Positions 1-64,000 are shown, counted from the first letter of the stretch. The stretch: 64,000 nt of DNA from Muribaculaceae bacterium (GCA_016290325.1 JAEETL010000005.1:5019-69018), one strand, 5' to 3'. Numbers and translations: made by a program. The notes: generated by a model from the sequence alone, not told the origin.

Positions 1-1
1 A

Positions 2-436
2 ATCATCGTGGCAAGTCATCGTGAAGTCCTTCCAGACTACTCCGCCATCGGCTCCATGTGTGTAGAGATAATCGCTCCCGAGATGCAGCGTCTCGGCTGC
101 AAGTGCCCACCACCGGGCTACTGCTTTACTGTTGAACACAACAGGGATTACAAGCCGACGGACGTGGACATTGAGTATTGCGAACAGGTAGAGGAGATGG
201 GAGAGGACAGTGCCATCATCCAGTTCAAGCGTCTGCCCGCAGTGCCTAAGGCGCTCTGCATGAAGCACGTCGGCCCATATGAAAGATTCTACGAATCGTA
301 CATCGAAGCTTTCCGTTACATAGAGGAGCATGGTTACAAGCCTGTTGGTCAGTTCCGCACCTGCTACGTTGATGGAGTCTGGAACCAGGAGGACCCCGAG
401 AAATGGCTTTCAATCATTCAAATACTAATAGAATAG
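2..436 (+). CDS. GyrI-like effector-binding domain protein, 5' end cut by window edge (probably the C-terminal domain of a MerR/AraC-type regulator)
   Basis: The frame is open from the window edge to TAG at 434-436. The sequence (..VGPYERFYESYIEAFRYIEEHGYKPVG..) resembles the GyrI/BmrR-C small-molecule-binding fold. Confidence 0.55.
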   Translation: MIVASHREVLPDYSAIGSMCVEIIAPEMQRLGCKCPPPGYCFTVEHNRDYKPTDVDIEYCEQVEEMGEDSAIIQFKRLPAVPKALCMKHVGPYERFYESYIEAFRYIEEHGYKPVGQFRTCYVDGVWNQEDPEKWLSIIQILIE

Positions 437-777
437 CCGTTTATCCTAACCGCCCCCCAAAAACGATGGGGCGTCTTGGAAACCGGAGGCTATTGTTTTT
501 TCAATGGTCTCCATTTTTCTTTATATCCCCAACCACGCTTAAACCCCATCATATAGCAATCAGGGCTCAGAGCCTTCTTTGAAGTGCCGAGGTGGACAGC
601 CCCCTGATTCCCAATCACACAATGGCAGCTGGATTAGAGTTGGACTTGTTTAACATCATCTACATTTAATTGGAAGCTGGATTGTGGGTCCCTAGTTGCG
701 TTTTCTCCTATTTATATGGCAATTAGAGCGAATAAAATACCAATATTTTGGTATTGCTATGAATGTCATTCCCATTG

Positions 778-785
778 TACATTTG
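778..785 (+). promoter_or_regulatory. Bacteroidota -7 promoter box TAcaTTTG for the methyltransferase-ZIP operon
   Basis: Exact TAnnTTTG match 25 nt upstream of ATG 810. Confidence 0.45.
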
Positions 786-809
786 CAGCCAACTAAAAAG
801 CTAAATGAT

Positions 810-1433
810 ATGGGATTATTAAAAACGTTCTTTACTAATTGTGCACATCCTAGAGGGATGATGGGGAGAATGATGCTGCGCTTCATGAACTTCGGACACG
901 CGCCGCTGACAAATTGGGGACTTGACCTTGTGGAGTTCCAGCCAGGCTGGTCAATGCTTGACATCGGCTGCGGTGGCGGTGCGACACTGAAGAGACTGCT
1001 CAAGCGCAGTGACGGGGCACGGGTCTATGGCATAGACATCTCGGAGGAAAGCGTGGCAAAGGCTCGCAAAGTGAATGCCGCCGTGCTCGACAAGCAAGTA
1101 TTCGTCTGCCAAGGATCTGCCGAGAAACTACCCTACGAGGACGGGAAGTTCGATCTCGTGACGGCTGTCGAGACGGTATATTTCTGGCCCAACCTGCCAG
1201 GGTGCCTGCAGGAAGTGCAACGTGTGTTGAAGCCGGGTGGCCGTTTCGCCATCATGGTGGAGGTCATTGAAGGAGACTCGATGTGGACTGAAGTGGTGGA
1301 AGGCATGACAGCCTACTCGCCCGAGCAACTGAAGAAGTTGCTTAACGAGGCGGGCTTCATTGATACTGCCATCCACCGCAAGAAACCCTCGTATGCTGCC
1401 ATCACTGGCCTAAAACAGGCATCGAAGGAATAG
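810..1433 (+). CDS. class I SAM-dependent methyltransferase
   Basis: Contains motif I LDIGCGGGATL, GIDISEE and LKPGGRFAIMV. I moved the start from ORF-track 696 to ATG 810, downstream of the -7 box. Confidence 0.85.
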   Translation: MGLLKTFFTNCAHPRGMMGRMMLRFMNFGHAPLTNWGLDLVEFQPGWSMLDIGCGGGATLKRLLKRSDGARVYGIDISEESVAKARKVNAAVLDKQVFVCQGSAEKLPYEDGKFDLVTAVETVYFWPNLPGCLQEVQRVLKPGGRFAIMVEVIEGDSMWTEVVEGMTAYSPEQLKKLLNEAGFIDTAIHRKKPSYAAITGLKQASKE

Positions 1434-1435
1434 TT

Positions 1436-2215
1436 ATGACCATACTGGTTATCGGGTTACTCATTCCCTTACTGGGCACCATGCTCGGGTCGGCCTTTGT
1501 CTTTATGATGAAGGGCGAGATGTCTGTGAGGCTGCAGAAGGCACTGCTGGGCTTCGCTTCGGGGGTAATGGTGGCTGCTTCGGTCTGGTCATTGCTGATT
1601 CCCGCAATGGAGATGGAAACATCAGGGAGAGTATGGGCGGTATTGCCCGCTGCCGTAGGATTCCTCTTGGGCATCGGGTTTCTGTTGCTGATTGATGAGT
1701 TGACTCCACACCTGCATCTCGGGAGCAGCAAGCCCGAGGGCCTCCGTTCCCACCTGTCCCGCACAGCGATGTTGGCCCTGGCGGTAACCATCCACAACCT
1801 GCCCGAGGGCATGGCTGTGGGCGTCGTCTTTGCCGGTGCCGACAGTGGTGTCACAAACATTTCGCTAGCCAGCGCCATTGCTGTATCGCTGGGTATTGCC
1901 ATCCAGAACGTCCCCGAGGGCGCCATCATCTCGATGCCGATGCGTGCGGCGGGAAACAGCAGCTGGAGGTCTTTCCTCATCGGCTCACTGAGCGGTGCCG
2001 TTGAGCCCATCGGTGCCCTTGCGGTCTTGTTGTTGTCATCCCTGATTTTACCCGTTCTGCCCTATATGCTCGCTTTTGCCGCGGGAGCCATGTTCTATGT
2101 GGTCATCGAGGAACTGATACCCGAAGCCTCAAGCGGCCAGCACACCAATGTCAGCACCATCGGTTTCGCCATCGGCTTCGTCCTGATGATGGTGCTCGAC
2201 GTGGTGATGGGTTAG
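1436..2215 (+). CDS. ZIP family divalent metal (zinc) transporter, copy 1
   Basis: Multi-pass membrane protein with HNLPEGMAVG and IAIQNVPEGA motifs typical of ZupT/GufA-type ZIP permeases. It starts 2 nt after the methyltransferase stop. Confidence 0.9.
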   Translation: MTILVIGLLIPLLGTMLGSAFVFMMKGEMSVRLQKALLGFASGVMVAASVWSLLIPAMEMETSGRVWAVLPAAVGFLLGIGFLLLIDELTPHLHLGSSKPEGLRSHLSRTAMLALAVTIHNLPEGMAVGVVFAGADSGVTNISLASAIAVSLGIAIQNVPEGAIISMPMRAAGNSSWRSFLIGSLSGAVEPIGALAVLLLSSLILPVLPYMLAFAAGAMFYVVIEELIPEASSGQHTNVSTIGFAIGFVLMMVLDVVMG

Positions 2216-2220
2216 CGATA

Positions 2221-2296
2221 GTGTGTCATAATAGGCTCCTGGTTTTTTAGTCGGCCTTGCGGCCGATCAAAGCTCTAGGCGCTTATTATGACACAC
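2221..2296. repeat. 76-bp palindromic mini-element with terminal inverted repeats GTGTGTCATAATAGGC / GCTTATTATGACACAC
   Basis: 15/16 matching inverted termini enclose a TCGGCC-TTGC-GGCCGA hairpin. It lies between convergent genes. The termini match those of the longer elements at 3614-3850 and 50090-50260. Confidence 0.7.
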
Positions 2297-2314
2297 CATC
2301 TCAGCAAGCGAGCC

Positions 2315-2770
2315 TTACCAGTTGAGGGGCTCCTGCAGAATGTTGCCGTCGGTCATGGGACTGTCGGCCTCGGTGAACGGGGTGGCCTTGTACTGGATGC
2401 AGAGCATCGTCAGGTCCTCGTTGCCGGTGTTCTTCAACGCACGCTTGCCGTCGGGCGACACGCGGATCACGCTACCCTCGCTAACGGGGAAAATCTCACC
2501 GTCGACCTGGTACTGGCCCTCGCCACGAAGGATAAAGTAGAGCTCCTCATGGGTCTTGTGGGTGTGCAGGAAACCGCTGTCCTGTCCAGGAACGAGCGTC
2601 TGGAATGAGAACTCGCTGGCAGCTGCGCCAACGGCCTGTCCGCCAAAGACTTTGCCCTGAATCGTGAAGTCCGGGCCCATAGGCAACTCGTGTTCGATAA
2701 TCTCGCTGATGCGGCCAACGTTGATGGCGGCATAATTTGCACCCTGTGCAATCTTTTCAATCTGTTTCAT
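2315..2770 (-). CDS. cupin domain protein
   Basis: Cupin motifs GFLHTHKTHEELYFILRGEG and PVSEGSVIRVSPDGKRALKNTG. Confidence 0.8.
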   Translation of the reverse strand: MKQIEKIAQGANYAAINVGRISEIIEHELPMGPDFTIQGKVFGGQAVGAAASEFSFQTLVPGQDSGFLHTHKTHEELYFILRGEGQYQVDGEIFPVSEGSVIRVSPDGKRALKNTGNEDLTMLCIQYKATPFTEADSPMTDGNILQEPLNW

Positions 2771-2784
2771 TGTAGTAAATGTGA

Positions 2785-3165
2785 TTAATGGTTTTTATTG
2801 GATGAATAATTCTTGCGGTCGTTCAAGATGTCGGCCAGGTTGGCCAGTGCCCACTCAATCAGGCTGTTGATGTGCGGCATGAGCGACTTGCCGCGCTCGG
2901 TGATGCTGTACTCCACGCGTGGCGGTATCTCGGCATAGGCCTGCCTCGATACCAGCCCGTCGGCCTCCAGATTGCGCAGGGCCACAGTGAGCATCTTCTG
3001 CGAGATGTCGGGGATGGCCGCCAGGATGTCGGAATAGCGCATCGCCGTGTCCTTCCCGTCGAGCGTGTACAGTATCAGCATCGACCAGCGGTCGTTGATG
3101 CGCGACAGGATATTGCGTATCGGGCAATCAGGAAAGTATGGATCAACTATAATGTCTCGTAACAT
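2785..3165 (-). CDS. HxlR family winged-helix transcriptional regulator
   Basis: CPIRNILSRINDRWSMLILYTL..RYSDI..ISQKMLTVALRNLEADGLVSR..PPRVEYSITERG is the classic HxlR signature. Confidence 0.85.
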   Translation of the reverse strand: MLRDIIVDPYFPDCPIRNILSRINDRWSMLILYTLDGKDTAMRYSDILAAIPDISQKMLTVALRNLEADGLVSRQAYAEIPPRVEYSITERGKSLMPHINSLIEWALANLADILNDRKNYSSNKNH

Positions 3166-3213
3166 ATTTCGTTCTGATTTTCAGTTATACTAACTTTTCT
3201 CTCGTTTCGGTTG

Positions 3214-3221
3214 CAAAGTTA
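3214..3221 (-). promoter_or_regulatory. -7 box (TAacTTTG on minus strand) for the HxlR-cupin operon
   Basis: The reverse complement of caaagtta lies 49 nt upstream of the start at 3165. Confidence 0.4.
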
Positions 3222-3445
3222 CTACCGTTAGTTGACATGACAATGAACCGCCCGAAATGTTCGCTACACACTTTGATGTTAGAAATGGGCAAATCAACGC
3301 CTTAGCAAACTCACTTTTATGTTTTGTTAAGACTTGAATGCCCAAACCACGCGTTGAAAAGAAGTTTTTGAACAAAAAATGAAGGTTTTTTTTGAAACGC
3401 AAAAAGACTGCGGTCGGGCATATTTCCTTTGCAGCGTCAAACGAT

Positions 3446-3489
3446 GGCTCCGCAGCTCAGCAAGTCAGAGCACCACACTTTTAATGCGG
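3446..3489 (+). other. tRNA-Lys(UUU)-like 5' half (acceptor strand, D-arm, anticodon arm) lacking a T-arm and 3' acceptor strand
   Basis: GGCTCCG-CA-GCTC-AGCAAGTCA-GAGC-A-CCACA-CTTTTAA-TGCGG fits tRNA positions 1-43 with one anticodon-stem mismatch. The downstream sequence does not fold as a T-arm. Confidence 0.3.
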
Positions 3490-3613
3490 GGGCCTGGGTC
3501 ACCGCAGGCTCATCTTCGTAGAAGTAGAACACGAAGAGCCCTCGACAACAGACAGCGAGAGTTAAATCACGCAAGTTTAATGAACATATTATACTGATAC
3601 TCAATCATTGTGG

Positions 3614-3850
3614 CTGTGTCATAATTCAACGTCGCAATATTTAACCGTGCTACGCACGGGAAATTTATACAAATTAATTGAAAAATTGATATAAAAATTT
3701 AATTTGCTTAATTTAAATACAAAATTTGTTGTAATTTCCCGAAACTTGGCGGCACCTCAGCCATTGAAGTAAACTTAATGGCTTTCGGTTTGCACAAGTT
3801 TTCCCGCTCGTTAGAGCGGTTATTATTTCGGGCGAACATTTATGACACAC
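3614..3850. repeat. MITE-like structured element, copy A (about 237 bp), perfect 9-bp terminal inverted repeat GTGTCATAA / TTATGACAC
   Basis: Collinear with the reverse complement of 50090-50260 except for an expanded AT-rich core. Internal hairpins are CCGTGC-TAC-GCACGG, AGCCATT..AATGGCT and CCGCTC-GTTA-GAGCGG. No coding capacity. Confidence 0.7.
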
Positions 3851-3967
3851 CCTCGAGGAAGAAGAGTTCACTGAATATCAAGAAATGATTATATCAATAG
3901 GCTATAATTCTTTACGTCGAGGACACTTTTATTTAACCATTAGAAGAAAAGTAGTATATTTGCAGGC

Positions 3968-5191
3968 ATGAACGTGAAAGTGAAAATGCCAAAATTTGGG
4001 AAACCAGGAAAGGGCAATTCTTGGACCAAGGAATTGCTGATGAGTGTAATAGGCACTACTATCTCAATTGTACTGACCTTTGGCACGGCTTATCTGATTG
4101 AGCAAAAACAGCGCAAGGTCGAAGGGCGTGAAATTGCCATGATGGTTATCCATGACATCGACTTGTATGCCGAAAGTTTCAGGGACTATGCCAAAGAAGA
4201 AACTAAGAATCATGACCTGGCTATGTATGTGATGGAACACATCGACAATATTGAGAAGTTACCCAATGACACAATCAATTCGTTAATCAATTACATCTTT
4301 ACTGCAGAAGGAGTCGAATCCCGAGTTGACGACAGCATTGAGAGGACCTTCCAAAGCAACCAAGAGATATGGCGGAGCATCGATGCCCCGCCGTTTATCG
4401 ACATGGCAAGGGAATTTTTCAATCACCGTCGGATGACTTTCCAAATTATCAACACGTCTCCCATTTTTCACAAACCTATCAATGATGAAGAGAGTCTACC
4501 TTTAATTGCCAAAATAATGAATACTGGCAAGGAAAATGACTGGTATGATTTCCTGCGAAAGAAACTGCAAGACGAGGATGTGCTGACATACATCAATTTT
4601 CACGACCAACGTCTGAGAGTACTCAACGCCACTGCCGACGATTATCAAGACATGAGCAATCGGTGCAAGTTTATCATGAACATCACCGACGAGGAACTGC
4701 AAGCGTTCCTGGATAAGCGCAAGCGCACCGGCGAGAAACTGACCGACAGCAAGCTGATAGGACGATGGAGCACTCAGGAAGACCAACCACAAACCTTCGA
4801 ATTCAAAAAAGACCACACATTCAAGCAGATTCTCGTATTTCGCTATCCATCACTAGCCTATCGTGGATACCTGAATGTAACACACACATACACAGGTAGT
4901 TGGGAAATCAAGAAGGACACACTCTACCGATACTTTGATGCCGACTTTGACTTCAAGATTGACCGCTCAAGCATCAACTATTCACCCGAGAAACGGGATA
5001 CTGTCGAGCAGATCCTGAAGAAAGTGGAAGCCTTTACAATTGAGCAAAAGAAGAAGCAAGATCGTGACACCATCGTCCGTGCTGTTGCCATCGACCGTTC
5101 GGGTAACAAGGTGGAACTGACCTTCCCCGAAAACGACCAAAACGGCCGCGTCAGCTACCTGATCAGGGAAAAGGCAACGGAAAAACCATAG
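3968..5191 (+). CDS. hypothetical membrane-anchored protein (one N-terminal TM helix), no recognisable family
   Basis: A 407-aa ORF, AT-richer than its neighbours, with TM segment LLMSVIGTTISIVLTFGTAYLI. It is followed by the palindromic terminator. Confidence 0.55.
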   Translation: MNVKVKMPKFGKPGKGNSWTKELLMSVIGTTISIVLTFGTAYLIEQKQRKVEGREIAMMVIHDIDLYAESFRDYAKEETKNHDLAMYVMEHIDNIEKLPNDTINSLINYIFTAEGVESRVDDSIERTFQSNQEIWRSIDAPPFIDMAREFFNHRRMTFQIINTSPIFHKPINDEESLPLIAKIMNTGKENDWYDFLRKKLQDEDVLTYINFHDQRLRVLNATADDYQDMSNRCKFIMNITDEELQAFLDKRKRTGEKLTDSKLIGRWSTQEDQPQTFEFKKDHTFKQILVFRYPSLAYRGYLNVTHTYTGSWEIKKDTLYRYFDADFDFKIDRSSINYSPEKRDTVEQILKKVEAFTIEQKKKQDRDTIVRAVAIDRSGNKVELTFPENDQNGRVSYLIREKATEKP

Positions 5192-5217
5192 GTCAACAAA
5201 AAGGGACCGACGACCGA

Positions 5218-5245
5218 GTAGAGACGCAAAATTTTGCGTCTCCAC
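5218..5245. terminator. conserved palindromic hairpin terminator, copy 1 (GAGACGCAAAATTTTGCGTCTC core)
   Basis: Perfect 11-bp-arm palindrome between convergent genes. The same core recurs at 23669, 26596 and 28775. Confidence 0.7.
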
Positions 5246-5275
5246 AGGCGAGTGCTCTTGAATAAACTGTTGAGG

Positions 5276-5773
5276 TTAGGGATTTCTTGCTTTCACCAGC
5301 TCGATGGCTTCTTTGCCTGACATGTGCTCGATGTCTAGGCGCAGAAGCATGACATGGTCCAGCGATTTGTCGATTTCGTGTTGCAGCCCGTGCTCGTCGC
5401 CTGGCGAGTATCGGTGTCCCAAAAGGCGCAGTGCCTGAACTTTTTCATCGGTCTTCTCCAGAATCTGGATGTGGCCAAAGGCGATCACGCTCCTGAAATA
5501 GGTCGTGAACTCAGCCGGTCTAATCTCATCCTGCTCGATGACGCAAAACGAGCAACGGTTGTCTCGCTTGATGGCATCAACCTTGTGTCCCTGCACCGCC
5601 GAGTGGAAAATAATCGCCCCATCGGCATAGACATAGCTCAGTGGCACGGCGTAAGGGTAACCGCCTTCACCTGTCAACGCAAGCACTCCTGAGGTGCAAC
5701 GGCCGAGGATACGCTCACATTCTTCTCTGGATAACTGCTGCCTATGGCGGCGCATGGGTCTGAATTCTGCCAT
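5276..5773 (-). CDS. Nim-like pyridoxamine 5'-phosphate oxidase family protein (5-nitroimidazole reductase homolog)
   Basis: 165 aa. MRRHRQQLSREECERIL..GGYPYAVPLSYVY..FHSAVQGHKVDAI..FCVIEQD..TTYFRSVIAFG closely follows the NimA-J pattern. Confidence 0.8.
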   Translation of the reverse strand: MAEFRPMRRHRQQLSREECERILGRCTSGVLALTGEGGYPYAVPLSYVYADGAIIFHSAVQGHKVDAIKRDNRCSFCVIEQDEIRPAEFTTYFRSVIAFGHIQILEKTDEKVQALRLLGHRYSPGDEHGLQHEIDKSLDHVMLLRLDIEHMSGKEAIELVKARNP

Positions 5774-5800
5774 GATGAAATGAGTTTAAGCCAGATCGTT

Positions 5801-6160
5801 TCAGTTCTCCTTATTCAAGTAATCCCATAAATTGATGGAACCTGCTTCGCTCTCGATATCAAGAGCCGGAACATACTCAACCATTCTTGTCGCTCCACTG
5901 GCTTTGTCAACATAAAAATAGACAAATGAGCCTGTATAACTGCGGAATGTCACTTGATACTCTGTTTCGGTCTCATCCTCTATCGCGACATACATCATGG
6001 AAGCATTCTTTTTAGCGGCGCTCCAGTCATAATTTTTATGGCAATAGTTATTGACACCCTCATAGGCCATTTCGGAGGTGATGTCACCATGTGAGGAGCC
6101 AGGCTTGCATGAGCATAAAAACAAGACCGCCAACGCTAATGATATAACAAGATATCTCAT
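5801..6160 (-). CDS. small lipoprotein, unknown function
   Basis: Signal peptide plus lipobox (LAVLFLCSC). Confidence 0.55.
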   Translation of the reverse strand: MRYLVISLALAVLFLCSCKPGSSHGDITSEMAYEGVNNYCHKNYDWSAAKKNASMMYVAIEDETETEYQVTFRSYTGSFVYFYVDKASGATRMVEYVPALDIESEAGSINLWDYLNKEN

Positions 6161-6172
6161 GAATCGGTATTT

Positions 6173-6562
6173 TTAACGTTCATACAACTCCAAGGCCTGG
6201 CCATCAGGATCTTGGAAAAACATGAAACGGCGATTGGTGTATCCATCTATCCTGATGGGTTCATGCTCAATGCCCAGTCTCTCCAACTCTTTTGCCTCTT
6301 TGTCGATATCATCTACCTCAAAAGCCAAATGACGAAGCCCTACGGCCTCGGGATGCGTTAGCCGGGCAGGTGGAGACGGGAAAGAGAACAATTCTATCAC
6401 ATATTCATTACCCAGTGCCAAATCGGTCTTGAAACCCTTGCTCTCCTCGCGGTAATGCTCGGCCAGGACGGTAAACCCCAGCACATTTTTATAGAATTCA
6501 AGACTCCGCTCATAGTCTGAGCAGATGATGGCAATGTGATGTACTCTATTAATCTGTATCAT
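6173..6562 (-). CDS. VOC (glyoxalase/bleomycin-resistance/dioxygenase) family protein
   Basis: HHIAIICSDYERSLEFYKNVLGF...GLRHLAFEV...ELYE paired beta-alpha-beta-beta-beta modules. Confidence 0.85.
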   Translation of the reverse strand: MIQINRVHHIAIICSDYERSLEFYKNVLGFTVLAEHYREESKGFKTDLALGNEYVIELFSFPSPPARLTHPEAVGLRHLAFEVDDIDKEAKELERLGIEHEPIRIDGYTNRRFMFFQDPDGQALELYER

Positions 6563-6571
6563 AATCTGATT

Positions 6572-7432
6572 TTAAAGTTCGATGACATGAGGCTCGACGT
6601 CGGTGTCATGGGTGGCCAGCGAAGCGAGGCAGTCGGGTGAGAGGCTTTGCTCGCGTATCCATTGCAGTGACTGGCGTTGCAACTTTTTGTCCAGCGAGAT
6701 GCCCGAGGTGATCATGTCGCGCCACGACTTGGTGGCATAACCGCCGTCGGCAAACAGCAGGACATATTTGCCCTCATCATTCTTGACTTTCAAGGCGCAG
6801 AGGCCCTCGCTGTGGCCAGGAATATTCACCATGACGAGGCTGCCGTCGCCCAGCACGTCATAGGATTTGCCAACCGGTCCTTCAGTGCCGTTCCAGTCAA
6901 AGGTCTGCAGGTTTACCCCATCCCACCAGCGGTGCTGGAAGCGGATGCGGATTTGGAAATTATTACGAGTGGTGCCCTCCATCTCGGCCTTAGAGACCAG
7001 GATGTGCTTGGCATCGGCCACTTGATTCAAACCGTTAGCATGGTCACAATCAAGATGAGAGATGAGCACATAGTCCAACTGAGACGGCTTGATGCCCAAG
7101 CGGTCGAGATGCTCGTTGATGGCCTCGCCAGGGGCAATGCGGCCCTGATTGATCTGATAGAGCAGGAACGAACCCAGGGATTTGATCTGGGCCTTCTTGT
7201 CGAACACACCATCGGGCGACATGTCACGGTGCCAACCCGTGTCAAAGAGGATCATCCCCTTGGGATGCTCAATGAGAAAGCTGAATACAGGTAGCCAAAT
7301 CCACTTGCTCTTGGGCGTCGTAATGCCCGAAGCCTTGATGATGCTGCAGTTGTCTCCGCCAAAAGGGAGATAAGGAGAGACACGCACCTCGCCAGTGCGC
7401 AACACATGTATCTTTATTTTTTCCATGCTCAT
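6572..7432 (-). CDS. MBL-fold metallo-hydrolase (N-acyl-homoserine-lactonase-like subgroup)
   Basis: ISHLDCDHANG (HxHxDH-type metal motif), later PGHSEG and a HD near the C-terminus. Confidence 0.8.
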   Translation of the reverse strand: MSMEKIKIHVLRTGEVRVSPYLPFGGDNCSIIKASGITTPKSKWIWLPVFSFLIEHPKGMILFDTGWHRDMSPDGVFDKKAQIKSLGSFLLYQINQGRIAPGEAINEHLDRLGIKPSQLDYVLISHLDCDHANGLNQVADAKHILVSKAEMEGTTRNNFQIRIRFQHRWWDGVNLQTFDWNGTEGPVGKSYDVLGDGSLVMVNIPGHSEGLCALKVKNDEGKYVLLFADGGYATKSWRDMITSGISLDKKLQRQSLQWIREQSLSPDCLASLATHDTDVEPHVIEL

Positions 7433-7707
7433 CGATTTGTCTAATTAGCCCTGCAAAGATAGCGATTTCTAGCGAAAACGCCTACCAGTTTTGGAATTTA
7501 CTTCGCAATGGTACAGCCAATACAGACAAATCTACATTAAGAACGACTCCAACAAAGCTAAAGCCGAGAAATTGATGGAGGATTTCAAAATGTTCAGCCA
7601 CGAGGCATAGCTCTTCACCCACATGAACGAGACAGAGGGCCAATACTGTAGCCCATCTAACTCACTGTTCCTGTCCAACTCGGTTTCAATAAAAAAATTA
7701 CCCAAAA

Positions 7708-7731
7708 AAGAGTGCCCATTGAGGCACTCTT
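7708..7731 (-). terminator. rho-independent terminator of the alpha/beta hydrolase gene
   Basis: AAGAGTGCC-loop-GGCACTCTT hairpin followed by a T-run on the minus strand. Confidence 0.6.
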
Positions 7732-7756
7732 AAGTCTATTAACTGAAAAAAACTCG

Positions 7757-8890
7757 TTATTTCAGATTGGTCTTGAAGAAGTCTGCCAGCTTGTCCCAGG
7801 GGATGAGATTTTTGGGTTCTCCCTTACCGACAAGTTCGGTGTATCCCCCGTCATAGAGGTCGCAATGCGATGCTCCGGGGATAATCAACAGTTCCTTATT
7901 CTCAGGATTGGGGTTGGGCTTGCCAACGGTGTTATAACCCTCGGCCTTACCCTCGACCATGTATTTGTAGGCTGCCTCGCCAAAGTAGCGCGAGTGGGCC
8001 TTCTCGCCATGCATCACGAGGACAGCAGAGCGGATCTCGTTGATGTAGTAGAGGAAGCGGGCGTTAGCATAGGCCTGGGTGCCGATGACGCGCCAGCCGT
8101 CGTTACTGTTGCCCGAGCGGGCATGATAGCCGCGCGGAGTCTTGTAGTAGTCAAAGTAGTCTTTCACGAATTGGGGCGCATCCTCGGGCAGCGGATCGAC
8201 AACGCCGCCAGCCATTGCCGTGGGATCGGCAAGACGCTGCTTGGCGATAGCCTCACGTGCAGCATGACGCGACTCCTCCTTGTCCTCGCTGTCATAGTAA
8301 CCGTTACCGCTCACGCGGGTCATGTCATACATCGTGCTGGCCACGGTTGCCTTGATGCGGGCGTCGGCAGCGGCAGCGTTAAGGGCAATACCACCCCATC
8401 CGCAAATGCCGATGATGCCAATCTTCCCAGCATCAATATTCTCCAGTTTCGAGAGGAAATCGACGGCAGCCATGAAATCCTCGGTGTTGATGTCGGGCGA
8501 TGCCGTGCGGCGAGGCTCTCCACTGCTCTCACCAGTATATGAGGGATCGAAGGCCAGCGCTACAAAGCCACGCTCTGCCATCCTCATGGCATAGAGGCCG
8601 CTCGACTGCTCCTTGGTGGCTCCGAATGGACCGCTAACAGCGATAGCGGGCAATTTACCCTCGGTACCCTTCGGCTCATACAAATCAGCCGCCAGAGTCA
8701 GGCCATACTGCGTCTCAAACGTCACCTTGCGGTGGTTCACCTTCTCGCTCAGCGGGAACACCTTGTCCCACTCCTGAGTCAATTTCAAATTACTGTTCAT
8801 ATTCTTTTCATTTTGATTGCAGGCCATGAGTAACAAGCTCATGAACACCACAGTGATTAAACCTCGTTTCATCATCGTTAGTTTGTTCAT
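7757..8890 (-). CDS. alpha/beta hydrolase lipoprotein
   Basis: Lipobox LLLMAC. Nucleophile elbow GICGWGG, with the dienelactone-hydrolase/esterase-like order of Ser, Asp and His (PGASHCDLY). Confidence 0.8.
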   Translation of the reverse strand: MNKLTMMKRGLITVVFMSLLLMACNQNEKNMNSNLKLTQEWDKVFPLSEKVNHRKVTFETQYGLTLAADLYEPKGTEGKLPAIAVSGPFGATKEQSSGLYAMRMAERGFVALAFDPSYTGESSGEPRRTASPDINTEDFMAAVDFLSKLENIDAGKIGIIGICGWGGIALNAAAADARIKATVASTMYDMTRVSGNGYYDSEDKEESRHAAREAIAKQRLADPTAMAGGVVDPLPEDAPQFVKDYFDYYKTPRGYHARSGNSNDGWRVIGTQAYANARFLYYINEIRSAVLVMHGEKAHSRYFGEAAYKYMVEGKAEGYNTVGKPNPNPENKELLIIPGASHCDLYDGGYTELVGKGEPKNLIPWDKLADFFKTNLK

Positions 8891-8981
8891 TTTTTCGGTT
8901 GCAAAATTATGATGTTCATCGAAAGGGGCTCTTATCTGAAATGACTGAAAACCTACCTATTTTATTTTTTCTCAACAAAAC

Positions 8982-9929
8982 ATGATTAATTCTGGTAAAT
9001 TGACTATTTTTGCCATGAGTTTTATGAAGAATCTATTGTACATCAACAAGGCGAACGATTTCGCTCTAGGGGTGGGGGCCGAAGTGTGGCATCCCATGGT
9101 GAGCGTCGTTCATTTTGATGAGTTGGGCGAGATTCCCCACACACTGAACAAAATGGGCGTGTACGCCATCTTCGTGCAGGACAATTTTCCCACCGAGCCC
9201 ACCTACGGCATGGGCGGCTATGATACATCAAAAGGATCGCTCACGGCGGCCTCGCCCGGGCAGATCATCGGCAAGGCTGATGATGGTCACCGCGAAGTGT
9301 ATCATGGTTGGGCGTTGCTGTTCGATCCTGAATTCATGCGCGGCACTGTGTTCGAGCAACGGCTTACCGACTACCACTTCTTTTCTTATAATGTGAACGA
9401 GGCGCTTCACACCACCGAAGGCGAGAAACAGGTGCTGTGGCAACTGATGGAGCGCATCCGCATATTCATCCGTCACAGGGAGCAAACGCCGTTGACCGAC
9501 CGCATCGTGCAGGACTATATCGTGCTTGTGTGTGACTACTGCCAGCTTTTCTATCAGCGTCAGTTCCAAACCTCATCGGCACAGCAGAGCGACCTGCTGG
9601 CACGCTTCCAAAGGGTGCTAAATGACTACTATGACCGTCAGTTGCAACATCGCCACGGACTGCCCAGCGTGAAGCATTGCGCTTCAGAGCTGTGCCTCTC
9701 GCCAAGTTATTTCGGTGACGTGGTTCGCAACGCCACCGGCGACAGCCCCACACGCATCATCCAGCGCTTCCTCATTGACCGCGCCAAGAGCCTGATGATT
9801 GGTGGCATGACGGTGTCGCAAGTGGCAGAAGAACTGGGCTTTGAGTATCCCCAGCACTTCACCCGCTATTTCAAGAAGCATGAGGGAATGACGCCCTCGG
9901 GTTATGTTGCCTCGAAACGAAAACAATAA
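8982..9929 (+). CDS. AraC family transcriptional regulator
   Basis: C-terminal double HTH (SPSYFGDVVRNATGDSP..VSQVAEELGFEYPQHFTRYFKKHEGMTPSGY). The start is uncertain: 8982, 9015 or 9024. Confidence 0.8.
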   Translation: MINSGKLTIFAMSFMKNLLYINKANDFALGVGAEVWHPMVSVVHFDELGEIPHTLNKMGVYAIFVQDNFPTEPTYGMGGYDTSKGSLTAASPGQIIGKADDGHREVYHGWALLFDPEFMRGTVFEQRLTDYHFFSYNVNEALHTTEGEKQVLWQLMERIRIFIRHREQTPLTDRIVQDYIVLVCDYCQLFYQRQFQTSSAQQSDLLARFQRVLNDYYDRQLQHRHGLPSVKHCASELCLSPSYFGDVVRNATGDSPTRIIQRFLIDRAKSLMIGGMTVSQVAEELGFEYPQHFTRYFKKHEGMTPSGYVASKRKQ

Positions 9930-10018
9930 TCGAGGTAAGTATTCAGCCGTTTCAGATAGCCGTCATTTTACCATTTGTGCCCACCTTTGCAGCCGTATTC
10001 AATTAATTCAAGACAAAC

Positions 10019-10687
10019 ATGAAGAAACCATACGTGATTTGCCACATGATGGCATCAATTGACGGACGCATAGACTGCGCCATGACCGAACAGATAGAGG
10101 GTAACAGCTATTATGAGGCACTTGAAGCCCTGAATCTCGATGCGACAATCGAGGGGAAGATAACGGCCATGATGCACTATGCCGAAAAAAACCTTTTCGA
10201 GGACGGCAACAGTCCTGCCGTCGGAGCCGATGAGATTTTCAAGTCTCATGACAGCAAACACTGGGAGGCTATCGTGGAAACGCGCGGCACCCTGCTGTGG
10301 CCCGAGGGCGACACGCCCGACCGCTTGTGCATCGTCAGCCAGCTGACCAGCCGTGCCTATCTGGACTACCTGCGCGAGCGCGGCATCTCCTATATCGTGG
10401 CAGGACGCGACCACGTGGACCTGGCCCGTGCCACAGCTTTGATGTATAGCGAGTTTGGTGCCGAGCGCATCGGCGTGGTGGGTGGTGGCCATATCAACGG
10501 CAGTTTCCTCTCCTTGGGGCTGCTCGACGAGGTGAGCATGGTCTTCGGTCCCGCCATTGATGGTCGAGAGGGATTCGGGGCCGCATTTGACGGCATCGAG
10601 GCCAGCCATGAGCATCCTTACAAGCTGCACCTCAAGTCAGTGCGCCAGATGGACGATGAGTGTGTGTGGCTGCGTTATCAATGCTAA
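10019..10687 (+). CDS. RibD C-terminal domain / dihydrofolate-reductase-like family protein
   Basis: MMASIDGRI...VGGGHINGSFL pattern of the RibD_C reductase fold. Confidence 0.7.
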   Translation: MKKPYVICHMMASIDGRIDCAMTEQIEGNSYYEALEALNLDATIEGKITAMMHYAEKNLFEDGNSPAVGADEIFKSHDSKHWEAIVETRGTLLWPEGDTPDRLCIVSQLTSRAYLDYLRERGISYIVAGRDHVDLARATALMYSEFGAERIGVVGGGHINGSFLSLGLLDEVSMVFGPAIDGREGFGAAFDGIEASHEHPYKLHLKSVRQMDDECVWLRYQC

Positions 10688-10703
10688 AAATCAAAATTGA
10701 ACA

Positions 10704-11267
10704 ATGACTATTCAGGAATATAAAGAATACATCGCTTCGGGCCAATCGGTCAAGGCTGGCTCCGAGGCCCATCTTCTCATGCATCAGGCGAGTCGAGAGG
10801 CACAAAAGATCACTGTCAAATTGAACAGTGAATTTCATGAGCCCGAGGAAATCCGCCAGTTGCTTTCAGAGTTATGGGGCTATGAGGTACCCGACAGTGT
10901 AGGCATGTTCCCGCCGTTCAACACCGACTTTGGCAAGAACACTGTGGTTGGCGAGCGCACGTTCATCAACGCTGGATGCAAGTTTCAGGACCAAGGCGGC
11001 ATCGTCATTGGCGACGACTGCCTAATCGGGCACAATGCCACGCTATGCACCATCAACCATGCCCAGGATCCCGACCGACGGGGCGATATGGAGTTCCGTC
11101 CCATCCACATCGGGAACAAGGTTTGGCTCGGTGCCAATGTCACCATCCTGCCGGGCGTGACGATTGGCGAGGGCGCCATCGTGGCTGCAGGAGCCGTGGT
11201 CACCAAGGATGTCGCCCCCAGAACCATCGTCGGCGGTGTCCCGGCAAAAGTCATCAAGAAGTTATGA
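10704..11267 (+). CDS. sugar O-acetyltransferase (maltose/galactoside acetyltransferase-like, left-handed beta-helix)
   Basis: Hexapeptide repeats [48 protein letters not shown]. Confidence 0.85.
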
Positions 11268-11426
11268 CTTTTCAGTGACTACAAGCCGTCAAATGACACG
11301 GCCGACGCCATTACCTAGCGATAAAGCGCCCACGTGAGTCTAACAAGGGCAAGCAAAACGGCTGTATCACCATGCCAATCAGGTGTACAGCCGTTCATTT
11401 GTGTTTATAGCAGTGAGAACTACAGA

Positions 11427-11612
11427 TTATTTGGCGGGTTCCCACTTGCAGCGGATGGGCGACACGATGGCTCCCTCCTTTTTCAACTCGGCGAAGGCCT
11501 TGTCAACGACCTTGCGGTCGAGTCCAGTCAACTCAGCTACTTTGCCTGCGTTCAACGGAACACCAGCCTTGCGCATGGCTTCCAATACTTGTTCTTTTGC
11601 TTCCATTGTCAT
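11427..11612 (-). CDS. small winged-helix DNA-binding protein
   Basis: 61 aa. The AGKVAELTGLDRKVVDKAFAELKKEGAI pattern suggests wHTH. It is the last gene of a three-gene minus-strand unit. Confidence 0.5.
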   Translation of the reverse strand: MTMEAKEQVLEAMRKAGVPLNAGKVAELTGLDRKVVDKAFAELKKEGAIVSPIRCKWEPAK

Positions 11613-11619
11613 TAAATCA

Positions 11620-12018
11620 TTAAAAAGTTACTGTTTCTACCGGTTCCATGAGCTGGAAGAACGTGGCGGTTGCATCGTTCAGGTAATACATCACGCCATT
11701 TTCTCCATTCTCTCCTAGGGCTGGTTTGAGTGCCGGCATCTTATCAACGAGAGCCTTGCCCACTTCGGGTCGGTTGTCCTCGACGAGTTTGCACTCGATG
11801 CGTAGTGTCTGACCCTTGAAAGCGCAAATCTCGGCTTTAGCATTTTCGGCAATCTGACGGGTAGCATTGGTCTGCCCGAAGGCCATGATGTAGATTTTGT
11901 CATCGTACATCAGCAATGCACCGTAGGGGCGCACGCGGGGCTGGTCGCCCTCAACGGTAGCCAGGTAGAATGTCCCGGCCTTCTCGAGAAAATCGTATAC
12001 TTTCTTGACGTTTTCCAT
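11620..12018 (-). CDS. pyridoxamine 5'-phosphate oxidase family (FMN-binding split barrel) protein
   Basis: FYLATVEGDQPRVRPYG...IYIMAFGQTN pattern. Confidence 0.7.
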   Translation of the reverse strand: MENVKKVYDFLEKAGTFYLATVEGDQPRVRPYGALLMYDDKIYIMAFGQTNATRQIAENAKAEICAFKGQTLRIECKLVEDNRPEVGKALVDKMPALKPALGENGENGVMYYLNDATATFFQLMEPVETVTF

Positions 12019-12040
12019 TGTTGAGTTTTTATTGAAGTTA

Positions 12041-12499
12041 TTAGATGGCTGTCTTCATGAGCCAGGGCTTTGCTCCGATGCACTCGATCAGGCCCAGCTG
12101 CTCCTCGCTCCAGTACATGTCCTCTTCCTCGTCCTTGAGGTACTCCTTCATCATGTCAAAGGTGGTCAAGTCGTCCTTGATGCCGTCCATGCATTTGCGC
12201 AGCAACTCAATGCCGTCAACCGACACCTTGTAGTCTGCATTGAGGAACTCGATAGGATCCTTGTAAAGGGTCTGAGCCTCAACAGCCTCTTGTTTGAGCT
12301 CGCCACCCAAGTCGAGCAAACGGCCAATGAATTGATCTACAAATTCGCCTTCCTCCTTGGCATGCTCGAGATACTTGGTCTCAAGTTTCTTGAAACCCAG
12401 CGAGCCGAAGATTTTGGCTTGCAACTTGTGCTGGAATGACTGAGCGTTCAGGTTAGTCACAAAAAATTGTAATGCTTCGATTGATTTCTTTGCGTCCAT
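12041..12499 (-). CDS. ferritin-like / divergent bacterioferritin family protein
   Basis: Alignable by eye to Bfr (..YLEHAKEE.., ..DEEEDMYW..), but several ferroxidase ligands appear substituted. Confidence 0.55.
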   Translation of the reverse strand: MDAKKSIEALQFFVTNLNAQSFQHKLQAKIFGSLGFKKLETKYLEHAKEEGEFVDQFIGRLLDLGGELKQEAVEAQTLYKDPIEFLNADYKVSVDGIELLRKCMDGIKDDLTTFDMMKEYLKDEEEDMYWSEEQLGLIECIGAKPWLMKTAI

Positions 12500-12648
12500 A
12501 TTATTTATGATTTAAATTGATAAAAAACTGTGCCACAAAGTTACCACCAAGTCATTCGGCAGCAAAAATCACAACAAACCAATGATTATCCCAAACGAAA
12601 CAAATCAGATTTTTTTGTAATTTTGCTCGGTCAAAATCTTTTAATGTT

Positions 12649-13551
12649 ATGTATAACCTGCTAGAGTATTACAATCGGCACGGCAAGAAGCACATGCATG
12701 AGATGTGGAACGGCAAAATGGCCTGTGCATTCACCGATAAGGAACGCACTTTCACCACCAACGAATTGACCGATTCGCTCAACTGCTACACTTTTACGTT
12801 AATCACTCGAGGCGAATTGTCGCTGGTGAGCAGCGATACCGAGCTCTCGTTTTGCCCAAACGATATTTTCACCTACTATCCCGGCAGCGCCATATACGTC
12901 AGCAACGTGAGTGATGATTATCAAGGCATTTGCCTGCTGGTTGACGAACAGATGGCTCACGACGCACAAGCATTCCGCAACCTGTTGAGGGCCTCAATGA
13001 TTCCCCTGTCACAATTCGGCAACTCCAAGCTCTCACTCAATAGCGATGATGCGAACAGGGTGCGATCGGTCTTGATGCTGATTAGCGAATATATTACCCG
13101 CCCGTTATCGCTGAAAAATGACATTCTGGAAATGCTTTACTCGGTATTCATCAACGATTTAATCAGCATTCAAGCGTTCCAGAAAGCCCGCCTTTCAATT
13201 TCAAGGCAAATCGAAGAAATATTCATCTCTTTCTATGCCCTGTTGCAAAAGAATTACATCAATCATCACAACATCGGCTTTTATGCCGACCACTTAAACA
13301 TCACCACCACCTACCTGTCTCGCGTTGTTAAAGCTGTCTCGGGCAGGACGGTGATGGAGTGCATCAATGAGATGCTGGCCATCGAGGCGACGTGGCTCAT
13401 CAAGTCAACTAACCTTACAGTGGCACAAATAGCCGACCGCCTGCATTTCTCAACATCGGCCGCCTTTGACAAGTTTTATATGCGCATGAGAGGTAGTACC
13501 CCCTTAGCGGTGAGAACGGCAATCGAACGTAAAGAAAAAGAGTACCATTGA
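12649..13551 (+). CDS. AraC family transcriptional regulator
   Basis: C-terminal HTH pair (TTTYLSRVVKAVSGRT...VAQIADRLHFSTSAAFDKFYMRMRGSTP). A TAatTTTG box lies upstream. Confidence 0.85.
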   Translation: MYNLLEYYNRHGKKHMHEMWNGKMACAFTDKERTFTTNELTDSLNCYTFTLITRGELSLVSSDTELSFCPNDIFTYYPGSAIYVSNVSDDYQGICLLVDEQMAHDAQAFRNLLRASMIPLSQFGNSKLSLNSDDANRVRSVLMLISEYITRPLSLKNDILEMLYSVFINDLISIQAFQKARLSISRQIEEIFISFYALLQKNYINHHNIGFYADHLNITTTYLSRVVKAVSGRTVMECINEMLAIEATWLIKSTNLTVAQIADRLHFSTSAAFDKFYMRMRGSTPLAVRTAIERKEKEYH

Positions 13552-13622
13552 CGGCACTCTTAAATAATTAAATGATTTAGAGGGGTTGGCCTTAACCAAT
13601 AACCTGCTTTTGGCGGGTTCCC

Positions 13623-14402
13623 TTATCCCAAAACAACGTCGAGGACCATCATCAGGACGAAGCCCGCGGCAAAACCGATGGTGCCAAGGTTACTATGCTC
13701 ACCCTGTGAAGCCTCGGGAATGAGTTCTTCGACCACGACATATAGCATCGAACCAGCGGCAAAAGCCAACAGGAACGGCAAGACGGGTTGAAGTGTGGAT
13801 GCGAGCAGGATGATGGCTATACTGCCGATTGGCTCGACCAGTCCGCTTAGCGCTCCTATGCCGAAGGACTTCATGCGGCTATTCCCCTCGCTCCTGAGCG
13901 GCATCGAGATGATGGCTCCCTCGGGGATGTTCTGGATAGCTATACCAAGCGACACAGCCAGGGCACTAGCAGCAGTGATGCCGATACCTCCCTGTAACAT
14001 GGAGGCAATCACCACACCGACTGCCATCCCCTCAGGGATGTTGTGTATAGTGACGGCTAATGCCAGCATCGATGTGCGGGACAAGTGACTGCGCGGTCCC
14101 TCGGGCTTATCCTCACCGGGATGAAGGTGGGGAATCAGCATGTCGATCAGCAACAGGAAGCCCATGCCTGACAACAGGCCCAACGCTGCGGGTAACACCG
14201 ACGAGATGCCATCACCGCCAGCCATCTCGATACTGGGGATAAGCAACGACCACACTGCGGCAGCCACCATCACTCCCGAAGCGAAACCGAGCAGCGTGCG
14301 TTGCAACGTGCCCGACATCGTGTCGCGCATCAGGAACACAAAGGCTGCACCCAACACCGTTCCGGCGAAGGGTATCGTGAGCGCAAGTGTCAATCCGTTC
14401 AT
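13623..14402 (-). CDS. ZIP family divalent metal transporter, copy 2 (paralog of 1436-2215, inverted orientation)
   Basis: Same length (259 aa), with roughly 70 percent identical residues to copy 1 by eye, including HNIPEGMAVG and IAIQNIPEGA. Confidence 0.9.
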   Translation of the reverse strand: MNGLTLALTIPFAGTVLGAAFVFLMRDTMSGTLQRTLLGFASGVMVAAAVWSLLIPSIEMAGGDGISSVLPAALGLLSGMGFLLLIDMLIPHLHPGEDKPEGPRSHLSRTSMLALAVTIHNIPEGMAVGVVIASMLQGGIGITAASALAVSLGIAIQNIPEGAIISMPLRSEGNSRMKSFGIGALSGLVEPIGSIAIILLASTLQPVLPFLLAFAAGSMLYVVVEELIPEASQGEHSNLGTIGFAAGFVLMMVLDVVLG

Positions 14403-14432
14403 AGGCTATAGGCCTTGTTGTGGTCAGGAATA

Positions 14433-15179
14433 TTACAACTTCATCACGCGCTTCATCTCCAGATTCTCATAGCCCTCGGGGCAATGGGTGGAGAGATAAA
14501 CGGTGGGATTGTTGCTGATGAATTCGCGCACGCGGTCCAGCGTCTCACGCGTTGCCTCCTTGTCCTCAAAGACAATCGAGAGCTTATTGGCCTTCAATGC
14601 GGCGTCACAATAGGTCACGTCGCCGTGGAACATGTAGTAGAGGCCATCATGCTCCAGAATGGCGATGCTGTTGCCCTTGGTGTGACCCTTGGCCTCAATG
14701 AACCACAGCCCGTCGGCCACCTGCATCGCGTTGGGGAAGTTGTGATAGGCCTGGCCATACTCGGCGCGGACGATGTTGTCACCCTCCAGTTTCATGGCAT
14801 CGGCATCCTCAGGCGCAATATATATCTTGGCATTGGGGAACTCGTCAATGCAGTCGCTGTGGTCGTTATGCTTGTGGGTGATGAGGATTTTGGTCACCTG
14901 CTCGGGCTGGTAGCCTGTAGCGGCAAATGCCTCCATGTAGTCGGCCACCTTATCGCCCATATAGAGCGGAGTGCCATACTTCTTGGCCGGTGCATTAAAA
15001 TCAGCCTTGAAGCCCGTGTCAATAAGGATTACCTCATCGCCCGTGTCGATAAGGAAGTTCTGCAGACTGCTGCGGTAGATAATCTGCTCGTCAAAGGCTT
15101 CCCTACCCTCCTCGCCACCAAAAGCAAACGGTTGGTTCATGAAGCCTCCATCAAACATGCGGATTGCTAAAATTTTCAT
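14433..15179 (-). CDS. MBL-fold metallo-hydrolase
   Basis: ITHKHNDHSDC metal motif and a later KGHTKGN. Confidence 0.85.
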   Translation of the reverse strand: MKILAIRMFDGGFMNQPFAFGGEEGREAFDEQIIYRSSLQNFLIDTGDEVILIDTGFKADFNAPAKKYGTPLYMGDKVADYMEAFAATGYQPEQVTKILITHKHNDHSDCIDEFPNAKIYIAPEDADAMKLEGDNIVRAEYGQAYHNFPNAMQVADGLWFIEAKGHTKGNSIAILEHDGLYYMFHGDVTYCDAALKANKLSIVFEDKEATRETLDRVREFISNNPTVYLSTHCPEGYENLEMKRVMKL

Positions 15180-15212
15180 AACTGTCTTGAATTTATATGA
15201 GTAGATGTTGTT

Positions 15213-15728
15213 CTACAATTTGTTGACGAGGTCTTGGATCTTCTGCTTCGTGGCGTCGGTCTTCTGCTCATTGACGTTGGCGGTCACGATGCCGGTGTCC
15301 TCAACTTTCCAGTAGTTGCAGATGTCACGATACTCAGCCTTAGCGCCGTCATACACGCCTGGTGAATAGGAAGACATGAGCAAAGCCATCTTCTTCACCT
15401 TGGCGGGACTGTTCACGCAGTACATGCGTTGGATAGGAGCCTGGATCTGGGCATTCATCGTGAAATAATAGATGGGAGCGGCCAGTACCAGTACCTCGGC
15501 CTCTGCCATGAGCGGATACAGCTCCTGCATGTCGTCCTGCTGGATGCAGGCACCGTTGCCCTTGCCGTGGCAATACTCACAGGCCAGACAGCCCGCAATT
15601 TTCTTCTTTGACACGTTCACCAGTGTCACCTTATGTCCTGCTGCCTCGGCAGCCTTCTTGTACTCCTCGGCCATCCAAGCCGTGTTACCGTTAGCCCTAG
15701 GTGAGCTTTGTAAAATCAGAATGTTCAT
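15213..15728 (-). CDS. flavodoxin-like fold NAD(P)H-dependent FMN reductase / iron-sulfur flavoprotein family
   Basis: MNILILQSSPRANGNT start plus Cys cluster CLACEYCHGKGNGAC. Confidence 0.75.
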   Translation of the reverse strand: MNILILQSSPRANGNTAWMAEEYKKAAEAAGHKVTLVNVSKKKIAGCLACEYCHGKGNGACIQQDDMQELYPLMAEAEVLVLAAPIYYFTMNAQIQAPIQRMYCVNSPAKVKKMALLMSSYSPGVYDGAKAEYRDICNYWKVEDTGIVTANVNEQKTDATKQKIQDLVNKL

Positions 15729-15781
15729 AGCGGTTTTTGTTTAAAATGATGATAATTGAAGTTATATTGATAATGTACGCG

Positions 15782-16318
15782 TTAACAACATTTCATTCGT
15801 TTCTCAAACACGAACAGGCCGTCGCTGGGGTCAAACTGCTCGGGCATGTTCGGGTCGCGATGATGTGAGTTGAAGAACTCGATGGCATGGAAACCGCAAC
15901 AGTTGATATAGAAGTGGATGTTGCGGCGGTCGAAATAGGGAGTGCAGGTCTCCCACACCTCAACCTCGGGATGCATCGCCTCAATGGCGTTCCAAATGGC
16001 TTGGCCAATGCCCTTGCCCTGCACACCATCCTTCACGTAGAGGAATGACAGTTCCCCATGAAGCTTAGTGCCGTCGATGTCGATAATGGCACCACCCACG
16101 CGCTGGCCGTCGGCATCGACAGCCTCATAGGCTTCGGCACCCTCGGCCTGCAATGCCTGGTAAAAGTCTCCATCGGGCAACACCTGCCATTGGTTGGAGT
16201 TATCAACATCGTCTTTGATATGCCCCTGAAAGCCTTTCTCAAATGCCTCCTGCATTTCCTCTTTGAAGGCGATAGTACGCTCCTCAGTGAGCCTGATAAG
16301 TCTGATTTCTGTTTCCAT
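15782..16318 (-). CDS. GNAT family N-acetyltransferase
   Basis: Acetyl-CoA motif VQGKGIGQAIW. Confidence 0.75.
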   Translation of the reverse strand: METEIRLIRLTEERTIAFKEEMQEAFEKGFQGHIKDDVDNSNQWQVLPDGDFYQALQAEGAEAYEAVDADGQRVGGAIIDIDGTKLHGELSFLYVKDGVQGKGIGQAIWNAIEAMHPEVEVWETCTPYFDRRNIHFYINCCGFHAIEFFNSHHRDPNMPEQFDPSDGLFVFEKRMKCC

Positions 16319-16349
16319 TGTATTTCGGTTTATGCCGTTAATAAATCTC

Positions 16350-16838
16350 CTACAGCTTGATATACAGGAGGATGATGTCCTCGTAGTGGCCGTCCTTCAT
16401 GAGGAAGCCTTGGGGGATTCGGCCCAGCTGCGTGAAGCCCAAGCGCTCATAGAGATGCAAGGCATGGACATTGGCAGCCACAACCGCGTTGAATTGCATG
16501 AGGCGAAAACCCAAACGGGCACCCATGGCCAGCGAGTCCTTCACGAGTTGCTCGCCAATGTGAAGGCCGCGCTTGTCAGATCTGACGGCATAACTGGTAT
16601 TGCAGATGTGTCCACAACGGCCCACGTTGTTGGGGTGCAGGATATAAAGACCCACAACCTCGCCCGTTTCGCCATCCACTGCAACGCCAGTATAAGATTG
16701 GCCGCTAAAGAAGTCGTCTGCTTCCTGCTCCGTCAGTTCCTCAACCTGCGGAAACGCGACACCCTCACGCACCACTTCGTTCCAGATTTCCATAGCTTCG
16801 GCCCAGTCCTGTTTCTTATATGCCCTGATTGTGATCAT
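16350..16838 (-). CDS. GNAT family N-acetyltransferase
   Basis: SDKRGLHIGEQL..FNAVVAANVHALHLYERLGF. I trimmed the ORF-track start (17153), because that extension overlaps the EamA gene, to ATG 16838 (alternative 16901). Confidence 0.8.
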   Translation of the reverse strand: MITIRAYKKQDWAEAMEIWNEVVREGVAFPQVEELTEQEADDFFSGQSYTGVAVDGETGEVVGLYILHPNNVGRCGHICNTSYAVRSDKRGLHIGEQLVKDSLAMGARLGFRLMQFNAVVAANVHALHLYERLGFTQLGRIPQGFLMKDGHYEDIILLYIKL

Positions 16839-16918
16839 ATCGACAATATCCGATTCATCTAATATCAACTTCCGCAAAAGTAGCGATTTTTCACGAAACA
16901 TCCGCTTGATTTTGGAAT

Positions 16919-17797
16919 TTACTTCGCTGCAATCCAGCAACCAGCCGCCATGATGGCCGAGGCAATGACGAATAACAGTGTGATGGGCTCGCCCAGCATC
17001 ACAATCGACAACAGGGCACCGATAAAAGGCGCTAGAGCGTAGAAGGTGCTGGTCTTTGCCGCACCGATGGCCCGTTGGGCATAGGTATAGAAATAGATGC
17101 TTAGTCCATAGGCCACATAGCCCAGCAGCAGTATAATGGCTAGATGCTGCCACTGAGGCAGGTGCTCGCCAATAGCGAAGGCAATAGCGAGGGCACCCAG
17201 GCCAGAACCGAAGCCCTTGATGGTGACAATCTGCATCGGATCACGGTCGGCAATCTGGCGAGTGCAGTTGTTCTCCAGACCCCAACATACGGTGGCGCCA
17301 AGCACGAGCAGGGATCCACGCGAGAAGGTCAACGCCTCGCCGAGACTGCCGTCATCGAGCGAAAGCAGGATGCTAGCCACAGTGACTAAAGCGATGGCCA
17401 GCCACAATCGGCGGCCGACTGCCTCACTGAAGAACAGCAACGCGATAAGGGCCGTAGCCACAATCTCGAAGTTGTTCAGCAGCGAGGTGTTGGCGGCGGA
17501 GCACGTCTTGAGGCCGTACATCATCAGGATGGGAGCAATGATATCGAGCACCACCATCGCAGCGGCGTACGGCACATCGCGGCGATGCAGCCGTTCCTCG
17601 GTCGATGCCTTGGTCCGTTTGCCTCGCACTAACATCATCGCCCCAACACCAATGCCCGCTCCCAAGTAGAGGAACGCCGCCACCATCGTGGGCGGTACCA
17701 GCTGCAGCATCACCTTGGACACAGGAGTGCTGATGGCATAAAGCGCTGCAGCCAGCACCGCCAGCAGGATGGCAGTGGAATTCTTTTTCCTAGACAT
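16919..17797 (-). CDS. EamA/DMT superfamily transporter
   Basis: Ten predicted TM helices in two EamA repeats. Confidence 0.85.
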   Translation of the reverse strand: MSRKKNSTAILLAVLAAALYAISTPVSKVMLQLVPPTMVAAFLYLGAGIGVGAMMLVRGKRTKASTEERLHRRDVPYAAAMVVLDIIAPILMMYGLKTCSAANTSLLNNFEIVATALIALLFFSEAVGRRLWLAIALVTVASILLSLDDGSLGEALTFSRGSLLVLGATVCWGLENNCTRQIADRDPMQIVTIKGFGSGLGALAIAFAIGEHLPQWQHLAIILLLGYVAYGLSIYFYTYAQRAIGAAKTSTFYALAPFIGALLSIVMLGEPITLLFVIASAIMAAGCWIAAK

Positions 17798-17810
17798 GCC
17801 TAGAGCAAAA

Positions 17811-19907
17811 TCAGAACTCGAGGGGGATGGTGAGTTTGAAGATGATGTTGCGGCCCATGTTCAGCACGCCCTGGCGGCCCGTGACGGGATTGACATCAGC
17901 ATACTTGAGGCGGCTCAGGTGGCTCTGATAGGCCTTGTTGGTAAGGTTGGTCCCCATGATGCTCAAGCATGCCACGCGCTGTCCCTTGCACATAATATCG
18001 GCACCGATAGCGGCATTGAGCAGGCAATAGGCCGGTGTGGCGGTCTCGGTGTCGTCGGCACGGTAGAAGTGGTTCTGCTTGAAGTTGTAGTCCACACCCA
18101 GCGAGATGAAGGCGTTGTTCATCACGCGTCCGTCATGCAGGATTTCCCACTTGATGTCGGACTGCCAACGCGGAGCCGGGGTGAACGGCAGGTACTTGGA
18201 TTCCTCGGGCTGATGCAACTGCACGGCATTGACCAGGGAGAAACTGGAACCCAAATGCAGGAAGTGCCAGGGGTGAATGTCCACGGCAAACTCGCCGCCC
18301 AGCAACTGGGCATCGCCGCTGTCGTAGCGATAGGTCATGAACTGATTGTAGATGACGGCGCCAGTGCGATGAATGAAAATGTAATTGTCGATGCGGTTGC
18401 TGAAAAGCGACAGTTGTGCGTCCATCCATGAGGTGGTGAGTTCCGCGCCAAGGTCGAACTGCAGGCTGAACTCGGGCTTGAGGTCACGGTTGCCTACCTC
18501 GTAGCGCAGCGAGCCCTCATGCACGCCGTTGCTTGCCAACTCGCTGATGTTGGGCGCACGGAAGCCACGGGCCGCGTTAGCCCTCAAGTCCAAGTGCTCG
18601 GTGGCGTGCCACACGGCACCCACGCTGGCGGTAAAGCCACTAAAGTTGCGCTTGAAGGCCTGGAAGCGCACGTCGCCATATTCCGTCAGTTTGCGGCTGT
18701 CGAGATGGCGGTTGTCGAAACGCATACCTCCATTCAAGGCCCAGTTGCCAACGTTGGCGGTCGTCGTGATGAACACACCGAAGTCAAATAGGTTATAGTT
18801 GGGAATCAGGAACTCGTAGCCCTTGTTGAGCGAACTCTGCCACATGCCGCTCACGCCGCTGGTGATGCGCCAGTCTCCCAAGCGCCTGGTCACGTAGTGG
18901 ATGTTATAGTTGACCGTGTGCAGCTTGAGATAGAGACCGTACTCATCCGGATACTCAAACTCCTGGCGACGGTTCTGCTGGTAAGCCAGCACGGCATTGA
19001 AACGGCCGTCAGCCAGATAGAACGAATTATCAAGCACAGCCTTGTAATGATACACCTGTTGGTAAGGCAAGCCGTGGTGATAGGTCTTAGTGTCGGTATA
19101 AGGTTGTTCCAATTCGCCCGTCAACGGGTCGCGCTCGCCCTCGGCGATGCTGGGCGTGAGGTGGAAATATGAACCAATCAGACGCGTGTGACCCCACGCC
19201 TTATTGATACCCAGCATGCCCGAAAATGCACGCTCGCGGAACTGGGTGTTGGGCACATAGCCGTCAATGGGGGTCTTGTAGGCATGGGCAAACTTGTCGC
19301 CATAGCGGACATTCCATGACAGGCCCCGCTTGTTGCCGCCATAGTTGAACGAGTAGTTCACGAGACCGCTGTTAGTGTGGTACTCGGTGTTCACATTCAG
19401 ACGCATCTTGCCCAACGGCACAACGGGGTCGGTGTTGAGTTTGAGAACTCCCGCTAGGGCGTCCGAGCCATAGAGCAGGCTCGCAGGTCCCTTGAGCACC
19501 TCGACCGAGCTCACGGCATTGGCGTCAATTTCCACGCCGTGCTCGTCGCCCCACTGCTGCCCCTCCTGGCGTACGCCGTCGGCAACAACGACCACACGGT
19601 TATATCCCAAACCGCGGATGACGGGCTTGGAGATGCCGCTGCCGGTGCTCACCTGAGACACCCCAGGCAACTTGGCCACAGCATCGACAATGTTGGTTGC
19701 CGGAGTCATGCGCAACCTGTTGCGGTCAACGATTCCTGCAGGCATCGACATGTCCTGCATCTTCACGGCACCTGTCGGGCCGGTAACTACCACTTGTTTA
19801 AGTTCTATGTGGCGAAAGAACACATCGGTCGAGTCGAGCACGGCCGTTTCTTGAGCTGCCATCGTGCAAGCGCACGCCAACAGCAGAATCGATAAGTATG
19901 ATTTCAT
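17811..19907 (-). CDS. TonB-dependent receptor (about 700 aa, non-SusC type)
   Basis: Signal peptide, plug domain (VVTGPTG..IRGLGYNRVVVVADGVRQEGQQWGDEHG), a long beta-barrel, and a terminal aromatic residue (..TIPLEF). Confidence 0.9.
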   Translation of the reverse strand: MKSYLSILLLACACTMAAQETAVLDSTDVFFRHIELKQVVVTGPTGAVKMQDMSMPAGIVDRNRLRMTPATNIVDAVAKLPGVSQVSTGSGISKPVIRGLGYNRVVVVADGVRQEGQQWGDEHGVEIDANAVSSVEVLKGPASLLYGSDALAGVLKLNTDPVVPLGKMRLNVNTEYHTNSGLVNYSFNYGGNKRGLSWNVRYGDKFAHAYKTPIDGYVPNTQFRERAFSGMLGINKAWGHTRLIGSYFHLTPSIAEGERDPLTGELEQPYTDTKTYHHGLPYQQVYHYKAVLDNSFYLADGRFNAVLAYQQNRRQEFEYPDEYGLYLKLHTVNYNIHYVTRRLGDWRITSGVSGMWQSSLNKGYEFLIPNYNLFDFGVFITTTANVGNWALNGGMRFDNRHLDSRKLTEYGDVRFQAFKRNFSGFTASVGAVWHATEHLDLRANAARGFRAPNISELASNGVHEGSLRYEVGNRDLKPEFSLQFDLGAELTTSWMDAQLSLFSNRIDNYIFIHRTGAVIYNQFMTYRYDSGDAQLLGGEFAVDIHPWHFLHLGSSFSLVNAVQLHQPEESKYLPFTPAPRWQSDIKWEILHDGRVMNNAFISLGVDYNFKQNHFYRADDTETATPAYCLLNAAIGADIMCKGQRVACLSIMGTNLTNKAYQSHLSRLKYADVNPVTGRQGVLNMGRNIIFKLTIPLEF

Positions 19908-19993
19908 TCTGTGATTCTTTTTAATGAGTAAATAGGATGTTGAAACAGCCAGATAATCAATCTATAGCAGACTATCTGACACACACTAATGAA

Positions 19994-20368
19994 TCACAAA
20001 ACGAATGGTGGTGCACGCAACGAGGGATGGGCCACGACCCGATCAACCAGCTCGATGGCCAAGAAAAACTCCAAATGAGATGTTACCTGCTTTACCACAA
20101 GGGTGGCTACCGCGCGGGGAACATCTATCTGTGTGCTGAGGAACCTGCACGACAAGCACTCATCAATATGGTGGTGGCTTGCAGTGATGTGGCCCGAGTG
20201 ATGAACCGCAGTGTGGCACTGATCGCAGTCAACAACCCTGGAGAAGTCATTGAGTGTATGGACATGAAGCGAAGCAAGCAGCAGCATCGGCACATAAACC
20301 AACAGCATAATCCAGGCGAACAAACGTTGCCTGCGAGTGATGCCGTTATGTAAGTGCTCGCTTCTCAT
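19994..20368 (-). CDS. His/Cys-rich small membrane protein, candidate metal-binding partner of the adjacent TonB-dependent receptor
   Basis: One TM helix, then HVHTLNDFSRVVDCDQCHTAVHHSGHITASHHHIDECLSC. I set the start to ATG 20368, 6 nt after a TAtcTTTG box, so the start is uncertain. Confidence 0.5.
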   Translation of the reverse strand: MRSEHLHNGITRRQRLFAWIMLLVYVPMLLLASLHVHTLNDFSRVVDCDQCHTAVHHSGHITASHHHIDECLSCRFLSTQIDVPRAVATLVVKQVTSHLEFFLAIELVDRVVAHPSLRAPPFVL

Positions 20369-20470
20369 GCGCCGCAAAGATAGTGCTATTTCTAAAAAAA
20401 CAAATCTAAAACCACAATAATTCACTCTTTTCGGGTGGGATGCGCTAAAAATGTAATTATCCTAAATTTA

Positions 20471-20590
20471 TATAGAATAGGATGATGTCCTCGTAGTGGC
20501 CGTCCTTCATGAGGAAGCCTTGGGGGATTCGGCCCAGTTGTGTGAAGCCCAAGCGCTCATAGAGATGCAAGGCATGGGCAGCTACAACCA
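20471..20590 (-). pseudogene. truncated 3' fragment (about the last 38 codons plus stop) of a GNAT gene, near-identical to 16361-16488
   Basis: There are 2 mismatches in the 99-nt core (20479-20577 versus 16369-16467) and a 5-nt indel further on. No upstream coding part remains. Confidence 0.85.
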
Positions 20591-20659
20591 TAATTATAAA
20601 AAAACCGTGACTAGAAAAATCACATCAGATGCCGTTAAGATACAGCTGCTCCTAGTTAT

Positions 20660-20679
20660 TTATATCGCGTGCGATATAA
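20660..20679. promoter_or_regulatory. perfect 9-2-9 palindrome TTATATCGC-GT-GCGATATAA, candidate MarR/OhrR operator 1
   Basis: Read directly. It lies in the gpx-ohrR upstream region. Confidence 0.5.
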
Positions 20680-20704
20680 TGTTAAACTATCTTAAAGTTT
20701 AGGG

Positions 20705-20724
20705 TAAATCGCTTGCGATATAAA
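20705..20724. promoter_or_regulatory. imperfect copy TAAATCGC-TT-GCGATATAAA, candidate operator 2
   Basis: Same half-site as operator 1, centred 45 bp downstream. Confidence 0.45.
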
Positions 20725-20734
20725 TTTTTTGCCC

Positions 20735-20742
20735 TACATTTG
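20735..20742 (+). promoter_or_regulatory. -7 box TAcaTTTG of the gpx-ohrR operon
   Basis: Exact TAnnTTTG match 42 nt upstream of ATG 20784. It overlaps operator 3. Confidence 0.5.
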
Positions 20743-20758
20743 TATCGCGAACGATATA
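20741..20758. promoter_or_regulatory. imperfect copy TGTATCGC-GA-ACGATATA, candidate operator 3 overlapping the promoter
   Basis: Third occurrence of the TATCGC-N2-GCGATA-like dyad. Confidence 0.4.
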
Positions 20759-20783
20759 AATAACAATTATAACATCAATTGAA

Positions 20784-21329
20784 ATGGAAAAGATTTATGA
20801 TTTCAAGGCTCTGTCGAGCAGAGGTAAAGAGATTGATTTCTCGGAGTTTAAGGGTAAGGTATTGCTGATTGTGAACACGGCCAGCAAGTGCGGTTTCACA
20901 CCCCAGTTCGCTGGACTGGAGGAGTTGAACCAGAAGTATAAGGAGCAAGGTTTGGTGATCATCGGTTTTCCCTGCAACCAATTCAAGGAGCAGGATCCAG
21001 GCACTGACGGAGAGATTGAACAATTCTGCCAGTTGAACTACGGCGTGACGTTCCAAATCATGAAGAAGGTCGATGTAAACGGCCCCGCAGCAGAGCCCAT
21101 CTTTGAGTATCTGAAGGCTCAAGCCCCCACCGAGGTGTACCACGGCCTGAAGGCAAAGGCCATGTCCAAACTCATCAAATCCATCAGCAAGAGCGTGGAG
21201 AAGGACAGCGACATCAAGTGGAACTTCACCAAATTCTTGATCTCGAAGGATGGCGAGACCATCAAGCGTTATGCTCCCACCACCGAGCCTAAGGACTTTG
21301 AGAGGGATGTTGAGGCAATGCTGGCTTAA
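20784..21329 (+). CDS. gpx: glutathione peroxidase family (Cys-type, cytoplasmic)
   Basis: VNTASKCGFTPQ, FPCNQF and KWNFTKFLI catalytic signature. Confidence 0.9.
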   Translation: MEKIYDFKALSSRGKEIDFSEFKGKVLLIVNTASKCGFTPQFAGLEELNQKYKEQGLVIIGFPCNQFKEQDPGTDGEIEQFCQLNYGVTFQIMKKVDVNGPAAEPIFEYLKAQAPTEVYHGLKAKAMSKLIKSISKSVEKDSDIKWNFTKFLISKDGETIKRYAPTTEPKDFERDVEAMLA

Positions 21330-21338
21330 TACTGGGTT

Positions 21339-21779
21339 ATGCATCCTGAATTACAATTAGATAACCAAATCTGCTTTCGCCTCTATTCGGCGGCGAGGCT
21401 GGTCACCCAGGCCTATACGCCGATGCTCAAGACCCTGGGCATCACCTATCCGCAGTACCTCGTGCTGATGGTGCTGTGGGAAAAGGACTGCCAGCCCGTC
21501 AACGACATCGCCCAACGCCTGCTGCTGGAGACCAACACCGTCACCCCCCTACTCCAGCGCATGGAGAGGCTTGGGCTCCTGAGCCGCAAGAAGTGTGAGC
21601 GGGACAAGCGCCAGCACATCGTCTGCCTCACTGCAAGAGGCAAGCAGCTGGAAGAGAAAGCTTACGAACTGATTCCTGCAGGTATGGGCGAGCAGCTTGA
21701 TGCCTGTCACCTTAAGCTACAGGAATTCCAACTGTTAGCTCAAGAATTAGACTCAATTATCAACACATTGAAAAAATAA
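21339..21779 (+). CDS. ohrR: MarR family regulator, OhrR-like organic-hydroperoxide sensor
   Basis: LDNQICFRLYSAARLVTQAYTPMLKTLGITYPQYLVLMVLWE matches the OhrR N-terminus, including the sensing Cys. Confidence 0.8.
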   Translation: MHPELQLDNQICFRLYSAARLVTQAYTPMLKTLGITYPQYLVLMVLWEKDCQPVNDIAQRLLLETNTVTPLLQRMERLGLLSRKKCERDKRQHIVCLTARGKQLEEKAYELIPAGMGEQLDACHLKLQEFQLLAQELDSIINTLKK

Positions 21780-21902
21780 TCAAGAAATGATGGCACATGG
21801 ATGCAATAAACAGCTAATCCCGTGCTATCAGCTATCACAAACCCCACACCTTGATGGGTTAGCTCAAGAAACAGTATAACTAATTTATAAAGGAATAACT
21901 CT

Positions 21903-23042
21903 ATGAAAAAAATGATGACTATCTGCCTGCTGGCAGCCGCAAGTGCGCTGAGCCTATCGGCCCAATCCATCTATGACATCACCGTGAAGGATGATATGGG
22001 TAAAGACATCTCACTTGCCGACTATAAGGGCAAGGTGTTGCTGATCGTGAACACAGCTACCCGTTGCGGTTTCACGCCACAGTACAACGAACTGGAGGCG
22101 CTCTATGAGAAGTATCATGCCGACGGGCTCGAAATCCTCGACTTCCCCTGCAACCAGTTTGGAGAACAGGCTCCCAGCACAATCGAGGAGATTCACCAGT
22201 TCTGCACGGCCAACTTCAACATCCAGTTCCCGCAGTTTGACAAAATCGATGTGAACGGAGCCAATGAGTCACCACTGTTCACCTATCTGAAAGCCAAGAA
22301 GGGATTTGGCGGCTTCGACCTTAACGACCAGACTGGCAAGTTCATGGATGAGATGCTCCGCAAGCGTGATGCCGACTATGACAAGAAGAGTGACATCAAG
22401 TGGAACTTCACCAAGTTCCTTGTTTCCCGTGACGGGCGTGTCGTGAAGCGCTATGAGCCCACCGACAAGATGACCGACATCGATGCCGATATTGAGATTG
22501 AAATGAATCCCGTCATCAGTAACATCATGGCCCGCCGTTCTATCCGCAAGTATCTTGACAAGCCCGTTGAGCACGAGAAACTGGAGATGGTCGTGCGCTG
22601 TGGCATCAACGCTCCGAGCGGCATGAACCGCCAGCCGTGGATAGTCCGCGTGGTGGAGGACCAGCAACTGATTGCCGACGTGACCGAGGTCTATAAGCGC
22701 AATAACCCCGAACAGGTAAAGCGCGACAAGGACTTCAAAAACATGTTCCGCAATGCCCCCAACCTCATCTGCGTCTGCACTCCGGCCGAGGGCGGCGGTG
22801 AGCTCGATGCCGGCCTTCTTGGCGAGAACATGATGCTGGCAGCACAGTCCTTAGGACTCGGCACTTGCTGCCTTGGTGGCCCCGTGCGCTTCCTGAACGC
22901 TAACTCAGATGCTAAGTTCTTCCTTGACCGACTCGACATTCCCGAGGGCTACAAGCTGAACTACATCCTCGCCATCGGCTACCCCGACGAGCAGCCCGAT
23001 GCCAAGCCTCGTGACGCGGCTAAAGTAAAGTATATCAAATAA
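21903..23042 (+). CDS. fusion protein: signal peptide + glutathione peroxidase domain + nitroreductase (FMN) domain
   Basis: The N-terminus MKKMMTICLLAAASALSLSAQS is followed by VNTATRCGFTPQ / FPCNQF / KWNFTKFLV. From about residue 205, RRSIRKY..GINAPSGMNRQPW..LGLGTCCLGG is a nitroreductase fold. Confidence 0.85.
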   Translation: MKKMMTICLLAAASALSLSAQSIYDITVKDDMGKDISLADYKGKVLLIVNTATRCGFTPQYNELEALYEKYHADGLEILDFPCNQFGEQAPSTIEEIHQFCTANFNIQFPQFDKIDVNGANESPLFTYLKAKKGFGGFDLNDQTGKFMDEMLRKRDADYDKKSDIKWNFTKFLVSRDGRVVKRYEPTDKMTDIDADIEIEMNPVISNIMARRSIRKYLDKPVEHEKLEMVVRCGINAPSGMNRQPWIVRVVEDQQLIADVTEVYKRNNPEQVKRDKDFKNMFRNAPNLICVCTPAEGGGELDAGLLGENMMLAAQSLGLGTCCLGGPVRFLNANSDAKFFLDRLDIPEGYKLNYILAIGYPDEQPDAKPRDAAKVKYIK

Positions 23043-23046
23043 TCAT

Positions 23047-23622
23047 ATGAACATGACGATGAAAAGTTTCAATGCTAAACCGTGGATACTTCCACAACCT
23101 GTGCTGATTATCGGCACTTATGACAACGACGGCAAACCCAATGCGATGAACGCAGCATGGGGCGGCCAGTGGGACATGAACGAAATCATGATTTCGCTCG
23201 GCTCTCATGCCACGACCGACAATCTTAAAGTGAATGACGGCTTCACCGTTGCATTTGCCACGGTCGGGACGATGGTGGCCGCCGACTATGTGGGCATCGT
23301 GAGCGGACGCAACACGCCCGACAAGATGCAAAAGGCGGGCTGGACTGCCCAAAAGGCGCCCAACGTGAATGCGCCCGTATTCATGGAGCTACCCATGACA
23401 ATGGAATGCCGCGTGAAAGAGAAGCTGGATGAATCAGAATCAGGCTATAATCTCGTTGCCGAAATCGTCAACGTCCTATGTGACGAGAAATACCTTGATC
23501 TTGACGGCAATCCCGATGTGGAGAAAATGGAACTGATTACCTACAACCCGGTTCAACACACCTACATCCAGCTGGGCAAAACTGTCGGCAAGGCTTTCTC
23601 TGACGGCGCGAAATTGAAATAA
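23047..23622 (+). CDS. flavin reductase-like (flavoredoxin) domain protein
   Basis: PQPVLIIGTYDNDGKPNAMNAAWGG pattern. Confidence 0.8.
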   Translation: MNMTMKSFNAKPWILPQPVLIIGTYDNDGKPNAMNAAWGGQWDMNEIMISLGSHATTDNLKVNDGFTVAFATVGTMVAADYVGIVSGRNTPDKMQKAGWTAQKAPNVNAPVFMELPMTMECRVKEKLDESESGYNLVAEIVNVLCDEKYLDLDGNPDVEKMELITYNPVQHTYIQLGKTVGKAFSDGAKLK

Positions 23623-23668
23623 CGCGGCCTTAAGATAAATAAAGCACTGATAATCAAGCTATTTGTAT

Positions 23669-23698
23669 AGTAGAGACGCAAGATTTTGCGTCTCTACT
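23669..23698. terminator. conserved 30-nt palindromic hairpin terminator, copy 2 (AGTAGAGACGCAAGATTTTGCGTCTCTACT)
   Basis: Read directly. It lies 47 nt after the flavin reductase stop. Confidence 0.7.
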
Positions 23699-23975
23699 AT
23701 TATTAATGGCAATATATTTAAATTTTTAGTTTAAAAACAGCATATCAATTTACTGATGTTCAATATTTACCATAATTCAAAGATAAACCAATAGGTCTCT
23801 TGATTATTGCCATAAACACAGGGCCATCCATCATTATTGCGCCTATAGTTTTCCTGTACCATGGTTGGAGGTATGATGGATTTATTGTATCTTTGCAGCG
23901 TTAGTCGTTACCCATTGACGGTACGGCACGCGAGCAAACCATTCAGAACATTCTAACCAATAAATTGATATAACG

Positions 23976-24488
23976 ATGAAAAAACTCTTAATTATCGCCG
24001 CTGTGTTGCTTGCCACCACCATCGCACTCACAGCATGTGGTGACGATGAGCCCAGCGAACAAACCACTGCGACCGCCACCTATTCCCTGACGTTATCACA
24101 GGATCTGCTTGATGCCTGCAACGTGTTTATCACTTACAAAGCCGAGAATGGGCGCAATGTCCATGAAGCGGTATTGACGCCCCGCTGGACCAAAACCGTG
24201 ACTTCGACCCGATTTCCTGCCGAGTTTGGAGTGGAGTACACTTTCAGCACCAAAAGCGACGGCGAACTGGTCAAGGACAAGTATGACCTGGAATGCATCT
24301 TCCAGTTCTCGGTTTACACATCCAAGGGCGCATCTTACACTAACAGCACTGTCATCTTGAGCGACGATGATGTTGCCAAAAACAGGGTAGTTGAATTCCT
24401 AAAACGCTATAGCGGTAAATCCACTGGATATAAGGTAACCGAGAACGGTAACGTATCCCCAGCCAATAACATGGACTACTCTTATTAA
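23976..24488 (+). CDS. lipoprotein, unknown function
   Basis: Lipobox IALTAC. A TAtcTTTG box lies about 80 nt upstream. Confidence 0.6.
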   Translation: MKKLLIIAAVLLATTIALTACGDDEPSEQTTATATYSLTLSQDLLDACNVFITYKAENGRNVHEAVLTPRWTKTVTSTRFPAEFGVEYTFSTKSDGELVKDKYDLECIFQFSVYTSKGASYTNSTVILSDDDVAKNRVVEFLKRYSGKSTGYKVTENGNVSPANNMDYSY

Positions 24489-24584
24489 ATTATCATCGGG
24501 AGAGTTGTGGCCCGTTATCATTCATCAAGATAACTTTTCCGCAAAAATTAGCTACATTTTTTTGGCAGAATTAATCTTTTTCTA

Positions 24585-24592
24585 TATTTTTG
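24585..24592 (+). promoter_or_regulatory. -7 box TAttTTTG for T9SS cargo gene 1
   Basis: Exact match. It sits at the equivalent position to the box at 26808 and is followed by a conserved AT-rich leader of about 105 nt. Confidence 0.45.
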
Positions 24593-24702
24593 TGGCTAAA
24601 TAAAGCAATAAGACCATTAATTTATTATTATTATAGTTTTCCAATTGACTATCATTTAGTGTTTTAACCAATATTTTTTATTAACTTTAATTTCATTATT
24701 GT

Positions 24703-26571
24703 ATGAAGAAATTATCTGTACTCTTGGTTGCCATGGCAGTTGCTGTAAGTGCATCGGCAGGTGTAACCAAATTAGTGAAGAGTGAAATGAGTGCAAAGCA
24801 AGTAAAGGCTAAGGCCGAACTTCGCGAGGCCAACAGGTTCACTCGTGGTAGCCAGACCCTCGTTCAGGGTATGAATGTTCAAGCTATGGATTGGTCGGTT
24901 CGTCCCGCCAGCCACGTTTTGAGGGATGGTGCATCTCTCTTCTGGGACTTTGAGACTCAGGCTCAGGCTGATGAGTGGACCATGTGGGACAATGATGGTG
25001 ACGGCTACGGCTGGCAGTACTTCAACATGACCGGTGTTGAGACTGGCCGTATGACTCCCTACAGTGGTGAAGGCCTTATGGCATCAGCAAGCTATGACAA
25101 CGAACTTCAGATCGCCCTGTATCCCGACAACTGGCTGATTTCACCCGTTGTAACTCTCAACAAGACTTTGTCATTCTATGCAGCAGGTCAGGATGCCAGC
25201 TACGCAGCCGAGAAGTTCTCGGTATATGTTTGCGTTGGCCAGCCCACCGGCGTTAACGATTTCGTACAGGTTGGTGTCGAGAGGACTGCTACTGGTAGCT
25301 ATACCAAGTATCAGTATGACCTGAGCGAGTATGCAGGTCAGGAAGGCTGCATCGCCATCCGCCACTACAATGTTACCGACATGTTCTGGCTGAACATTGA
25401 CGATGTTGCTATCAACGACGACGAGCTTGAGCCCGAGCCCGAGATCCCCACCGTTATTTATGACATCCCCGAGGGTTGCGTTGTTAAGACCTACTGGCGC
25501 AACAGTGCTTGCATCTACAGCAGCATCTTTGGCATTGGCCAGACCGCAACCGACGGCAAGTTCAATATTGCCTTCGACGAGGCTAATGGTGAGGTTTACG
25601 TTCAGAACCCCTCTTGGTGGAATGACACCTATGACACCTGGGTAAAGGGTACCTATGATGCAGCTACTGGCATCATCACTATCCCCACTGGCCAGTACCT
25701 GATGTACTCTGACTACGGCTACGGCATCGTTCTTGGCCTGGGTTCAACCTATGTTTATGAGGAGGATGGCGAGACCTACATGGGCTACGAGATCAACGAT
25801 CGCGATACCGAGTTCCAGATGATGGTCGATGGTGACAACATCTATCTGCTGGGCACCGAGGGCGACGTTAACGCTGAGTTCCCCTTGAACTACAATGCTA
25901 CCGGTCTGATGACTTATTACAGCGACGACCTGAGCATGACATCCCTTGAGTTCTGCTACTTTGACGAGGAAGGCAATCCTCTGCCCTTCGGTATGAACTT
26001 CGAGCTCGCTCCTGCTGTTCCCGCTAATCCCAGCGCTGACGAGTGGTATGACTGTGGTGACGAGACTGGTTACAGCCGCTTCTACTTCACCCTGCCCAAA
26101 ACCGATGTTGATGGCAACATGATCGATCCCAGCCTCTTGAGCTACAGCATCTTTATTGACAACGGTAACGGTCCTGAGATCTTCCACTTCACTGGTGATG
26201 ACTACACCTATGACCTGTACCCTGATGATGACATCACCGAGGTTCCCTACGAGCTCTACACCAACGCTGTTGACTTCAGCACCTACTATGTTTACATGTA
26301 TCGCACCAACATGGAGGGTTACGAGCCCCTGTTCACCAAGAACATCGGTATCCAGGTTTACTACACCGTTGACGGTGAGAGGAACGCTTCTGAGATCGTT
26401 TGGCTGTATGACACTCCCGTTAACGTTGACGAGCTCAACGCTGGCAAGACCGTTGCTAACGTACGCTACTTCAACGTAGCTGGTCAAGAGGTAGCTCAGC
26501 CCGAGGGCATGGCTATCAAGGTGATCACCTACACCGACGGCACCAAGAGCGCTGTTAAGGTTGTGAAGTAA
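24703..26571 (+). CDS. secreted T9SS cargo protein: signal peptide, choice-of-anchor-J/cleaved-adhesin-like N-domain, shared central modules, T9SS type A C-terminal sorting domain
   Basis: Signal peptide MKKLSVLLVAMAVAVSASAG. WDFE..WTMWDNDGDGYGWQY..NWLISP..IAIRHYN..WLNIDDV resembles the adhesin/CoA-J domain. The tail NVRYFNVAGQEVAQPEGMAIKVITYTDGTKSAVKVVK is a T9SS CTD. Confidence 0.85.
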   Translation: MKKLSVLLVAMAVAVSASAGVTKLVKSEMSAKQVKAKAELREANRFTRGSQTLVQGMNVQAMDWSVRPASHVLRDGASLFWDFETQAQADEWTMWDNDGDGYGWQYFNMTGVETGRMTPYSGEGLMASASYDNELQIALYPDNWLISPVVTLNKTLSFYAAGQDASYAAEKFSVYVCVGQPTGVNDFVQVGVERTATGSYTKYQYDLSEYAGQEGCIAIRHYNVTDMFWLNIDDVAINDDELEPEPEIPTVIYDIPEGCVVKTYWRNSACIYSSIFGIGQTATDGKFNIAFDEANGEVYVQNPSWWNDTYDTWVKGTYDAATGIITIPTGQYLMYSDYGYGIVLGLGSTYVYEEDGETYMGYEINDRDTEFQMMVDGDNIYLLGTEGDVNAEFPLNYNATGLMTYYSDDLSMTSLEFCYFDEEGNPLPFGMNFELAPAVPANPSADEWYDCGDETGYSRFYFTLPKTDVDGNMIDPSLLSYSIFIDNGNGPEIFHFTGDDYTYDLYPDDDITEVPYELYTNAVDFSTYYVYMYRTNMEGYEPLFTKNIGIQVYYTVDGERNASEIVWLYDTPVNVDELNAGKTVANVRYFNVAGQEVAQPEGMAIKVITYTDGTKSAVKVVK

Positions 26572-26595
26572 GCTATTAGCTTCAACAATTTATCT

Positions 26596-26625
26596 AGTAG
26601 AGACGCAAGATTTTGCGTCTCTACT
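26596..26625. terminator. conserved 30-nt palindromic hairpin terminator, copy 3
   Basis: Identical to copy 2. Confidence 0.7.
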
Positions 26626-26807
26626 TTTCTATTGGCCCAAACGCCAATTTCTTTCCCTTTGAATGGGGGCAAATCGACTTGTCGGTAGTTGCCATACAGG
26701 TTGATTTAGTTGTCCCCAAGAACTGTTAAAATCATTTCCCTAAGCCATCTATTGATTTTTTTAGCAAAAATTCGGCTACCATATTTGGTATAATAAATTT
26801 TAGTTTG

Positions 26808-26815
26808 TATTTTTG
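26808..26815 (+). promoter_or_regulatory. -7 box TAttTTTG for T9SS cargo gene 2
   Basis: Exact match within a leader homologous to that of gene 1. Confidence 0.45.
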
Positions 26816-26911
26816 CGCCTAATTAAAACTACCATTTCTTGTAATAAACCATCAATGATTTATTATTTAGTGTATTAACTACCTTTTTTTTAACTTAATT
26901 TCGTTTTCATT

Positions 26912-28750
26912 ATGAAGAAATTATCAGTACTTTTGGTTGCTATGGCAGTGGCTGTTAGTGCATCTGCAGGTGTGAACCTGAAGGCTAACCGCGCCATCAA
27001 GAGCAACAAAATCATGCCTAAGACCGAGATGACCAAGTCAACGGTTAAGGTGAATGACCTTAAGGCCAACACCCAGCTGCGTGCCACTATCGCAGATCCT
27101 GAGGGCGAGGCTAAAACCTACCTCCGCGCAGGTGGTTCTGTTTATGTTAGCGGTGGCTACATCACCTACGGTGAGCAGAGCAAGCGCATCGACATGGTTT
27201 ACGGTGAGAATGGCAAGGTTTACATGAAGAACCTGTTGTTCGGTAGCGGTGACCGCTTTGGTGACAACTGGGTTGAGGGTCAGCTCAACGAGGATGGTAC
27301 CATCATCACTGTCGAGATGGGCCAGTCAATCTATTGGAGCGATGAGTACCAGGCTGACGTCGTTCTGTGCTGGGGTTCAACCATTGTAGAGGGCACCACC
27401 CTGTCAATGATTCCCGACGATCGCGTGACCGAGGTTGAGTTCGCTGTTGACGGCGAGACCATCACCATGCTTGGTGACATGGCTGCTCCCGATCCCGAAA
27501 GTGGTCACGAGTACTACCAGTACGAGGCCACCGGTCTGACCTGCATCTGGACCGATGACGACAGCTGGGGTGGTCACCTTGACTACAACAGTGTCTTCAC
27601 CGAGACCGAGGCTCCCGTTGCTCCCACCATCATCACCGAGATCCCCGAGGGTTGCGTGGTTAACACCTACTATCGCAACAGTGCTTGCATCTACAACAGC
27701 ATCTTTGGCATTGGCGAACAAGCTACCGACGGCAAGTTGATTGTTGCCTTCGACGAGGCCAATGGCGAAGTTTACATCCAGAACCCCGCTTGGTGGCACG
27801 ACAGCTATAACAGCTGGGTAAAGGGTACCTATGATGCTGAAACCGGCATCATCACCATCCCCGCTGGCCAATACCTGACCTACAGCGAAGCTTATGAGTA
27901 TGGTATCGTCCTCGGTTGGGGTAGCACCTACACCTACATCGACACCGACGAGAATGGCGAGGAAGGCTACTACCTTGGCTATGAGATCGACGAGCGCACC
28001 ACCGAGATTCAGTTCATGATCGATGGCGACAAGATCTATCTGCTGGGTTGCGAGGGCGACATGAATGCCGAGTTCCCCGAGAGCTACAACGCTACCGGTT
28101 TGATGACTTATTACAACGACGACCTGAGCATGACCGCTCTCGAGTTCACCAACCCCGGTGAGGCCATCGGCCAAATGGTTAACCTCGTTCCCGCTGTTCC
28201 CGCTAATCCTAGCGCTGACGAGTGGTATGACTGCGGTGACGAGACTGGCTTCAGCCGCTTCTACTTCACCATGCCCACCACCGATGTTGATGGCAACATG
28301 CTCGATCCCGAGTACCTGAGCTACAGCGTCTTCGTCGACAACGGTAATGGTCCCGAGATCTTCCACTTCACTGGTGCTGACTACACCTATGACCTGGCAG
28401 CCGAGGATGACATCACCGAGGTTACCTATGACCTCTACAGCAACGCTGTAGACTTCAAGAACTACTTCGTTTACATGTATCGCACCAACGCTGAGGGTTA
28501 CGAGCCCCTGTTCACCAAGAACATCGGTATCCAGGTTTACTACACCGTAGAAGGTGAGAAGAACGCTTCCGACATCGTTTGGTTGTATGACAACAACGTT
28601 AACGTTGACGAGCTCAACGCTGGCAAGACTGTTGCTAACGTACGCTACTTCAACGTAGCTGGTCAGGAGATGGCACAGCCCGAGGGCATCGCTATCAAGG
28701 TGATCACCTACACCGACGGCAGCAAGAGCGCTGTTAAGGTTGTGAAGTAA
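26912..28750 (+). CDS. secreted T9SS cargo protein, tandem paralog with a different N-terminal domain
   Basis: The signal peptide is identical to gene 1. The last ~375 aa are about 80 percent identical to gene 1 by eye. The N-terminal part is instead an extra copy of the ..VY(I/M)(Q/K)N..WV.G..G.I..P.GQ....WGST module. Confidence 0.85.
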   Translation: MKKLSVLLVAMAVAVSASAGVNLKANRAIKSNKIMPKTEMTKSTVKVNDLKANTQLRATIADPEGEAKTYLRAGGSVYVSGGYITYGEQSKRIDMVYGENGKVYMKNLLFGSGDRFGDNWVEGQLNEDGTIITVEMGQSIYWSDEYQADVVLCWGSTIVEGTTLSMIPDDRVTEVEFAVDGETITMLGDMAAPDPESGHEYYQYEATGLTCIWTDDDSWGGHLDYNSVFTETEAPVAPTIITEIPEGCVVNTYYRNSACIYNSIFGIGEQATDGKLIVAFDEANGEVYIQNPAWWHDSYNSWVKGTYDAETGIITIPAGQYLTYSEAYEYGIVLGWGSTYTYIDTDENGEEGYYLGYEIDERTTEIQFMIDGDKIYLLGCEGDMNAEFPESYNATGLMTYYNDDLSMTALEFTNPGEAIGQMVNLVPAVPANPSADEWYDCGDETGFSRFYFTMPTTDVDGNMLDPEYLSYSVFVDNGNGPEIFHFTGADYTYDLAAEDDITEVTYDLYSNAVDFKNYFVYMYRTNAEGYEPLFTKNIGIQVYYTVEGEKNASDIVWLYDNNVNVDELNAGKTVANVRYFNVAGQEMAQPEGIAIKVITYTDGSKSAVKVVK

Positions 28751-28774
28751 GCCATTAGCTTCAACAATTTATCT

Positions 28775-28804
28775 AGTAGAGACGCAAAATTTTGCGTCTC
28801 TACT
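28775..28804. terminator. conserved 30-nt palindromic hairpin terminator, copy 4
   Basis: AGTAGAGACGCAAAATTTTGCGTCTCTACT followed by a T-run. Confidence 0.7.
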
Positions 28805-28840
28805 TTTTTTATTGGACCAAAGGCAGTAACTTTGTCGGGT

Positions 28841-29305
28841 ATGGAAAAAGAAGCAAATTATCAGTTGCTGGCCAAGCAGGTCGATAGCCTGCTTGAGGGC
28901 GAGGACAACGTCATGGGTCAGTTGGCCAATGCAGCCGCGATCATCCACGACACCTTGCACGCATGGTGGACAGGTTTTTATGTGGTCAAAGGTGAAGAAT
29001 TACTTTTAGGACCGTTTCAGGGGCCTGTGGCCTGCTACCGCATCAAGCGAGGCCGGGGCGTGTGTGGTACGGCATGGCAAGAAAACCGCACCCTCGTCGT
29101 CCCCGACGTGGAACAGTTCCCTGGTCACATCGCCTGCAGCAGTCTGTCTCGAAGCGAGATTGTCGTCCCCTTGCGCGACAGCCAGGGCGAAGTCATCGCC
29201 GTGCTCGATATCGACAGCCGTGAGTTAGCAGCCTTTGACGACGTGGACGCCCGCGGTCTTGAAGTCGTCTGCCACGCCATCGAGCGACATGCCTTCAAAT
29301 CTTAA
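28841..29305 (+). CDS. msrC: GAF domain free methionine-(R)-sulfoxide reductase
   Basis: GFY..LGPFQG..AC..I..GRGVCGTAW....VPDV..FPGHIACS..S.SEIVVPL signature. The start is set to ATG 28841 because ORF-track start 28832 lies inside a TAacTTTG box. Confidence 0.8.
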   Translation: MEKEANYQLLAKQVDSLLEGEDNVMGQLANAAAIIHDTLHAWWTGFYVVKGEELLLGPFQGPVACYRIKRGRGVCGTAWQENRTLVVPDVEQFPGHIACSSLSRSEIVVPLRDSQGEVIAVLDIDSRELAAFDDVDARGLEVVCHAIERHAFKS

Positions 29306-29323
29306 ATATTTACTTTAGATTTT

Positions 29324-30616
29324 ATGAGCTACGAACCTCTTGCTGAGCGATTGCGACCACGGTCGCTTGATGATTACATCGGGCAACGCCACCTGGTGGG
29401 CGAGGGTGCCGTGATTCGTCGCATGATCGAGAGCGGCAACATCTCGTCATTCATCCTGTGGGGACCGCCAGGAGTGGGCAAGACCACACTGGCGCGCATC
29501 ATCGCCGAGCAGACCCAAGTGCCGTTCTACACCCTCAGTGCCGTCACATCGGGCGTGAAGGACGTGCGCGAGATACTCGACCGCTGCCAAGCCGACGCGC
29601 GAAGCGTGTTTGCCAAGGGGCGCCCAATCCTGTTCATCGACGAGATCCACCGCTTCAACAAGTCGCAGCAGGATTCGTTGCTCGGCGCAGTGGAGCGCGG
29701 CACGGTCACGCTCATTGGGGCGACGACCGAGAACCCCTCGTTTGAGGTCATCCGCCCCCTACTCTCTCGCGCCCAAGTTTATGTGCTCAACCCGCTGGAC
29801 CGCGACGACCTCCTGCAACTGCTGGACCATGCCTTGAAGACCGACAAGATGTTCCAGGGGCGTGAGGTGCGTGTGGAGCAAACCGAGGCGTTGCTGCGCT
29901 TTGCAGGTGGCGACGCACGCAAACTGCTCAACATCCTAGACCTCATCCTGCAATCGCTTCAGGACAGCGAGCCCTTTGTAATTACCGATGACATTGTTAC
30001 CAGCCGCTTGCAGCAAAACCCGCTCGCCTTTGACAAGAACGGCGAGATGCACTATGACATCATCTCGGCCTTCATTAAATGCATACGCGGCAGCGATCCC
30101 GATGCGGCAGTTTACTGGCTGGCTAGGCTCATCGCTGGCGGTGAAGACCCCAAGTTTATCGCGCGGCGGTTGTGCATCCTTGCTGCCGAGGATATTGGCC
30201 TGGCTAACCCCAACGCGCTGCTGCTGGCCAATGCCACATTTGACATCATCAATAAGATCGGCTGGCCCGAGGGACGCATCCCCCTGAGCGAATGTGCCAT
30301 CTACCTCGCCACCAGTGCCAAGAGCAACAGTGCCTACCTGGCCATTGACAGTGCGCTGGCTCTGGTCAATGAGACGGGCAACGCGCCCGTGCCATTGCAC
30401 CTGCGCAATGCCCCCACGGGACTCATGGAGCAACTGGGATACGGCAAGGATTACATGTATGCCCACGACTATCCAGGGCATTTCGTCAAGCAGGAATATA
30501 TGCCCGCCGAACTGAATCACCCGCAGTTGTGGCATCCGCAGGACAACCCTAGCGAGAACCAAATGGCCGCACGCCAGCAAAGCCGATGGGGCAAGCCCAA
30601 CGACAAGAATTCTTAA
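29324..30616 (+). CDS. rarA: replication-associated recombination protein A (AAA+ ATPase)
   Basis: LAERLRP.SLDDYIGQ.HL, Walker A GPPGVGKTT, ILFIDEIHRFNK, MgsA C-terminal domain. Confidence 0.95.
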   Translation: MSYEPLAERLRPRSLDDYIGQRHLVGEGAVIRRMIESGNISSFILWGPPGVGKTTLARIIAEQTQVPFYTLSAVTSGVKDVREILDRCQADARSVFAKGRPILFIDEIHRFNKSQQDSLLGAVERGTVTLIGATTENPSFEVIRPLLSRAQVYVLNPLDRDDLLQLLDHALKTDKMFQGREVRVEQTEALLRFAGGDARKLLNILDLILQSLQDSEPFVITDDIVTSRLQQNPLAFDKNGEMHYDIISAFIKCIRGSDPDAAVYWLARLIAGGEDPKFIARRLCILAAEDIGLANPNALLLANATFDIINKIGWPEGRIPLSECAIYLATSAKSNSAYLAIDSALALVNETGNAPVPLHLRNAPTGLMEQLGYGKDYMYAHDYPGHFVKQEYMPAELNHPQLWHPQDNPSENQMAARQQSRWGKPNDKNS

Positions 30617-30663
30617 TCTCTAATCACTGCTGTCAGTAAATCCGATAGGCCCTATACTCTTTC

Positions 30664-33543
30664 CTATTCTCCGTTGCGCGCCTGAGTGGGCGTCATCTTG
30701 TAGTAATTACGGAACACCCTCGAGAAATAGGCGACATCGACAAAGCCACACTTCTCAGCCACGTCGCCGATGAGCATATCGGGATTCTTCTTGAGCAAGC
30801 GCATGGCTTTCTCCATACGCAACTGGGATATGAACGCTGTTACATTCTTGCCGGTAAGGGTTTGGATGCGTTGTTTGAGCTGACTCTCACCGATCTTGAA
30901 CGCTAACGCGATTTTATCCAAATCGGGCTTTGTCTCACCGCTGGCAAACTGTTCATCAACCAGTTGAGCAAAACGGTACAAGAATGACCTGTCATCAAGA
31001 CTCACATCAGCGCTCAAGGCTGGAGCAATGGTGACATTAGCGCTTTCGGGGGCCCGCTTCAACTGGCCTCGCACTACCAGATGGTCAACCCATGCCAGCA
31101 ATTCCAAGCCCACAAACGGTTTAACCAAGTAAACATCGGCGCCGGCTTTGATGCCTTTAATGCGGTCGGCGCTGCCAGTACGGGCGCTGAGCATGAGAAT
31201 AGGAATATCACATAACTGGCTGTTCGCCCTGATCTTGCGGCACATCTCACAACCGTCCATCTGGGGCATCTTCACGTCGGTGATCAGCACAGCGGGATTC
31301 AACTCCAACGCCCTGGCCAGGCCTTGCTCGCCATCATAGGCATATTGCACATCATAATTGTCCTTAAGGACACTTCCCACCAGATGGGCCACATCATTAT
31401 GATCCTCGACAACAAGCACCACAGGTTTACCCTTGCTGCAACCCTCTTCCAGCACATCGGGAGCCTCATTTCGGCGAGCGCCTTGCACAAACTTGACCGC
31501 GGTATCTACGACACTGTCAAAACGTTCTTTCACGTCCTGCTCTTGCTTGCACGGCAATTTAACGGTAAACACGGCACCTTGATCCTTCATGCTGTCCACA
31601 GCTACCGTGCCGCCCATCGCCATTACCATGTCACGTACAACCGTCAGGCCGATGCCCATACCCTCGACCAGTCGCTCGGCCTCGGTCGAACGGTAGAACG
31701 GCTCAAACACATGGAGCAGATCTTCCTTTCTGATGCCCATACCGTTATCGGCTACCCTGATGATAAACATACCCCCATCGACCCGAGAGGTCACCGTTAT
31801 CTTACAGAACTCGCGGCAATAGTTCAGGGAATTGTCCACAAGACTGCCCACAATAGTACTCAGGTAACTGGGCACCATGTCAATCTCAACACTATCCTCA
31901 AGAGGGGCATAGATGAGCTCGATATGGCGTTCCACACACTGCTCACGGTATTTCTCCAATGTCATGCGCATGAATGCCACCACGTCGCCTCGGCGCCACT
32001 CGAGATCATTAATCCTACTGCGCACGCTACCCACTTCCAGAATGCGGTCCACGAGCAGCAGCAGGTTATGAACCTGACGATCAATTATCTCGACATTCTT
32101 TCGTTGCTCAGGGGGAACATCGGCAGTATCTGCGTGGGTCACGATATTGTCGGCCGCACCCATGATAGCGGCCAAGGGTGTACGCAACAAGTGAACCACA
32201 TTAGTGAAGAACAACGAGCGTGTCTCCTCCACCTGGCTCATGAGACGCTGCGTGCGGTTCCTTACCCTCATGGCATAGACCAGAGCGGCAATGATACCGC
32301 CGGCCATGAGCAACAACGCGAGGATAAACAGGAATTGCATGTTGCGCATGCGTTTCAAGTGGGTAATATCCTTGTTGAGCAGGTCAACCTGTCCCGAAGC
32401 GCGAGTGCGTTCATAGTCCACAAACTGCGAGCGCATTTCATCATTTTTCTTCAGGCCATAAACGCTGTCGAGTAGCTCTGTTCCTTTCACATAGTGATCC
32501 AATGCCTCCTGTGGGTTACCCTCAAGCCGCGCAAGCTCGTAATGCGTCAAGTGGCCACGTGCCTGGTGTTCACGGCTACCTATAAGTAACGCCTCGGCCT
32601 CGGCCTGTTGCAGGTACTCCTGTGCTTCTTCCTTCTCTCCCATCTTGATGCTCACGCGGGCCAATGCCAAACATGACTCAAGCCAGTACCACCGCTCATT
32701 CAGGTCTTTCAACTGATCATAGGCTTTGTGGTACTCGTCGATGGCGTGAGAGAAGCGGCGTTCATCCTCGTGCAACTCGCCAAAGTGCAAGTGACACAAA
32801 GCGATACCTATCTTATTGTCAGCCATTTGATTGCACTCTAAAGACTTGCGATAATAGTACCAAGCGGAATCCAACTGACCAAAAGCCTGCTTGACTGCTC
32901 CCAACCGGGAATAGTTCACTGCTTTCCCCACATCGCGGCCAAGCTTGATTTCTCCTTGAAGCGCCTCGTGAAACACACTGTCGGCTATCGGATAATTGCA
33001 CATATCAATCTCAATCATACCGATGCCGTTGAGCGTCTTCACACGCATCGACAAAGCCTCCTCGCTCTCATGTTTACTGTAGGCGTCGGTCAGTTTGAGT
33101 GCCCTGATCAGATGGTCATTGGCGATGGTCAAATCGCCTTGACGGCGACAGTCGGTGCCCAGGTCGTTAAGTGCCTCTACCATCTCGATAGTGTCCTCGG
33201 CCACAATGGCTAAAGCCAGACAGCGGTTATGGGCCGCTATAGCATCATCAAAACGAGACTGTTTACGCATCTCCCGGCCATAGTACTTACTCGCGAGCAT
33301 CTCACCCATGACATCCTGCTCGGCATGATAGCTTCTCATCATCATGGCAAGGCTGTCGGCCGACGTCACATGGCCAATCATGCTGTCCAGCTGGGCATAA
33401 CGCACCTCATCACCATGACCAACTGAGCTACCGCGATGGCACGATTGCAGCGACAGCAATCCTCCCATAACCATCATCACGATGAGCACGGTTGGAAATA
33501 GGATTCTTTTTGACCTTGCAATGCAAGGACTGAGGTGTTTCAT
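30664..33543 (-). CDS. hybrid sensor histidine kinase / response regulator / AraC-type transcription factor with extracytoplasmic-side TPR sensor
   Basis: Domain order: signal/TM, TPR-like repeats, TM, HisKA (FFTNVVHLLRTPL), HATPase (DNGMGI..GMGIGL), receiver (VVEDHNDV...DVKMPQMDG), HTH_AraC. The start is set to ATG 33543, 41 nt after a TAttTTTG box. Confidence 0.85.
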   Translation of the reverse strand: MKHLSPCIARSKRILFPTVLIVMMVMGGLLSLQSCHRGSSVGHGDEVRYAQLDSMIGHVTSADSLAMMMRSYHAEQDVMGEMLASKYYGREMRKQSRFDDAIAAHNRCLALAIVAEDTIEMVEALNDLGTDCRRQGDLTIANDHLIRALKLTDAYSKHESEEALSMRVKTLNGIGMIEIDMCNYPIADSVFHEALQGEIKLGRDVGKAVNYSRLGAVKQAFGQLDSAWYYYRKSLECNQMADNKIGIALCHLHFGELHEDERRFSHAIDEYHKAYDQLKDLNERWYWLESCLALARVSIKMGEKEEAQEYLQQAEAEALLIGSREHQARGHLTHYELARLEGNPQEALDHYVKGTELLDSVYGLKKNDEMRSQFVDYERTRASGQVDLLNKDITHLKRMRNMQFLFILALLLMAGGIIAALVYAMRVRNRTQRLMSQVEETRSLFFTNVVHLLRTPLAAIMGAADNIVTHADTADVPPEQRKNVEIIDRQVHNLLLLVDRILEVGSVRSRINDLEWRRGDVVAFMRMTLEKYREQCVERHIELIYAPLEDSVEIDMVPSYLSTIVGSLVDNSLNYCREFCKITVTSRVDGGMFIIRVADNGMGIRKEDLLHVFEPFYRSTEAERLVEGMGIGLTVVRDMVMAMGGTVAVDSMKDQGAVFTVKLPCKQEQDVKERFDSVVDTAVKFVQGARRNEAPDVLEEGCSKGKPVVLVVEDHNDVAHLVGSVLKDNYDVQYAYDGEQGLARALELNPAVLITDVKMPQMDGCEMCRKIRANSQLCDIPILMLSARTGSADRIKGIKAGADVYLVKPFVGLELLAWVDHLVVRGQLKRAPESANVTIAPALSADVSLDDRSFLYRFAQLVDEQFASGETKPDLDKIALAFKIGESQLKQRIQTLTGKNVTAFISQLRMEKAMRLLKKNPDMLIGDVAEKCGFVDVAYFSRVFRNYYKMTPTQARNGE

Positions 33544-33810
33544 AACACGAGCAATATCACAAACAAGAAGTGAATAAGACGCGCAAAAATAACACTTATT
33601 TTGAAACAATCGGCTTGTTTTCACAAAATTTTTCACTATTTCATGGTAATCCCTCAGATAAACCCGTTTTTCACTCATTTTTCACCATTTTAGGCCACAT
33701 TTTTCACTCACAAAAAAACTACTGAAAAACAACAAAACCCAAAAACATCATTTTTTTAACGACCAGTAGCCCCATTATCGATTAATTTGCCTAATTTTGC
33801 AGGTTATCTC

Positions 33811-34350
33811 ATGGAAAAGAAAAAAAGCATATATCAACGCGCAGCTGAATGGGGTGTTCCATTCGGTCTTTACCTTGCTTGCGCGGCAATGCCATATATC
33901 TTCAGCGACTATTTTCCGCCGCTCAGTTTCTTGTTCATCATAATGGTACTTGGCATACCTTTCATCGTCGGCTATTTTCAGCGACGCAAATTCATTGAGG
34001 ATGACGGCTTTACCGAGTATGCGGGCCTGTGGATGCTAGGCATCATGCTGTTCTTGTTGGGAACGTTGGTGGCCAGCCTAATTGTCTATCTCGTGCTTCA
34101 ATATTTCAGGCCCACCTTCATGTATGACCAAGCTCAAGTGATTATCAACGCTTACAAGGACATGCCCGAGATGAAGAACAGTGACATGTTGCGAGTAATC
34201 AAGCGCATGGTGGATGAGAAACTCATGCCGTCACCCATCGAGGTCGTGATGAACATGTACTGGTTAATCACTTTCTCCGGGTCATTATTGAGCGCCATCA
34301 CAGCGTGGCCCGCCCAACGTGCAATCAAAAAAAGCCGCCGAAACAATTAA
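33811..34350 (+). CDS. DUF4199-like multi-pass membrane protein
   Basis: Four TM helices. Start at ATG 33811, 12 nt after TAatTTTG (33792-33799). Confidence 0.65.
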   Translation: MEKKKSIYQRAAEWGVPFGLYLACAAMPYIFSDYFPPLSFLFIIMVLGIPFIVGYFQRRKFIEDDGFTEYAGLWMLGIMLFLLGTLVASLIVYLVLQYFRPTFMYDQAQVIINAYKDMPEMKNSDMLRVIKRMVDEKLMPSPIEVVMNMYWLITFSGSLLSAITAWPAQRAIKKSRRNN

Positions 34351-34388
34351 TGCATATCACTATAAAACGATAATTTCTAGACAATTAT

Positions 34389-35441
34389 ATGGATATTTCA
34401 GTTGTCATTCCACTGTATAACGAAGCCGAGTCGCTGCCCGAACTGGCACAATGGATCGAGCGCGTCATGGACGAGAACAAGTTCTCTTATGAAGTGCTAT
34501 TCATCAACGACGGCTCCACCGATGACTCTTGGGAAGTAATCAAGGGACTTCACGACAAGAATCCCCGCATGAAAGGTATCTCTTTCAGGCGCAATTACGG
34601 TAAATCACCCGCACTGAACACTGGTTTTGAACAGGCTCAGGGTGATGTGATCATCACAATGGATGCCGACCTCCAGGATAGTCCTGACGAGATTCCTGAG
34701 CTCTACCGCATGATCACACAAGATGGTTATGATCTCGTGAGTGGCTGGAAAAAGAAACGTTATGACCCGCTCAGCAAGACCATACCCACCAAACTATTCA
34801 ACGCTACCGCGCGACGCGTGAGCGGCATCCACAACCTGCACGACTTCAACTGCGGCTTGAAAGCCTACCGCAAGAAGGTCGTGAAGCACATCGAGGTGTA
34901 TGGCGACATGCACCGCTATGTGCCCTACCTGGCCAAGATCGCTGGATTCACACGCATTGGCGAGAAAGAGGTTAAGCACCGCGCACGCAAGTACGGCTCG
35001 ACCAAATTCGGACTGGACCGCTTCGTCAACGGCTATCTGGACTTGATTACCCTGTGGTTCCAAGCCAAGTTCGGGGTCAAGCCTATGCACTTCTTCGGTT
35101 TGCTGGGCAGCCTCATGTTCCTGCTGGGTTTTGTCGCCGTCATCGTCGTGGGAGCCCTCAAGCTCTACAACATGTATAGCGGCCACAGCTACAGGTTGGT
35201 TACCGAATCTCCTTACTTCTACCTCTCACTCACGATGATGATTTTGGGCACTCAACTATTCCTCACGGGATTTTTGGGAGAGCTCATCATCCGCCACAGC
35301 TACGACCGTAACCATTACGAGATCAACGAGCGTATCACCGACGAGGTCGACTCAAAAGCCCTGCCTTCACGCCAAGTTGATGAGTTACCCGAGCAGATAA
35401 AAGAAACCGTCAAGGCCACCGAGAACATAGACGCGCAATGA
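34389..35441 (+). CDS. family 2 glycosyltransferase (polyprenol-phosphate sugar transferase, GtrB/DPM1-like, two C-terminal TM helices)
   Basis: ISVVIPLYNE, FINDGSTD, TMDADLQDSP. Confidence 0.9.
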   Translation: MDISVVIPLYNEAESLPELAQWIERVMDENKFSYEVLFINDGSTDDSWEVIKGLHDKNPRMKGISFRRNYGKSPALNTGFEQAQGDVIITMDADLQDSPDEIPELYRMITQDGYDLVSGWKKKRYDPLSKTIPTKLFNATARRVSGIHNLHDFNCGLKAYRKKVVKHIEVYGDMHRYVPYLAKIAGFTRIGEKEVKHRARKYGSTKFGLDRFVNGYLDLITLWFQAKFGVKPMHFFGLLGSLMFLLGFVAVIVVGALKLYNMYSGHSYRLVTESPYFYLSLTMMILGTQLFLTGFLGELIIRHSYDRNHYEINERITDEVDSKALPSRQVDELPEQIKETVKATENIDAQ

Positions 35442-35935
35442 ACCGACTGTCCTTCATAGCACTCCTATCACTGCTCGCTCTGACCATTGGTTTGGGGGCG
35501 TGCAGCGACGACAGTTGCTATGACAACGGCAGCAGTCTGCCTCTGGCCACCCTCCATATTGGCGAGAATCAGCAAACCGTCACGGGTTTATCCATCATGG
35601 GCATCGGGGTTCCCGGTGACAGCCTCCTGGTGGACTCCAGTTCAATCAACGAGGTTTACCTCCCGCTGCGCGCTAGCGTGAGCAGCACCAGTTACGCCCT
35701 GTGGAGGTGGGTCACTACCGATAATGTCAGAACGATGTTGCGAGACACCATCACATTTGATTATGAGCCCGTTGAGTATTTCCACTCGATAGAATGTGGC
35801 GCCATGTTCAACTTTGACATCAATAACGTGAGCACCACTCATCATGGCATTGACTCGGTTGTCTTGCTCACCCCCCATGTCACTAACTCGCGCACGCCCG
35901 CCCTGCGCATCCATTTCTCCCAATCCGCCCTATGA
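35438..35935 (+). CDS. lipoprotein, unknown function
   Basis: Lipobox GLGAC. ATGA start/stop overlap with the GT2 gene. Confidence 0.6.
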   Translation: MNRLSFIALLSLLALTIGLGACSDDSCYDNGSSLPLATLHIGENQQTVTGLSIMGIGVPGDSLLVDSSSINEVYLPLRASVSSTSYALWRWVTTDNVRTMLRDTITFDYEPVEYFHSIECGAMFNFDINNVSTTHHGIDSVVLLTPHVTNSRTPALRIHFSQSAL

Positions 35936-36813
35936 GAACCAGCCCACATAAAGCCATTGACATCAAGGGGACGATTCTCTTGATAGCATTGATTCTCATG
36001 ACTGCATTGGGCGCTGGAGCGCAAGAGCCTGACAAGCGGCACGTCACACCCGTCAAGCCCGAGACCAACCGCGTGCAACCGCCTCCCAAGGGCACCGACG
36101 AGAAGATCATCCAACAATACATCAGCGGTGACAGCACCGCCGCTATCCAAGAGGCGCTAAAGGACTCTCTCAGGCGTGTTTACAAGCGCTATCCCCGCTT
36201 GACCGACCTGTCAATTGGCATCAATCTGGCCGAACCGTTATTCATGGCATTCGGGCAAAGTTATGCCAGCGCCGACGTGAACGCGACGCTCAACATGTGG
36301 AACCGCATCCAGCCTACGGTTGAGCTGGGTCTAGGTTGGGCCAACAAATCGCCCGATGACATGAACTTCACTTACAAGGGTAAACCATCTCCTTATTTCA
36401 AGGTAGGTGCCAACTACAATTTCTTATTCAAAAACACCCCTGATTATCAGGTGTTTTTGGGCGTAAGATTAGGTTACAGCACATTCTCTTATGATGTGAC
36501 CAACGTCCGTTATGTGAACAGCTACTGGAACGAGGATATCCCCTATGCTATCAAGGGTGAACGCTCCCATGCCCTGTGGGGCGAGGCGGGAGTGGGCCTA
36601 AAAGTCAAACTGTTTGGTCAACTGGCCATGGGGTGGATGATTCGTTACCACGGCATCTTTGACTATGGCAAAAACGCCAATTCAAAGCCCTGGTTCATAC
36701 CTGGTTATGGGCCTCGCGGCAGTTCCTTGGGCTTGTCGCTTGGCATCTTCTACACGCTTCCCCTCCACCGTGAAACAACGGTTAGCGGGAGCGACAATAA
36801 CCAACAACCTTAA
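35932..36813 (+). CDS. putative outer-membrane beta-barrel protein
   Basis: Signal peptide and alternating amphipathic beta-strand pattern. ATGA overlap with the preceding gene. Confidence 0.55.
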   Translation: MRTSPHKAIDIKGTILLIALILMTALGAGAQEPDKRHVTPVKPETNRVQPPPKGTDEKIIQQYISGDSTAAIQEALKDSLRRVYKRYPRLTDLSIGINLAEPLFMAFGQSYASADVNATLNMWNRIQPTVELGLGWANKSPDDMNFTYKGKPSPYFKVGANYNFLFKNTPDYQVFLGVRLGYSTFSYDVTNVRYVNSYWNEDIPYAIKGERSHALWGEAGVGLKVKLFGQLAMGWMIRYHGIFDYGKNANSKPWFIPGYGPRGSSLGLSLGIFYTLPLHRETTVSGSDNNQQP

Positions 36814-36958
36814 CTTTGCACTAAAGAATGAGAAAATCCTTTGGCATTCAACATCCTAGCGAGAAAATACCCAAGATAAGGCCTGCGGCAAAACCCGGCT
36901 GGTATAAGCGTTTCAGGCAATTGGCTGCGCTAGCCGACAAATCGTTCAAGATCAAGTT

Positions 36959-37762
36959 ATGACAAGATTGACTAAGTTCCTGCCACTCTTGATGTTATTG
37001 GCCGCTATCTGGTGTGTGTCAGCGTGCGACCACGATGAGCCGCGCAACAGGCATACGGGCAATGGCAATACGATTGTGACCAATGACACCACAGGAAGAG
37101 TCAATCCGTCAGACACCACCCGCGACACGACCGGCAATGTCACGCCGAAAGACACAATCGGAACAGACACCACAAATTATCCCCCACCACCTGCGGCTTT
37201 CACCATCACGCTAAATGCTGATAGGGATTATGCCTATATGGGACAGAGCCTCCAAGTCCATGCCATCACTAGTGAGACAGCTACCGTGAAATGGAGATCC
37301 ACTAACTCCATGGTGGCAACGGTCAACAACGAGGGGCTGGTGATGATGGCCAATGTGCGCGACGACTGCGAGACACACATCATCGCCACCGCTAACAACA
37401 TGTCCGACTCCCTATTGCTGCATAACCGTGTGTGGCACGTCGCCATGAAGGAAAACAACGCATGGATAACCGAGGGAACCCGCAAGGTTCATCCTGGAGA
37501 TACCATCCTGATGACCATTGTCAACAGTTCGTCACAACTCATTAACGATGAAGGTTTCAATGCGGGCACCTGCCAGTGGACAGTTACCTGCCGTGAGGCC
37601 GATGTGGACAGCCTCTTCTCGGCCATCGAGGCACCTTCCCAAGCCAATGGCTGGCAAGCGAAATATGTGGTTGCACCTGGGTCGCCCCTCAATGTCACTT
37701 TCTCGATCCAAGTGCGTTACAATGAAGCAGCCACAGCGCTATCCTGCATGATCCTTCCTTAA
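36959..37762 (+). CDS. lipoprotein with Ig-like (Big_2-type) segment
   Basis: Lipobox VSAC, a Thr/Asn-rich linker, and the pattern ..LQVHAITSETATVKWRSTNSMVATVNNEGLV.. Confidence 0.5.
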   Translation: MTRLTKFLPLLMLLAAIWCVSACDHDEPRNRHTGNGNTIVTNDTTGRVNPSDTTRDTTGNVTPKDTIGTDTTNYPPPPAAFTITLNADRDYAYMGQSLQVHAITSETATVKWRSTNSMVATVNNEGLVMMANVRDDCETHIIATANNMSDSLLLHNRVWHVAMKENNAWITEGTRKVHPGDTILMTIVNSSSQLINDEGFNAGTCQWTVTCREADVDSLFSAIEAPSQANGWQAKYVVAPGSPLNVTFSIQVRYNEAATALSCMILP

Positions 37763-38070
37763 AAAACAACCGCAAAAAATGTTTAGAGATGGGAAGTAAG
37801 GAAACCAGACGGCTCATCTCGGTACCCAAAAACGATTGTTAATTTTTTCGGTTGTCAATAAAAAAATTTGGTCAGTCCAAAAAAAGTTTGTAATATTGTA
37901 CTCTGAAAAGGGGGAAAAATAGCCACTTTTGTGTGCAATTTTCTCATTTTCAGGTTAGTACAAGTGCCCGTTGCCAGCATGTTGGTAATGTGCTTTATTG
38001 GAATTAATTAGCAACAAAACTAAAAAAAATATTAATTGACATTATTACTAACAATTTAATTCATTTAACT

Positions 38071-39033
38071 ATGAAGATTAAAAGTTTACTTCTTTTTGCT
38101 GCCGCAGCATCGCTGAGCGTTTCCGCTTTCGCTGATGATCTGTCAACTGGTGAATTGGCATGGCTGTCCAGTGGCGAACCCGCCATGACTGGTCAAGCAA
38201 CCCAGGACCACTTCTTTGTTCGTGGTGACTATGACGACATGGGCGATATGCAGACCTATGACAACACCTTGAGCTTCAAGAGTGGCGCCGTGCAGACCAT
38301 TTGGTTCTATCTGAACGACGATGAGATCTATCAGAACGAGGCTGTTCAGGCACTCACTCCCATCGCTTACAACTCAGCAGGCGACCTCTATAACGAGATC
38401 ACTTATAACTCATTCCAGTTGGACATTTATCTGCCCGAGGGTCTTGAGTTCACCGTTAACGACGATGATGAGCAGTTTGCACAGGGTGACCGCATGCCCA
38501 ACACCAGCAACCTCACATTGGGTCTGAAAGAAGGAACCAAGGTGATTGACGGCAAGAACTACGCTGCCTATACCGTTGTAGTTTACAACTCAAACGCTTA
38601 TGGCTCACACCTGTCAGCCCAGACCGCTGGTAAGTACAGAGCAAATGGTGCCCTCAAGAAAGACTATACCGTGTTTGGTCTGTTCATTAAGAACAACAAC
38701 CAGGATGCTATCGAAGGTCAGATTGACGACATCGTTCTTGGTAACATGATTCTGAACTTCCGTGAGAGCGCTATCGCTGAGTGGAGCTCAAACGAGGGTA
38801 CTTTCTTCTATGGCACCGGTGGTAACGCCGAGACCCAGCGCTTCATGCTGTACAACCGCGTGAGCACCTTCGGTAGCGCCAACGTGGTTGAGAACCTGGC
38901 CCAGAAGACCATCAACAACGTGAAGTACTACAACATCGCTGGTATGGAGAACAACGAGCCCTTTGATGGCGTGAACATCAAGGTCGTTACCTACAACGAT
39001 GGTACCACCAGCACCTGCAAGGTGATCAAGTAA
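38071..39033 (+). CDS. secreted beta-sandwich protein with T9SS C-terminal sorting domain (cohesin-like pattern, unverified)
   Basis: Signal peptide. Tail NVKYYNIAGMENNEPFDGVNIKVVTYNDGTTSTCKVIK. The N-domain contains ..ITYNSFQLDIYLPEGLEFTV.. and ..DYTVFGLFIKNNN.. Confidence 0.75.
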   Translation: MKIKSLLLFAAAASLSVSAFADDLSTGELAWLSSGEPAMTGQATQDHFFVRGDYDDMGDMQTYDNTLSFKSGAVQTIWFYLNDDEIYQNEAVQALTPIAYNSAGDLYNEITYNSFQLDIYLPEGLEFTVNDDDEQFAQGDRMPNTSNLTLGLKEGTKVIDGKNYAAYTVVVYNSNAYGSHLSAQTAGKYRANGALKKDYTVFGLFIKNNNQDAIEGQIDDIVLGNMILNFRESAIAEWSSNEGTFFYGTGGNAETQRFMLYNRVSTFGSANVVENLAQKTINNVKYYNIAGMENNEPFDGVNIKVVTYNDGTTSTCKVIK

Positions 39034-39058
39034 GAAACTACATTTTTCATAATGCTTT

Positions 39059-39094
39059 AAAGTCCGCAAGCCAAATTGGCTGCGGACTTTTTTA
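39059..39094 (+). terminator. rho-independent terminator between convergent genes
   Basis: AAAGTCCGCA...TGCGGACTTT stem followed by TTTTTTATT. Confidence 0.6.
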
Positions 39095-39097
39095 TTG

Positions 39098-40990
39098 TCA
39101 CATCTTGTGTTGACCAACGAGCCAGTGGTCCTTTGCCAGTGACTTGTCAGGAGGTGGAGTGCTGGGGTTGATACGCTTGTCCTGGATAAGCAACAGACCG
39201 ATGGCGCGGGTCATGAGGATGTCATCATGTTTGCCCGAGCGCGCACCATAGCGCCCCTTACGTTCCTCATAGTCACGCATCTCGTTCACCGCCTCGATGT
39301 CACGCTCCACATAGGAGTTTTTCCTCAAAGCGGCAATTAGGGCAACAATGGCCTCGCCCTTGGTCTTCACGTTAGTGTGGAAACCCAATTTGTGTGGCCC
39401 GCGTTGATACACATTGCTATAAACCGCATGAACCTTTTGCAGGATATAGTCGCTCTCCCCTGCCCTTGCCGCCTCGTTAGTGAGGGTATTGCTCTCCACA
39501 GCGAGCAGGGCATTGTTATAATACTTCGACAACTGCATCGCCTTCCACGCCAACAAGTCATGGTCAATGTGACCTCGCCACTGGGCGACAATGGCATGTT
39601 TACAGCCCTGGCCTCCCAGGCGCCACACGGCGATCACCGAGTAGTCACTGCTGTCAGCCCTGCCTCCCACATCAACCACGGTTAAATACTTCACCACGAC
39701 AGGAGAATCCCGTTCAGGGTATTCCCACACCTTGAGATGCCCGCCCAGTTCCTTGACCAAATGAATGCCGCTCTTGGCCTCATTGCCGCTCAAGCCCTCG
39801 CCTTGGATATCACCCACAAGCAATGGTTCCGTCGAGCAACCTTCTTCCAATCGGTCAAGATAATCGGTAGGGAAAGGATTGAAACCGGTCGCCGTGAAAG
39901 CCTCGCTGGCAGTGCTCGGATATTCGGCCATCATTAGTTCATGGCTGCGATACTCACGCCGCTTTTGATGATACCAGTTGATCTGCTCCAGCGTGCAACC
40001 GTCTTCATATAATTTGTGTTCATATTCGTCCATCTGCTCCCACAACGCTTGAGCGTCATCCACCGCCACCGAGTAAATGCCTATCTCGCGCCACGGCACA
40101 AATATCGGGGCCTTATCGCTGCGACCCATTTGGGCGCGAAGCCACTCGTCGTGAAAGTAGTCGCCCACGCCATTGGCCGTGGATTCAAGCACGATAACCG
40201 TCTCGGGTTTCAGGGCAATGCTGCCACACACGCTGCGCACCACCTCGTCAGGGTTATGCATCACGCTCGACTGCCAGAATGCCACCTCGCTCAGATGGGC
40301 CATTGAAATGTCATAGCCTCTCACGGCATCCTCGCTGCGTGAGCTGCCAGTGAGAACCAAACATTCGCGCGCCTCAATCTGCTGGACATTGGGCTGGCCT
40401 TCAAGTTTGGTGAAAACCAACCGTTCGCCATCTTCAATCAGTTCACGGGGATAATGGCGCAGCATCAGGTTATACATCCGCTTGATGCTCTTGCTCGTCG
40501 CGTGCAGGTGACCACATATAAGGCTGTTCCAGCCCTTGTGGCGCACGAGCTGCATCCATGCCAGGTACATTTGCACCAGGGTTGAACCACCCCACTGACG
40601 CGCCTTAAGCAGAATCACCCTCACCGGCTTTCCTGCCGCCCGCTGTTCCTCCATCACGCCCAACAGGCGGCGTTGGGGACGATTAAGAATGAGCGGCACA
40701 TTACGGCCGCTCATCTTGTCCTTGATGGTCACGCAACGGGCACACCAGAACTCAAAATCCTCCTTGATGCGCTGCCGTTCTTGTTCCAACGGTTCCAACT
40801 TGGCATAATCAGGACACGCCTGCAACACCGCGCGGGGCACATGACAGTCGCCAACCGCCACGCGGTCACCCCAACAACCCACGCCCGCCAGTGGGTCATA
40901 GCGGTCACGGGCGAGCATGCTTTTACGGCGCTCGTTCTCGATGAGCACCGCCTCCAGAGTGATAGCTCTCTTTTCCATGCTATTTCTCAT
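39098..40990 (-). CDS. phage terminase large subunit-like ATPase/nuclease (orphan)
   Basis: Walker A-like LLKARQWGGST, Walker B-like MAHLSEVAFW, coupling motif VLESTANG. RNase H-like nuclease acidic residues are in VVDVGGRADSSDYSVIAVW, LLAVESN and GKHDDILMT. The start ATG 40990 overlaps the upstream stop by 11 nt (alternative ATG 40978). Confidence 0.7.
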   Translation of the reverse strand: MRNSMEKRAITLEAVLIENERRKSMLARDRYDPLAGVGCWGDRVAVGDCHVPRAVLQACPDYAKLEPLEQERQRIKEDFEFWCARCVTIKDKMSGRNVPLILNRPQRRLLGVMEEQRAAGKPVRVILLKARQWGGSTLVQMYLAWMQLVRHKGWNSLICGHLHATSKSIKRMYNLMLRHYPRELIEDGERLVFTKLEGQPNVQQIEARECLVLTGSSRSEDAVRGYDISMAHLSEVAFWQSSVMHNPDEVVRSVCGSIALKPETVIVLESTANGVGDYFHDEWLRAQMGRSDKAPIFVPWREIGIYSVAVDDAQALWEQMDEYEHKLYEDGCTLEQINWYHQKRREYRSHELMMAEYPSTASEAFTATGFNPFPTDYLDRLEEGCSTEPLLVGDIQGEGLSGNEAKSGIHLVKELGGHLKVWEYPERDSPVVVKYLTVVDVGGRADSSDYSVIAVWRLGGQGCKHAIVAQWRGHIDHDLLAWKAMQLSKYYNNALLAVESNTLTNEAARAGESDYILQKVHAVYSNVYQRGPHKLGFHTNVKTKGEAIVALIAALRKNSYVERDIEAVNEMRDYEERKGRYGARSGKHDDILMTRAIGLLLIQDKRINPSTPPPDKSLAKDHWLVGQHKM

Positions 40991-42968
40991 TGATAAGCGT
41001 GGGCAACAAGAGGGTGCCAGTGGTTGCCATACCCGACATCTGCATCCTCAAGGTACGTGCCGGCACCAGGATGGGTGCAGTAGCCAGCGGTTGATCGATG
41101 ATGCCCGTCACATTAATAAGACTCACGTCGCGGTCAATAGCCATGATGCCCCATTGACCCGTGACCCGCAATGTCAAGTCAGCTCCCGCGCTCGACAGGT
41201 GCCACACAATACGTCTAGCCTTTCTTGACATCAGCGGGGACAACGCGATGGGATGACTGTGCCACTTCACGGACACCTCGACGGCCTCTTCCCGTTCCAA
41301 ATCCAACAAACTGCCCGTGTCGCTCACTGCCACAGCGTGCAAGGGATCACTGTAGAGGCTTGCAGCATCAATAGTGCGATCGCTCATCGCTCCGCTGGCC
41401 ATCATCGCCACGGGATAGCCCCGCGACGGCAAGAGCCACAATTCATTGTAAGCATTACACCAAGCCATCGCAATATATGAGACATGATGCTGGCACACGG
41501 TCACCCGCGATGCCTGCAAGCGGCATAGGTGCCCATGACGAGAAATGAACCAAATGTCACCCCCGCCCTCAACCGGCGGCACGTCGGCAGCGATAACCGT
41601 GCGATCAACAAGGCGCGCCTCGCCTAATGTTCCTGTAGAACGCTGCGGAATCGCAAAAATACCGTCATCGGTAAACAGATAGACCGGATAACGGCCAAAG
41701 CCGCCCGAATACAGTGGTTTAGTGACAACAGCCATTGCTAACGGCGTTGCGCCCGCCACGATTTGACTATGGGATTGTGCCATTGCATTGCCTGGAGCCG
41801 AAACGACGACTTCACCGGCCGATGTGCAACAATAAAGCCTACCACTGGCAGCAGTTGAGCAAACCACGCCATTCAACCGAGTCATCGCTCCGATAGTGGC
41901 ACATTGGGCTGAGGTGAGCGACAACTGCTCAACAGGAGCAGCAAAATCACCGCCAGAAAGGGCAGCTGTTGCCGGGGCAGTGGCGACGAGCCGCCATGGC
42001 GAGGAATTTAACTGACGTGTGATCGCATCCGGGCTCAAATGGGATAGCCCCATTTCCAATATATACTCGCGTTCACCTTCGGTACGTGTGATGCAGCGAT
42101 AATCCAGCGAACGGCTCGACGAGAGCAGACGGGCAGCATCGGTGGCAAACACGTCGATACTCTTGACGAGCGGCAACCACTCAGGCGAGATGCCACTTGT
42201 CACATCTACCGTCAAGGAATAATGTGTCAACGCGAGGGTTGTGTTTTCAGTTCCTGTGAATCCGCTGTTGTTATTCACCACTTGGGCAGCAATGCGGTCA
42301 GCATTGGCAAGGGTCTCATCACCCACTCTAACGGGTTCACTCATCCATAAATAGGAATCATCTTGCAGGCGCACTGCCCATCTCACCAGCATGGGACCGA
42401 CATGATGCCCATCGGCAACCGCATCGGCATTCAGGGCATTCCATACCGCTCGCAACTGTCGTTCCAAGCCTCTGGCATCGGCATCGGCAAGCGGAGCCTG
42501 CCATCGGCTATAGGGCGCAGCAAATGAATATGCTCCCACATCAGCGCGAGTGACCGCAGTTGCCGCGCTGAATGCCAACGATGGCACCGCTTCGTCGGGT
42601 TCCAATACTGTCCACTCACCCTCAAACTGTGACAGATAAGTCAACCCACCGGAAGCCACCACAACAATCACCTCGCCGATGAGATATGCGCCTTTAATCG
42701 CGCCCTCGACAGTGGCAACAGGTTGTCCATCGATTTTTACCGTCGTTTGGCTTGCGGTCACAATATGCTCGCCCGTCATGAGCAGCAAACGTTCGCCTGG
42801 CGTGATAGCGCCCACCGTAGCGGGAACGCCTGTCACCTGTAGCGAGAGTTCTTGCTCACGCACATTCTGGGCCAGCACGGCCTCGCCTAAACGTGCCGCC
42901 TCGCCATTGGCGTGCGGCACCATCGCCTTGGGAACGACCAGGGTTTCTTTGAAATTGTGTTTCTTCAT
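40980..42968 (-). CDS. 662-aa signal-less beta-rich protein of unknown function (possible beta-propeller repeats)
   Basis: The start is set to ATG 42968 (MKKHNFKETL), 42 nt after a TAttTTTG box. Recurrent hydrophobic-strand/Gly turns occur (GRLYCCTSAGEVVV, YPVYLFTDDGIFAI, GDIWFISRHGHLCRL). No family recognised. Confidence 0.6.
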   Translation of the reverse strand: MKKHNFKETLVVPKAMVPHANGEAARLGEAVLAQNVREQELSLQVTGVPATVGAITPGERLLLMTGEHIVTASQTTVKIDGQPVATVEGAIKGAYLIGEVIVVVASGGLTYLSQFEGEWTVLEPDEAVPSLAFSAATAVTRADVGAYSFAAPYSRWQAPLADADARGLERQLRAVWNALNADAVADGHHVGPMLVRWAVRLQDDSYLWMSEPVRVGDETLANADRIAAQVVNNNSGFTGTENTTLALTHYSLTVDVTSGISPEWLPLVKSIDVFATDAARLLSSSRSLDYRCITRTEGEREYILEMGLSHLSPDAITRQLNSSPWRLVATAPATAALSGGDFAAPVEQLSLTSAQCATIGAMTRLNGVVCSTAASGRLYCCTSAGEVVVSAPGNAMAQSHSQIVAGATPLAMAVVTKPLYSGGFGRYPVYLFTDDGIFAIPQRSTGTLGEARLVDRTVIAADVPPVEGGGDIWFISRHGHLCRLQASRVTVCQHHVSYIAMAWCNAYNELWLLPSRGYPVAMMASGAMSDRTIDAASLYSDPLHAVAVSDTGSLLDLEREEAVEVSVKWHSHPIALSPLMSRKARRIVWHLSSAGADLTLRVTGQWGIMAIDRDVSLINVTGIIDQPLATAPILVPARTLRMQMSGMATTGTLLLPTLINEK

Positions 42969-43009
42969 GGTATATTTTATATTATTAATGTGTAAAAAAT
43001 CTTCGGGTG

Positions 43010-43017
43010 CAAAAATA
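43010..43017 (-). promoter_or_regulatory. -7 box (TAttTTTG on minus strand) of the two-gene 662-aa/TerL-like operon
   Basis: Reverse complement of caaaaata. Confidence 0.45.
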
Positions 43018-43070
43018 TCCCGATTCTCACCCCTTATGCAAGCACAAAAAGCAAAAGAGCGCAACAACAA

Positions 43071-43101
43071 CCCCGTGCTTGCTCATATCGCAAGCACGGG
43101 G
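43071..43101 (-). terminator. strong terminator of dockerin gene 2 (12-bp perfect stem CCCCGTGCTTGC / GCAAGCACGGGG)
   Basis: Read directly. It separates the dockerin gene from the TerL-like operon. Confidence 0.7.
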
Positions 43102-43132
43102 CCTCAATTCTTAATTCCTATATTTCACACAA

Positions 43133-44401
43133 TTACCATGCGTTGCTCAACAGATAGTCAACCAATGCACTAACATCGGCAATATTTACATTACCATCCT
43201 GATTGCAATCGGCATTCTCCAAAACAATGACACTGGTGTCACCACTCAGCAAATAGTCAATCAATGCACTAATGTCGGCAATGTTCACATTACCATCTCC
43301 GTTCACGTCGCCACGCACTACTGTGGAAGTGCCAGGAACCACAAACTGTGAGCCATCGGTAAAATAAAGCTTGTTAAGGTACCAACCCGGCCAATTCGTG
43401 TTGTTGTCACTGGGAATTGTCAAGCCCCAAGTAATCATTTGGGAGTTCACTTCACCTTCGTTTCCTGGATTGCCCTGGCTAGTGGTATTGTACCACACGC
43501 CATCTCCATTAGGATTCTCAGCGTCACTGATGTCGGCAATAGGCTGACCAGGGAATGACATCGTACCGTCGCTGCTAAGAATCATGTGGTCGCCAAGCCA
43601 TCCCAAACCATACAGGTTAGTCACATATACCGTGTCACCCGATTGACGCATATAAACATCGTTAGTATAGGTCACACCATTTGACTGGCCTTTGTACTCA
43701 TGTTTACCATTCGGTGTTTGCAATCTGGTATTTCGCATCAGCAATGAGATTGAGAAGGTCGTGTCATTGTACACCTGGGTGCGTCCTTTCACAGTCACGG
43801 TCGTCGTCTTGATATTCTCAATATAGAAGCAAAAGCCCTCATCAATCACGATTGATCCATCGTTTTCGATCCTGCCGGTCACGTCGGCAAGCGGGCCAGC
43901 GTTAACAAGCCAATCCTCGTTTACTACATAATAGCACAACGTGCTGTCAACAGTGGTAGTAGTAATGCCACTAGTGGTAGTCACGCTACCCGAGGTCGTG
44001 CCAAACGGCTCGTCACCCACTTCAAGAGTAACCTTACCAGTTGCATAGTTTACCTTGATTGGCTGCGTCACCTCATACATCGTGAAACCGCCCAACAGCA
44101 ACAAGTGCTCAGCATCATCGCCTGCTGCCACCGTTGTTGACCAGCCACCCGAGTAAAACAGGTCATTGGGCTCAACAGTCACGCGGCCTTGTGCATCCTC
44201 AGTCCAATCATAGAGTTGGAGAAGGCAGATTCGGCTACCTGCCATATCACCGGCATTCGCCCTTAATGAGGGAGAAACCTGGCACGACTGGCGCGATGTC
44301 TTAAGCGACTTGACAACATGGGAACGCTGCAACGGCACCCCTGCCAAAGAGCTCAAGCCCACAAACACACTTAATAGTACTAATATTCTTTTCATGTACA
44401 T
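43133..44401 (-). CDS. secreted protein with C-terminal tandem dockerin-type (EF-hand-like Ca-binding) repeats
   Basis: Signal peptide. GDVNGDGNVNIADISALIDYLLS and ADCNQDGNVNIADVSALVDYLLS fit the dockerin DxNxDGxxxxxD-helix consensus. No T9SS tail. Confidence 0.8.
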   Translation of the reverse strand: MYMKRILVLLSVFVGLSSLAGVPLQRSHVVKSLKTSRQSCQVSPSLRANAGDMAGSRICLLQLYDWTEDAQGRVTVEPNDLFYSGGWSTTVAAGDDAEHLLLLGGFTMYEVTQPIKVNYATGKVTLEVGDEPFGTTSGSVTTTSGITTTTVDSTLCYYVVNEDWLVNAGPLADVTGRIENDGSIVIDEGFCFYIENIKTTTVTVKGRTQVYNDTTFSISLLMRNTRLQTPNGKHEYKGQSNGVTYTNDVYMRQSGDTVYVTNLYGLGWLGDHMILSSDGTMSFPGQPIADISDAENPNGDGVWYNTTSQGNPGNEGEVNSQMITWGLTIPSDNNTNWPGWYLNKLYFTDGSQFVVPGTSTVVRGDVNGDGNVNIADISALIDYLLSGDTSVIVLENADCNQDGNVNIADVSALVDYLLSNAW

Positions 44402-44580
44402 TATATATAATTATGGTTTAACGCTTTGTTTCCAACTTGCAAAGTTACACATTTCGCAGCAAACCTCACAAACATTCTCATTAATTTCTCTTAATCAAGA
44501 AAAAATCCCCCTTAGCCACACATCTGTTCAATTCGTCACTCCATCCGATCGGTTAGCCCAACATGGCAATAAATAAAAAA

Positions 44581-44609
44581 TCAGGACCCGCAAAATGTGC
44601 GGATCCTGA
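44581..44609 (-). terminator. terminator of dockerin gene 1
   Basis: TCAGGACCCGCA / TGCGGATCCTGA stem (one mismatch) followed by a T-run on the minus strand. Confidence 0.6.
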
Positions 44610-44648
44610 CTTTATGGTTGTTAAGCTAGTTAGCTTAAGTAATCGAGA

Positions 44649-46055
44649 TTACTCAGCAGGCCATGCACCACTCAGCATGAAGTCGATCAATGCTGAGACG
44701 TCAGCAATGTTAACGGTACCATCCAGGTTGCAGTCAGCGTTATCATAGTTGATGCTGTCCCAATCCTGTGACAACAGAGCGTCGATAATAGCGCTCACGT
44801 CAGCGATGCTAATGCTTCCACTGTCGTCAGCATCACCACGCATGCCCTGAGGCTCGGGAGTGGGAAGTACGAACTGGTTGCCATTGGTCCACTTCAGAAC
44901 GTTGTTCTGGTAGCCATAGAGGAAGTGATAACCGTTGCAAGGCATGGTGTAGTCCCAAGTGATCTGGTCGGGAGTAGCGTTAGCCTCAAAGCCCCAAGTG
45001 TAGTCAACAATGTAACCCTCGTCATCGAGCTCATAGCTACCAACGGGGTAGAACATGCCGAGACCACCGCTGATCCAAGCATCGTTAACGTCCCAGATGG
45101 GGTTCGACAGATAGGTGACTGAATCTTCGGGATTAAACTCAGCGCAGTTGTAAACAGCCTTACCATCGCTGGTCAGAACCATGTAAGCGCTGGGCATACC
45201 ATAGTCCCACAGGTTGCCTACGAATACAGTGTCATTGCTCTGATACATGAACACGTTAGCGCTCTGTGCGCTACCATCCTGCTCCTTGTTGTAGGTGAGG
45301 ACACCATTACCGGTCAGGATCTCGGTGCCAACAAACATGTTAAGGGTCTCAACAGTGTCAATGCTAGAGAGGTTATTGTTTTGATATGTTTTAAACACTG
45401 CTTGCTCATAGAATACATAGTTGTCATCGAAGATGATTGAACCGTCGGTGTAGAGCGTACCCATACAGTCATTCTGCTCGTTGTTATCCCAGTAGTCCTG
45501 AGAAACAAGGATACTGTAGAGAATAGTATCGACACGATTGCGGCCAGAACCTGCTAATGTGTCATCATCGAGCAGGATACCCCATGACAGAGCAACCTCA
45601 CCAGTGGTGTAGTCGATGTCCAGAGGCAGATAGTAGGTGCTACCAGTTGTTGGGCTCCAATAAAGACCTGCGAAGTAAACGCCATCGCTGGCATCAGGAT
45701 ACCAGTAAGCACCGCTTCCAGCATAGAACGGATCAGCGGGAACAGGGCTTTCACCAGTGATGTCATAAGCATAGAGGAAGCAAACGCTGGGAAGACCAAT
45801 CATGTCGGCGTCACTCAACTGACGGGGAGCCTTGCGAACCTCAACCAGATTGTTGGGGGTGAAGCGGCTCTTCATGGGAGTCATGTTCTTGGCCTGCATG
45901 TTCATCACATTGCTGGTGAACTGGGTTGCGGCGGGAGTAGCCTTCATCACCATCTGGCCCTTGTTTGCCTGAACGAGGTCAGCCTTGTTAACATGCGGAG
46001 CTGCCATTGCGGTCAGACCAGCGCATACGAAAAGTAATGCTAAAAATTTTTTCAT
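44649..46055 (-). CDS. secreted protein with C-terminal tandem dockerin-type repeats (paralog of 43133-44401)
   Basis: Signal peptide. GDADDSGSISIADVSAIIDALLS and ADCNLDGTVNIADVSALIDFMLS. Shared core motifs (..SNDTVFVGNLW.. versus ..SGDTVYVTNLY..). Confidence 0.8.
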   Translation of the reverse strand: MKKFLALLFVCAGLTAMAAPHVNKADLVQANKGQMVMKATPAATQFTSNVMNMQAKNMTPMKSRFTPNNLVEVRKAPRQLSDADMIGLPSVCFLYAYDITGESPVPADPFYAGSGAYWYPDASDGVYFAGLYWSPTTGSTYYLPLDIDYTTGEVALSWGILLDDDTLAGSGRNRVDTILYSILVSQDYWDNNEQNDCMGTLYTDGSIIFDDNYVFYEQAVFKTYQNNNLSSIDTVETLNMFVGTEILTGNGVLTYNKEQDGSAQSANVFMYQSNDTVFVGNLWDYGMPSAYMVLTSDGKAVYNCAEFNPEDSVTYLSNPIWDVNDAWISGGLGMFYPVGSYELDDEGYIVDYTWGFEANATPDQITWDYTMPCNGYHFLYGYQNNVLKWTNGNQFVLPTPEPQGMRGDADDSGSISIADVSAIIDALLSQDWDSINYDNADCNLDGTVNIADVSALIDFMLSGAWPAE

Positions 46056-46373
46056 AAATCAATAATAAGATTTAGGAGTTAATAAATATTAGTTAAATAA
46101 AAAGGTTCTCTCTCAATTCTATTATAAAGGTTTACTTTCACTTTAAAGGACAGCACATAGCTGCACTTCTCAAAAAGATGCGACAAATTTACACCCATTT
46201 TTTGAATTCTACAACTTTTTAACACAAAAATTACTAACATGCTCACATTATTCCACAATTACAATAACGCCAAACTACAATTGATCTGTAAGGCGCCAAT
46301 GAAGTGGAACGAGGGACTTCACTCATTCATTGTGAAAACAGAAAAACCACCCATCTTTAAGGGTAGGCAGCCA

Positions 46374-46931
46374 TCAGTCGGCGGGAAGAAGCATGCCAGC
46401 AGCAACCTGGGCAGCAGCAGCTTGGCCCAAGGTCTCAGCAACGATGGCCAGGGCAAAGGGAGCAGCTGCGGCGGGACCGCGGCCCGTGACGATGTGACCA
46501 TCGACAGCAACAAGTGTTTGTGCCCAATTAACACCCTCGACCGTGTCTTCCAGTCCAGGATAGCACACAGCCTCACGACCATAAAGGATACCCAACGTTC
46601 CAAGTACCATAGCGGGCGAAGCACAGATGGCAGCGATCTTGCCTCCACGCTCGTCACGTTCGCTCAAGACCTCACACAATTCTTCATGCGCCGCCAGGTT
46701 GGGAGCGCCAGGAATGCCACCGGGCAATACAAGCCACTCGGCATCGCTGTAATCGTTATCAGCAAAGAGGCTGTCGGCTACAACGGTCACGCCATGGGCG
46801 CCCTTTACCTCCAAACCGGGATTAATCGAAACGGTCGTCACGGGCATACCGGCCCGACGCAACACGTCCACACTCGTCAAAGCCTCGATTTCCTCAAAGC
46901 CATCAGCTAAAAACACATACGTCTGTTTCAT
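46374..46931 (-). CDS. DJ-1/PfpI (ThiJ/YajL-like) family protein
   Basis: FLADGFEEIEA...AAICASP nucleophile-elbow Cys. Confidence 0.9.
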   Translation of the reverse strand: MKQTYVFLADGFEEIEALTSVDVLRRAGMPVTTVSINPGLEVKGAHGVTVVADSLFADNDYSDAEWLVLPGGIPGAPNLAAHEELCEVLSERDERGGKIAAICASPAMVLGTLGILYGREAVCYPGLEDTVEGVNWAQTLVAVDGHIVTGRGPAAAAPFALAIVAETLGQAAAAQVAAGMLLPAD

Positions 46932-47120
46932 GTCTATCTTATTAATAATATTGTGTTAGTTGTCCAGCTTGTCTGTATTTGGGTCAAAACTCATTTCAAA
47001 ATGACCCATAGAGAAGGCGAAATTAGCGTTTTTCCCCTAAAAAATCGGCCTATTTTAGAAAAAAAGTACTTTTTTTTGAAAAAAATCCGAATTTTGTTTG
47101 GTGGTTAAGAAAAAAGCAGT

Positions 47121-47128
47121 ACCTTTGC
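47121..47128 (+). promoter_or_regulatory. -7 box TAccTTTG upstream of tRNA-Val
   Basis: Exact match 22 nt before the tRNA 5' end. Confidence 0.45.
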
Positions 47129-47149
47129 ATCGCTTTTGACGGCAACATG

Positions 47150-47224
47150 GGCAGTTAGCGCAGTTGGTTCAGAGCATCTGCCTTACAAGCAGAGGGTCGG
47201 GGGTTCGAATCCCTCACTGCCCAC
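47150..47224 (+). tRNA. tRNA-Val: tRNA-Val (anticodon TAC); CCA encoded at 47225-47227
   Basis: Hand-folded cloverleaf: acceptor GGGCAGT/ACTGCCC, anticodon stem TCTGC/GCAGA with loop CTTACAA, T-arm GGGGG-TTCGAAT-CCCTC. There is one G-A mismatch in the D-stem. Confidence 0.9.
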
Positions 47225-47231
47225 CACACGA

Positions 47232-47261
47232 GTCTTGCACGATGTGCAGGACTTTTTTTGT
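47232..47261 (+). terminator. terminator after tRNA-Val
   Basis: AGTCTTGCAC-GAT-GTGCAGGACT followed by TTTTTTT. Confidence 0.65.
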
Positions 47262-47563
47262 TATATTCCGGTACTCCAGGTCAAGCCGTGATAAATTATG
47301 TGAAAAACGCTGAGTGATTGGGAAAATATGTGTAGCTTTGGAGCGAAATTATCAGGCCTATTGGGATAGCTTAGGTTTTAACGTTCAAATCATCATGGTG
47401 CTAGCCACCTCTTTGATAGCGTTTTTTCACCTGCTGAACATTTCATACATTAATCCCCACCTTTCATCCAATATGGCCTGAAACATTTGGCAATAGTGGT
47501 TTTTCAATCCTAATTTTGCATCATCAAAACAACGATTAACCACTATTTTAAAACTTAAGAATT

Positions 47564-48241
47564 ATGACAAACTTTACAACCCACAGTCAGGGCATCGCCC
47601 TGAACAAGCAGAGCGAAACAGTGAGCATCAACAAGCGCCCATTCGTTAGAGCATTACAGCTCGCCACTATGGCCGTTCTTATTTTTATCACAACAGCAAC
47701 ACCCGCCACAGCCCAAGTGAGATTGGGTGTGAGAGGAGGCCTCACGCTCAACAAGTTGCACTTTGACCGCGAGATCATCAACAGTGAGAACCGCATCGGT
47801 TACTCTGCCGGTCTGGTGCTTGATATCAACATTCCTGTCGTGGGGCTTGGCGTGGAAGCCTCAGCGATGTATACCCACCGCGATGACCGGCTCTTTGACA
47901 ACACCCACAACTACAAGCGTCACTACATCGAGATCCCGGTATATGCCCGATATCGTTTGACTTTACCTAAGGTAGAAAGGATTGTGGCGCCATATGTCTT
48001 CACGGGACCCAATTTCTCGATATTGTTCAAGGATGACGCCCCCACGAGCATCAACAACAGCAGGACATGCACGTCATGGGATGTGGGTGCGGGCGTGGAC
48101 CTGTTCAAGCACTTGCGCCTGTCAGCCACCTACGGCATCGGCATGTCCAAGGCGATGCAATACATTGACCGGGAATATGACGGTGGTGTCGTGAACGGAA
48201 AAGACAAGCACTGGACGCTAAGTGCCGCTTGGTTGTTCTAA
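47564..48241 (+). CDS. outer-membrane beta-barrel protein (OmpA-like N-barrel / PorT-type family)
   Basis: Signal peptide ending ATAQ. Alternating beta-strand pattern. C-terminal ..WTLSAAWLF. Confidence 0.7.
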   Translation: MTNFTTHSQGIALNKQSETVSINKRPFVRALQLATMAVLIFITTATPATAQVRLGVRGGLTLNKLHFDREIINSENRIGYSAGLVLDINIPVVGLGVEASAMYTHRDDRLFDNTHNYKRHYIEIPVYARYRLTLPKVERIVAPYVFTGPNFSILFKDDAPTSINNSRTCTSWDVGAGVDLFKHLRLSATYGIGMSKAMQYIDREYDGGVVNGKDKHWTLSAAWLF

Positions 48242-48286
48242 GCATCACTTCACTCACCCGAATGATCAATAACTTAAAAACCGACT

Positions 48287-48324
48287 ACCGGGTGTCCTGA
48301 ATGGAAGGGACATCCGGTTTTTTG
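48287..48324 (+). terminator. rho-independent terminator
   Basis: ACCGGGTGTCC...GGACATCCGGT stem followed by TTTTTT. Confidence 0.65.
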
Positions 48325-48391
48325 CCACAATCATTGAGGGCAATCAGATTTTTTGTGTAATTTTGCGCCACAATCATCTTTAATAAGGAAT

Positions 48392-49021
48392 ATGACAATG
48401 AAAAAAATAGCCTTACTGATAACCGCCTTGCTCATTGCCAGCACAGCCGCAATGGCACAGACGTCTTCGCGCTGGGGTGTGACGGCAGGTGCCAATTTCA
48501 ACAGCATCCACTTCAAGCAGAGTGATATCATACCCAGCCAACGGGCATGGGGGCCTCAAGTGGGTGTTATTGGTGAAATGAACTTCAGCGGCTTGGGTTT
48601 TGGTGTGGACGGATCTTTGCTCTACACCATGAAACAAGGCAAGGTCAACTATGGCGACCGCGTCATCTGGTCGTCCCTTGGCGCCGGCAACGAAAATGTA
48701 GCGATGCATTATATCGATGTGCCCTTACACCTCAAATTCCAGTTTCGCCGCTTGGGAGGCATGGAAACGACTTTCATGCCATTGCTTTATGCAGGCCCGC
48801 AATTCTCATTCCTAGCCCACGGCAGTCACAGCAACCTCAATTCCTATCCCTTTGTCAACGTCTATCTGGACATGGGAGCAGGCTTCGAACTGTTTGAGCG
48901 CTGGCAGGTAAGGGCTGGATACAATTTCTCAGTCGGTCAGTCGCTGCACACCAAATTACTTGACGATAACGTTGCTAAAAACCGCACCTGGTACGTCAAT
49001 TTGACTTATTTCCTGAAGTGA
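48392..49021 (+). CDS. outer-membrane beta-barrel protein, paralog of 47564-48241
   Basis: The start is moved to ATG 48392 after the TAatTTTG box (48358-48365). Signal peptide ..AAMAQ. Ends ..YVNLTYFLK. Confidence 0.7.
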   Translation: MTMKKIALLITALLIASTAAMAQTSSRWGVTAGANFNSIHFKQSDIIPSQRAWGPQVGVIGEMNFSGLGFGVDGSLLYTMKQGKVNYGDRVIWSSLGAGNENVAMHYIDVPLHLKFQFRRLGGMETTFMPLLYAGPQFSFLAHGSHSNLNSYPFVNVYLDMGAGFELFERWQVRAGYNFSVGQSLHTKLLDDNVAKNRTWYVNLTYFLK

Positions 49022-50031
49022 CCAAACGCTATGCTGCCATATTGATAGCCCTGGCGCTTGCTGTGGTGGGGCTTTTTGTGATGCGTGACCGCAAGCACTT
49101 CTATGCCCATGAGGGTGTGGTATGGACCACCGATTACCACATCACCTATGAGGCCGCTCACGACCTCAGCGACAGCATCCAAGCGATCTTCAACAACCTG
49201 GACATGAGCGTGTCACCTTACAACAAGGCATCGCTCATCACCGCCTTGAATGAGAACACCTCTATAAAGACCGACGCCTATATCCGACGCCTGCTGGAAG
49301 CCTCTTGGGCTATACACGGCAAGAGCGACGGCGCCTTTGACCCCACGGTAATGCCACTGGTCAACGCCTGGGGGTTTGGCTACAAGAGCGGCACCCTACC
49401 CTCGCGCTCTCAACTAGACAGCATCCTCAGTTTCGTGGGCATGGACAAATTGGCCCTACATGGTGATTCCCTAGCGAAACAGGACCCGAGGGTGATGCTG
49501 GATTTCAGCAGCATTGCTAAGGGACTGGCATGTGACGAAATAGGAAGGATGCTCGCTCGCAACGGCGCCCGCAACTGGCTTGTCGAGATAGGCGGCGAGG
49601 TCATGGCCAGCGGCGTGAACAAGCGCGGAACGACGTGGCAAGTATCGGTTGACATGCCAACAGATGAGCAGGACGATGTATCACACGAGAGCGCAATGGT
49701 ACTGGCCATCGACAGCGGTGCCGTCGCGACTAGCGGCAACTACCGCAAGTGGCGCATGGAAGGCGGCAACAAGCTATCCCACATCATTGACCCACACACT
49801 GGTGACAGCCACGCCGGAACACTGCTGAGTGTGACGGTGACCGCCCCCGATTGCATGACAGCCGACGCATGGGCAACAGCATGCATGGTAATGGGAGAAG
49901 ACCAGGTGAAACGCATGATGAATAATCGCAATGACCTGGGCGTGATGACCATCAGTGCCGATACCACCTCAGGCGCGCTCATCGTTTGGAGCAACCGCAC
50001 CTTTGCCGACCTCATCAACAGCCAGCGCTAA
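49018..50031 (+). CDS. apbE: FAD:protein FMN transferase (ApbE family)
   Basis: GAFDPTVMPLVNAWGFG, SGNYRKW, SHIIDPHTG. GTG start overlaps the preceding stop (GTGA). N-terminal membrane anchor. Confidence 0.85.
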   Translation: MTKRYAAILIALALAVVGLFVMRDRKHFYAHEGVVWTTDYHITYEAAHDLSDSIQAIFNNLDMSVSPYNKASLITALNENTSIKTDAYIRRLLEASWAIHGKSDGAFDPTVMPLVNAWGFGYKSGTLPSRSQLDSILSFVGMDKLALHGDSLAKQDPRVMLDFSSIAKGLACDEIGRMLARNGARNWLVEIGGEVMASGVNKRGTTWQVSVDMPTDEQDDVSHESAMVLAIDSGAVATSGNYRKWRMEGGNKLSHIIDPHTGDSHAGTLLSVTVTAPDCMTADAWATACMVMGEDQVKRMMNNRNDLGVMTISADTTSGALIVWSNRTFADLINSQR

Positions 50032-50089
50032 TCCTTTTTTCCAGAACACATCAAATAATACTTATATCACAAAAAGGAGGTGTAACATA

Positions 50090-50260
50090 ATTGTTCACCC
50101 CAAAAAAAGAACCGCTCTAACGAGCGGGAAAACTTGTGCAAAAGCCATTAAGTTTACTTCAATGGCTGAGGTGCCGCCAAGTTTCGGGAAATTAAAACAA
50201 ATATGTATAATTTCCCGTGCGTAGCACGGTTAAACATTACGACTTTGAGATGACATAGCC
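50090..50260. repeat. MITE-like structured element, copy B (about 170 bp, inverted relative to copy A, degenerate termini)
   Basis: The reverse complement aligns with 3614-3850 over its whole length apart from a shorter AT-rich core and a 5-nt gap. It lies between convergent genes. Confidence 0.7.
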
Positions 50261-50306
50261 CTTTTGCTATTTCTCAATATAAGTCGCCTAGAACATCTTA
50301 ATTCTT

Positions 50307-51071
50307 TTATTGGGCAATGATGAGCTCGATGCCCAAATCCTCAATCTTTTTAATGGTTTTTGGCGAGATGCCAGCATCGGTGATAATCAGGTCTACGGCA
50401 TCGATATCGGCAATTTTCGCGAACCCCCTCCTACCGAACTTGGTGCTGTCGGCCAGCACAATGGTCTTTTGGGCAGCGGCGATCATCTTCTGGTTAAGTT
50501 CCGCCTCGCGCATCTCGGTGGTCGTGATGCCAAACTCCAGGTCGATACCGTCAACGCCCAAATACAGCTTGCTGAAAGAGCAGCGGTCAAGGATGCGCGA
50601 CGCATACTCGCCAACAACCGACAAACTGCTGTGGCGCAAGTGGCCGCCCAACTGCACAATATCAATGTTCTCATGCTCAGACAGGATGTTGCTCACCGGC
50701 AGCGACGCCGACACAACCGTTAGTTTGTGAATGGGCACGATATTGCGGGCCAGGGCGTGCACCGTCGTTCCCGAGGCGATGCAGATGCTGTCATTGCGGG
50801 TGATGAGTCGAGCAGCCTCACGTCCGATAGCATGTTTCTCGTCGGTAGCGAGCTTTTCCTTCTCGTTCACCGACCTGTTATTGATATATGGATTGATGAG
50901 CACAGCCTTGCCGTGGCTACGATACAGTTTGTCACTCTTTTCCAGTTCGGTAAGATCCTTGCGAATAGTTACCGCCGACACATCAAGCAGTTTCACGAGA
51001 TCGGAGACCATGACCGACCCGTGCTTGATGAGTTCCTCCATTATCATTTCGTGACGTTGTTCTTTCGTCAT
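50307..51071 (-). CDS. glpR: DeoR/GlpR family transcriptional repressor
   Basis: N-terminal HTH (ELIKHGSVMVSDLVKLLDVSAVTIRKDLTELE) plus a DeoR C-terminal sugar-phosphate sensor. The start is set to ATG 51071. It is divergent from glpA. Confidence 0.8.
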   Translation of the reverse strand: MTKEQRHEMIMEELIKHGSVMVSDLVKLLDVSAVTIRKDLTELEKSDKLYRSHGKAVLINPYINNRSVNEKEKLATDEKHAIGREAARLITRNDSICIASGTTVHALARNIVPIHKLTVVSASLPVSNILSEHENIDIVQLGGHLRHSSLSVVGEYASRILDRCSFSKLYLGVDGIDLEFGITTTEMREAELNQKMIAAAQKTIVLADSTKFGRRGFAKIADIDAVDLIITDAGISPKTIKKIEDLGIELIIAQ

Positions 51072-51202
51072 GATGGCAGTTGGTTTTCTTTTTGACGAGG
51101 CAAAAGTAGGAAAAAGATAAATACCGACCAAATAAAATGACAAAAATCTTTCATTTTTCACCAAAACAAAACGAATCATAGATTGAAATAGCTATTTATT
51201 TA

Positions 51203-51226
51203 TTTCGTTTTAATATCAAAACGAAA
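51203..51226. promoter_or_regulatory. perfect 9-6-9 inverted repeat TTTCGTTTT-AATATC-AAAACGAAA, candidate GlpR operator
   Basis: Read directly in the glpR-glpA divergent region. Extra AACGAA(A/T) half-sites lie near 51166, 51240 and 51439. Confidence 0.45.
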
Positions 51227-51376
51227 CTATTTCTTAAAATAAACGAAATATTATTTTCGGTGAATCCACAAAATAAGATTCATTGTATTTTACTGATTTA
51301 TAACCAATTATTCGAATTACAACAAATGCCACCTAAAAAAGATGTGAAATTATTTTGTTATTTCAAAAAGATAATA

Positions 51377-51384
51377 TACCTTTG
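51377..51384 (+). promoter_or_regulatory. -7 box TAccTTTG of the glpA operon
   Basis: Exact match 48 nt upstream of ATG 51432. Confidence 0.45.
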
Positions 51385-51431
51385 CAGCGAAACCAGTTAA
51401 CAATGGTTATGCTACCTTAAAATTGCAATTA

Positions 51432-53075
51432 ATGGTAACAAACGAAATTTACAAAAAAGAATATGACGTGATCATCATCGGCGGCGGCGCCACGGGCGCC
51501 GGCACGGCGAGGGATTGCGCATTAAGGGGGCTGAGCGTGTTGCTTGTGGAGCGCGACGACTACAGCACTGGAGCCACGGGCCGCAACCATGGCCTGATGC
51601 ACAGTGGAGCCCGATATGCAGTGACCGACGGCGAGAGTGCCGCCGAATGCATCAAGGAGAACATGATCCTGCGCCGCATCGCCCGCCATTGCGTTGAAGA
51701 GACCGATGGCCTGTTCATCACGCTTCCCGAGGACGATTTGGCCTACCAACAGACATTTGTTGAAGCATGTGGCCGCGCCGGCATCCGTGCCGAAGTCATT
51801 GCTCCCGACGAGGCCCGCGCCATCGAGCCGTCAGTGAATCCCGACCTCATCGGCGCCGTTCGTATCCCCGACGCCGCAATCGACCCGTTCCGCCTCACTG
51901 TCGCCAACTTGCTCGACGCCCGCATCAACGGCGCCGAGACACTCAACCACCATGAGGTGGAAGGGCTGATCGTCAACCAGGGCCGGGCTGAGGGCGTGAA
52001 GCTCCACAACAAGCTTAACGGCGAGCACGTTGAGGTGCGTGGTAAGGTTGTGGTAAACGCTGCCGGCATCTGGGGTCAGCGCATCGCCAAAATGGCCGGG
52101 GTAAACATCTCGATGTTCCCCGCAAGGGGCGCGCTGCTCATCTTTGGCCATCGCGTGAACCGCATGGTCATCAACCGCTGCCGCAAGCCGGCCAACGCCG
52201 ACATCCTTGTTCCCGACGACACCGTTTGCGTTATTGGCACGACGAGCGACCGTATCCCCATCGAGACCGTTGACGACATGCGCGTGACACGCGAGGAGGT
52301 CGATGTCCTGCTCAAGGAGGGCATCAAGCTTGCCCCGTCACTCGCCACCACTAGGGTCATCCGCGCATATGCAGGCGTTCGTCCCCTAGTCGCTAGCGAC
52401 GACGATCCCAGTGGCCGCAGCATCAGCCGTGGCATCGTGTGTCTGGATCATGCCAAGCGCGATGGGCTGGAGGGATTTATCACCATCACCGGCGGCAAAA
52501 TGATGACCTACCGACTGATGGGCGAAATCGCCACCAACGCCGTTTGTGCCAAACTGGGCAACTCCAAGCCTTGTATCACGGCCACCCTGCCACTACCGGG
52601 CTCAGAAGATGACGCGCCCAGCCAGAGCGACGCGACAAAACGTTACAGTTTTGGCGAGCGAGCCGCCATAGGCCGCCATGGCTCCCTGGCAGCACGCATC
52701 GAGAAAGACAACGATATAGACAACGCCCTGGTGTGCGAGTGTGAAGGCGTCACTGTGGGTGAGATCAAATATGCCGTACATCAGCTGCACGTTCAGAATC
52801 TGGTGAACCTTCGCCGGCGCACGCGCGTAGGAATGGGCACATGCCAAGGTAAGCTCTGCTCCTGCCGCGCAGCGTCTCTGCTGGGCGAATTCAACCATGA
52901 CGTGAAACGTGCGCAGAAAGACCTTGCCACGTTCCTTGATGAGCGATGGAAGGGCATGAGGCCCGTTGCGTGGGGCGACACCCTGCGCGAAGCACAACTC
53001 ACCGCCGCCATCTACGAGGGCCTGTGCGGATTGGACCAGGCAGTTAGCACCCAAAGAAAGGAGGACGAGCAATGA
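51432..53075 (+). CDS. glpA: anaerobic glycerol-3-phosphate dehydrogenase subunit A
   Basis: FAD fold YDVIIIGGGATGAG, C-terminal BFD-like 2Fe-2S CECEGVT...CQGKLC. Confidence 0.9.
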   Translation: MVTNEIYKKEYDVIIIGGGATGAGTARDCALRGLSVLLVERDDYSTGATGRNHGLMHSGARYAVTDGESAAECIKENMILRRIARHCVEETDGLFITLPEDDLAYQQTFVEACGRAGIRAEVIAPDEARAIEPSVNPDLIGAVRIPDAAIDPFRLTVANLLDARINGAETLNHHEVEGLIVNQGRAEGVKLHNKLNGEHVEVRGKVVVNAAGIWGQRIAKMAGVNISMFPARGALLIFGHRVNRMVINRCRKPANADILVPDDTVCVIGTTSDRIPIETVDDMRVTREEVDVLLKEGIKLAPSLATTRVIRAYAGVRPLVASDDDPSGRSISRGIVCLDHAKRDGLEGFITITGGKMMTYRLMGEIATNAVCAKLGNSKPCITATLPLPGSEDDAPSQSDATKRYSFGERAAIGRHGSLAARIEKDNDIDNALVCECEGVTVGEIKYAVHQLHVQNLVNLRRRTRVGMGTCQGKLCSCRAASLLGEFNHDVKRAQKDLATFLDERWKGMRPVAWGDTLREAQLTAAIYEGLCGLDQAVSTQRKEDEQ

Positions 53076-54319
53076 GAACCGACACCGTCATCATCGGCGG
53101 AGGCTTGAGCGGCCTCACCTGTGGCATCGCGCTCGCTAAGCGCGGTCAACGCGTCACCATCGTCGCCAGCGGCCAGAGTACGCTGCTGTTCAACGGCGGA
53201 TCGATGGAGTTGCTGGGCAATATTGACGGCATAGCAGTCACCACACCGTTGGAAGCCATCGGCACCCTGCCCCAGAGTCACCCTTACAGCAAGATCGGAG
53301 CAGACAAGATCGCCGGACTCGCTGATGAAGCCAAGCAGTTGCTTGCCGACGCCGGCATCGACATGGAAGGCAATGCTTCAGCTAACCACTGGCGCATCAC
53401 CCCAATGGGAGTCGCCAAGCCCGCATGGCTCACACTTAAGGAGAACTTGCGCATTGACGATCTCGACAAGCTGCCCGCCAAGCGTGTGGCTCTGATGTGC
53501 ATCAGGGGCTACTTTGACCAGCCCAATGGCATGTTGGCACAAGGACTGCGTGAACTGGGTTTTGATGTGAAGGCCATTGAATTCACCACCGACGACATCA
53601 CCTCATTGCGCCGCAGCCCTAGCGAGATGCGTGCCACCACCCTTGCTAAGCGACTCATCAGCAATAGCGCCCTACAACGCATAGCCGACCAAATCAACAA
53701 CCTGTCGGACGATGCCGAACTGGTGCTGCTACCTAGCGTATTCGGTCAGACCGACGCCACCGACTTCCAGACCCTGCAGTCAATGGTAAAGAAGCCGCTG
53801 CGCTTTGTTGCCACACTGCCGCCCTCAGTTGCAGGCGGCAGAATCCAAGCGCTGCTTCGCCACTACTTCAAGATGTTGGGCGGCAACTACCTGATGGGCG
53901 ACAGTGCCGTGAGCGGCCAGTTTGACGGCGACAAGTTACTGGGTGTCACCACTGCCAAGTTGGGCGACATGCCACTGAAAGCCAACAATTTCGTGCTCGC
54001 CAGCGGCTCTTTCATTAGCCGTGGACTCGTTGCCAACTACGAGCGCGTTTTTGAGCCCGTTTTTGACCTTGACGTGGATGCCGACGGCGAACGCGAGCAA
54101 TGGACCCGATTCGGCGTGCTTGAACCTCAGGCCTATTCAAGGTATGGCGTTGCCACTGATAACGACTTGCGTTGCATGAAGGATGGCAAACCCATCCAGA
54201 ACCTGCGGGCCATCGGCTCGGTACTGAGCGGTCATGACGCGGTCAAGATGGGTGACGGGACAGGTGTGTCAATGCTGACGGCACTCGCCGTGACTAAAGG
54301 TATCATTAGCGGCAAATAG
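53072..54319 (+). CDS. glpB: anaerobic glycerol-3-phosphate dehydrogenase subunit B
   Basis: DTVIIGGGLSGLTCGIALAKRG. ATGA overlap with glpA. Confidence 0.85.
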   Translation: MRTDTVIIGGGLSGLTCGIALAKRGQRVTIVASGQSTLLFNGGSMELLGNIDGIAVTTPLEAIGTLPQSHPYSKIGADKIAGLADEAKQLLADAGIDMEGNASANHWRITPMGVAKPAWLTLKENLRIDDLDKLPAKRVALMCIRGYFDQPNGMLAQGLRELGFDVKAIEFTTDDITSLRRSPSEMRATTLAKRLISNSALQRIADQINNLSDDAELVLLPSVFGQTDATDFQTLQSMVKKPLRFVATLPPSVAGGRIQALLRHYFKMLGGNYLMGDSAVSGQFDGDKLLGVTTAKLGDMPLKANNFVLASGSFISRGLVANYERVFEPVFDLDVDADGEREQWTRFGVLEPQAYSRYGVATDNDLRCMKDGKPIQNLRAIGSVLSGHDAVKMGDGTGVSMLTALAVTKGIISGK

Positions 54320-54417
54320 AATAGAATCATAGCCGCTTGATCGCCCTACGTCACATAAAGTAAAGATTTAAATAAGACTAGATAAGGATTTGATTGATGA
54401 TTTTTTAATGGGATATT

Positions 54418-55683
54418 ATGGCTGAAAGAATGCAACTCTGCAACATCAGCGACAACAACTTTGAACAGTGCACCAAGTGCAGCATCTGCACCACCGTGTG
54501 TCCGGTTGCCGCTGTGACTACAGATTATCCCGGTCCCAAGCAGGCCGGCCCCGACGGCGAACGCTATCGCTTGAAGGATCACGCCTATTACGACAAGGCG
54601 TTAAAGCTTTGCTTGAACTGCAAACGGTGTGAAGTGGCATGCCCGAGTGGCGTGAACATCGCCGATATCATACAGCACGCCCGCATGAAAGCCGGCGAGG
54701 GTCAACGAGCCAGCCTGCGCGACACGATGCTAGCCAACACCGACCTTTTAGGCATGGTTGCCAACCTGGTTGCACCTGTTGCTAATGCCACGCTAGGTCT
54801 AGCACCTACCAAACTGGTGATGGACAGCGTGATGGCCATTGACAAGCACCGAACCTTCCCCGCCTATAGCCGCACCAAATTCACTACATGGTTTAAGCGT
54901 CATGCCGCTAAGGAACAGGACGCCTACCCTAACCACGTGAGCTACTTCCACGGCTGTTACGTCAACTACAATTTTCCCAAGTTGGGCCAAGACCTGGTCA
55001 AGCTGATGAATGCTGTGGGCTATGGAGTACACCTCCTTGACAAGGAGCAGTGCTGCGGCGTCGCCCTCATTGCCAATGGGTTATATAAGCAGGCTAAACG
55101 CCAGGCACGCACCAACGCCGACAGCATCCGCAAGTCGGTGAAAGACGACCACCTTACTGTTTTGACTACCAGCTCGAGCTGCACGTTCAACCTGCGCGAC
55201 GAATATCCCTCGCTATTAGGCGTTGACACCAGCGACGTGCGTGATGGCATCATGATCGCAACACGATTTATCTATAATCTTGTGGATGAGGAGAAAATAA
55301 AGCTTATTTTCAAGCAAGACTTTAAGAAAAGGATGGCTTATCACACGGCCTGTCACATGCAACGCATGGGCTGGCAACTGTACAGCATCGAACTGCTACG
55401 CAGGATTCCGGGCCTTGACCTGCAGGTGCTGGAACAAGAGTGCTGCGGCATCTCGGGAACTTATGGTTTCAAGAAAGAGAACTACGAGCGCTCCCAGGCT
55501 ATCGGCTCCATCCTGTTCAAGCACATCGAGGACGCCAAGGTCGAAGCAGTCATCACCGACTGTGAGACATGTAAATGGCAGATCGAGATGTCAACGGGCC
55601 TGCCTGTGGAGAATCCCATCAGCGTCCTCGCCGATGCCCTTGATGTGGAAGCCACCCGCCGCGCTAACGGCCTTCAGATATGA
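54418..55683 (+). CDS. glpC: anaerobic glycerol-3-phosphate dehydrogenase subunit C (2x 4Fe-4S, two CCG domains)
   Basis: CTKCSICTTVCP and CLNCKRCEVACP, CCG motifs (EQCCGVA, ECCGISG). Confidence 0.85.
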   Translation: MAERMQLCNISDNNFEQCTKCSICTTVCPVAAVTTDYPGPKQAGPDGERYRLKDHAYYDKALKLCLNCKRCEVACPSGVNIADIIQHARMKAGEGQRASLRDTMLANTDLLGMVANLVAPVANATLGLAPTKLVMDSVMAIDKHRTFPAYSRTKFTTWFKRHAAKEQDAYPNHVSYFHGCYVNYNFPKLGQDLVKLMNAVGYGVHLLDKEQCCGVALIANGLYKQAKRQARTNADSIRKSVKDDHLTVLTTSSSCTFNLRDEYPSLLGVDTSDVRDGIMIATRFIYNLVDEEKIKLIFKQDFKKRMAYHTACHMQRMGWQLYSIELLRRIPGLDLQVLEQECCGISGTYGFKKENYERSQAIGSILFKHIEDAKVEAVITDCETCKWQIEMSTGLPVENPISVLADALDVEATRRANGLQI

Positions 55684-55731
55684 TATCATTTCATTTAATC
55701 AATCAATAACAACTTAAAAACTTTAAGAATT

Positions 55732-57132
55732 ATGGCAAGCTTTTTAGCTCCCCCGGCCTATAAGCCCGAGAGAACCGACGCCAATGTCGATGCCGACTAC
55801 AAGAGACTGCGTTGGCAAGTGTTTATCGGTATCTTTATCGGCTATGCCGGCTTCTATCTTGTGAGGCAGAACATGTCTATGGTGAAACCTCTTTTAACAG
55901 GCACAACCTTTGGATATACAAATGCCGAAGTAGCGACAGCCGCATCTTCCTTATCAATTGCTTACGCATTGTCTAAGTTCTTGATGGGTAGCATCAGCGA
56001 CAGAAGCAATGCGCGTAAATTTCTCCCATTGGGACTTATTTTGACTGCAGTAGCAATGTTCTTTATGATGGTTCCCATCAACATTTGGGGTAAAACTAAT
56101 CATGCATTAACCATTGGCTGCCTAACAGTCTGCAACTTCCTTGTTGGCTGGTTTAGTGGTATGGGTTGGCCTCCATGCGGTCGCGTTCTTGCACATTGGT
56201 TTAGTCCAAAAGAAAGAGGCTCTTGGATGAGTGTTTGGAATTGTGCCCACAATGTTGGTGGCGCCTTAATGCCATTAATGGTACCCCTTGGTGCAGCCGC
56301 TTTCGGTAGTTGGGTGTATGGTCAAGATGAAGAAATGTACACTTTGGTTGGCGCATTTGCTTTCCCGTCTGCTGTTGCAATTCTTGTTGCTATCATAGCT
56401 TATATCTTGATTCGTGACACCCCCCAATCTTGCGGATTACCTGCCGTTGAGAAATGGAGAAATGATTACCCTAAAGGATATAGTGAGAAATCAGAAACTG
56501 TCCTTTCGTTTAAGGAAATTTTCTTAAAATACGTTTTGCCCAACAAATTCTTATGGTTCATCGCATTTGCAAATGTATTTGTCTATATGGTTCGTTACGG
56601 ATGCTTTACATGGGCACCAACGTTCCTGAAAGCTGAGCATGGCTTTGATATCTCTCAAGCCGGTTGGGTTAACAGTTTATATGAATGGGCAGCCATCCCT
56701 GGCACCATCCTTTGTGGCTTTATCAGCGACAAAGTCTTTAATGGCAAACGTGCTATGCCTACTATAATATTTATGGCTCTTGTTGGCATTTTTGTCTTTT
56801 TATATTGGCAATTTAGCAATAACACTATCATGGTATATGTCTGCATGATTGCTATTGGATGCCTCATTTATGGTCCTGTAATGTTAATCGGCGTGCAGGC
56901 TCTTGACCTTGCACCAAAAAATGCAGCTGGTACAGCTGCCGGTCTCACAGGCTTCTTTGGTTACTTCTTTGGAACCGCTATCCTATCCGAATATGTACTT
57001 GGCAAAGTTGCTGATGCATATGGCTGGAACGCGACCTTTGTTTGCCTTTTAATTGCATGTGGTTTATCTATTCTTTTTATGAGTTTAACCTATAAAGAAG
57101 AGAATAAAAAAGCCCTTGAAGAGAAGAAATAA
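55732..57132 (+). CDS. glpT: glycerol-3-phosphate:phosphate antiporter (MFS, organophosphate:Pi antiporter family)
   Basis: YKRLRWQVFIGIFIGYAGFYLVRQN and DRSNARKF signatures, 12 TM helices. Confidence 0.9.
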   Translation: MASFLAPPAYKPERTDANVDADYKRLRWQVFIGIFIGYAGFYLVRQNMSMVKPLLTGTTFGYTNAEVATAASSLSIAYALSKFLMGSISDRSNARKFLPLGLILTAVAMFFMMVPINIWGKTNHALTIGCLTVCNFLVGWFSGMGWPPCGRVLAHWFSPKERGSWMSVWNCAHNVGGALMPLMVPLGAAAFGSWVYGQDEEMYTLVGAFAFPSAVAILVAIIAYILIRDTPQSCGLPAVEKWRNDYPKGYSEKSETVLSFKEIFLKYVLPNKFLWFIAFANVFVYMVRYGCFTWAPTFLKAEHGFDISQAGWVNSLYEWAAIPGTILCGFISDKVFNGKRAMPTIIFMALVGIFVFLYWQFSNNTIMVYVCMIAIGCLIYGPVMLIGVQALDLAPKNAAGTAAGLTGFFGYFFGTAILSEYVLGKVADAYGWNATFVCLLIACGLSILFMSLTYKEENKKALEEKK

Positions 57133-57176
57133 TCATTAAAATCACAATAATTTATTCATTTAAAACCATTTAACTT

Positions 57177-58799
57177 ATGTTTAAAAATCTCGTTAGAGTA
57201 GGTTTGTTGAGCGCCGTTGTGCTCGCGACCTTCACCTCATGTGAGGAAGAACAGCAGTTCACCAATGAGAAGCTTGATGCCAAGCGTGTTGAAGTTCAGG
57301 TGCTGAACGATAACTTGGCCAAGGTGCGTGACTATGTGCCCCTGTACGCAGTCATCGCTCACCGCGGCTCCACCTTCTGGGCTCCCGAGGAGACCGAAGC
57401 ATCATGGCGTTGGGCCCGCGAAATGGGTGCCGACTATCTCGAGAGCGACGTGCAGTGCACCAAGGACGGCATCGTGCTGGCTAACCACGATGAGAACCTG
57501 AAGCGCACCACCAACATCGAGAACGTCTTCAGTGAGAACGTGCCTGCAAGCCGTGTGGACTTCTACATGAGTCTGGGTTTCACCCGCGCTGACGCCGAGG
57601 CACAATACGGCCGCGACATGGCTGCTTTCCGCCCCTTCTACACCCTGAGCTACTATTATGCCGAGCTGCTCATGCTGGATGCTGGTAGCTGGTTTAACGA
57701 GAGCTCGCTGGAGCAGTCCCGTCCCACCTTCAAGGCTACCGAGAACGGTCGCTTTGAGAATGGCCACATCGTTTACAGCAATGGTCTGTACATCAGTGCC
57801 ATCCAGGACCAAATCGCCTATGCCGAGGGCAAACGCCTGGTGCGTGACGCCAATGGCCGCCGCTTGCTCACCTATAAGGTAAAGGACGAGTATCAAGGCA
57901 TGACTCTGCAGCAGATCTACGATGCCATCAAGGCCAAGGGCGAGTACAATGCCAAGTACATGGACTTCATCGAGTACGACTTCGCTAACGCTTATGAGGC
58001 TGACCCCGAGGATACCGGCAACCGTCCCGGCATCTATGTCGAGTTCAAGGAGAGCTGGCTGAACCCCGGCAACATGGAGCAGCGCGTTTATGACGCTCTG
58101 GCCGAGTGTGGCTGGAACATCATCACCAACGATCCCGGTGAGCAGCCCTTCTACAGGAACGGTAAGGTGAACGTGGGTAACACCCGTGGCCGCGTCATCC
58201 TGCAAACCTTCTCGTTTGACGCGCTTCGTCGTGCTAACGACATCTTCAAGGGTCGCATCCCCATGTGCTATCTGCTCTGGATCAGCGAGCCGGCTTATGC
58301 TACCGATATCGCCTATGACACCCCCACCGGCTATGCCGCCTTCATCAAGTGGGCACAGGACAATGGCGCACACATCATCGGTCCGGCCATCAGTGGCGCC
58401 CCCAACAACTATCCTGAGATGAACGCTCCCTGGCAGGCTTACATGATTCGCCGTGCCGGCATGATCAACCATCCCTACAGCTTCGACAGCTGGGCCCAGA
58501 TGTGCAAGTACATGGGCTACTACAACTATGGATGGGAAACCGAGTTTGATGACCTGCTCCGTCTGGAGATTCCCGCTACCCCCTACTGCACCAGCAGTTA
58601 TCCCAACAGTGTTCCCGTCTATATGGACGGCTTCTTCACCAACCGCACCGAGATGTCGCTGCGCTACATGATTGAGAACGGTTTCCGCGGTAACGCTCAG
58701 TTACCCAACCCCTTCCTCGCTGGTCAGAAGTATGACAACTCACAGGCCAATGTCATCGTTCCCGATGCCGTTGCTACCCTCGAGCGTCTGGGTTACTAA
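57177..58799 (+). CDS. glycerophosphodiester phosphodiesterase family lipoprotein (long form, 540 aa)
   Basis: Lipobox TFTSC. GDPD catalytic start VIAHRGSTFWAPEET..YLESDVQCTKDGIVLANHD. Large insertions relative to a minimal GlpQ. Confidence 0.8.
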   Translation: MFKNLVRVGLLSAVVLATFTSCEEEQQFTNEKLDAKRVEVQVLNDNLAKVRDYVPLYAVIAHRGSTFWAPEETEASWRWAREMGADYLESDVQCTKDGIVLANHDENLKRTTNIENVFSENVPASRVDFYMSLGFTRADAEAQYGRDMAAFRPFYTLSYYYAELLMLDAGSWFNESSLEQSRPTFKATENGRFENGHIVYSNGLYISAIQDQIAYAEGKRLVRDANGRRLLTYKVKDEYQGMTLQQIYDAIKAKGEYNAKYMDFIEYDFANAYEADPEDTGNRPGIYVEFKESWLNPGNMEQRVYDALAECGWNIITNDPGEQPFYRNGKVNVGNTRGRVILQTFSFDALRRANDIFKGRIPMCYLLWISEPAYATDIAYDTPTGYAAFIKWAQDNGAHIIGPAISGAPNNYPEMNAPWQAYMIRRAGMINHPYSFDSWAQMCKYMGYYNYGWETEFDDLLRLEIPATPYCTSSYPNSVPVYMDGFFTNRTEMSLRYMIENGFRGNAQLPNPFLAGQKYDNSQANVIVPDAVATLERLGY

Positions 58800-58847
58800 T
58801 CAGGTGTAATAAACATTATCAATAACATTAAATCGACACAATTCAGT

Positions 58848-60191
58848 ATGAAAAAATATATTTTGATGCCTGTTCTGGCAATCTTCGCGCTGGCAGCAGC
58901 CGCTCAGGACTTTGACACCGATCCCACTCTGGAGCTCGAGAACGCTGAGAAGCAAGTGAAGTTCACCGTAGGTGCCCGCATGATGGCCGATGCCGCTTAC
59001 TATCACAGCGACTTCACCCCGCTGCAGAGCGGCGCTTCAATCACCGACGCCCGCATCCGCACCTCGATGACCTATAAGGACTGGTATTTCTATGCTGACT
59101 TCGGCTTTGGTGGCGGCAAATTTGCTCAGAAGAACATCTTCGTGCAGTACAGCACGCTTGACAACAGCGACAACACTCATGCCGTGAAGGTGGGTTACTA
59201 CAACGACCCCGCCGGTTCTATGGCACGCAACACCTCGCTGGGTAGCTATCACTTCATCAGCCGTCCCGGCTCCTCCATGGCGCTGGGTGAAGGCCGTGAA
59301 CTGGGTATCTCCTACAAGTTCAACAACGATCATTTTATGGCCTATCAGGGTGTGTTCACCGAGAATGCCTACAATAAGATCGAAGCCGGCTTCAACGGCG
59401 TGACTGTTGCCGGTCGTTACCTGTTCCGTCCCATCGCCGATGACTTCCAGACCCTGCACGTGGGCGTGAACGCTCGCTACGCACACCTGGGCGGTGGCAC
59501 CGTTTATAACAACGTCCTCAAGAAGACCCTCAGCCTGGGTCAGCCGCTGGAGACCTACGTAGATCAGGACGAGCAGTTCGTCAGCGCAGATCTCGACTGG
59601 GCCAACAACGTGGTGAACCTGGGTGCCGAGGCTCTCTATCGCAACGACAAGTTCTTTGCTCGTGGCGAGTTCTTCTACAAACACGTTACCAAGAAGCGCG
59701 ATAGCTACTCGCTCTACATCGATGCTCAGAACAACATCGACGGTTGGGGCGACATCGAATGGTGGGAGAATGCCAACAAGCTGAAGAACAACAATTTCTT
59801 CGGTGGTTACGTGGAGGCTGGCATCCAGCTCCTTGGCAACGGCTACAAGTACAACTACCAGGAAGGTCTGCTGGGCGGCATGGACGGTAAGTCACTCGAA
59901 ATCGTGGCTCGTTACAACTACACCGGCCTGAACAACCTCACCGATGGTGAGTACTACAACGCTGGTCGTGGCCACTACTATGCTAACGGCTATATGGAGG
60001 ACTGGCCAGGCACTGGTGCAACCAGCGTCGGCGGTGGCGACATCCACAGCATCACCCTGGGTTTGAACTACGCTTTCAACCGCTATGTGCTGTGCATGTT
60101 TGACTACACCTTCCACAAGCTCGACAAGCCCTTCCTTCCCAATGACAAGAACTTCCACGTGGCCCAAGCCCGCGTACAGTTTACTTTCTAA
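58848..60191 (+). CDS. phosphate-selective porin O/P-like outer-membrane porin
   Basis: Signal peptide, beta-barrel pattern, terminal ..QARVQFTF. Confidence 0.65.
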   Translation: MKKYILMPVLAIFALAAAAQDFDTDPTLELENAEKQVKFTVGARMMADAAYYHSDFTPLQSGASITDARIRTSMTYKDWYFYADFGFGGGKFAQKNIFVQYSTLDNSDNTHAVKVGYYNDPAGSMARNTSLGSYHFISRPGSSMALGEGRELGISYKFNNDHFMAYQGVFTENAYNKIEAGFNGVTVAGRYLFRPIADDFQTLHVGVNARYAHLGGGTVYNNVLKKTLSLGQPLETYVDQDEQFVSADLDWANNVVNLGAEALYRNDKFFARGEFFYKHVTKKRDSYSLYIDAQNNIDGWGDIEWWENANKLKNNNFFGGYVEAGIQLLGNGYKYNYQEGLLGGMDGKSLEIVARYNYTGLNNLTDGEYYNAGRGHYYANGYMEDWPGTGATSVGGGDIHSITLGLNYAFNRYVLCMFDYTFHKLDKPFLPNDKNFHVAQARVQFTF

Positions 60192-60279
60192 CCGTTTTGG
60201 GATTCAACTGGAAAGAATAGAATTAACATCTATATACCATCTAGATTAATTATTCAGATTTTTCCTATCAATCACTGTA

Positions 60280-60319
60280 ATCCCGCCTCTCCCGTGATGG
60301 GAACAGGCGGGATTTTTTG
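60280..60319 (+). terminator. terminator of the glp/porin transcription unit
   Basis: ATCCCGCCT...AGGCGGGAT stem followed by TTTTTT. Confidence 0.65.
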
Positions 60320-60417
60320 CCCACATGGAATGTGGCATTAACAAGAAAGGAATGACAAAACGAGCGGCGCGGCCCATTTATATCGGGTCGCGCCGTTATC
60401 GTTATGAGAGACGGTCG

Positions 60418-61650
60418 TTACTTGATGACCTTGGTCGCACTGGTGGTGCCGTCGGTAAAGGTGGTCACCTTGATGGTCAAGCCTTCAGGCTGTGAGAGTT
60501 CTTGGCCTGCCATGTTGAAGTAGCGCACGCCGCTCACCTCCTTGCCACCAGCAAGCTCGTTGACTGCCGACGGATTGGGATAAACCTCGAGATAGACGAT
60601 ATCTGACGAGTTGCGTACACCTTCAACGGTATAGTGTACCTGAATACCGATGCGCCATGTGAAGAACGGATTATCGCCCTGATTGGTGCGGTAGAAGTAA
60701 ACGCGGCGCAGGTAGAAGTCATAACCGCTATAGCCGTAAGGAATCTCGGTCATGTCGGTATCAAAACCGTTGTTTGCGCCATAGGTGTCATAATCAAAAG
60801 TGAACAACTCATCATTGTCGACATAGATGCTATAGGTCAGGAAGTCAGAGTTCAGCGGATTGCCGTCAACGTCAAACAGGTTGATGTTGAAGTCCAAACG
60901 GGTATAACCTTCCTCACGACCGCTGTCAAAGAAGTCGGTGACCTCGGGATTGGCGGGAACAGCAGGAACAGTCTCACCCATCACGGTCCAAGTCGAGCCC
61001 CACTCGATAGTGGCTACCGAGCCGTCGTCGCTCCACACGCCAGCCAGTCCCGTAGCCTCGCAATCATAGGGATAAGGATTATCCACGCTACCCTCGCTAC
61101 CCAGCATCGTGATGGTGCCGTTTTCTGGGTCAACGGCATAGCACACCTCGGTAACGGTATCATCGGCATAAAAATCGAGCCAGTAGAAGTCATCGCCCAA
61201 GTCGATAACCATCGTCGAGCCCCATGCAAGGATCAAGCCATAATCATATTCCTCGTTATAGGCGACATACTGTCCCAGCGGCACACTGATCGTCGAGCCG
61301 TCATCGCTTAACTGACCTTGAACCCACGCGCCAACGCCTTCACCATAGCACAAGGGATCCTGGATGTAAACAGTCTGTCCGTCATCAGCATAGACCAACT
61401 TCACGCGGCCCGTCTGATAACCGGATTCATAGCCATAGAGGCTCACCGTCATATACTCACCGCCACGGGTATAGTTCACGACAGTGCCCTCGGGTTGCTC
61501 GGTGATGATGTCCACACGCGACGGGGCTTTCATTTTGCTTGCATGCTGCATCTTGTCAATCGGGCGATAGGCGTTGCCCGATGATTTAACGACTGCCGAC
61601 GCCGAGAGCGCAACAGCCACACAGGTAATGAGTAAAGCTAATTTCTTCAT
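60418..61650 (-). CDS. secreted T9SS cargo protein, short member of the 24703/26912 family
   Basis: Signal peptide. One ..VYIQDP..WVQGQL..GSTISVPLGQY..LILAWGST module, a PAVPANP-type module, and tail VRYFNMAGQELSQPEGLTIKVTTFTDGTTSATKVIK. Confidence 0.8.
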   Translation of the reverse strand: MKKLALLITCVAVALSASAVVKSSGNAYRPIDKMQHASKMKAPSRVDIITEQPEGTVVNYTRGGEYMTVSLYGYESGYQTGRVKLVYADDGQTVYIQDPLCYGEGVGAWVQGQLSDDGSTISVPLGQYVAYNEEYDYGLILAWGSTMVIDLGDDFYWLDFYADDTVTEVCYAVDPENGTITMLGSEGSVDNPYPYDCEATGLAGVWSDDGSVATIEWGSTWTVMGETVPAVPANPEVTDFFDSGREEGYTRLDFNINLFDVDGNPLNSDFLTYSIYVDNDELFTFDYDTYGANNGFDTDMTEIPYGYSGYDFYLRRVYFYRTNQGDNPFFTWRIGIQVHYTVEGVRNSSDIVYLEVYPNPSAVNELAGGKEVSGVRYFNMAGQELSQPEGLTIKVTTFTDGTTSATKVIK

Positions 61651-61789
61651 AATGATTCTTTATTAAGTGGTTTAAATAATATAGGGTTAACTGTTTGATG
61701 ACTTAGAGCGCAAAAATAATAATAAAACCAAAAACTTACAACTAAAATCACTATCTTTGCACTTTCAACCTTAAAACGACAATGCATTG

Positions 61790-63157
61790 ATGGAGACCTT
61801 GAATGACTTTTTTGCACTCTTGAGTGGCTACCTTTGGGGCTGGCCCATGATCATATTGCTGTTGGGAACCCACATCTATCTCACCTTCAGGCTTGGCGTG
61901 CCACAGCGCAAGTTATTTACCGCCATACGGCTATCAATCAGTAAAGACAAAGACTCGACGGGTGACGTGTCACAGTTCGGTGCCTTGGCTACCGCACTGG
62001 CAGCCACCATCGGCACGGGCAACATCGTGGGTGTCGCTACGGCAGTAGCGTTAGGCGGTCCTGGCGCAGTGCTGTGGTGCTGGCTGTCGGGTGTGTTTGG
62101 CATGGCCACCAAGTACAGTGAGGGCCTGCTGGCGATCAAGTACCGTGTGAAAGCAGCTGATGGCCGCATGTTGGGCGGCCCGATGTACGCGCTGGAGCGT
62201 GGCTTGGGCTGGAAATGGCTCGCCGTGTTGTTTGCTATCTTCACCGCACTGGCCTCGTTCGGCATCGGCAATACGGTTCAAGCCAACGCCATCTCGACGA
62301 TCGCCAATGAATCCTATAGCATTCCCACATGGCTCACTGGCGGCGCTGTGTGCCTGCTCACGGCACTTGTCCTGCTGGGCGGCATCAAGAGCATCGCCCG
62401 CGTGTGCAGCGCATTGGTCCCGTTCATGGCGTTCTTCTATGTCATCGGCTGCATCTATATCCTGTTTGCCAACGGCCAGTATGTTTGGCCTGCCATCAAG
62501 CTCATCTGTGAATCGGCATTCACACCTCAGGCAGCTGGCGGCGGCTTTGTGGGCACCACGGTCATTGTAGCGGCCCGCATGGGTATTGCCCGAGGCCTGT
62601 TCAGCAACGAGTCGGGTCTTGGTTCAGCGCCTATTGTCGCAGCAGCCGCCCAGACGCGCAATCCCGTGCGTCAGGCCCTTGTATCCTCGACAGGTACTTT
62701 TTGGGACACGGTCGTCATCTGTGCTTTCACTGGACTGGTAATCGTGAGCTCTATCATCGCCTACCCCGACATCAGCAGCACCGACGGAGCCGCATTGACC
62801 AAGGCCGCTTTTTCCAAGATTCCCTACGTCGGCACCCCGTTGCTCACTTTCGGCCTGCTCACCTTTGCCTTCACCACGATCCTGGGCTGGTGCTATTATG
62901 GCGAGCGCGCTGTTGAGTACCTCAAGGGCAAACGCTGGATGCTGGGCTATCGCATCCTGTTTGTCGCTATGGTGTTTGTAGGCAGCATTATCAGCCTTGA
63001 CGTGGTTTGGAATGCCGCCGACTGCATGAACGCGCTCATGGCCATTCCTAACCTTGTGGCGCTGTTGCTCCTGAGCAACGTCATCGCCCGCGAGACGCGC
63101 CATTACCTGTATGGCGGCCGTCTCGACCATCACGAGGGCCAAAAAGACATGGAATAA
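61790..63157 (+). CDS. alanine/glycine:cation symporter (AGCS family)
   Basis: GDVSQFGALATALAATIGTGNIVGVATA and FSNESGLGSAPI signatures. ATG 61790 follows TAtcTTTG (61752-61759). Confidence 0.9.
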   Translation: METLNDFFALLSGYLWGWPMIILLLGTHIYLTFRLGVPQRKLFTAIRLSISKDKDSTGDVSQFGALATALAATIGTGNIVGVATAVALGGPGAVLWCWLSGVFGMATKYSEGLLAIKYRVKAADGRMLGGPMYALERGLGWKWLAVLFAIFTALASFGIGNTVQANAISTIANESYSIPTWLTGGAVCLLTALVLLGGIKSIARVCSALVPFMAFFYVIGCIYILFANGQYVWPAIKLICESAFTPQAAGGGFVGTTVIVAARMGIARGLFSNESGLGSAPIVAAAAQTRNPVRQALVSSTGTFWDTVVICAFTGLVIVSSIIAYPDISSTDGAALTKAAFSKIPYVGTPLLTFGLLTFAFTTILGWCYYGERAVEYLKGKRWMLGYRILFVAMVFVGSIISLDVVWNAADCMNALMAIPNLVALLLLSNVIARETRHYLYGGRLDHHEGQKDME

Positions 63158-63180
63158 AACCCACGATTAAACGAAACAAG

Positions 63181-63212
63181 AAAGCCCGCAATCTTTTGGG
63201 GTTGCGGGCTTT
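63181..63212. terminator. bidirectional terminator between convergent genes
   Basis: AAAGCCCGCAA / TTGCGGGCTTT 11-bp stem. Confidence 0.65.
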
Positions 63213-63235
63213 CAAATTATATTATATCAATCTGA

Positions 63236-64000
63236 TTACCAGATAATTGCGCGGTCATCGGGATCGAGCCACATCTTGTCGCCAGCCTTGATACCAAAGG
63301 CGTCAAAGAAGGTGTCGATGTTTCTCAACGTAGCATTAACGCGATAGCGGCCGATGCTGTGAGGATCGCTCTTGGTCTGCTGGAAAATGGCCTCGTCGGT
63401 CATGTTGTCAGCCCAAATGCGGCCATAGCTCAGGTAGAAGCGCTGAGTGGGCGTGAAGCCGTCAATCATCTTACCGTCACGGTACTGCTGAGTGGTCTTG
63501 AAAGCGTCATAAGCAATGCGCAGGCCACCCTGGTCGGCGATGTTCTCGCCCAGGGTCAAGTGACCATTGGCATGCTGATCTTTTACCACAACAATCTGGT
63601 CGAACTGTGCGGCGAGCTTCTCGGCAGCAGCTTGGAACTTCTCGCTATCCTCCTCGGTCCACCAGTCGGTCATGTTGCCATACTGGTCGAACATGCGGCC
63701 CTGGTCGTCAAAGCCGTGGGTCATCTCGTGGCCAATCACAACGCCGATAGCACCAAAGTTGGTGGCATCATCGGCCTCCACATCAAAGAAGGGAGGTTGC
63801 AGGATGGCGGCGGGGAAGCAAATCTCGTTGGTGGTCGGGTTGTAGTAAGCATTTACCGTTTGAGGTGTCATGCCCCACTCGTCCTTGTCCACGGGCTTGC
63901 CCATCTTGTCAAGGTTGCGACGGGTCTCATACAGGCTAGCAGCCTTGATGTTGTCATACAGGCTCTTGCTGGGATCCACCTGCAAGCCACTGTAGTCGCG
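63236..64000 (-). CDS. pepO: M13 family zinc metallopeptidase (neprilysin/PepO-like), N-terminus beyond the window edge
   Basis: NAYY, HEMTHGFDDQG (HExxH), GENIADQGG (ExxxD), and the typical C-terminal ..RAIIW. The frame stays open to position 64000. Confidence 0.9.
   Translation of the reverse strand, partial: RDYSGLQVDPSKSLYDNIKAASLYETRRNLDKMGKPVDKDEWGMTPQTVNAYYNPTTNEICFPAAILQPPFFDVEADDATNFGAIGVVIGHEMTHGFDDQGRMFDQYGNMTDWWTEEDSEKFQAAAEKLAAQFDQIVVVKDQHANGHLTLGENIADQGGLRIAYDAFKTTQQYRDGKMIDGFTPTQRFYLSYGRIWADNMTDEAIFQQTKSDPHSIGRYRVNATLRNIDTFFDAFGIKAGDKMWLDPDDRAIIW

Follow-up and report, generated by a model that had tools for sequence, protein, structure and literature searches.

A captured podophage terminase and its tail nozzle/hub partner form a host-maintained two-gene unit in Muribaculaceae

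A large terminase (TerL) coupled to a single partner gene, with no other phage genes around it, raises the question of what a phage packaging enzyme is kept for in a bacterial chromosome. Such a pair was located in a 64,000-nt stretch of Muribaculaceae DNA (GCA_016290325.1, JAEETL010000005.1:5019-69018; hereafter the window). The original prediction for this locus was a domesticated TerL, with the last piece of a degraded prophage as the main alternative. The prediction was partly borne out: "domesticated" suits TerL, which stands alone, is intact, has been passed on vertically, and evolves under purifying selection; the alternative was right as to phage origin and wrong as to degradation, the genes not decaying.

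Layout of the two-gene unit

Both predicted ORFs were recovered on the minus strand: (i) the nozzle/hub gene at 40980..42968 (662 aa from the ATG; the ORF called there was open as far as a TTG at 43070) and (ii) the TerL gene at 39098..40990 (630 aa, or 626 aa if the ATG at 40978 is the start). At the junction (40978..40990, minus strand; ATGAGAAATAG), the nozzle stop codon TAG occupied 40980-40982, and two ATG candidates were available to TerL: 40988-40990, giving an 11-nt overlap, and 40976-40978, leaving a 1-nt gap after the TAG. The database homologues of TerL started at the second ATG, 40978 (626-aa P0121; L013 2225/2227), and in relatives the junction lay between an overlap of 4 nt and a gap of 8 nt (-4 to +8 nt). 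The tight coupling proposed earlier therefore holds, while the exact 11-nt overlap, which requires the ATG at 40990, is one of two readings.

A -7 promoter box TATTTTTG (TAnnTTTG, Bacteroidota-type) was found by sequence at 43010..43017 (minus strand), 41 nt 5' of the nozzle ATG, in agreement with the original prediction; of 47 related loci, 36 also had a TAnnTTTG box no more than 160 nt upstream, in most cases between -42 and -72. A conserved block GCTTTTTGTGCTTG at 43039..43052 (minus strand), visible on inspection in most of the upstream regions of group A, is a candidate -33 region that would belong to the same promoter as TATTTTTG. The strong hairpins expected to bracket the pair were likewise present: (i) a 5' hairpin at 43069..43103 (minus strand; dG -29 kcal/mol, z -6.0, 0/200 shuffles equally stable), which terminates the upstream dockerin gene and sets the 5' limit of the unit, and (ii) a bidirectional 3' hairpin terminator at 39059..39090 (dG -21 kcal/mol on both strands, z about -5.4), which sits between TerL and a convergent 320-aa secreted-protein gene and forms the 3' limit. 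Nozzle and TerL thus constitute one predicted transcription unit with its own Bacteroidota-type promoter.

The genes adjoining the pair encode dockerin domains, as had been noted. The G+C content of about 60% estimated at first was too high: the module had 55.3% versus 51.3% for the window, and its composition is not anomalous because this value falls inside the 43-60% range of the housekeeping genes in the window. The composition of the module is ameliorated and its promoter conserved. A tRNA-Val gene, syntenic in group A, was located 4 kb upstream of the pair.

A large terminase and a tail nozzle/hub homologue

The 630-aa protein is a genuine large terminase of T4 gp17/Terminase_6 type. It matched phrog_2 at 5.4e-21 and T4 gp17 by profile in PDB at 1.4e-6, and by fold (Foldseek) T4 gp17 at 3e-17 and the RB49 nuclease with TMt 0.79; the nuclease domain was modelled at good confidence and matched the nuclease domains of RB49, G20c, and P22, while the Pfam Terminase_6N match was sub-threshold (15.4 bits vs the 22-bit cut-off). 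Its N-terminal ATPase carried Walker A K129-T137 (KARQWGGST), Walker B/catalytic H232-S234-E235 (HLSE), and C-motif E269-G274 (ESTANG), and its C-terminal RNase H-like nuclease carried acidic residues D440, E499, and D589/D590. The ATPase motifs and nuclease acidic residues were invariant in 25 homologues, and the acidic residues were constant across chromosomal and phage TerLs. Where T4 gp17 has the canonical Lys of Walker A and Asp of Walker B, this protein had Gly and Ser, respectively; the deviant pattern (KARQxGxST and HxSE) is common to functional phage TerLs, including those of Ss-VASD, Vibrio phage douglas, and Bacteroides phages, and is thus a subfamily trait rather than decay. TerL is intact, as first supposed.

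The 662-aa partner is a podophage tail nozzle/hub homologue of the T7 gp12/P22 gp10 class and has a relative in gp34 of the BKO1-TP3-like Bacteroides phages. It was correctly described at first as beta-rich and propeller-like without a signal peptide: its sequence had neither signal peptide nor membrane segment, and its AF2 model (pLDDT 87.8) was beta-rich and contained a propeller. The top 20 Foldseek matches of this model in PDB were all phage nozzle/hub chains, including those of HRP29, E1004, Carin-1, T7, SU10, P22, Sf6, GP4, and Pam1 (E 9e-13 to 3e-7, TMq 0.29-0.44), and the best match in BFVD had E 3.5e-28 and TMq 0.60, the BFVD matches including proteins named 'tail tubular protein B' and 'P22 Gp10'; because these TM scores are moderate, the domain arrangement may differ from that of the solved structures. 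Pfam and NCBIfam profiles gave no match to the nozzle, while phrog_32516 matched at 2e-12 and a custom gp34-family HMM, with shared motifs, matched the window protein at E 8.5e-23 and relatives at values down to 3e-53. The N-terminal ~30 residues were strongly conserved yet predicted to be disordered.

The original reading of the partner as a non-phage sensor or scaffold is not supported, given the nozzle/hub fold matches and the gp34 homology. A match of the partner to a known tail family had been named beforehand as refuting the original reading, and in this formal sense the match to the tail nozzle family counts against it.

Phage origin and host maintenance

The best phage matches of TerL were Bacteroides phages BKO1-TP3, BS-TP4, and BF1-TP2 (full-length identity 38-41%, with the N-terminal extension included), and the gp34 family of BKO1-TP3-like phages matched the nozzle in 104 of 104 chromosomal loci. 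Some of these phages (L104 and L106) displayed the gene order gp34-portal-TerL on one strand, gp34 adjoining the portal gene. The chromosomal TerLs all fell into one clade (100/100 bootstrap), implying a single capture. Both genes derive from a BKO1-TP3-like Bacteroidales podophage lineage and represent an anciently captured, host-maintained remnant. More than 520 IMG/VR contigs bore this TerL type, making host exposure to such phages plausible, and the nozzle family was not found in IMG/VR viral contigs.

Phage genes other than TerL and nozzle were not found in the 64-kb window, scanned with Pfam and PHROG on ORFs of at least 150 aa judged real genes and with 43 custom phage-family HMMs on all six-frame ORFs; the earlier statement that no other phage genes accompany TerL held in all these scans, except that the partner itself is a phage tail nozzle. 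The same 43 HMMs matched TerL and nozzle only over the 1.71 Mb comprising +/-10 kb around the pair in 104 loci, with no portal, capsid/MCP, scaffold, or TerS-candidate family near it; in comparison, most of 80 true phage loci with the same TerL type had portal and/or MCP no more than a few kb from TerL. A TerL confined to the vicinity of portal and capsid genes, or one with lost catalytic residues, had been named as the contrary outcome, and neither was observed. No integrase, replication, regulatory, or lysis genes were detected in the window or the flanks of the 104 loci, and no adaptor, fibre, or needle genes near the nozzle. The flanks consisted of housekeeping genes only, with neither prophage modules nor pseudogenised remains of them. 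PADLOC-DB v2 models matched none of TerL, nozzle, and three neighbouring proteins at E <= 0.01, and the pair was not within a defence island or mobile element.

At least 63 Muribaculaceae/Sodaliphilus species genomes carried the pair, most of them at one syntenic housekeeping locus, and about 45 species genomes shared the identical synteny ApbE-OMP-OMP-DJ1-dockerin-nozzle-TerL-sec320-DUF6048-DUF6452-GT2-DUF4199-HK. The carriers were bacteria of gut and rumen. Pairwise identities of TerL and nozzle were correlated (r = 0.94), and this correlation, together with synteny and monophyly, indicates that the two genes are vertically inherited at a host locus. Full-length ORFs were found in 58-61 of 63 genomes, and dN/dS was 0.06-0.08 for TerL and 0.14-0.17 for nozzle, at synonymous divergences of 0.35 to >2 and resembling the flanking genes; both genes are under purifying selection.

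The two genes were adjacent in three different orders/orientations and in several unrelated contexts, one set of lineages having the pair divergent from a RecX/ComF-like gene pair. One sub-lineage carried an 835-aa nozzle without TerL within 10 kb (L159, L161-L166, and L170), and TerL was 9.7 kb from the nozzle in L167; nozzle and TerL thus need not be co-transcribed.

Possible functions and comparison with known systems

Because the pair is kept intact family-wide with no other phage genes near it, it probably now serves the bacteria themselves. In phages, the portal vertex is occupied first by the TerL motor, while DNA is packaged, and then by the tail hub, which in T7 and P22 attaches through an adaptor. 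Since the host has no portal or capsid near the pair, the pair would most likely act in trans. We favour, tentatively, a domesticated portal-vertex pair acting on capsids encoded elsewhere, with interference with or piracy of related phages. The targets would be procapsids of phages akin to the donor, whether infecting or resident: host TerL may bind to the portals of these procapsids and then cleave or package DNA free of the phage's TerS-directed specificity, and host nozzle may cap the filled heads, displacing the phage's own hub. The outcome might be (i) defective particles, amounting to assembly interference that protects the population, or (ii) particles carrying host DNA, amounting to capsid piracy. 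We infer a possible defence role on this basis, and no known defence family matches the pair (PADLOC). Against interference or piracy stand the lack of PADLOC matches, a locus outside defence islands and mobile elements, and the absence of any gene-level sign of diversifying selection; stable vertical inheritance without diversifying selection is atypical of arms-race genes and more like a core domesticated function, e.g., a GTA. Moreover, an adaptor links nozzle to portal in T7 and P22 but none is encoded near the pair, and the nozzle stands apart from TerL in one sub-lineage.

The main rival, a serious though rather unlikely one, is a multilocus GTA-like viriform, in which portal, capsid, adaptor, and lysis genes would lie at other chromosomal loci and host DNA would be packaged. 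Vertical inheritance, purifying selection, an own promoter, ameliorated composition, and family-wide spread all suit it, real packaging would be the simplest account of an intact packaging ATPase and nuclease, and the separation of the pair by at least 10 kb in some lineages indicates that a multilocus organisation is tolerated. Nevertheless, portal, MCP, scaffold, and TerS candidates were never near the pair (104 loci, 1.71 Mb), known GTAs and the donor phages hold TerL beside portal and capsid (e.g., the GTA I operon), and the continued linkage of TerL and nozzle specifically would be left unexplained. To our knowledge, no GTA has been described in Bacteroidota, and none of podovirus type. 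A weak and non-specific point in favour of the viriform is that ~19% of the bacterial DNA carried by murine VLPs at baseline came from Muribaculaceae (10.64898/2026.07.08.737213).

A capsid-independent cellular DNA machine is improbable. Here the nozzle ring would be a portal surrogate on which the TerL motor/nuclease docks, and the complex would translocate or process DNA for a host purpose, e.g., end processing, uptake, or export; no genes other than these two are ever conserved together, their linkage survives rearrangements, the conserved, predicted-disordered nozzle residues 1-30 suggest a docking peptide, and RecX/ComF-like genes are divergent from the module in one set of lineages. However, that adjacency is limited to one context, the others being unrelated, loci with the nozzle alone exist, and the nozzle lacks both a signal peptide and membrane segments; we also know of no precedent for TerL activity without a portal. 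The specific proposal that the nozzle ring replaced the portal as terminase docking platform, yielding a capsid-free phage-derived DNA translocase/nuclease for cellular use, is a long shot; if true, no terminase before it would have been known to function in anything but virion assembly.

Neutral remains of a degraded prophage not yet deleted would explain why both genes are phage-derived and all other phage genes gone, but this very improbable reading is contradicted by the selection data (full-length ORFs in about 60 species, dN/dS 0.06-0.17, and invariant catalytic residues), and promoter, synteny, and linkage are maintained. A current mobile element whose other genes were missed (an intact prophage, a PICI, cf-PICI or P4-like satellite, or a defence island) is the least credible reading of all: the tRNA-Val gene 4 kb upstream could be an old attachment site, but neither the 64-kb window nor the flanks of 104 loci contained integrase, replication, regulatory, capsid, or portal genes, the flanking genes are conserved and of housekeeping type, the nozzle family was not in IMG/VR viral contigs, and PADLOC models gave no matches.

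The pair was also compared with known systems. Chromosomal TerL shared with phage TerLs (T4 gp17 type; BKO1-TP3, BS-TP4, and BF1-TP2) the two-domain architecture of ATPase plus RNase H-like nuclease, and with those of temperate Bacteroides phages LKARQxGxST, HxSE, ESTANG, the nuclease acidic residues, and a ~90-aa N-terminal extension; in contrast, its identity to the phage TerLs found did not exceed 43% (vs 47-98% within the chromosomal clade), and it was ~70 aa shorter than the phage enzymes, never beside portal, capsid, or TerS, and vertically inherited. The nozzle had the overall fold, including the beta-propeller, of T7 gp12, P22 gp10, Sf6 gp8, and phage gp34 (Foldseek probability 1.0, TM 0.3-0.6), and two sequence motifs in common with the gp34 family; it differed from phage gp34 (~880-900 aa) in its 662-aa length and an identity of only ~24% over 200 aa, and from podophage nozzles in having no adaptor, portal, fibre, or needle gene near and in its absence from IMG/VR viral contigs.

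Like GTAs (RcGTA, BaGTA, VSH-1, and Faecalibacterium GTA I), the pair consists of vertically inherited phage-derived genes under host control and purifying selection, with no replication/integration genes; in GTAs, TerL belongs to a head-tail cluster that includes portal and capsid, while here only TerL and nozzle are present locally. Pervasive purifying selection on prophage remnants has reportedly been described in enterobacteria, and as in domesticated defective prophages, selection retained remnant genes here after the rest of the prophage went; unlike those, the pair is a specific, recurrently linked two-gene unit conserved family-wide, not within a species or genus. Finally, the pair differs from satellites (PICI, cf-PICI, P4-like, and PLE) in having no integrase, replication or regulatory module, or mobility and in occupying a fixed chromosomal locus, but it resembles them (PICI TerS/Ppi, cf-PICI, and P4 Sid/Psu) as a partial virion-assembly set that would need a helper phage, which is the logic proposed here for the pair.

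Layout, promoter and composition of the pair

The locus was a two-gene podophage remnant composed of a tail nozzle gene (40980-42968, minus strand; 662 aa counted from the ATG) and, on the same strand, a large terminase (TerL) gene (39098-40990, minus strand; 630 aa). The nozzle/TerL junction read ATGAGAAATAGCATGG: the 11-nt overlap of the original prediction held with the first ATG of TerL, while an alternative second ATG at 40978 lay 1 nt past the TAG stop, and the homologues in databases started at this second ATG, giving a 626-aa TerL. Among relatives, the two genes overlapped by up to 4 nt or were separated by up to 8 nt, and they are tightly coupled under either start choice.

Two further predicted features were recovered: the promoter box TATTTTTG (43010-43017) and the strong hairpins flanking the pair (43069-43103, dG -29 kcal/mol, and 39059-39090, dG -21, both strands; z < -5 each). 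In 36 of 47 relatives, the 160 nt preceding the nozzle ATG contained a TAnnTTTG box, and the pair had its own predicted promoter, the likely source of its expression. A conserved upstream block GCTTTTTGTGCTTG (43039-43052, minus strand) was located about 20-30 nt 5' of the box, and similar blocks, seen by eye and not counted, preceded the box in many upstream regions of group A (chromosomal loci with the same syntenic arrangement as the window); this block could serve as a -33 element or bind a regulator. Three chromosomal loci (L022, L029, and L058) harbored short tandem repeats (such as CTGACAA and TAACCTTTAACC-like repeats) in place of the usual nozzle promoter region. The earlier figure of about 60% G+C proved too high: the module had 55.3% vs 51.3% for the window, in which ordinary genes had 43-60%. 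A foreign composition was ruled out, GC and GC3 being inside the host range, and the module displayed no compositional anomaly.

Assignment of the nozzle and terminase

Both proteins were annotated as hypothetical and matched no Pfam, NCBIfam, or PADLOC model. The first also had no PDB-sequence match, its assignment as a portal, capsid, or known domain being rejected on these searches, and its sole PHROG match was a family without assigned function. Its AlphaFold model (25 homologues) was confident (pLDDT 87.8, pTM 0.78), and the best 20 PDB matches of this model were all podophage tail nozzle/hub chains (E 9e-13 to 3e-7), coming from HRP29, E1004, Carin-1, T7 gp12, SU10, Pa223, P-SCSP1u, P22 gp10, Sf6 gp8, GP4, and Pam1, with generic beta-propellers ranking below them. 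The top match in the viral structure library was a 978-aa podovirus protein (E 3.5e-28, TMq 0.60), and the named matches included 'P22 Gp10 DNA-stabilising', 'stabilization protein', and 'tail tubular protein B'. tblastn with the nozzle gave gp34 of Bacteroides phage BKO1-TP3 alone (24% over 200 aa), and an HMM of the gp34 family, built from 82 phage loci, matched the window nozzle at E 8.5e-23 via a pair of motif blocks, LVRWAVRLxDDxY and PLYSGGFGRYPVYLFTDDGI. In two phages (L104 and L106), gp34 stood directly before the portal and TerL, a position that fits a tail-hub role. The first protein is thus assigned as a phage tail nozzle because of the structure comparison and the purpose-built phage profile together, the other searches alone being insufficient; the original suggestion of a possible sensor or scaffold was not upheld.

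The second protein matched PHROG 2 (TerL) at 5e-21, and its profile (25 homologues) matched T4 gp17 in PDB. Its AF2 model was moderate (pLDDT 69.5, weak in the ATPase part) and served fold assignment only: it matched T4 gp17 at E 3e-17 and the RB49 nuclease domain with TMt 0.79, followed by the T7, PhiV-1, G20c, D6E, P22, and Sf6 terminases. The lysine of Walker A and the aspartate of Walker B in T4 gp17 corresponded to Gly and Ser in this protein. The motifs were aligned with annotated functional terminases from Shigella phage Ss-VASD, Vibrio phage douglas 12A4, Manatee Spring podovirus, BKO1-TP3, and BS-TP4: LKARQxGxST, HxSE, and ESTA(N/E)G as well as the acidic nuclease residues D440, E499, and D589/D590 were invariant across these and the window TerL, and also in 25 chromosomal homologues. 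Loss or decay of the ATPase was ruled out, since bona fide phage TerLs of the same subfamily carry exactly these residues; the unusual motifs are a subfamily trait, being shared by functional phage terminases. The second protein is an intact terminase, as originally proposed from its catalytic motifs.

Genomic context, distribution and origin

The other window ORFs of at least 150 aa taken as real genes had housekeeping functions only in Pfam and PHROG scans, including transporters, oxidoreductases, a hybrid histidine kinase, MgsA, a TonB receptor, OMP barrels, dockerin proteins, and DJ-1/PfpI. A set of 43 gene-family HMMs built from the 82 phage loci, including portal, major capsid, small-terminase (TerS) candidates neighbouring TerL, scaffold-position genes, endolysin, and giant proteins, was run on the ORFs in all six frames of 1.71 Mb from 104 chromosomal loci. 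The sole families matched were TerL (86 loci) and gp34 (104 loci); portal, capsid, TerS-candidate, scaffold-position, and endolysin families had no match in these loci, and the predicted lack of other phage genes nearby was thus confirmed by both types of scan. In most phage loci, the portal and/or capsid lay a few kb from TerL.

Three neighbors were considered and left out of the module or its mobility: (i) two dockerin genes (43133-44401 and 44649-46055, minus strand), syntenic in group A, recurring in a few other contexts, and absent elsewhere; (ii) the gene of a 320-aa secreted protein (38071-39033, plus strand), convergent with TerL across a common bidirectional terminator, kept at the same position throughout group A (50-96% identity) and found there only, with no Pfam, PHROG, NCBIfam, or PADLOC match; and (iii) tRNA-Val(TAC) (47149-47226, plus strand), about 4 kb upstream of the module, which was ruled out as a general attachment site, being syntenic in every group A locus examined and absent from other contexts, and which may be an ancient attachment site of the donor prophage. 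Dockerin proteins with unrelated N-terminal parts (unknown domain, M6 peptidase, and BspA-type LRR) directly adjoined the pair in group A, and in several but not all other contexts the same adjacency occurred (L068 5057-7156 and 12012-14219, L072 6414-7967, L070, and L073); it may be coincidental, these genomes being rich in dockerin genes, or may point to a functional link.

Protein searches gave >120 clusters per protein, all full length and from Muribaculaceae MAGs (identities: nozzle 57-94%, TerL 69-98%). A scan of species-representative genomes gave 63 loci, mostly from rumen MAGs labelled Muribaculaceae or Sodaliphilus, with 'uncultured Prevotellaceae' among the older RUG labels. About 45 of the 63 were arranged exactly as the window: ApbE, two OMP barrels, tRNA-Val, DJ-1/PfpI, one or two dockerin genes, nozzle, TerL, the convergent 320-aa secreted protein, DUF6048, DUF6452, GT2, DUF4199, and hybrid kinase. 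In distant genomes (nozzle 35-45% identical), the pair was still adjacent within other housekeeping contexts, and nozzle-TerL order, TerL-nozzle order, and convergent arrangement all occurred; a location inside prophages was ruled out there by flanking SusD-like, peptidase, TonB-receptor, RecX/ComF, and dockerin genes. A nozzle subfamily of 800-835 aa included one branch in which TerL was either missing from the surrounding 10 kb or 9.7 kb away: an 835-aa nozzle stood between PhoH and cytochrome bd/PFK-type housekeeping genes without TerL within 10 kb (L159 10001-12508, L161-L166, and L170), and L167 had a TerL of the chromosomal clade 9.7 kb from the 835-aa nozzle on the opposite strand. In four loci of distant lineages (L063 8647-9952, minus strand, L065, L071, and L075), the pair was divergent from two DNA recombination/uptake genes, RecX and a ComF-like gene that combines a phosphoribosyltransferase with a double zinc ribbon. 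In one genome, an inserted IS200-like gene (Y1 transposase; L068 7446-7883, plus strand) separated TerL from a dockerin gene, and this insertion could be a driver of local rearrangements.

The closest phage terminases were those of BKO1-TP3, BS-TP4, and BF1-TP2, which are cultured temperate Bacteroides phages (PMC12694917). More than 520 IMG/VR contigs had the same TerL type, all ≤43% identical to the window TerL; the chromosomal terminases were 47-98% identical among themselves and formed one clade nested among gut phage terminases (neighbour joining, 100/100 bootstrap), and IMG/VR viral contigs yielded no member of the chromosomal nozzle family. This clade and the BKO1-TP3-like affinities point to a single capture of both genes from a BKO1-TP3-like podophage; independent captures at the separated or 'basal' loci L167, L174, L175, and L188 were ruled out by the TerL monophyly.

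The GenBank labels of these genes in the closest cultured phages were wrong: the large terminases of BKO1-TP3 (L001, PQ571269.1, 27873-29987) and BS-TP4 (L009, PQ571277.1, 12004-14100) were named 'tail spike protein', the small gene preceding TerL 'glycoside hydrolase' or 'rhomboid domain-containing protein', and the likely nozzle gp34 (882 aa, L001 7000-9648) 'hypothetical protein'. In BKO1-TP3, a reverse transcriptase adjoined a 2,638-aa protein, and a giant protein of about 5,500 aa annotated as DarB-like (42666-59327 of the record) adjoined the portal; the regions listed for these features were L001 13819-15309, 15403-23319, and 32667-40001 (minus strand).

Possible roles and comparison with known systems

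ORFs were intact in 58-61 of 63 genomes, the pairwise identities of nozzle and TerL were correlated (r = 0.94), and dN/dS against close relatives was 0.14-0.17 for the nozzle and 0.06-0.08 for TerL vs 0.03-0.15 for flanking host genes. The pair was captured once, passed on vertically, kept functional by selection, and usually left linked. In a close relative (L014 6460-8076 and 11735-12785), TerL was called at 538 aa and the neighbouring GT2 was split in two, probably metagenome assembly errors and not true pseudogenes.

A packaging motor/nuclease and a tail hub would make sense only at a portal vertex; there was no portal or capsid gene nearby, and therefore the head components would have to come from elsewhere. 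We tentatively favour action in trans, in which the host nozzle and TerL would engage capsids made by donor-phage relatives that infect the host or reside in it, as interference or piracy, because the retained genes are solely the two portal-vertex docking proteins, the pair stays linked through rearrangements, and gut viromes are rich in phages of this kind. The chief competing reading, a multilocus GTA-like particle, agrees with the stable vertical inheritance of the pair and with its location outside any defence island, but head genes were wholly absent near TerL in every lineage, and we consider it rather unlikely. A DNA machine working without a capsid is improbable, and neutral decay of a prophage leftover is contradicted by the selection data.

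If the pair does interfere with or pirate related phages, abundant gut bacteria would have a new anti-phage or transduction strategy that is fixed in their chromosomes; if the missing parts are encoded at other sites in the genome, the pair would point to the first GTA-like element in Bacteroidota; and if it works without a capsid, it would alter the view of what terminases do. Domestication of prophage remnants is generally known; to our knowledge, only whole modules (GTAs and tailocins) or satellite genes have so far been described as domesticated phage parts, and terminases are regarded as strictly virion-assembly enzymes. The databases and literature searched contained no description of a minimal nozzle-terminase unit shared throughout a bacterial family. 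Neither a prophage nor a satellite nor a known defence system, the unit cannot yet be called a GTA either. Its proteins belong to the TerL and podophage nozzle families by sequence and structure but, unlike those families, stand outside any virion module: a minimal motor and tail hub, held together across a major gut/rumen family without capsid genes, is an unusual domestication of phage genes.
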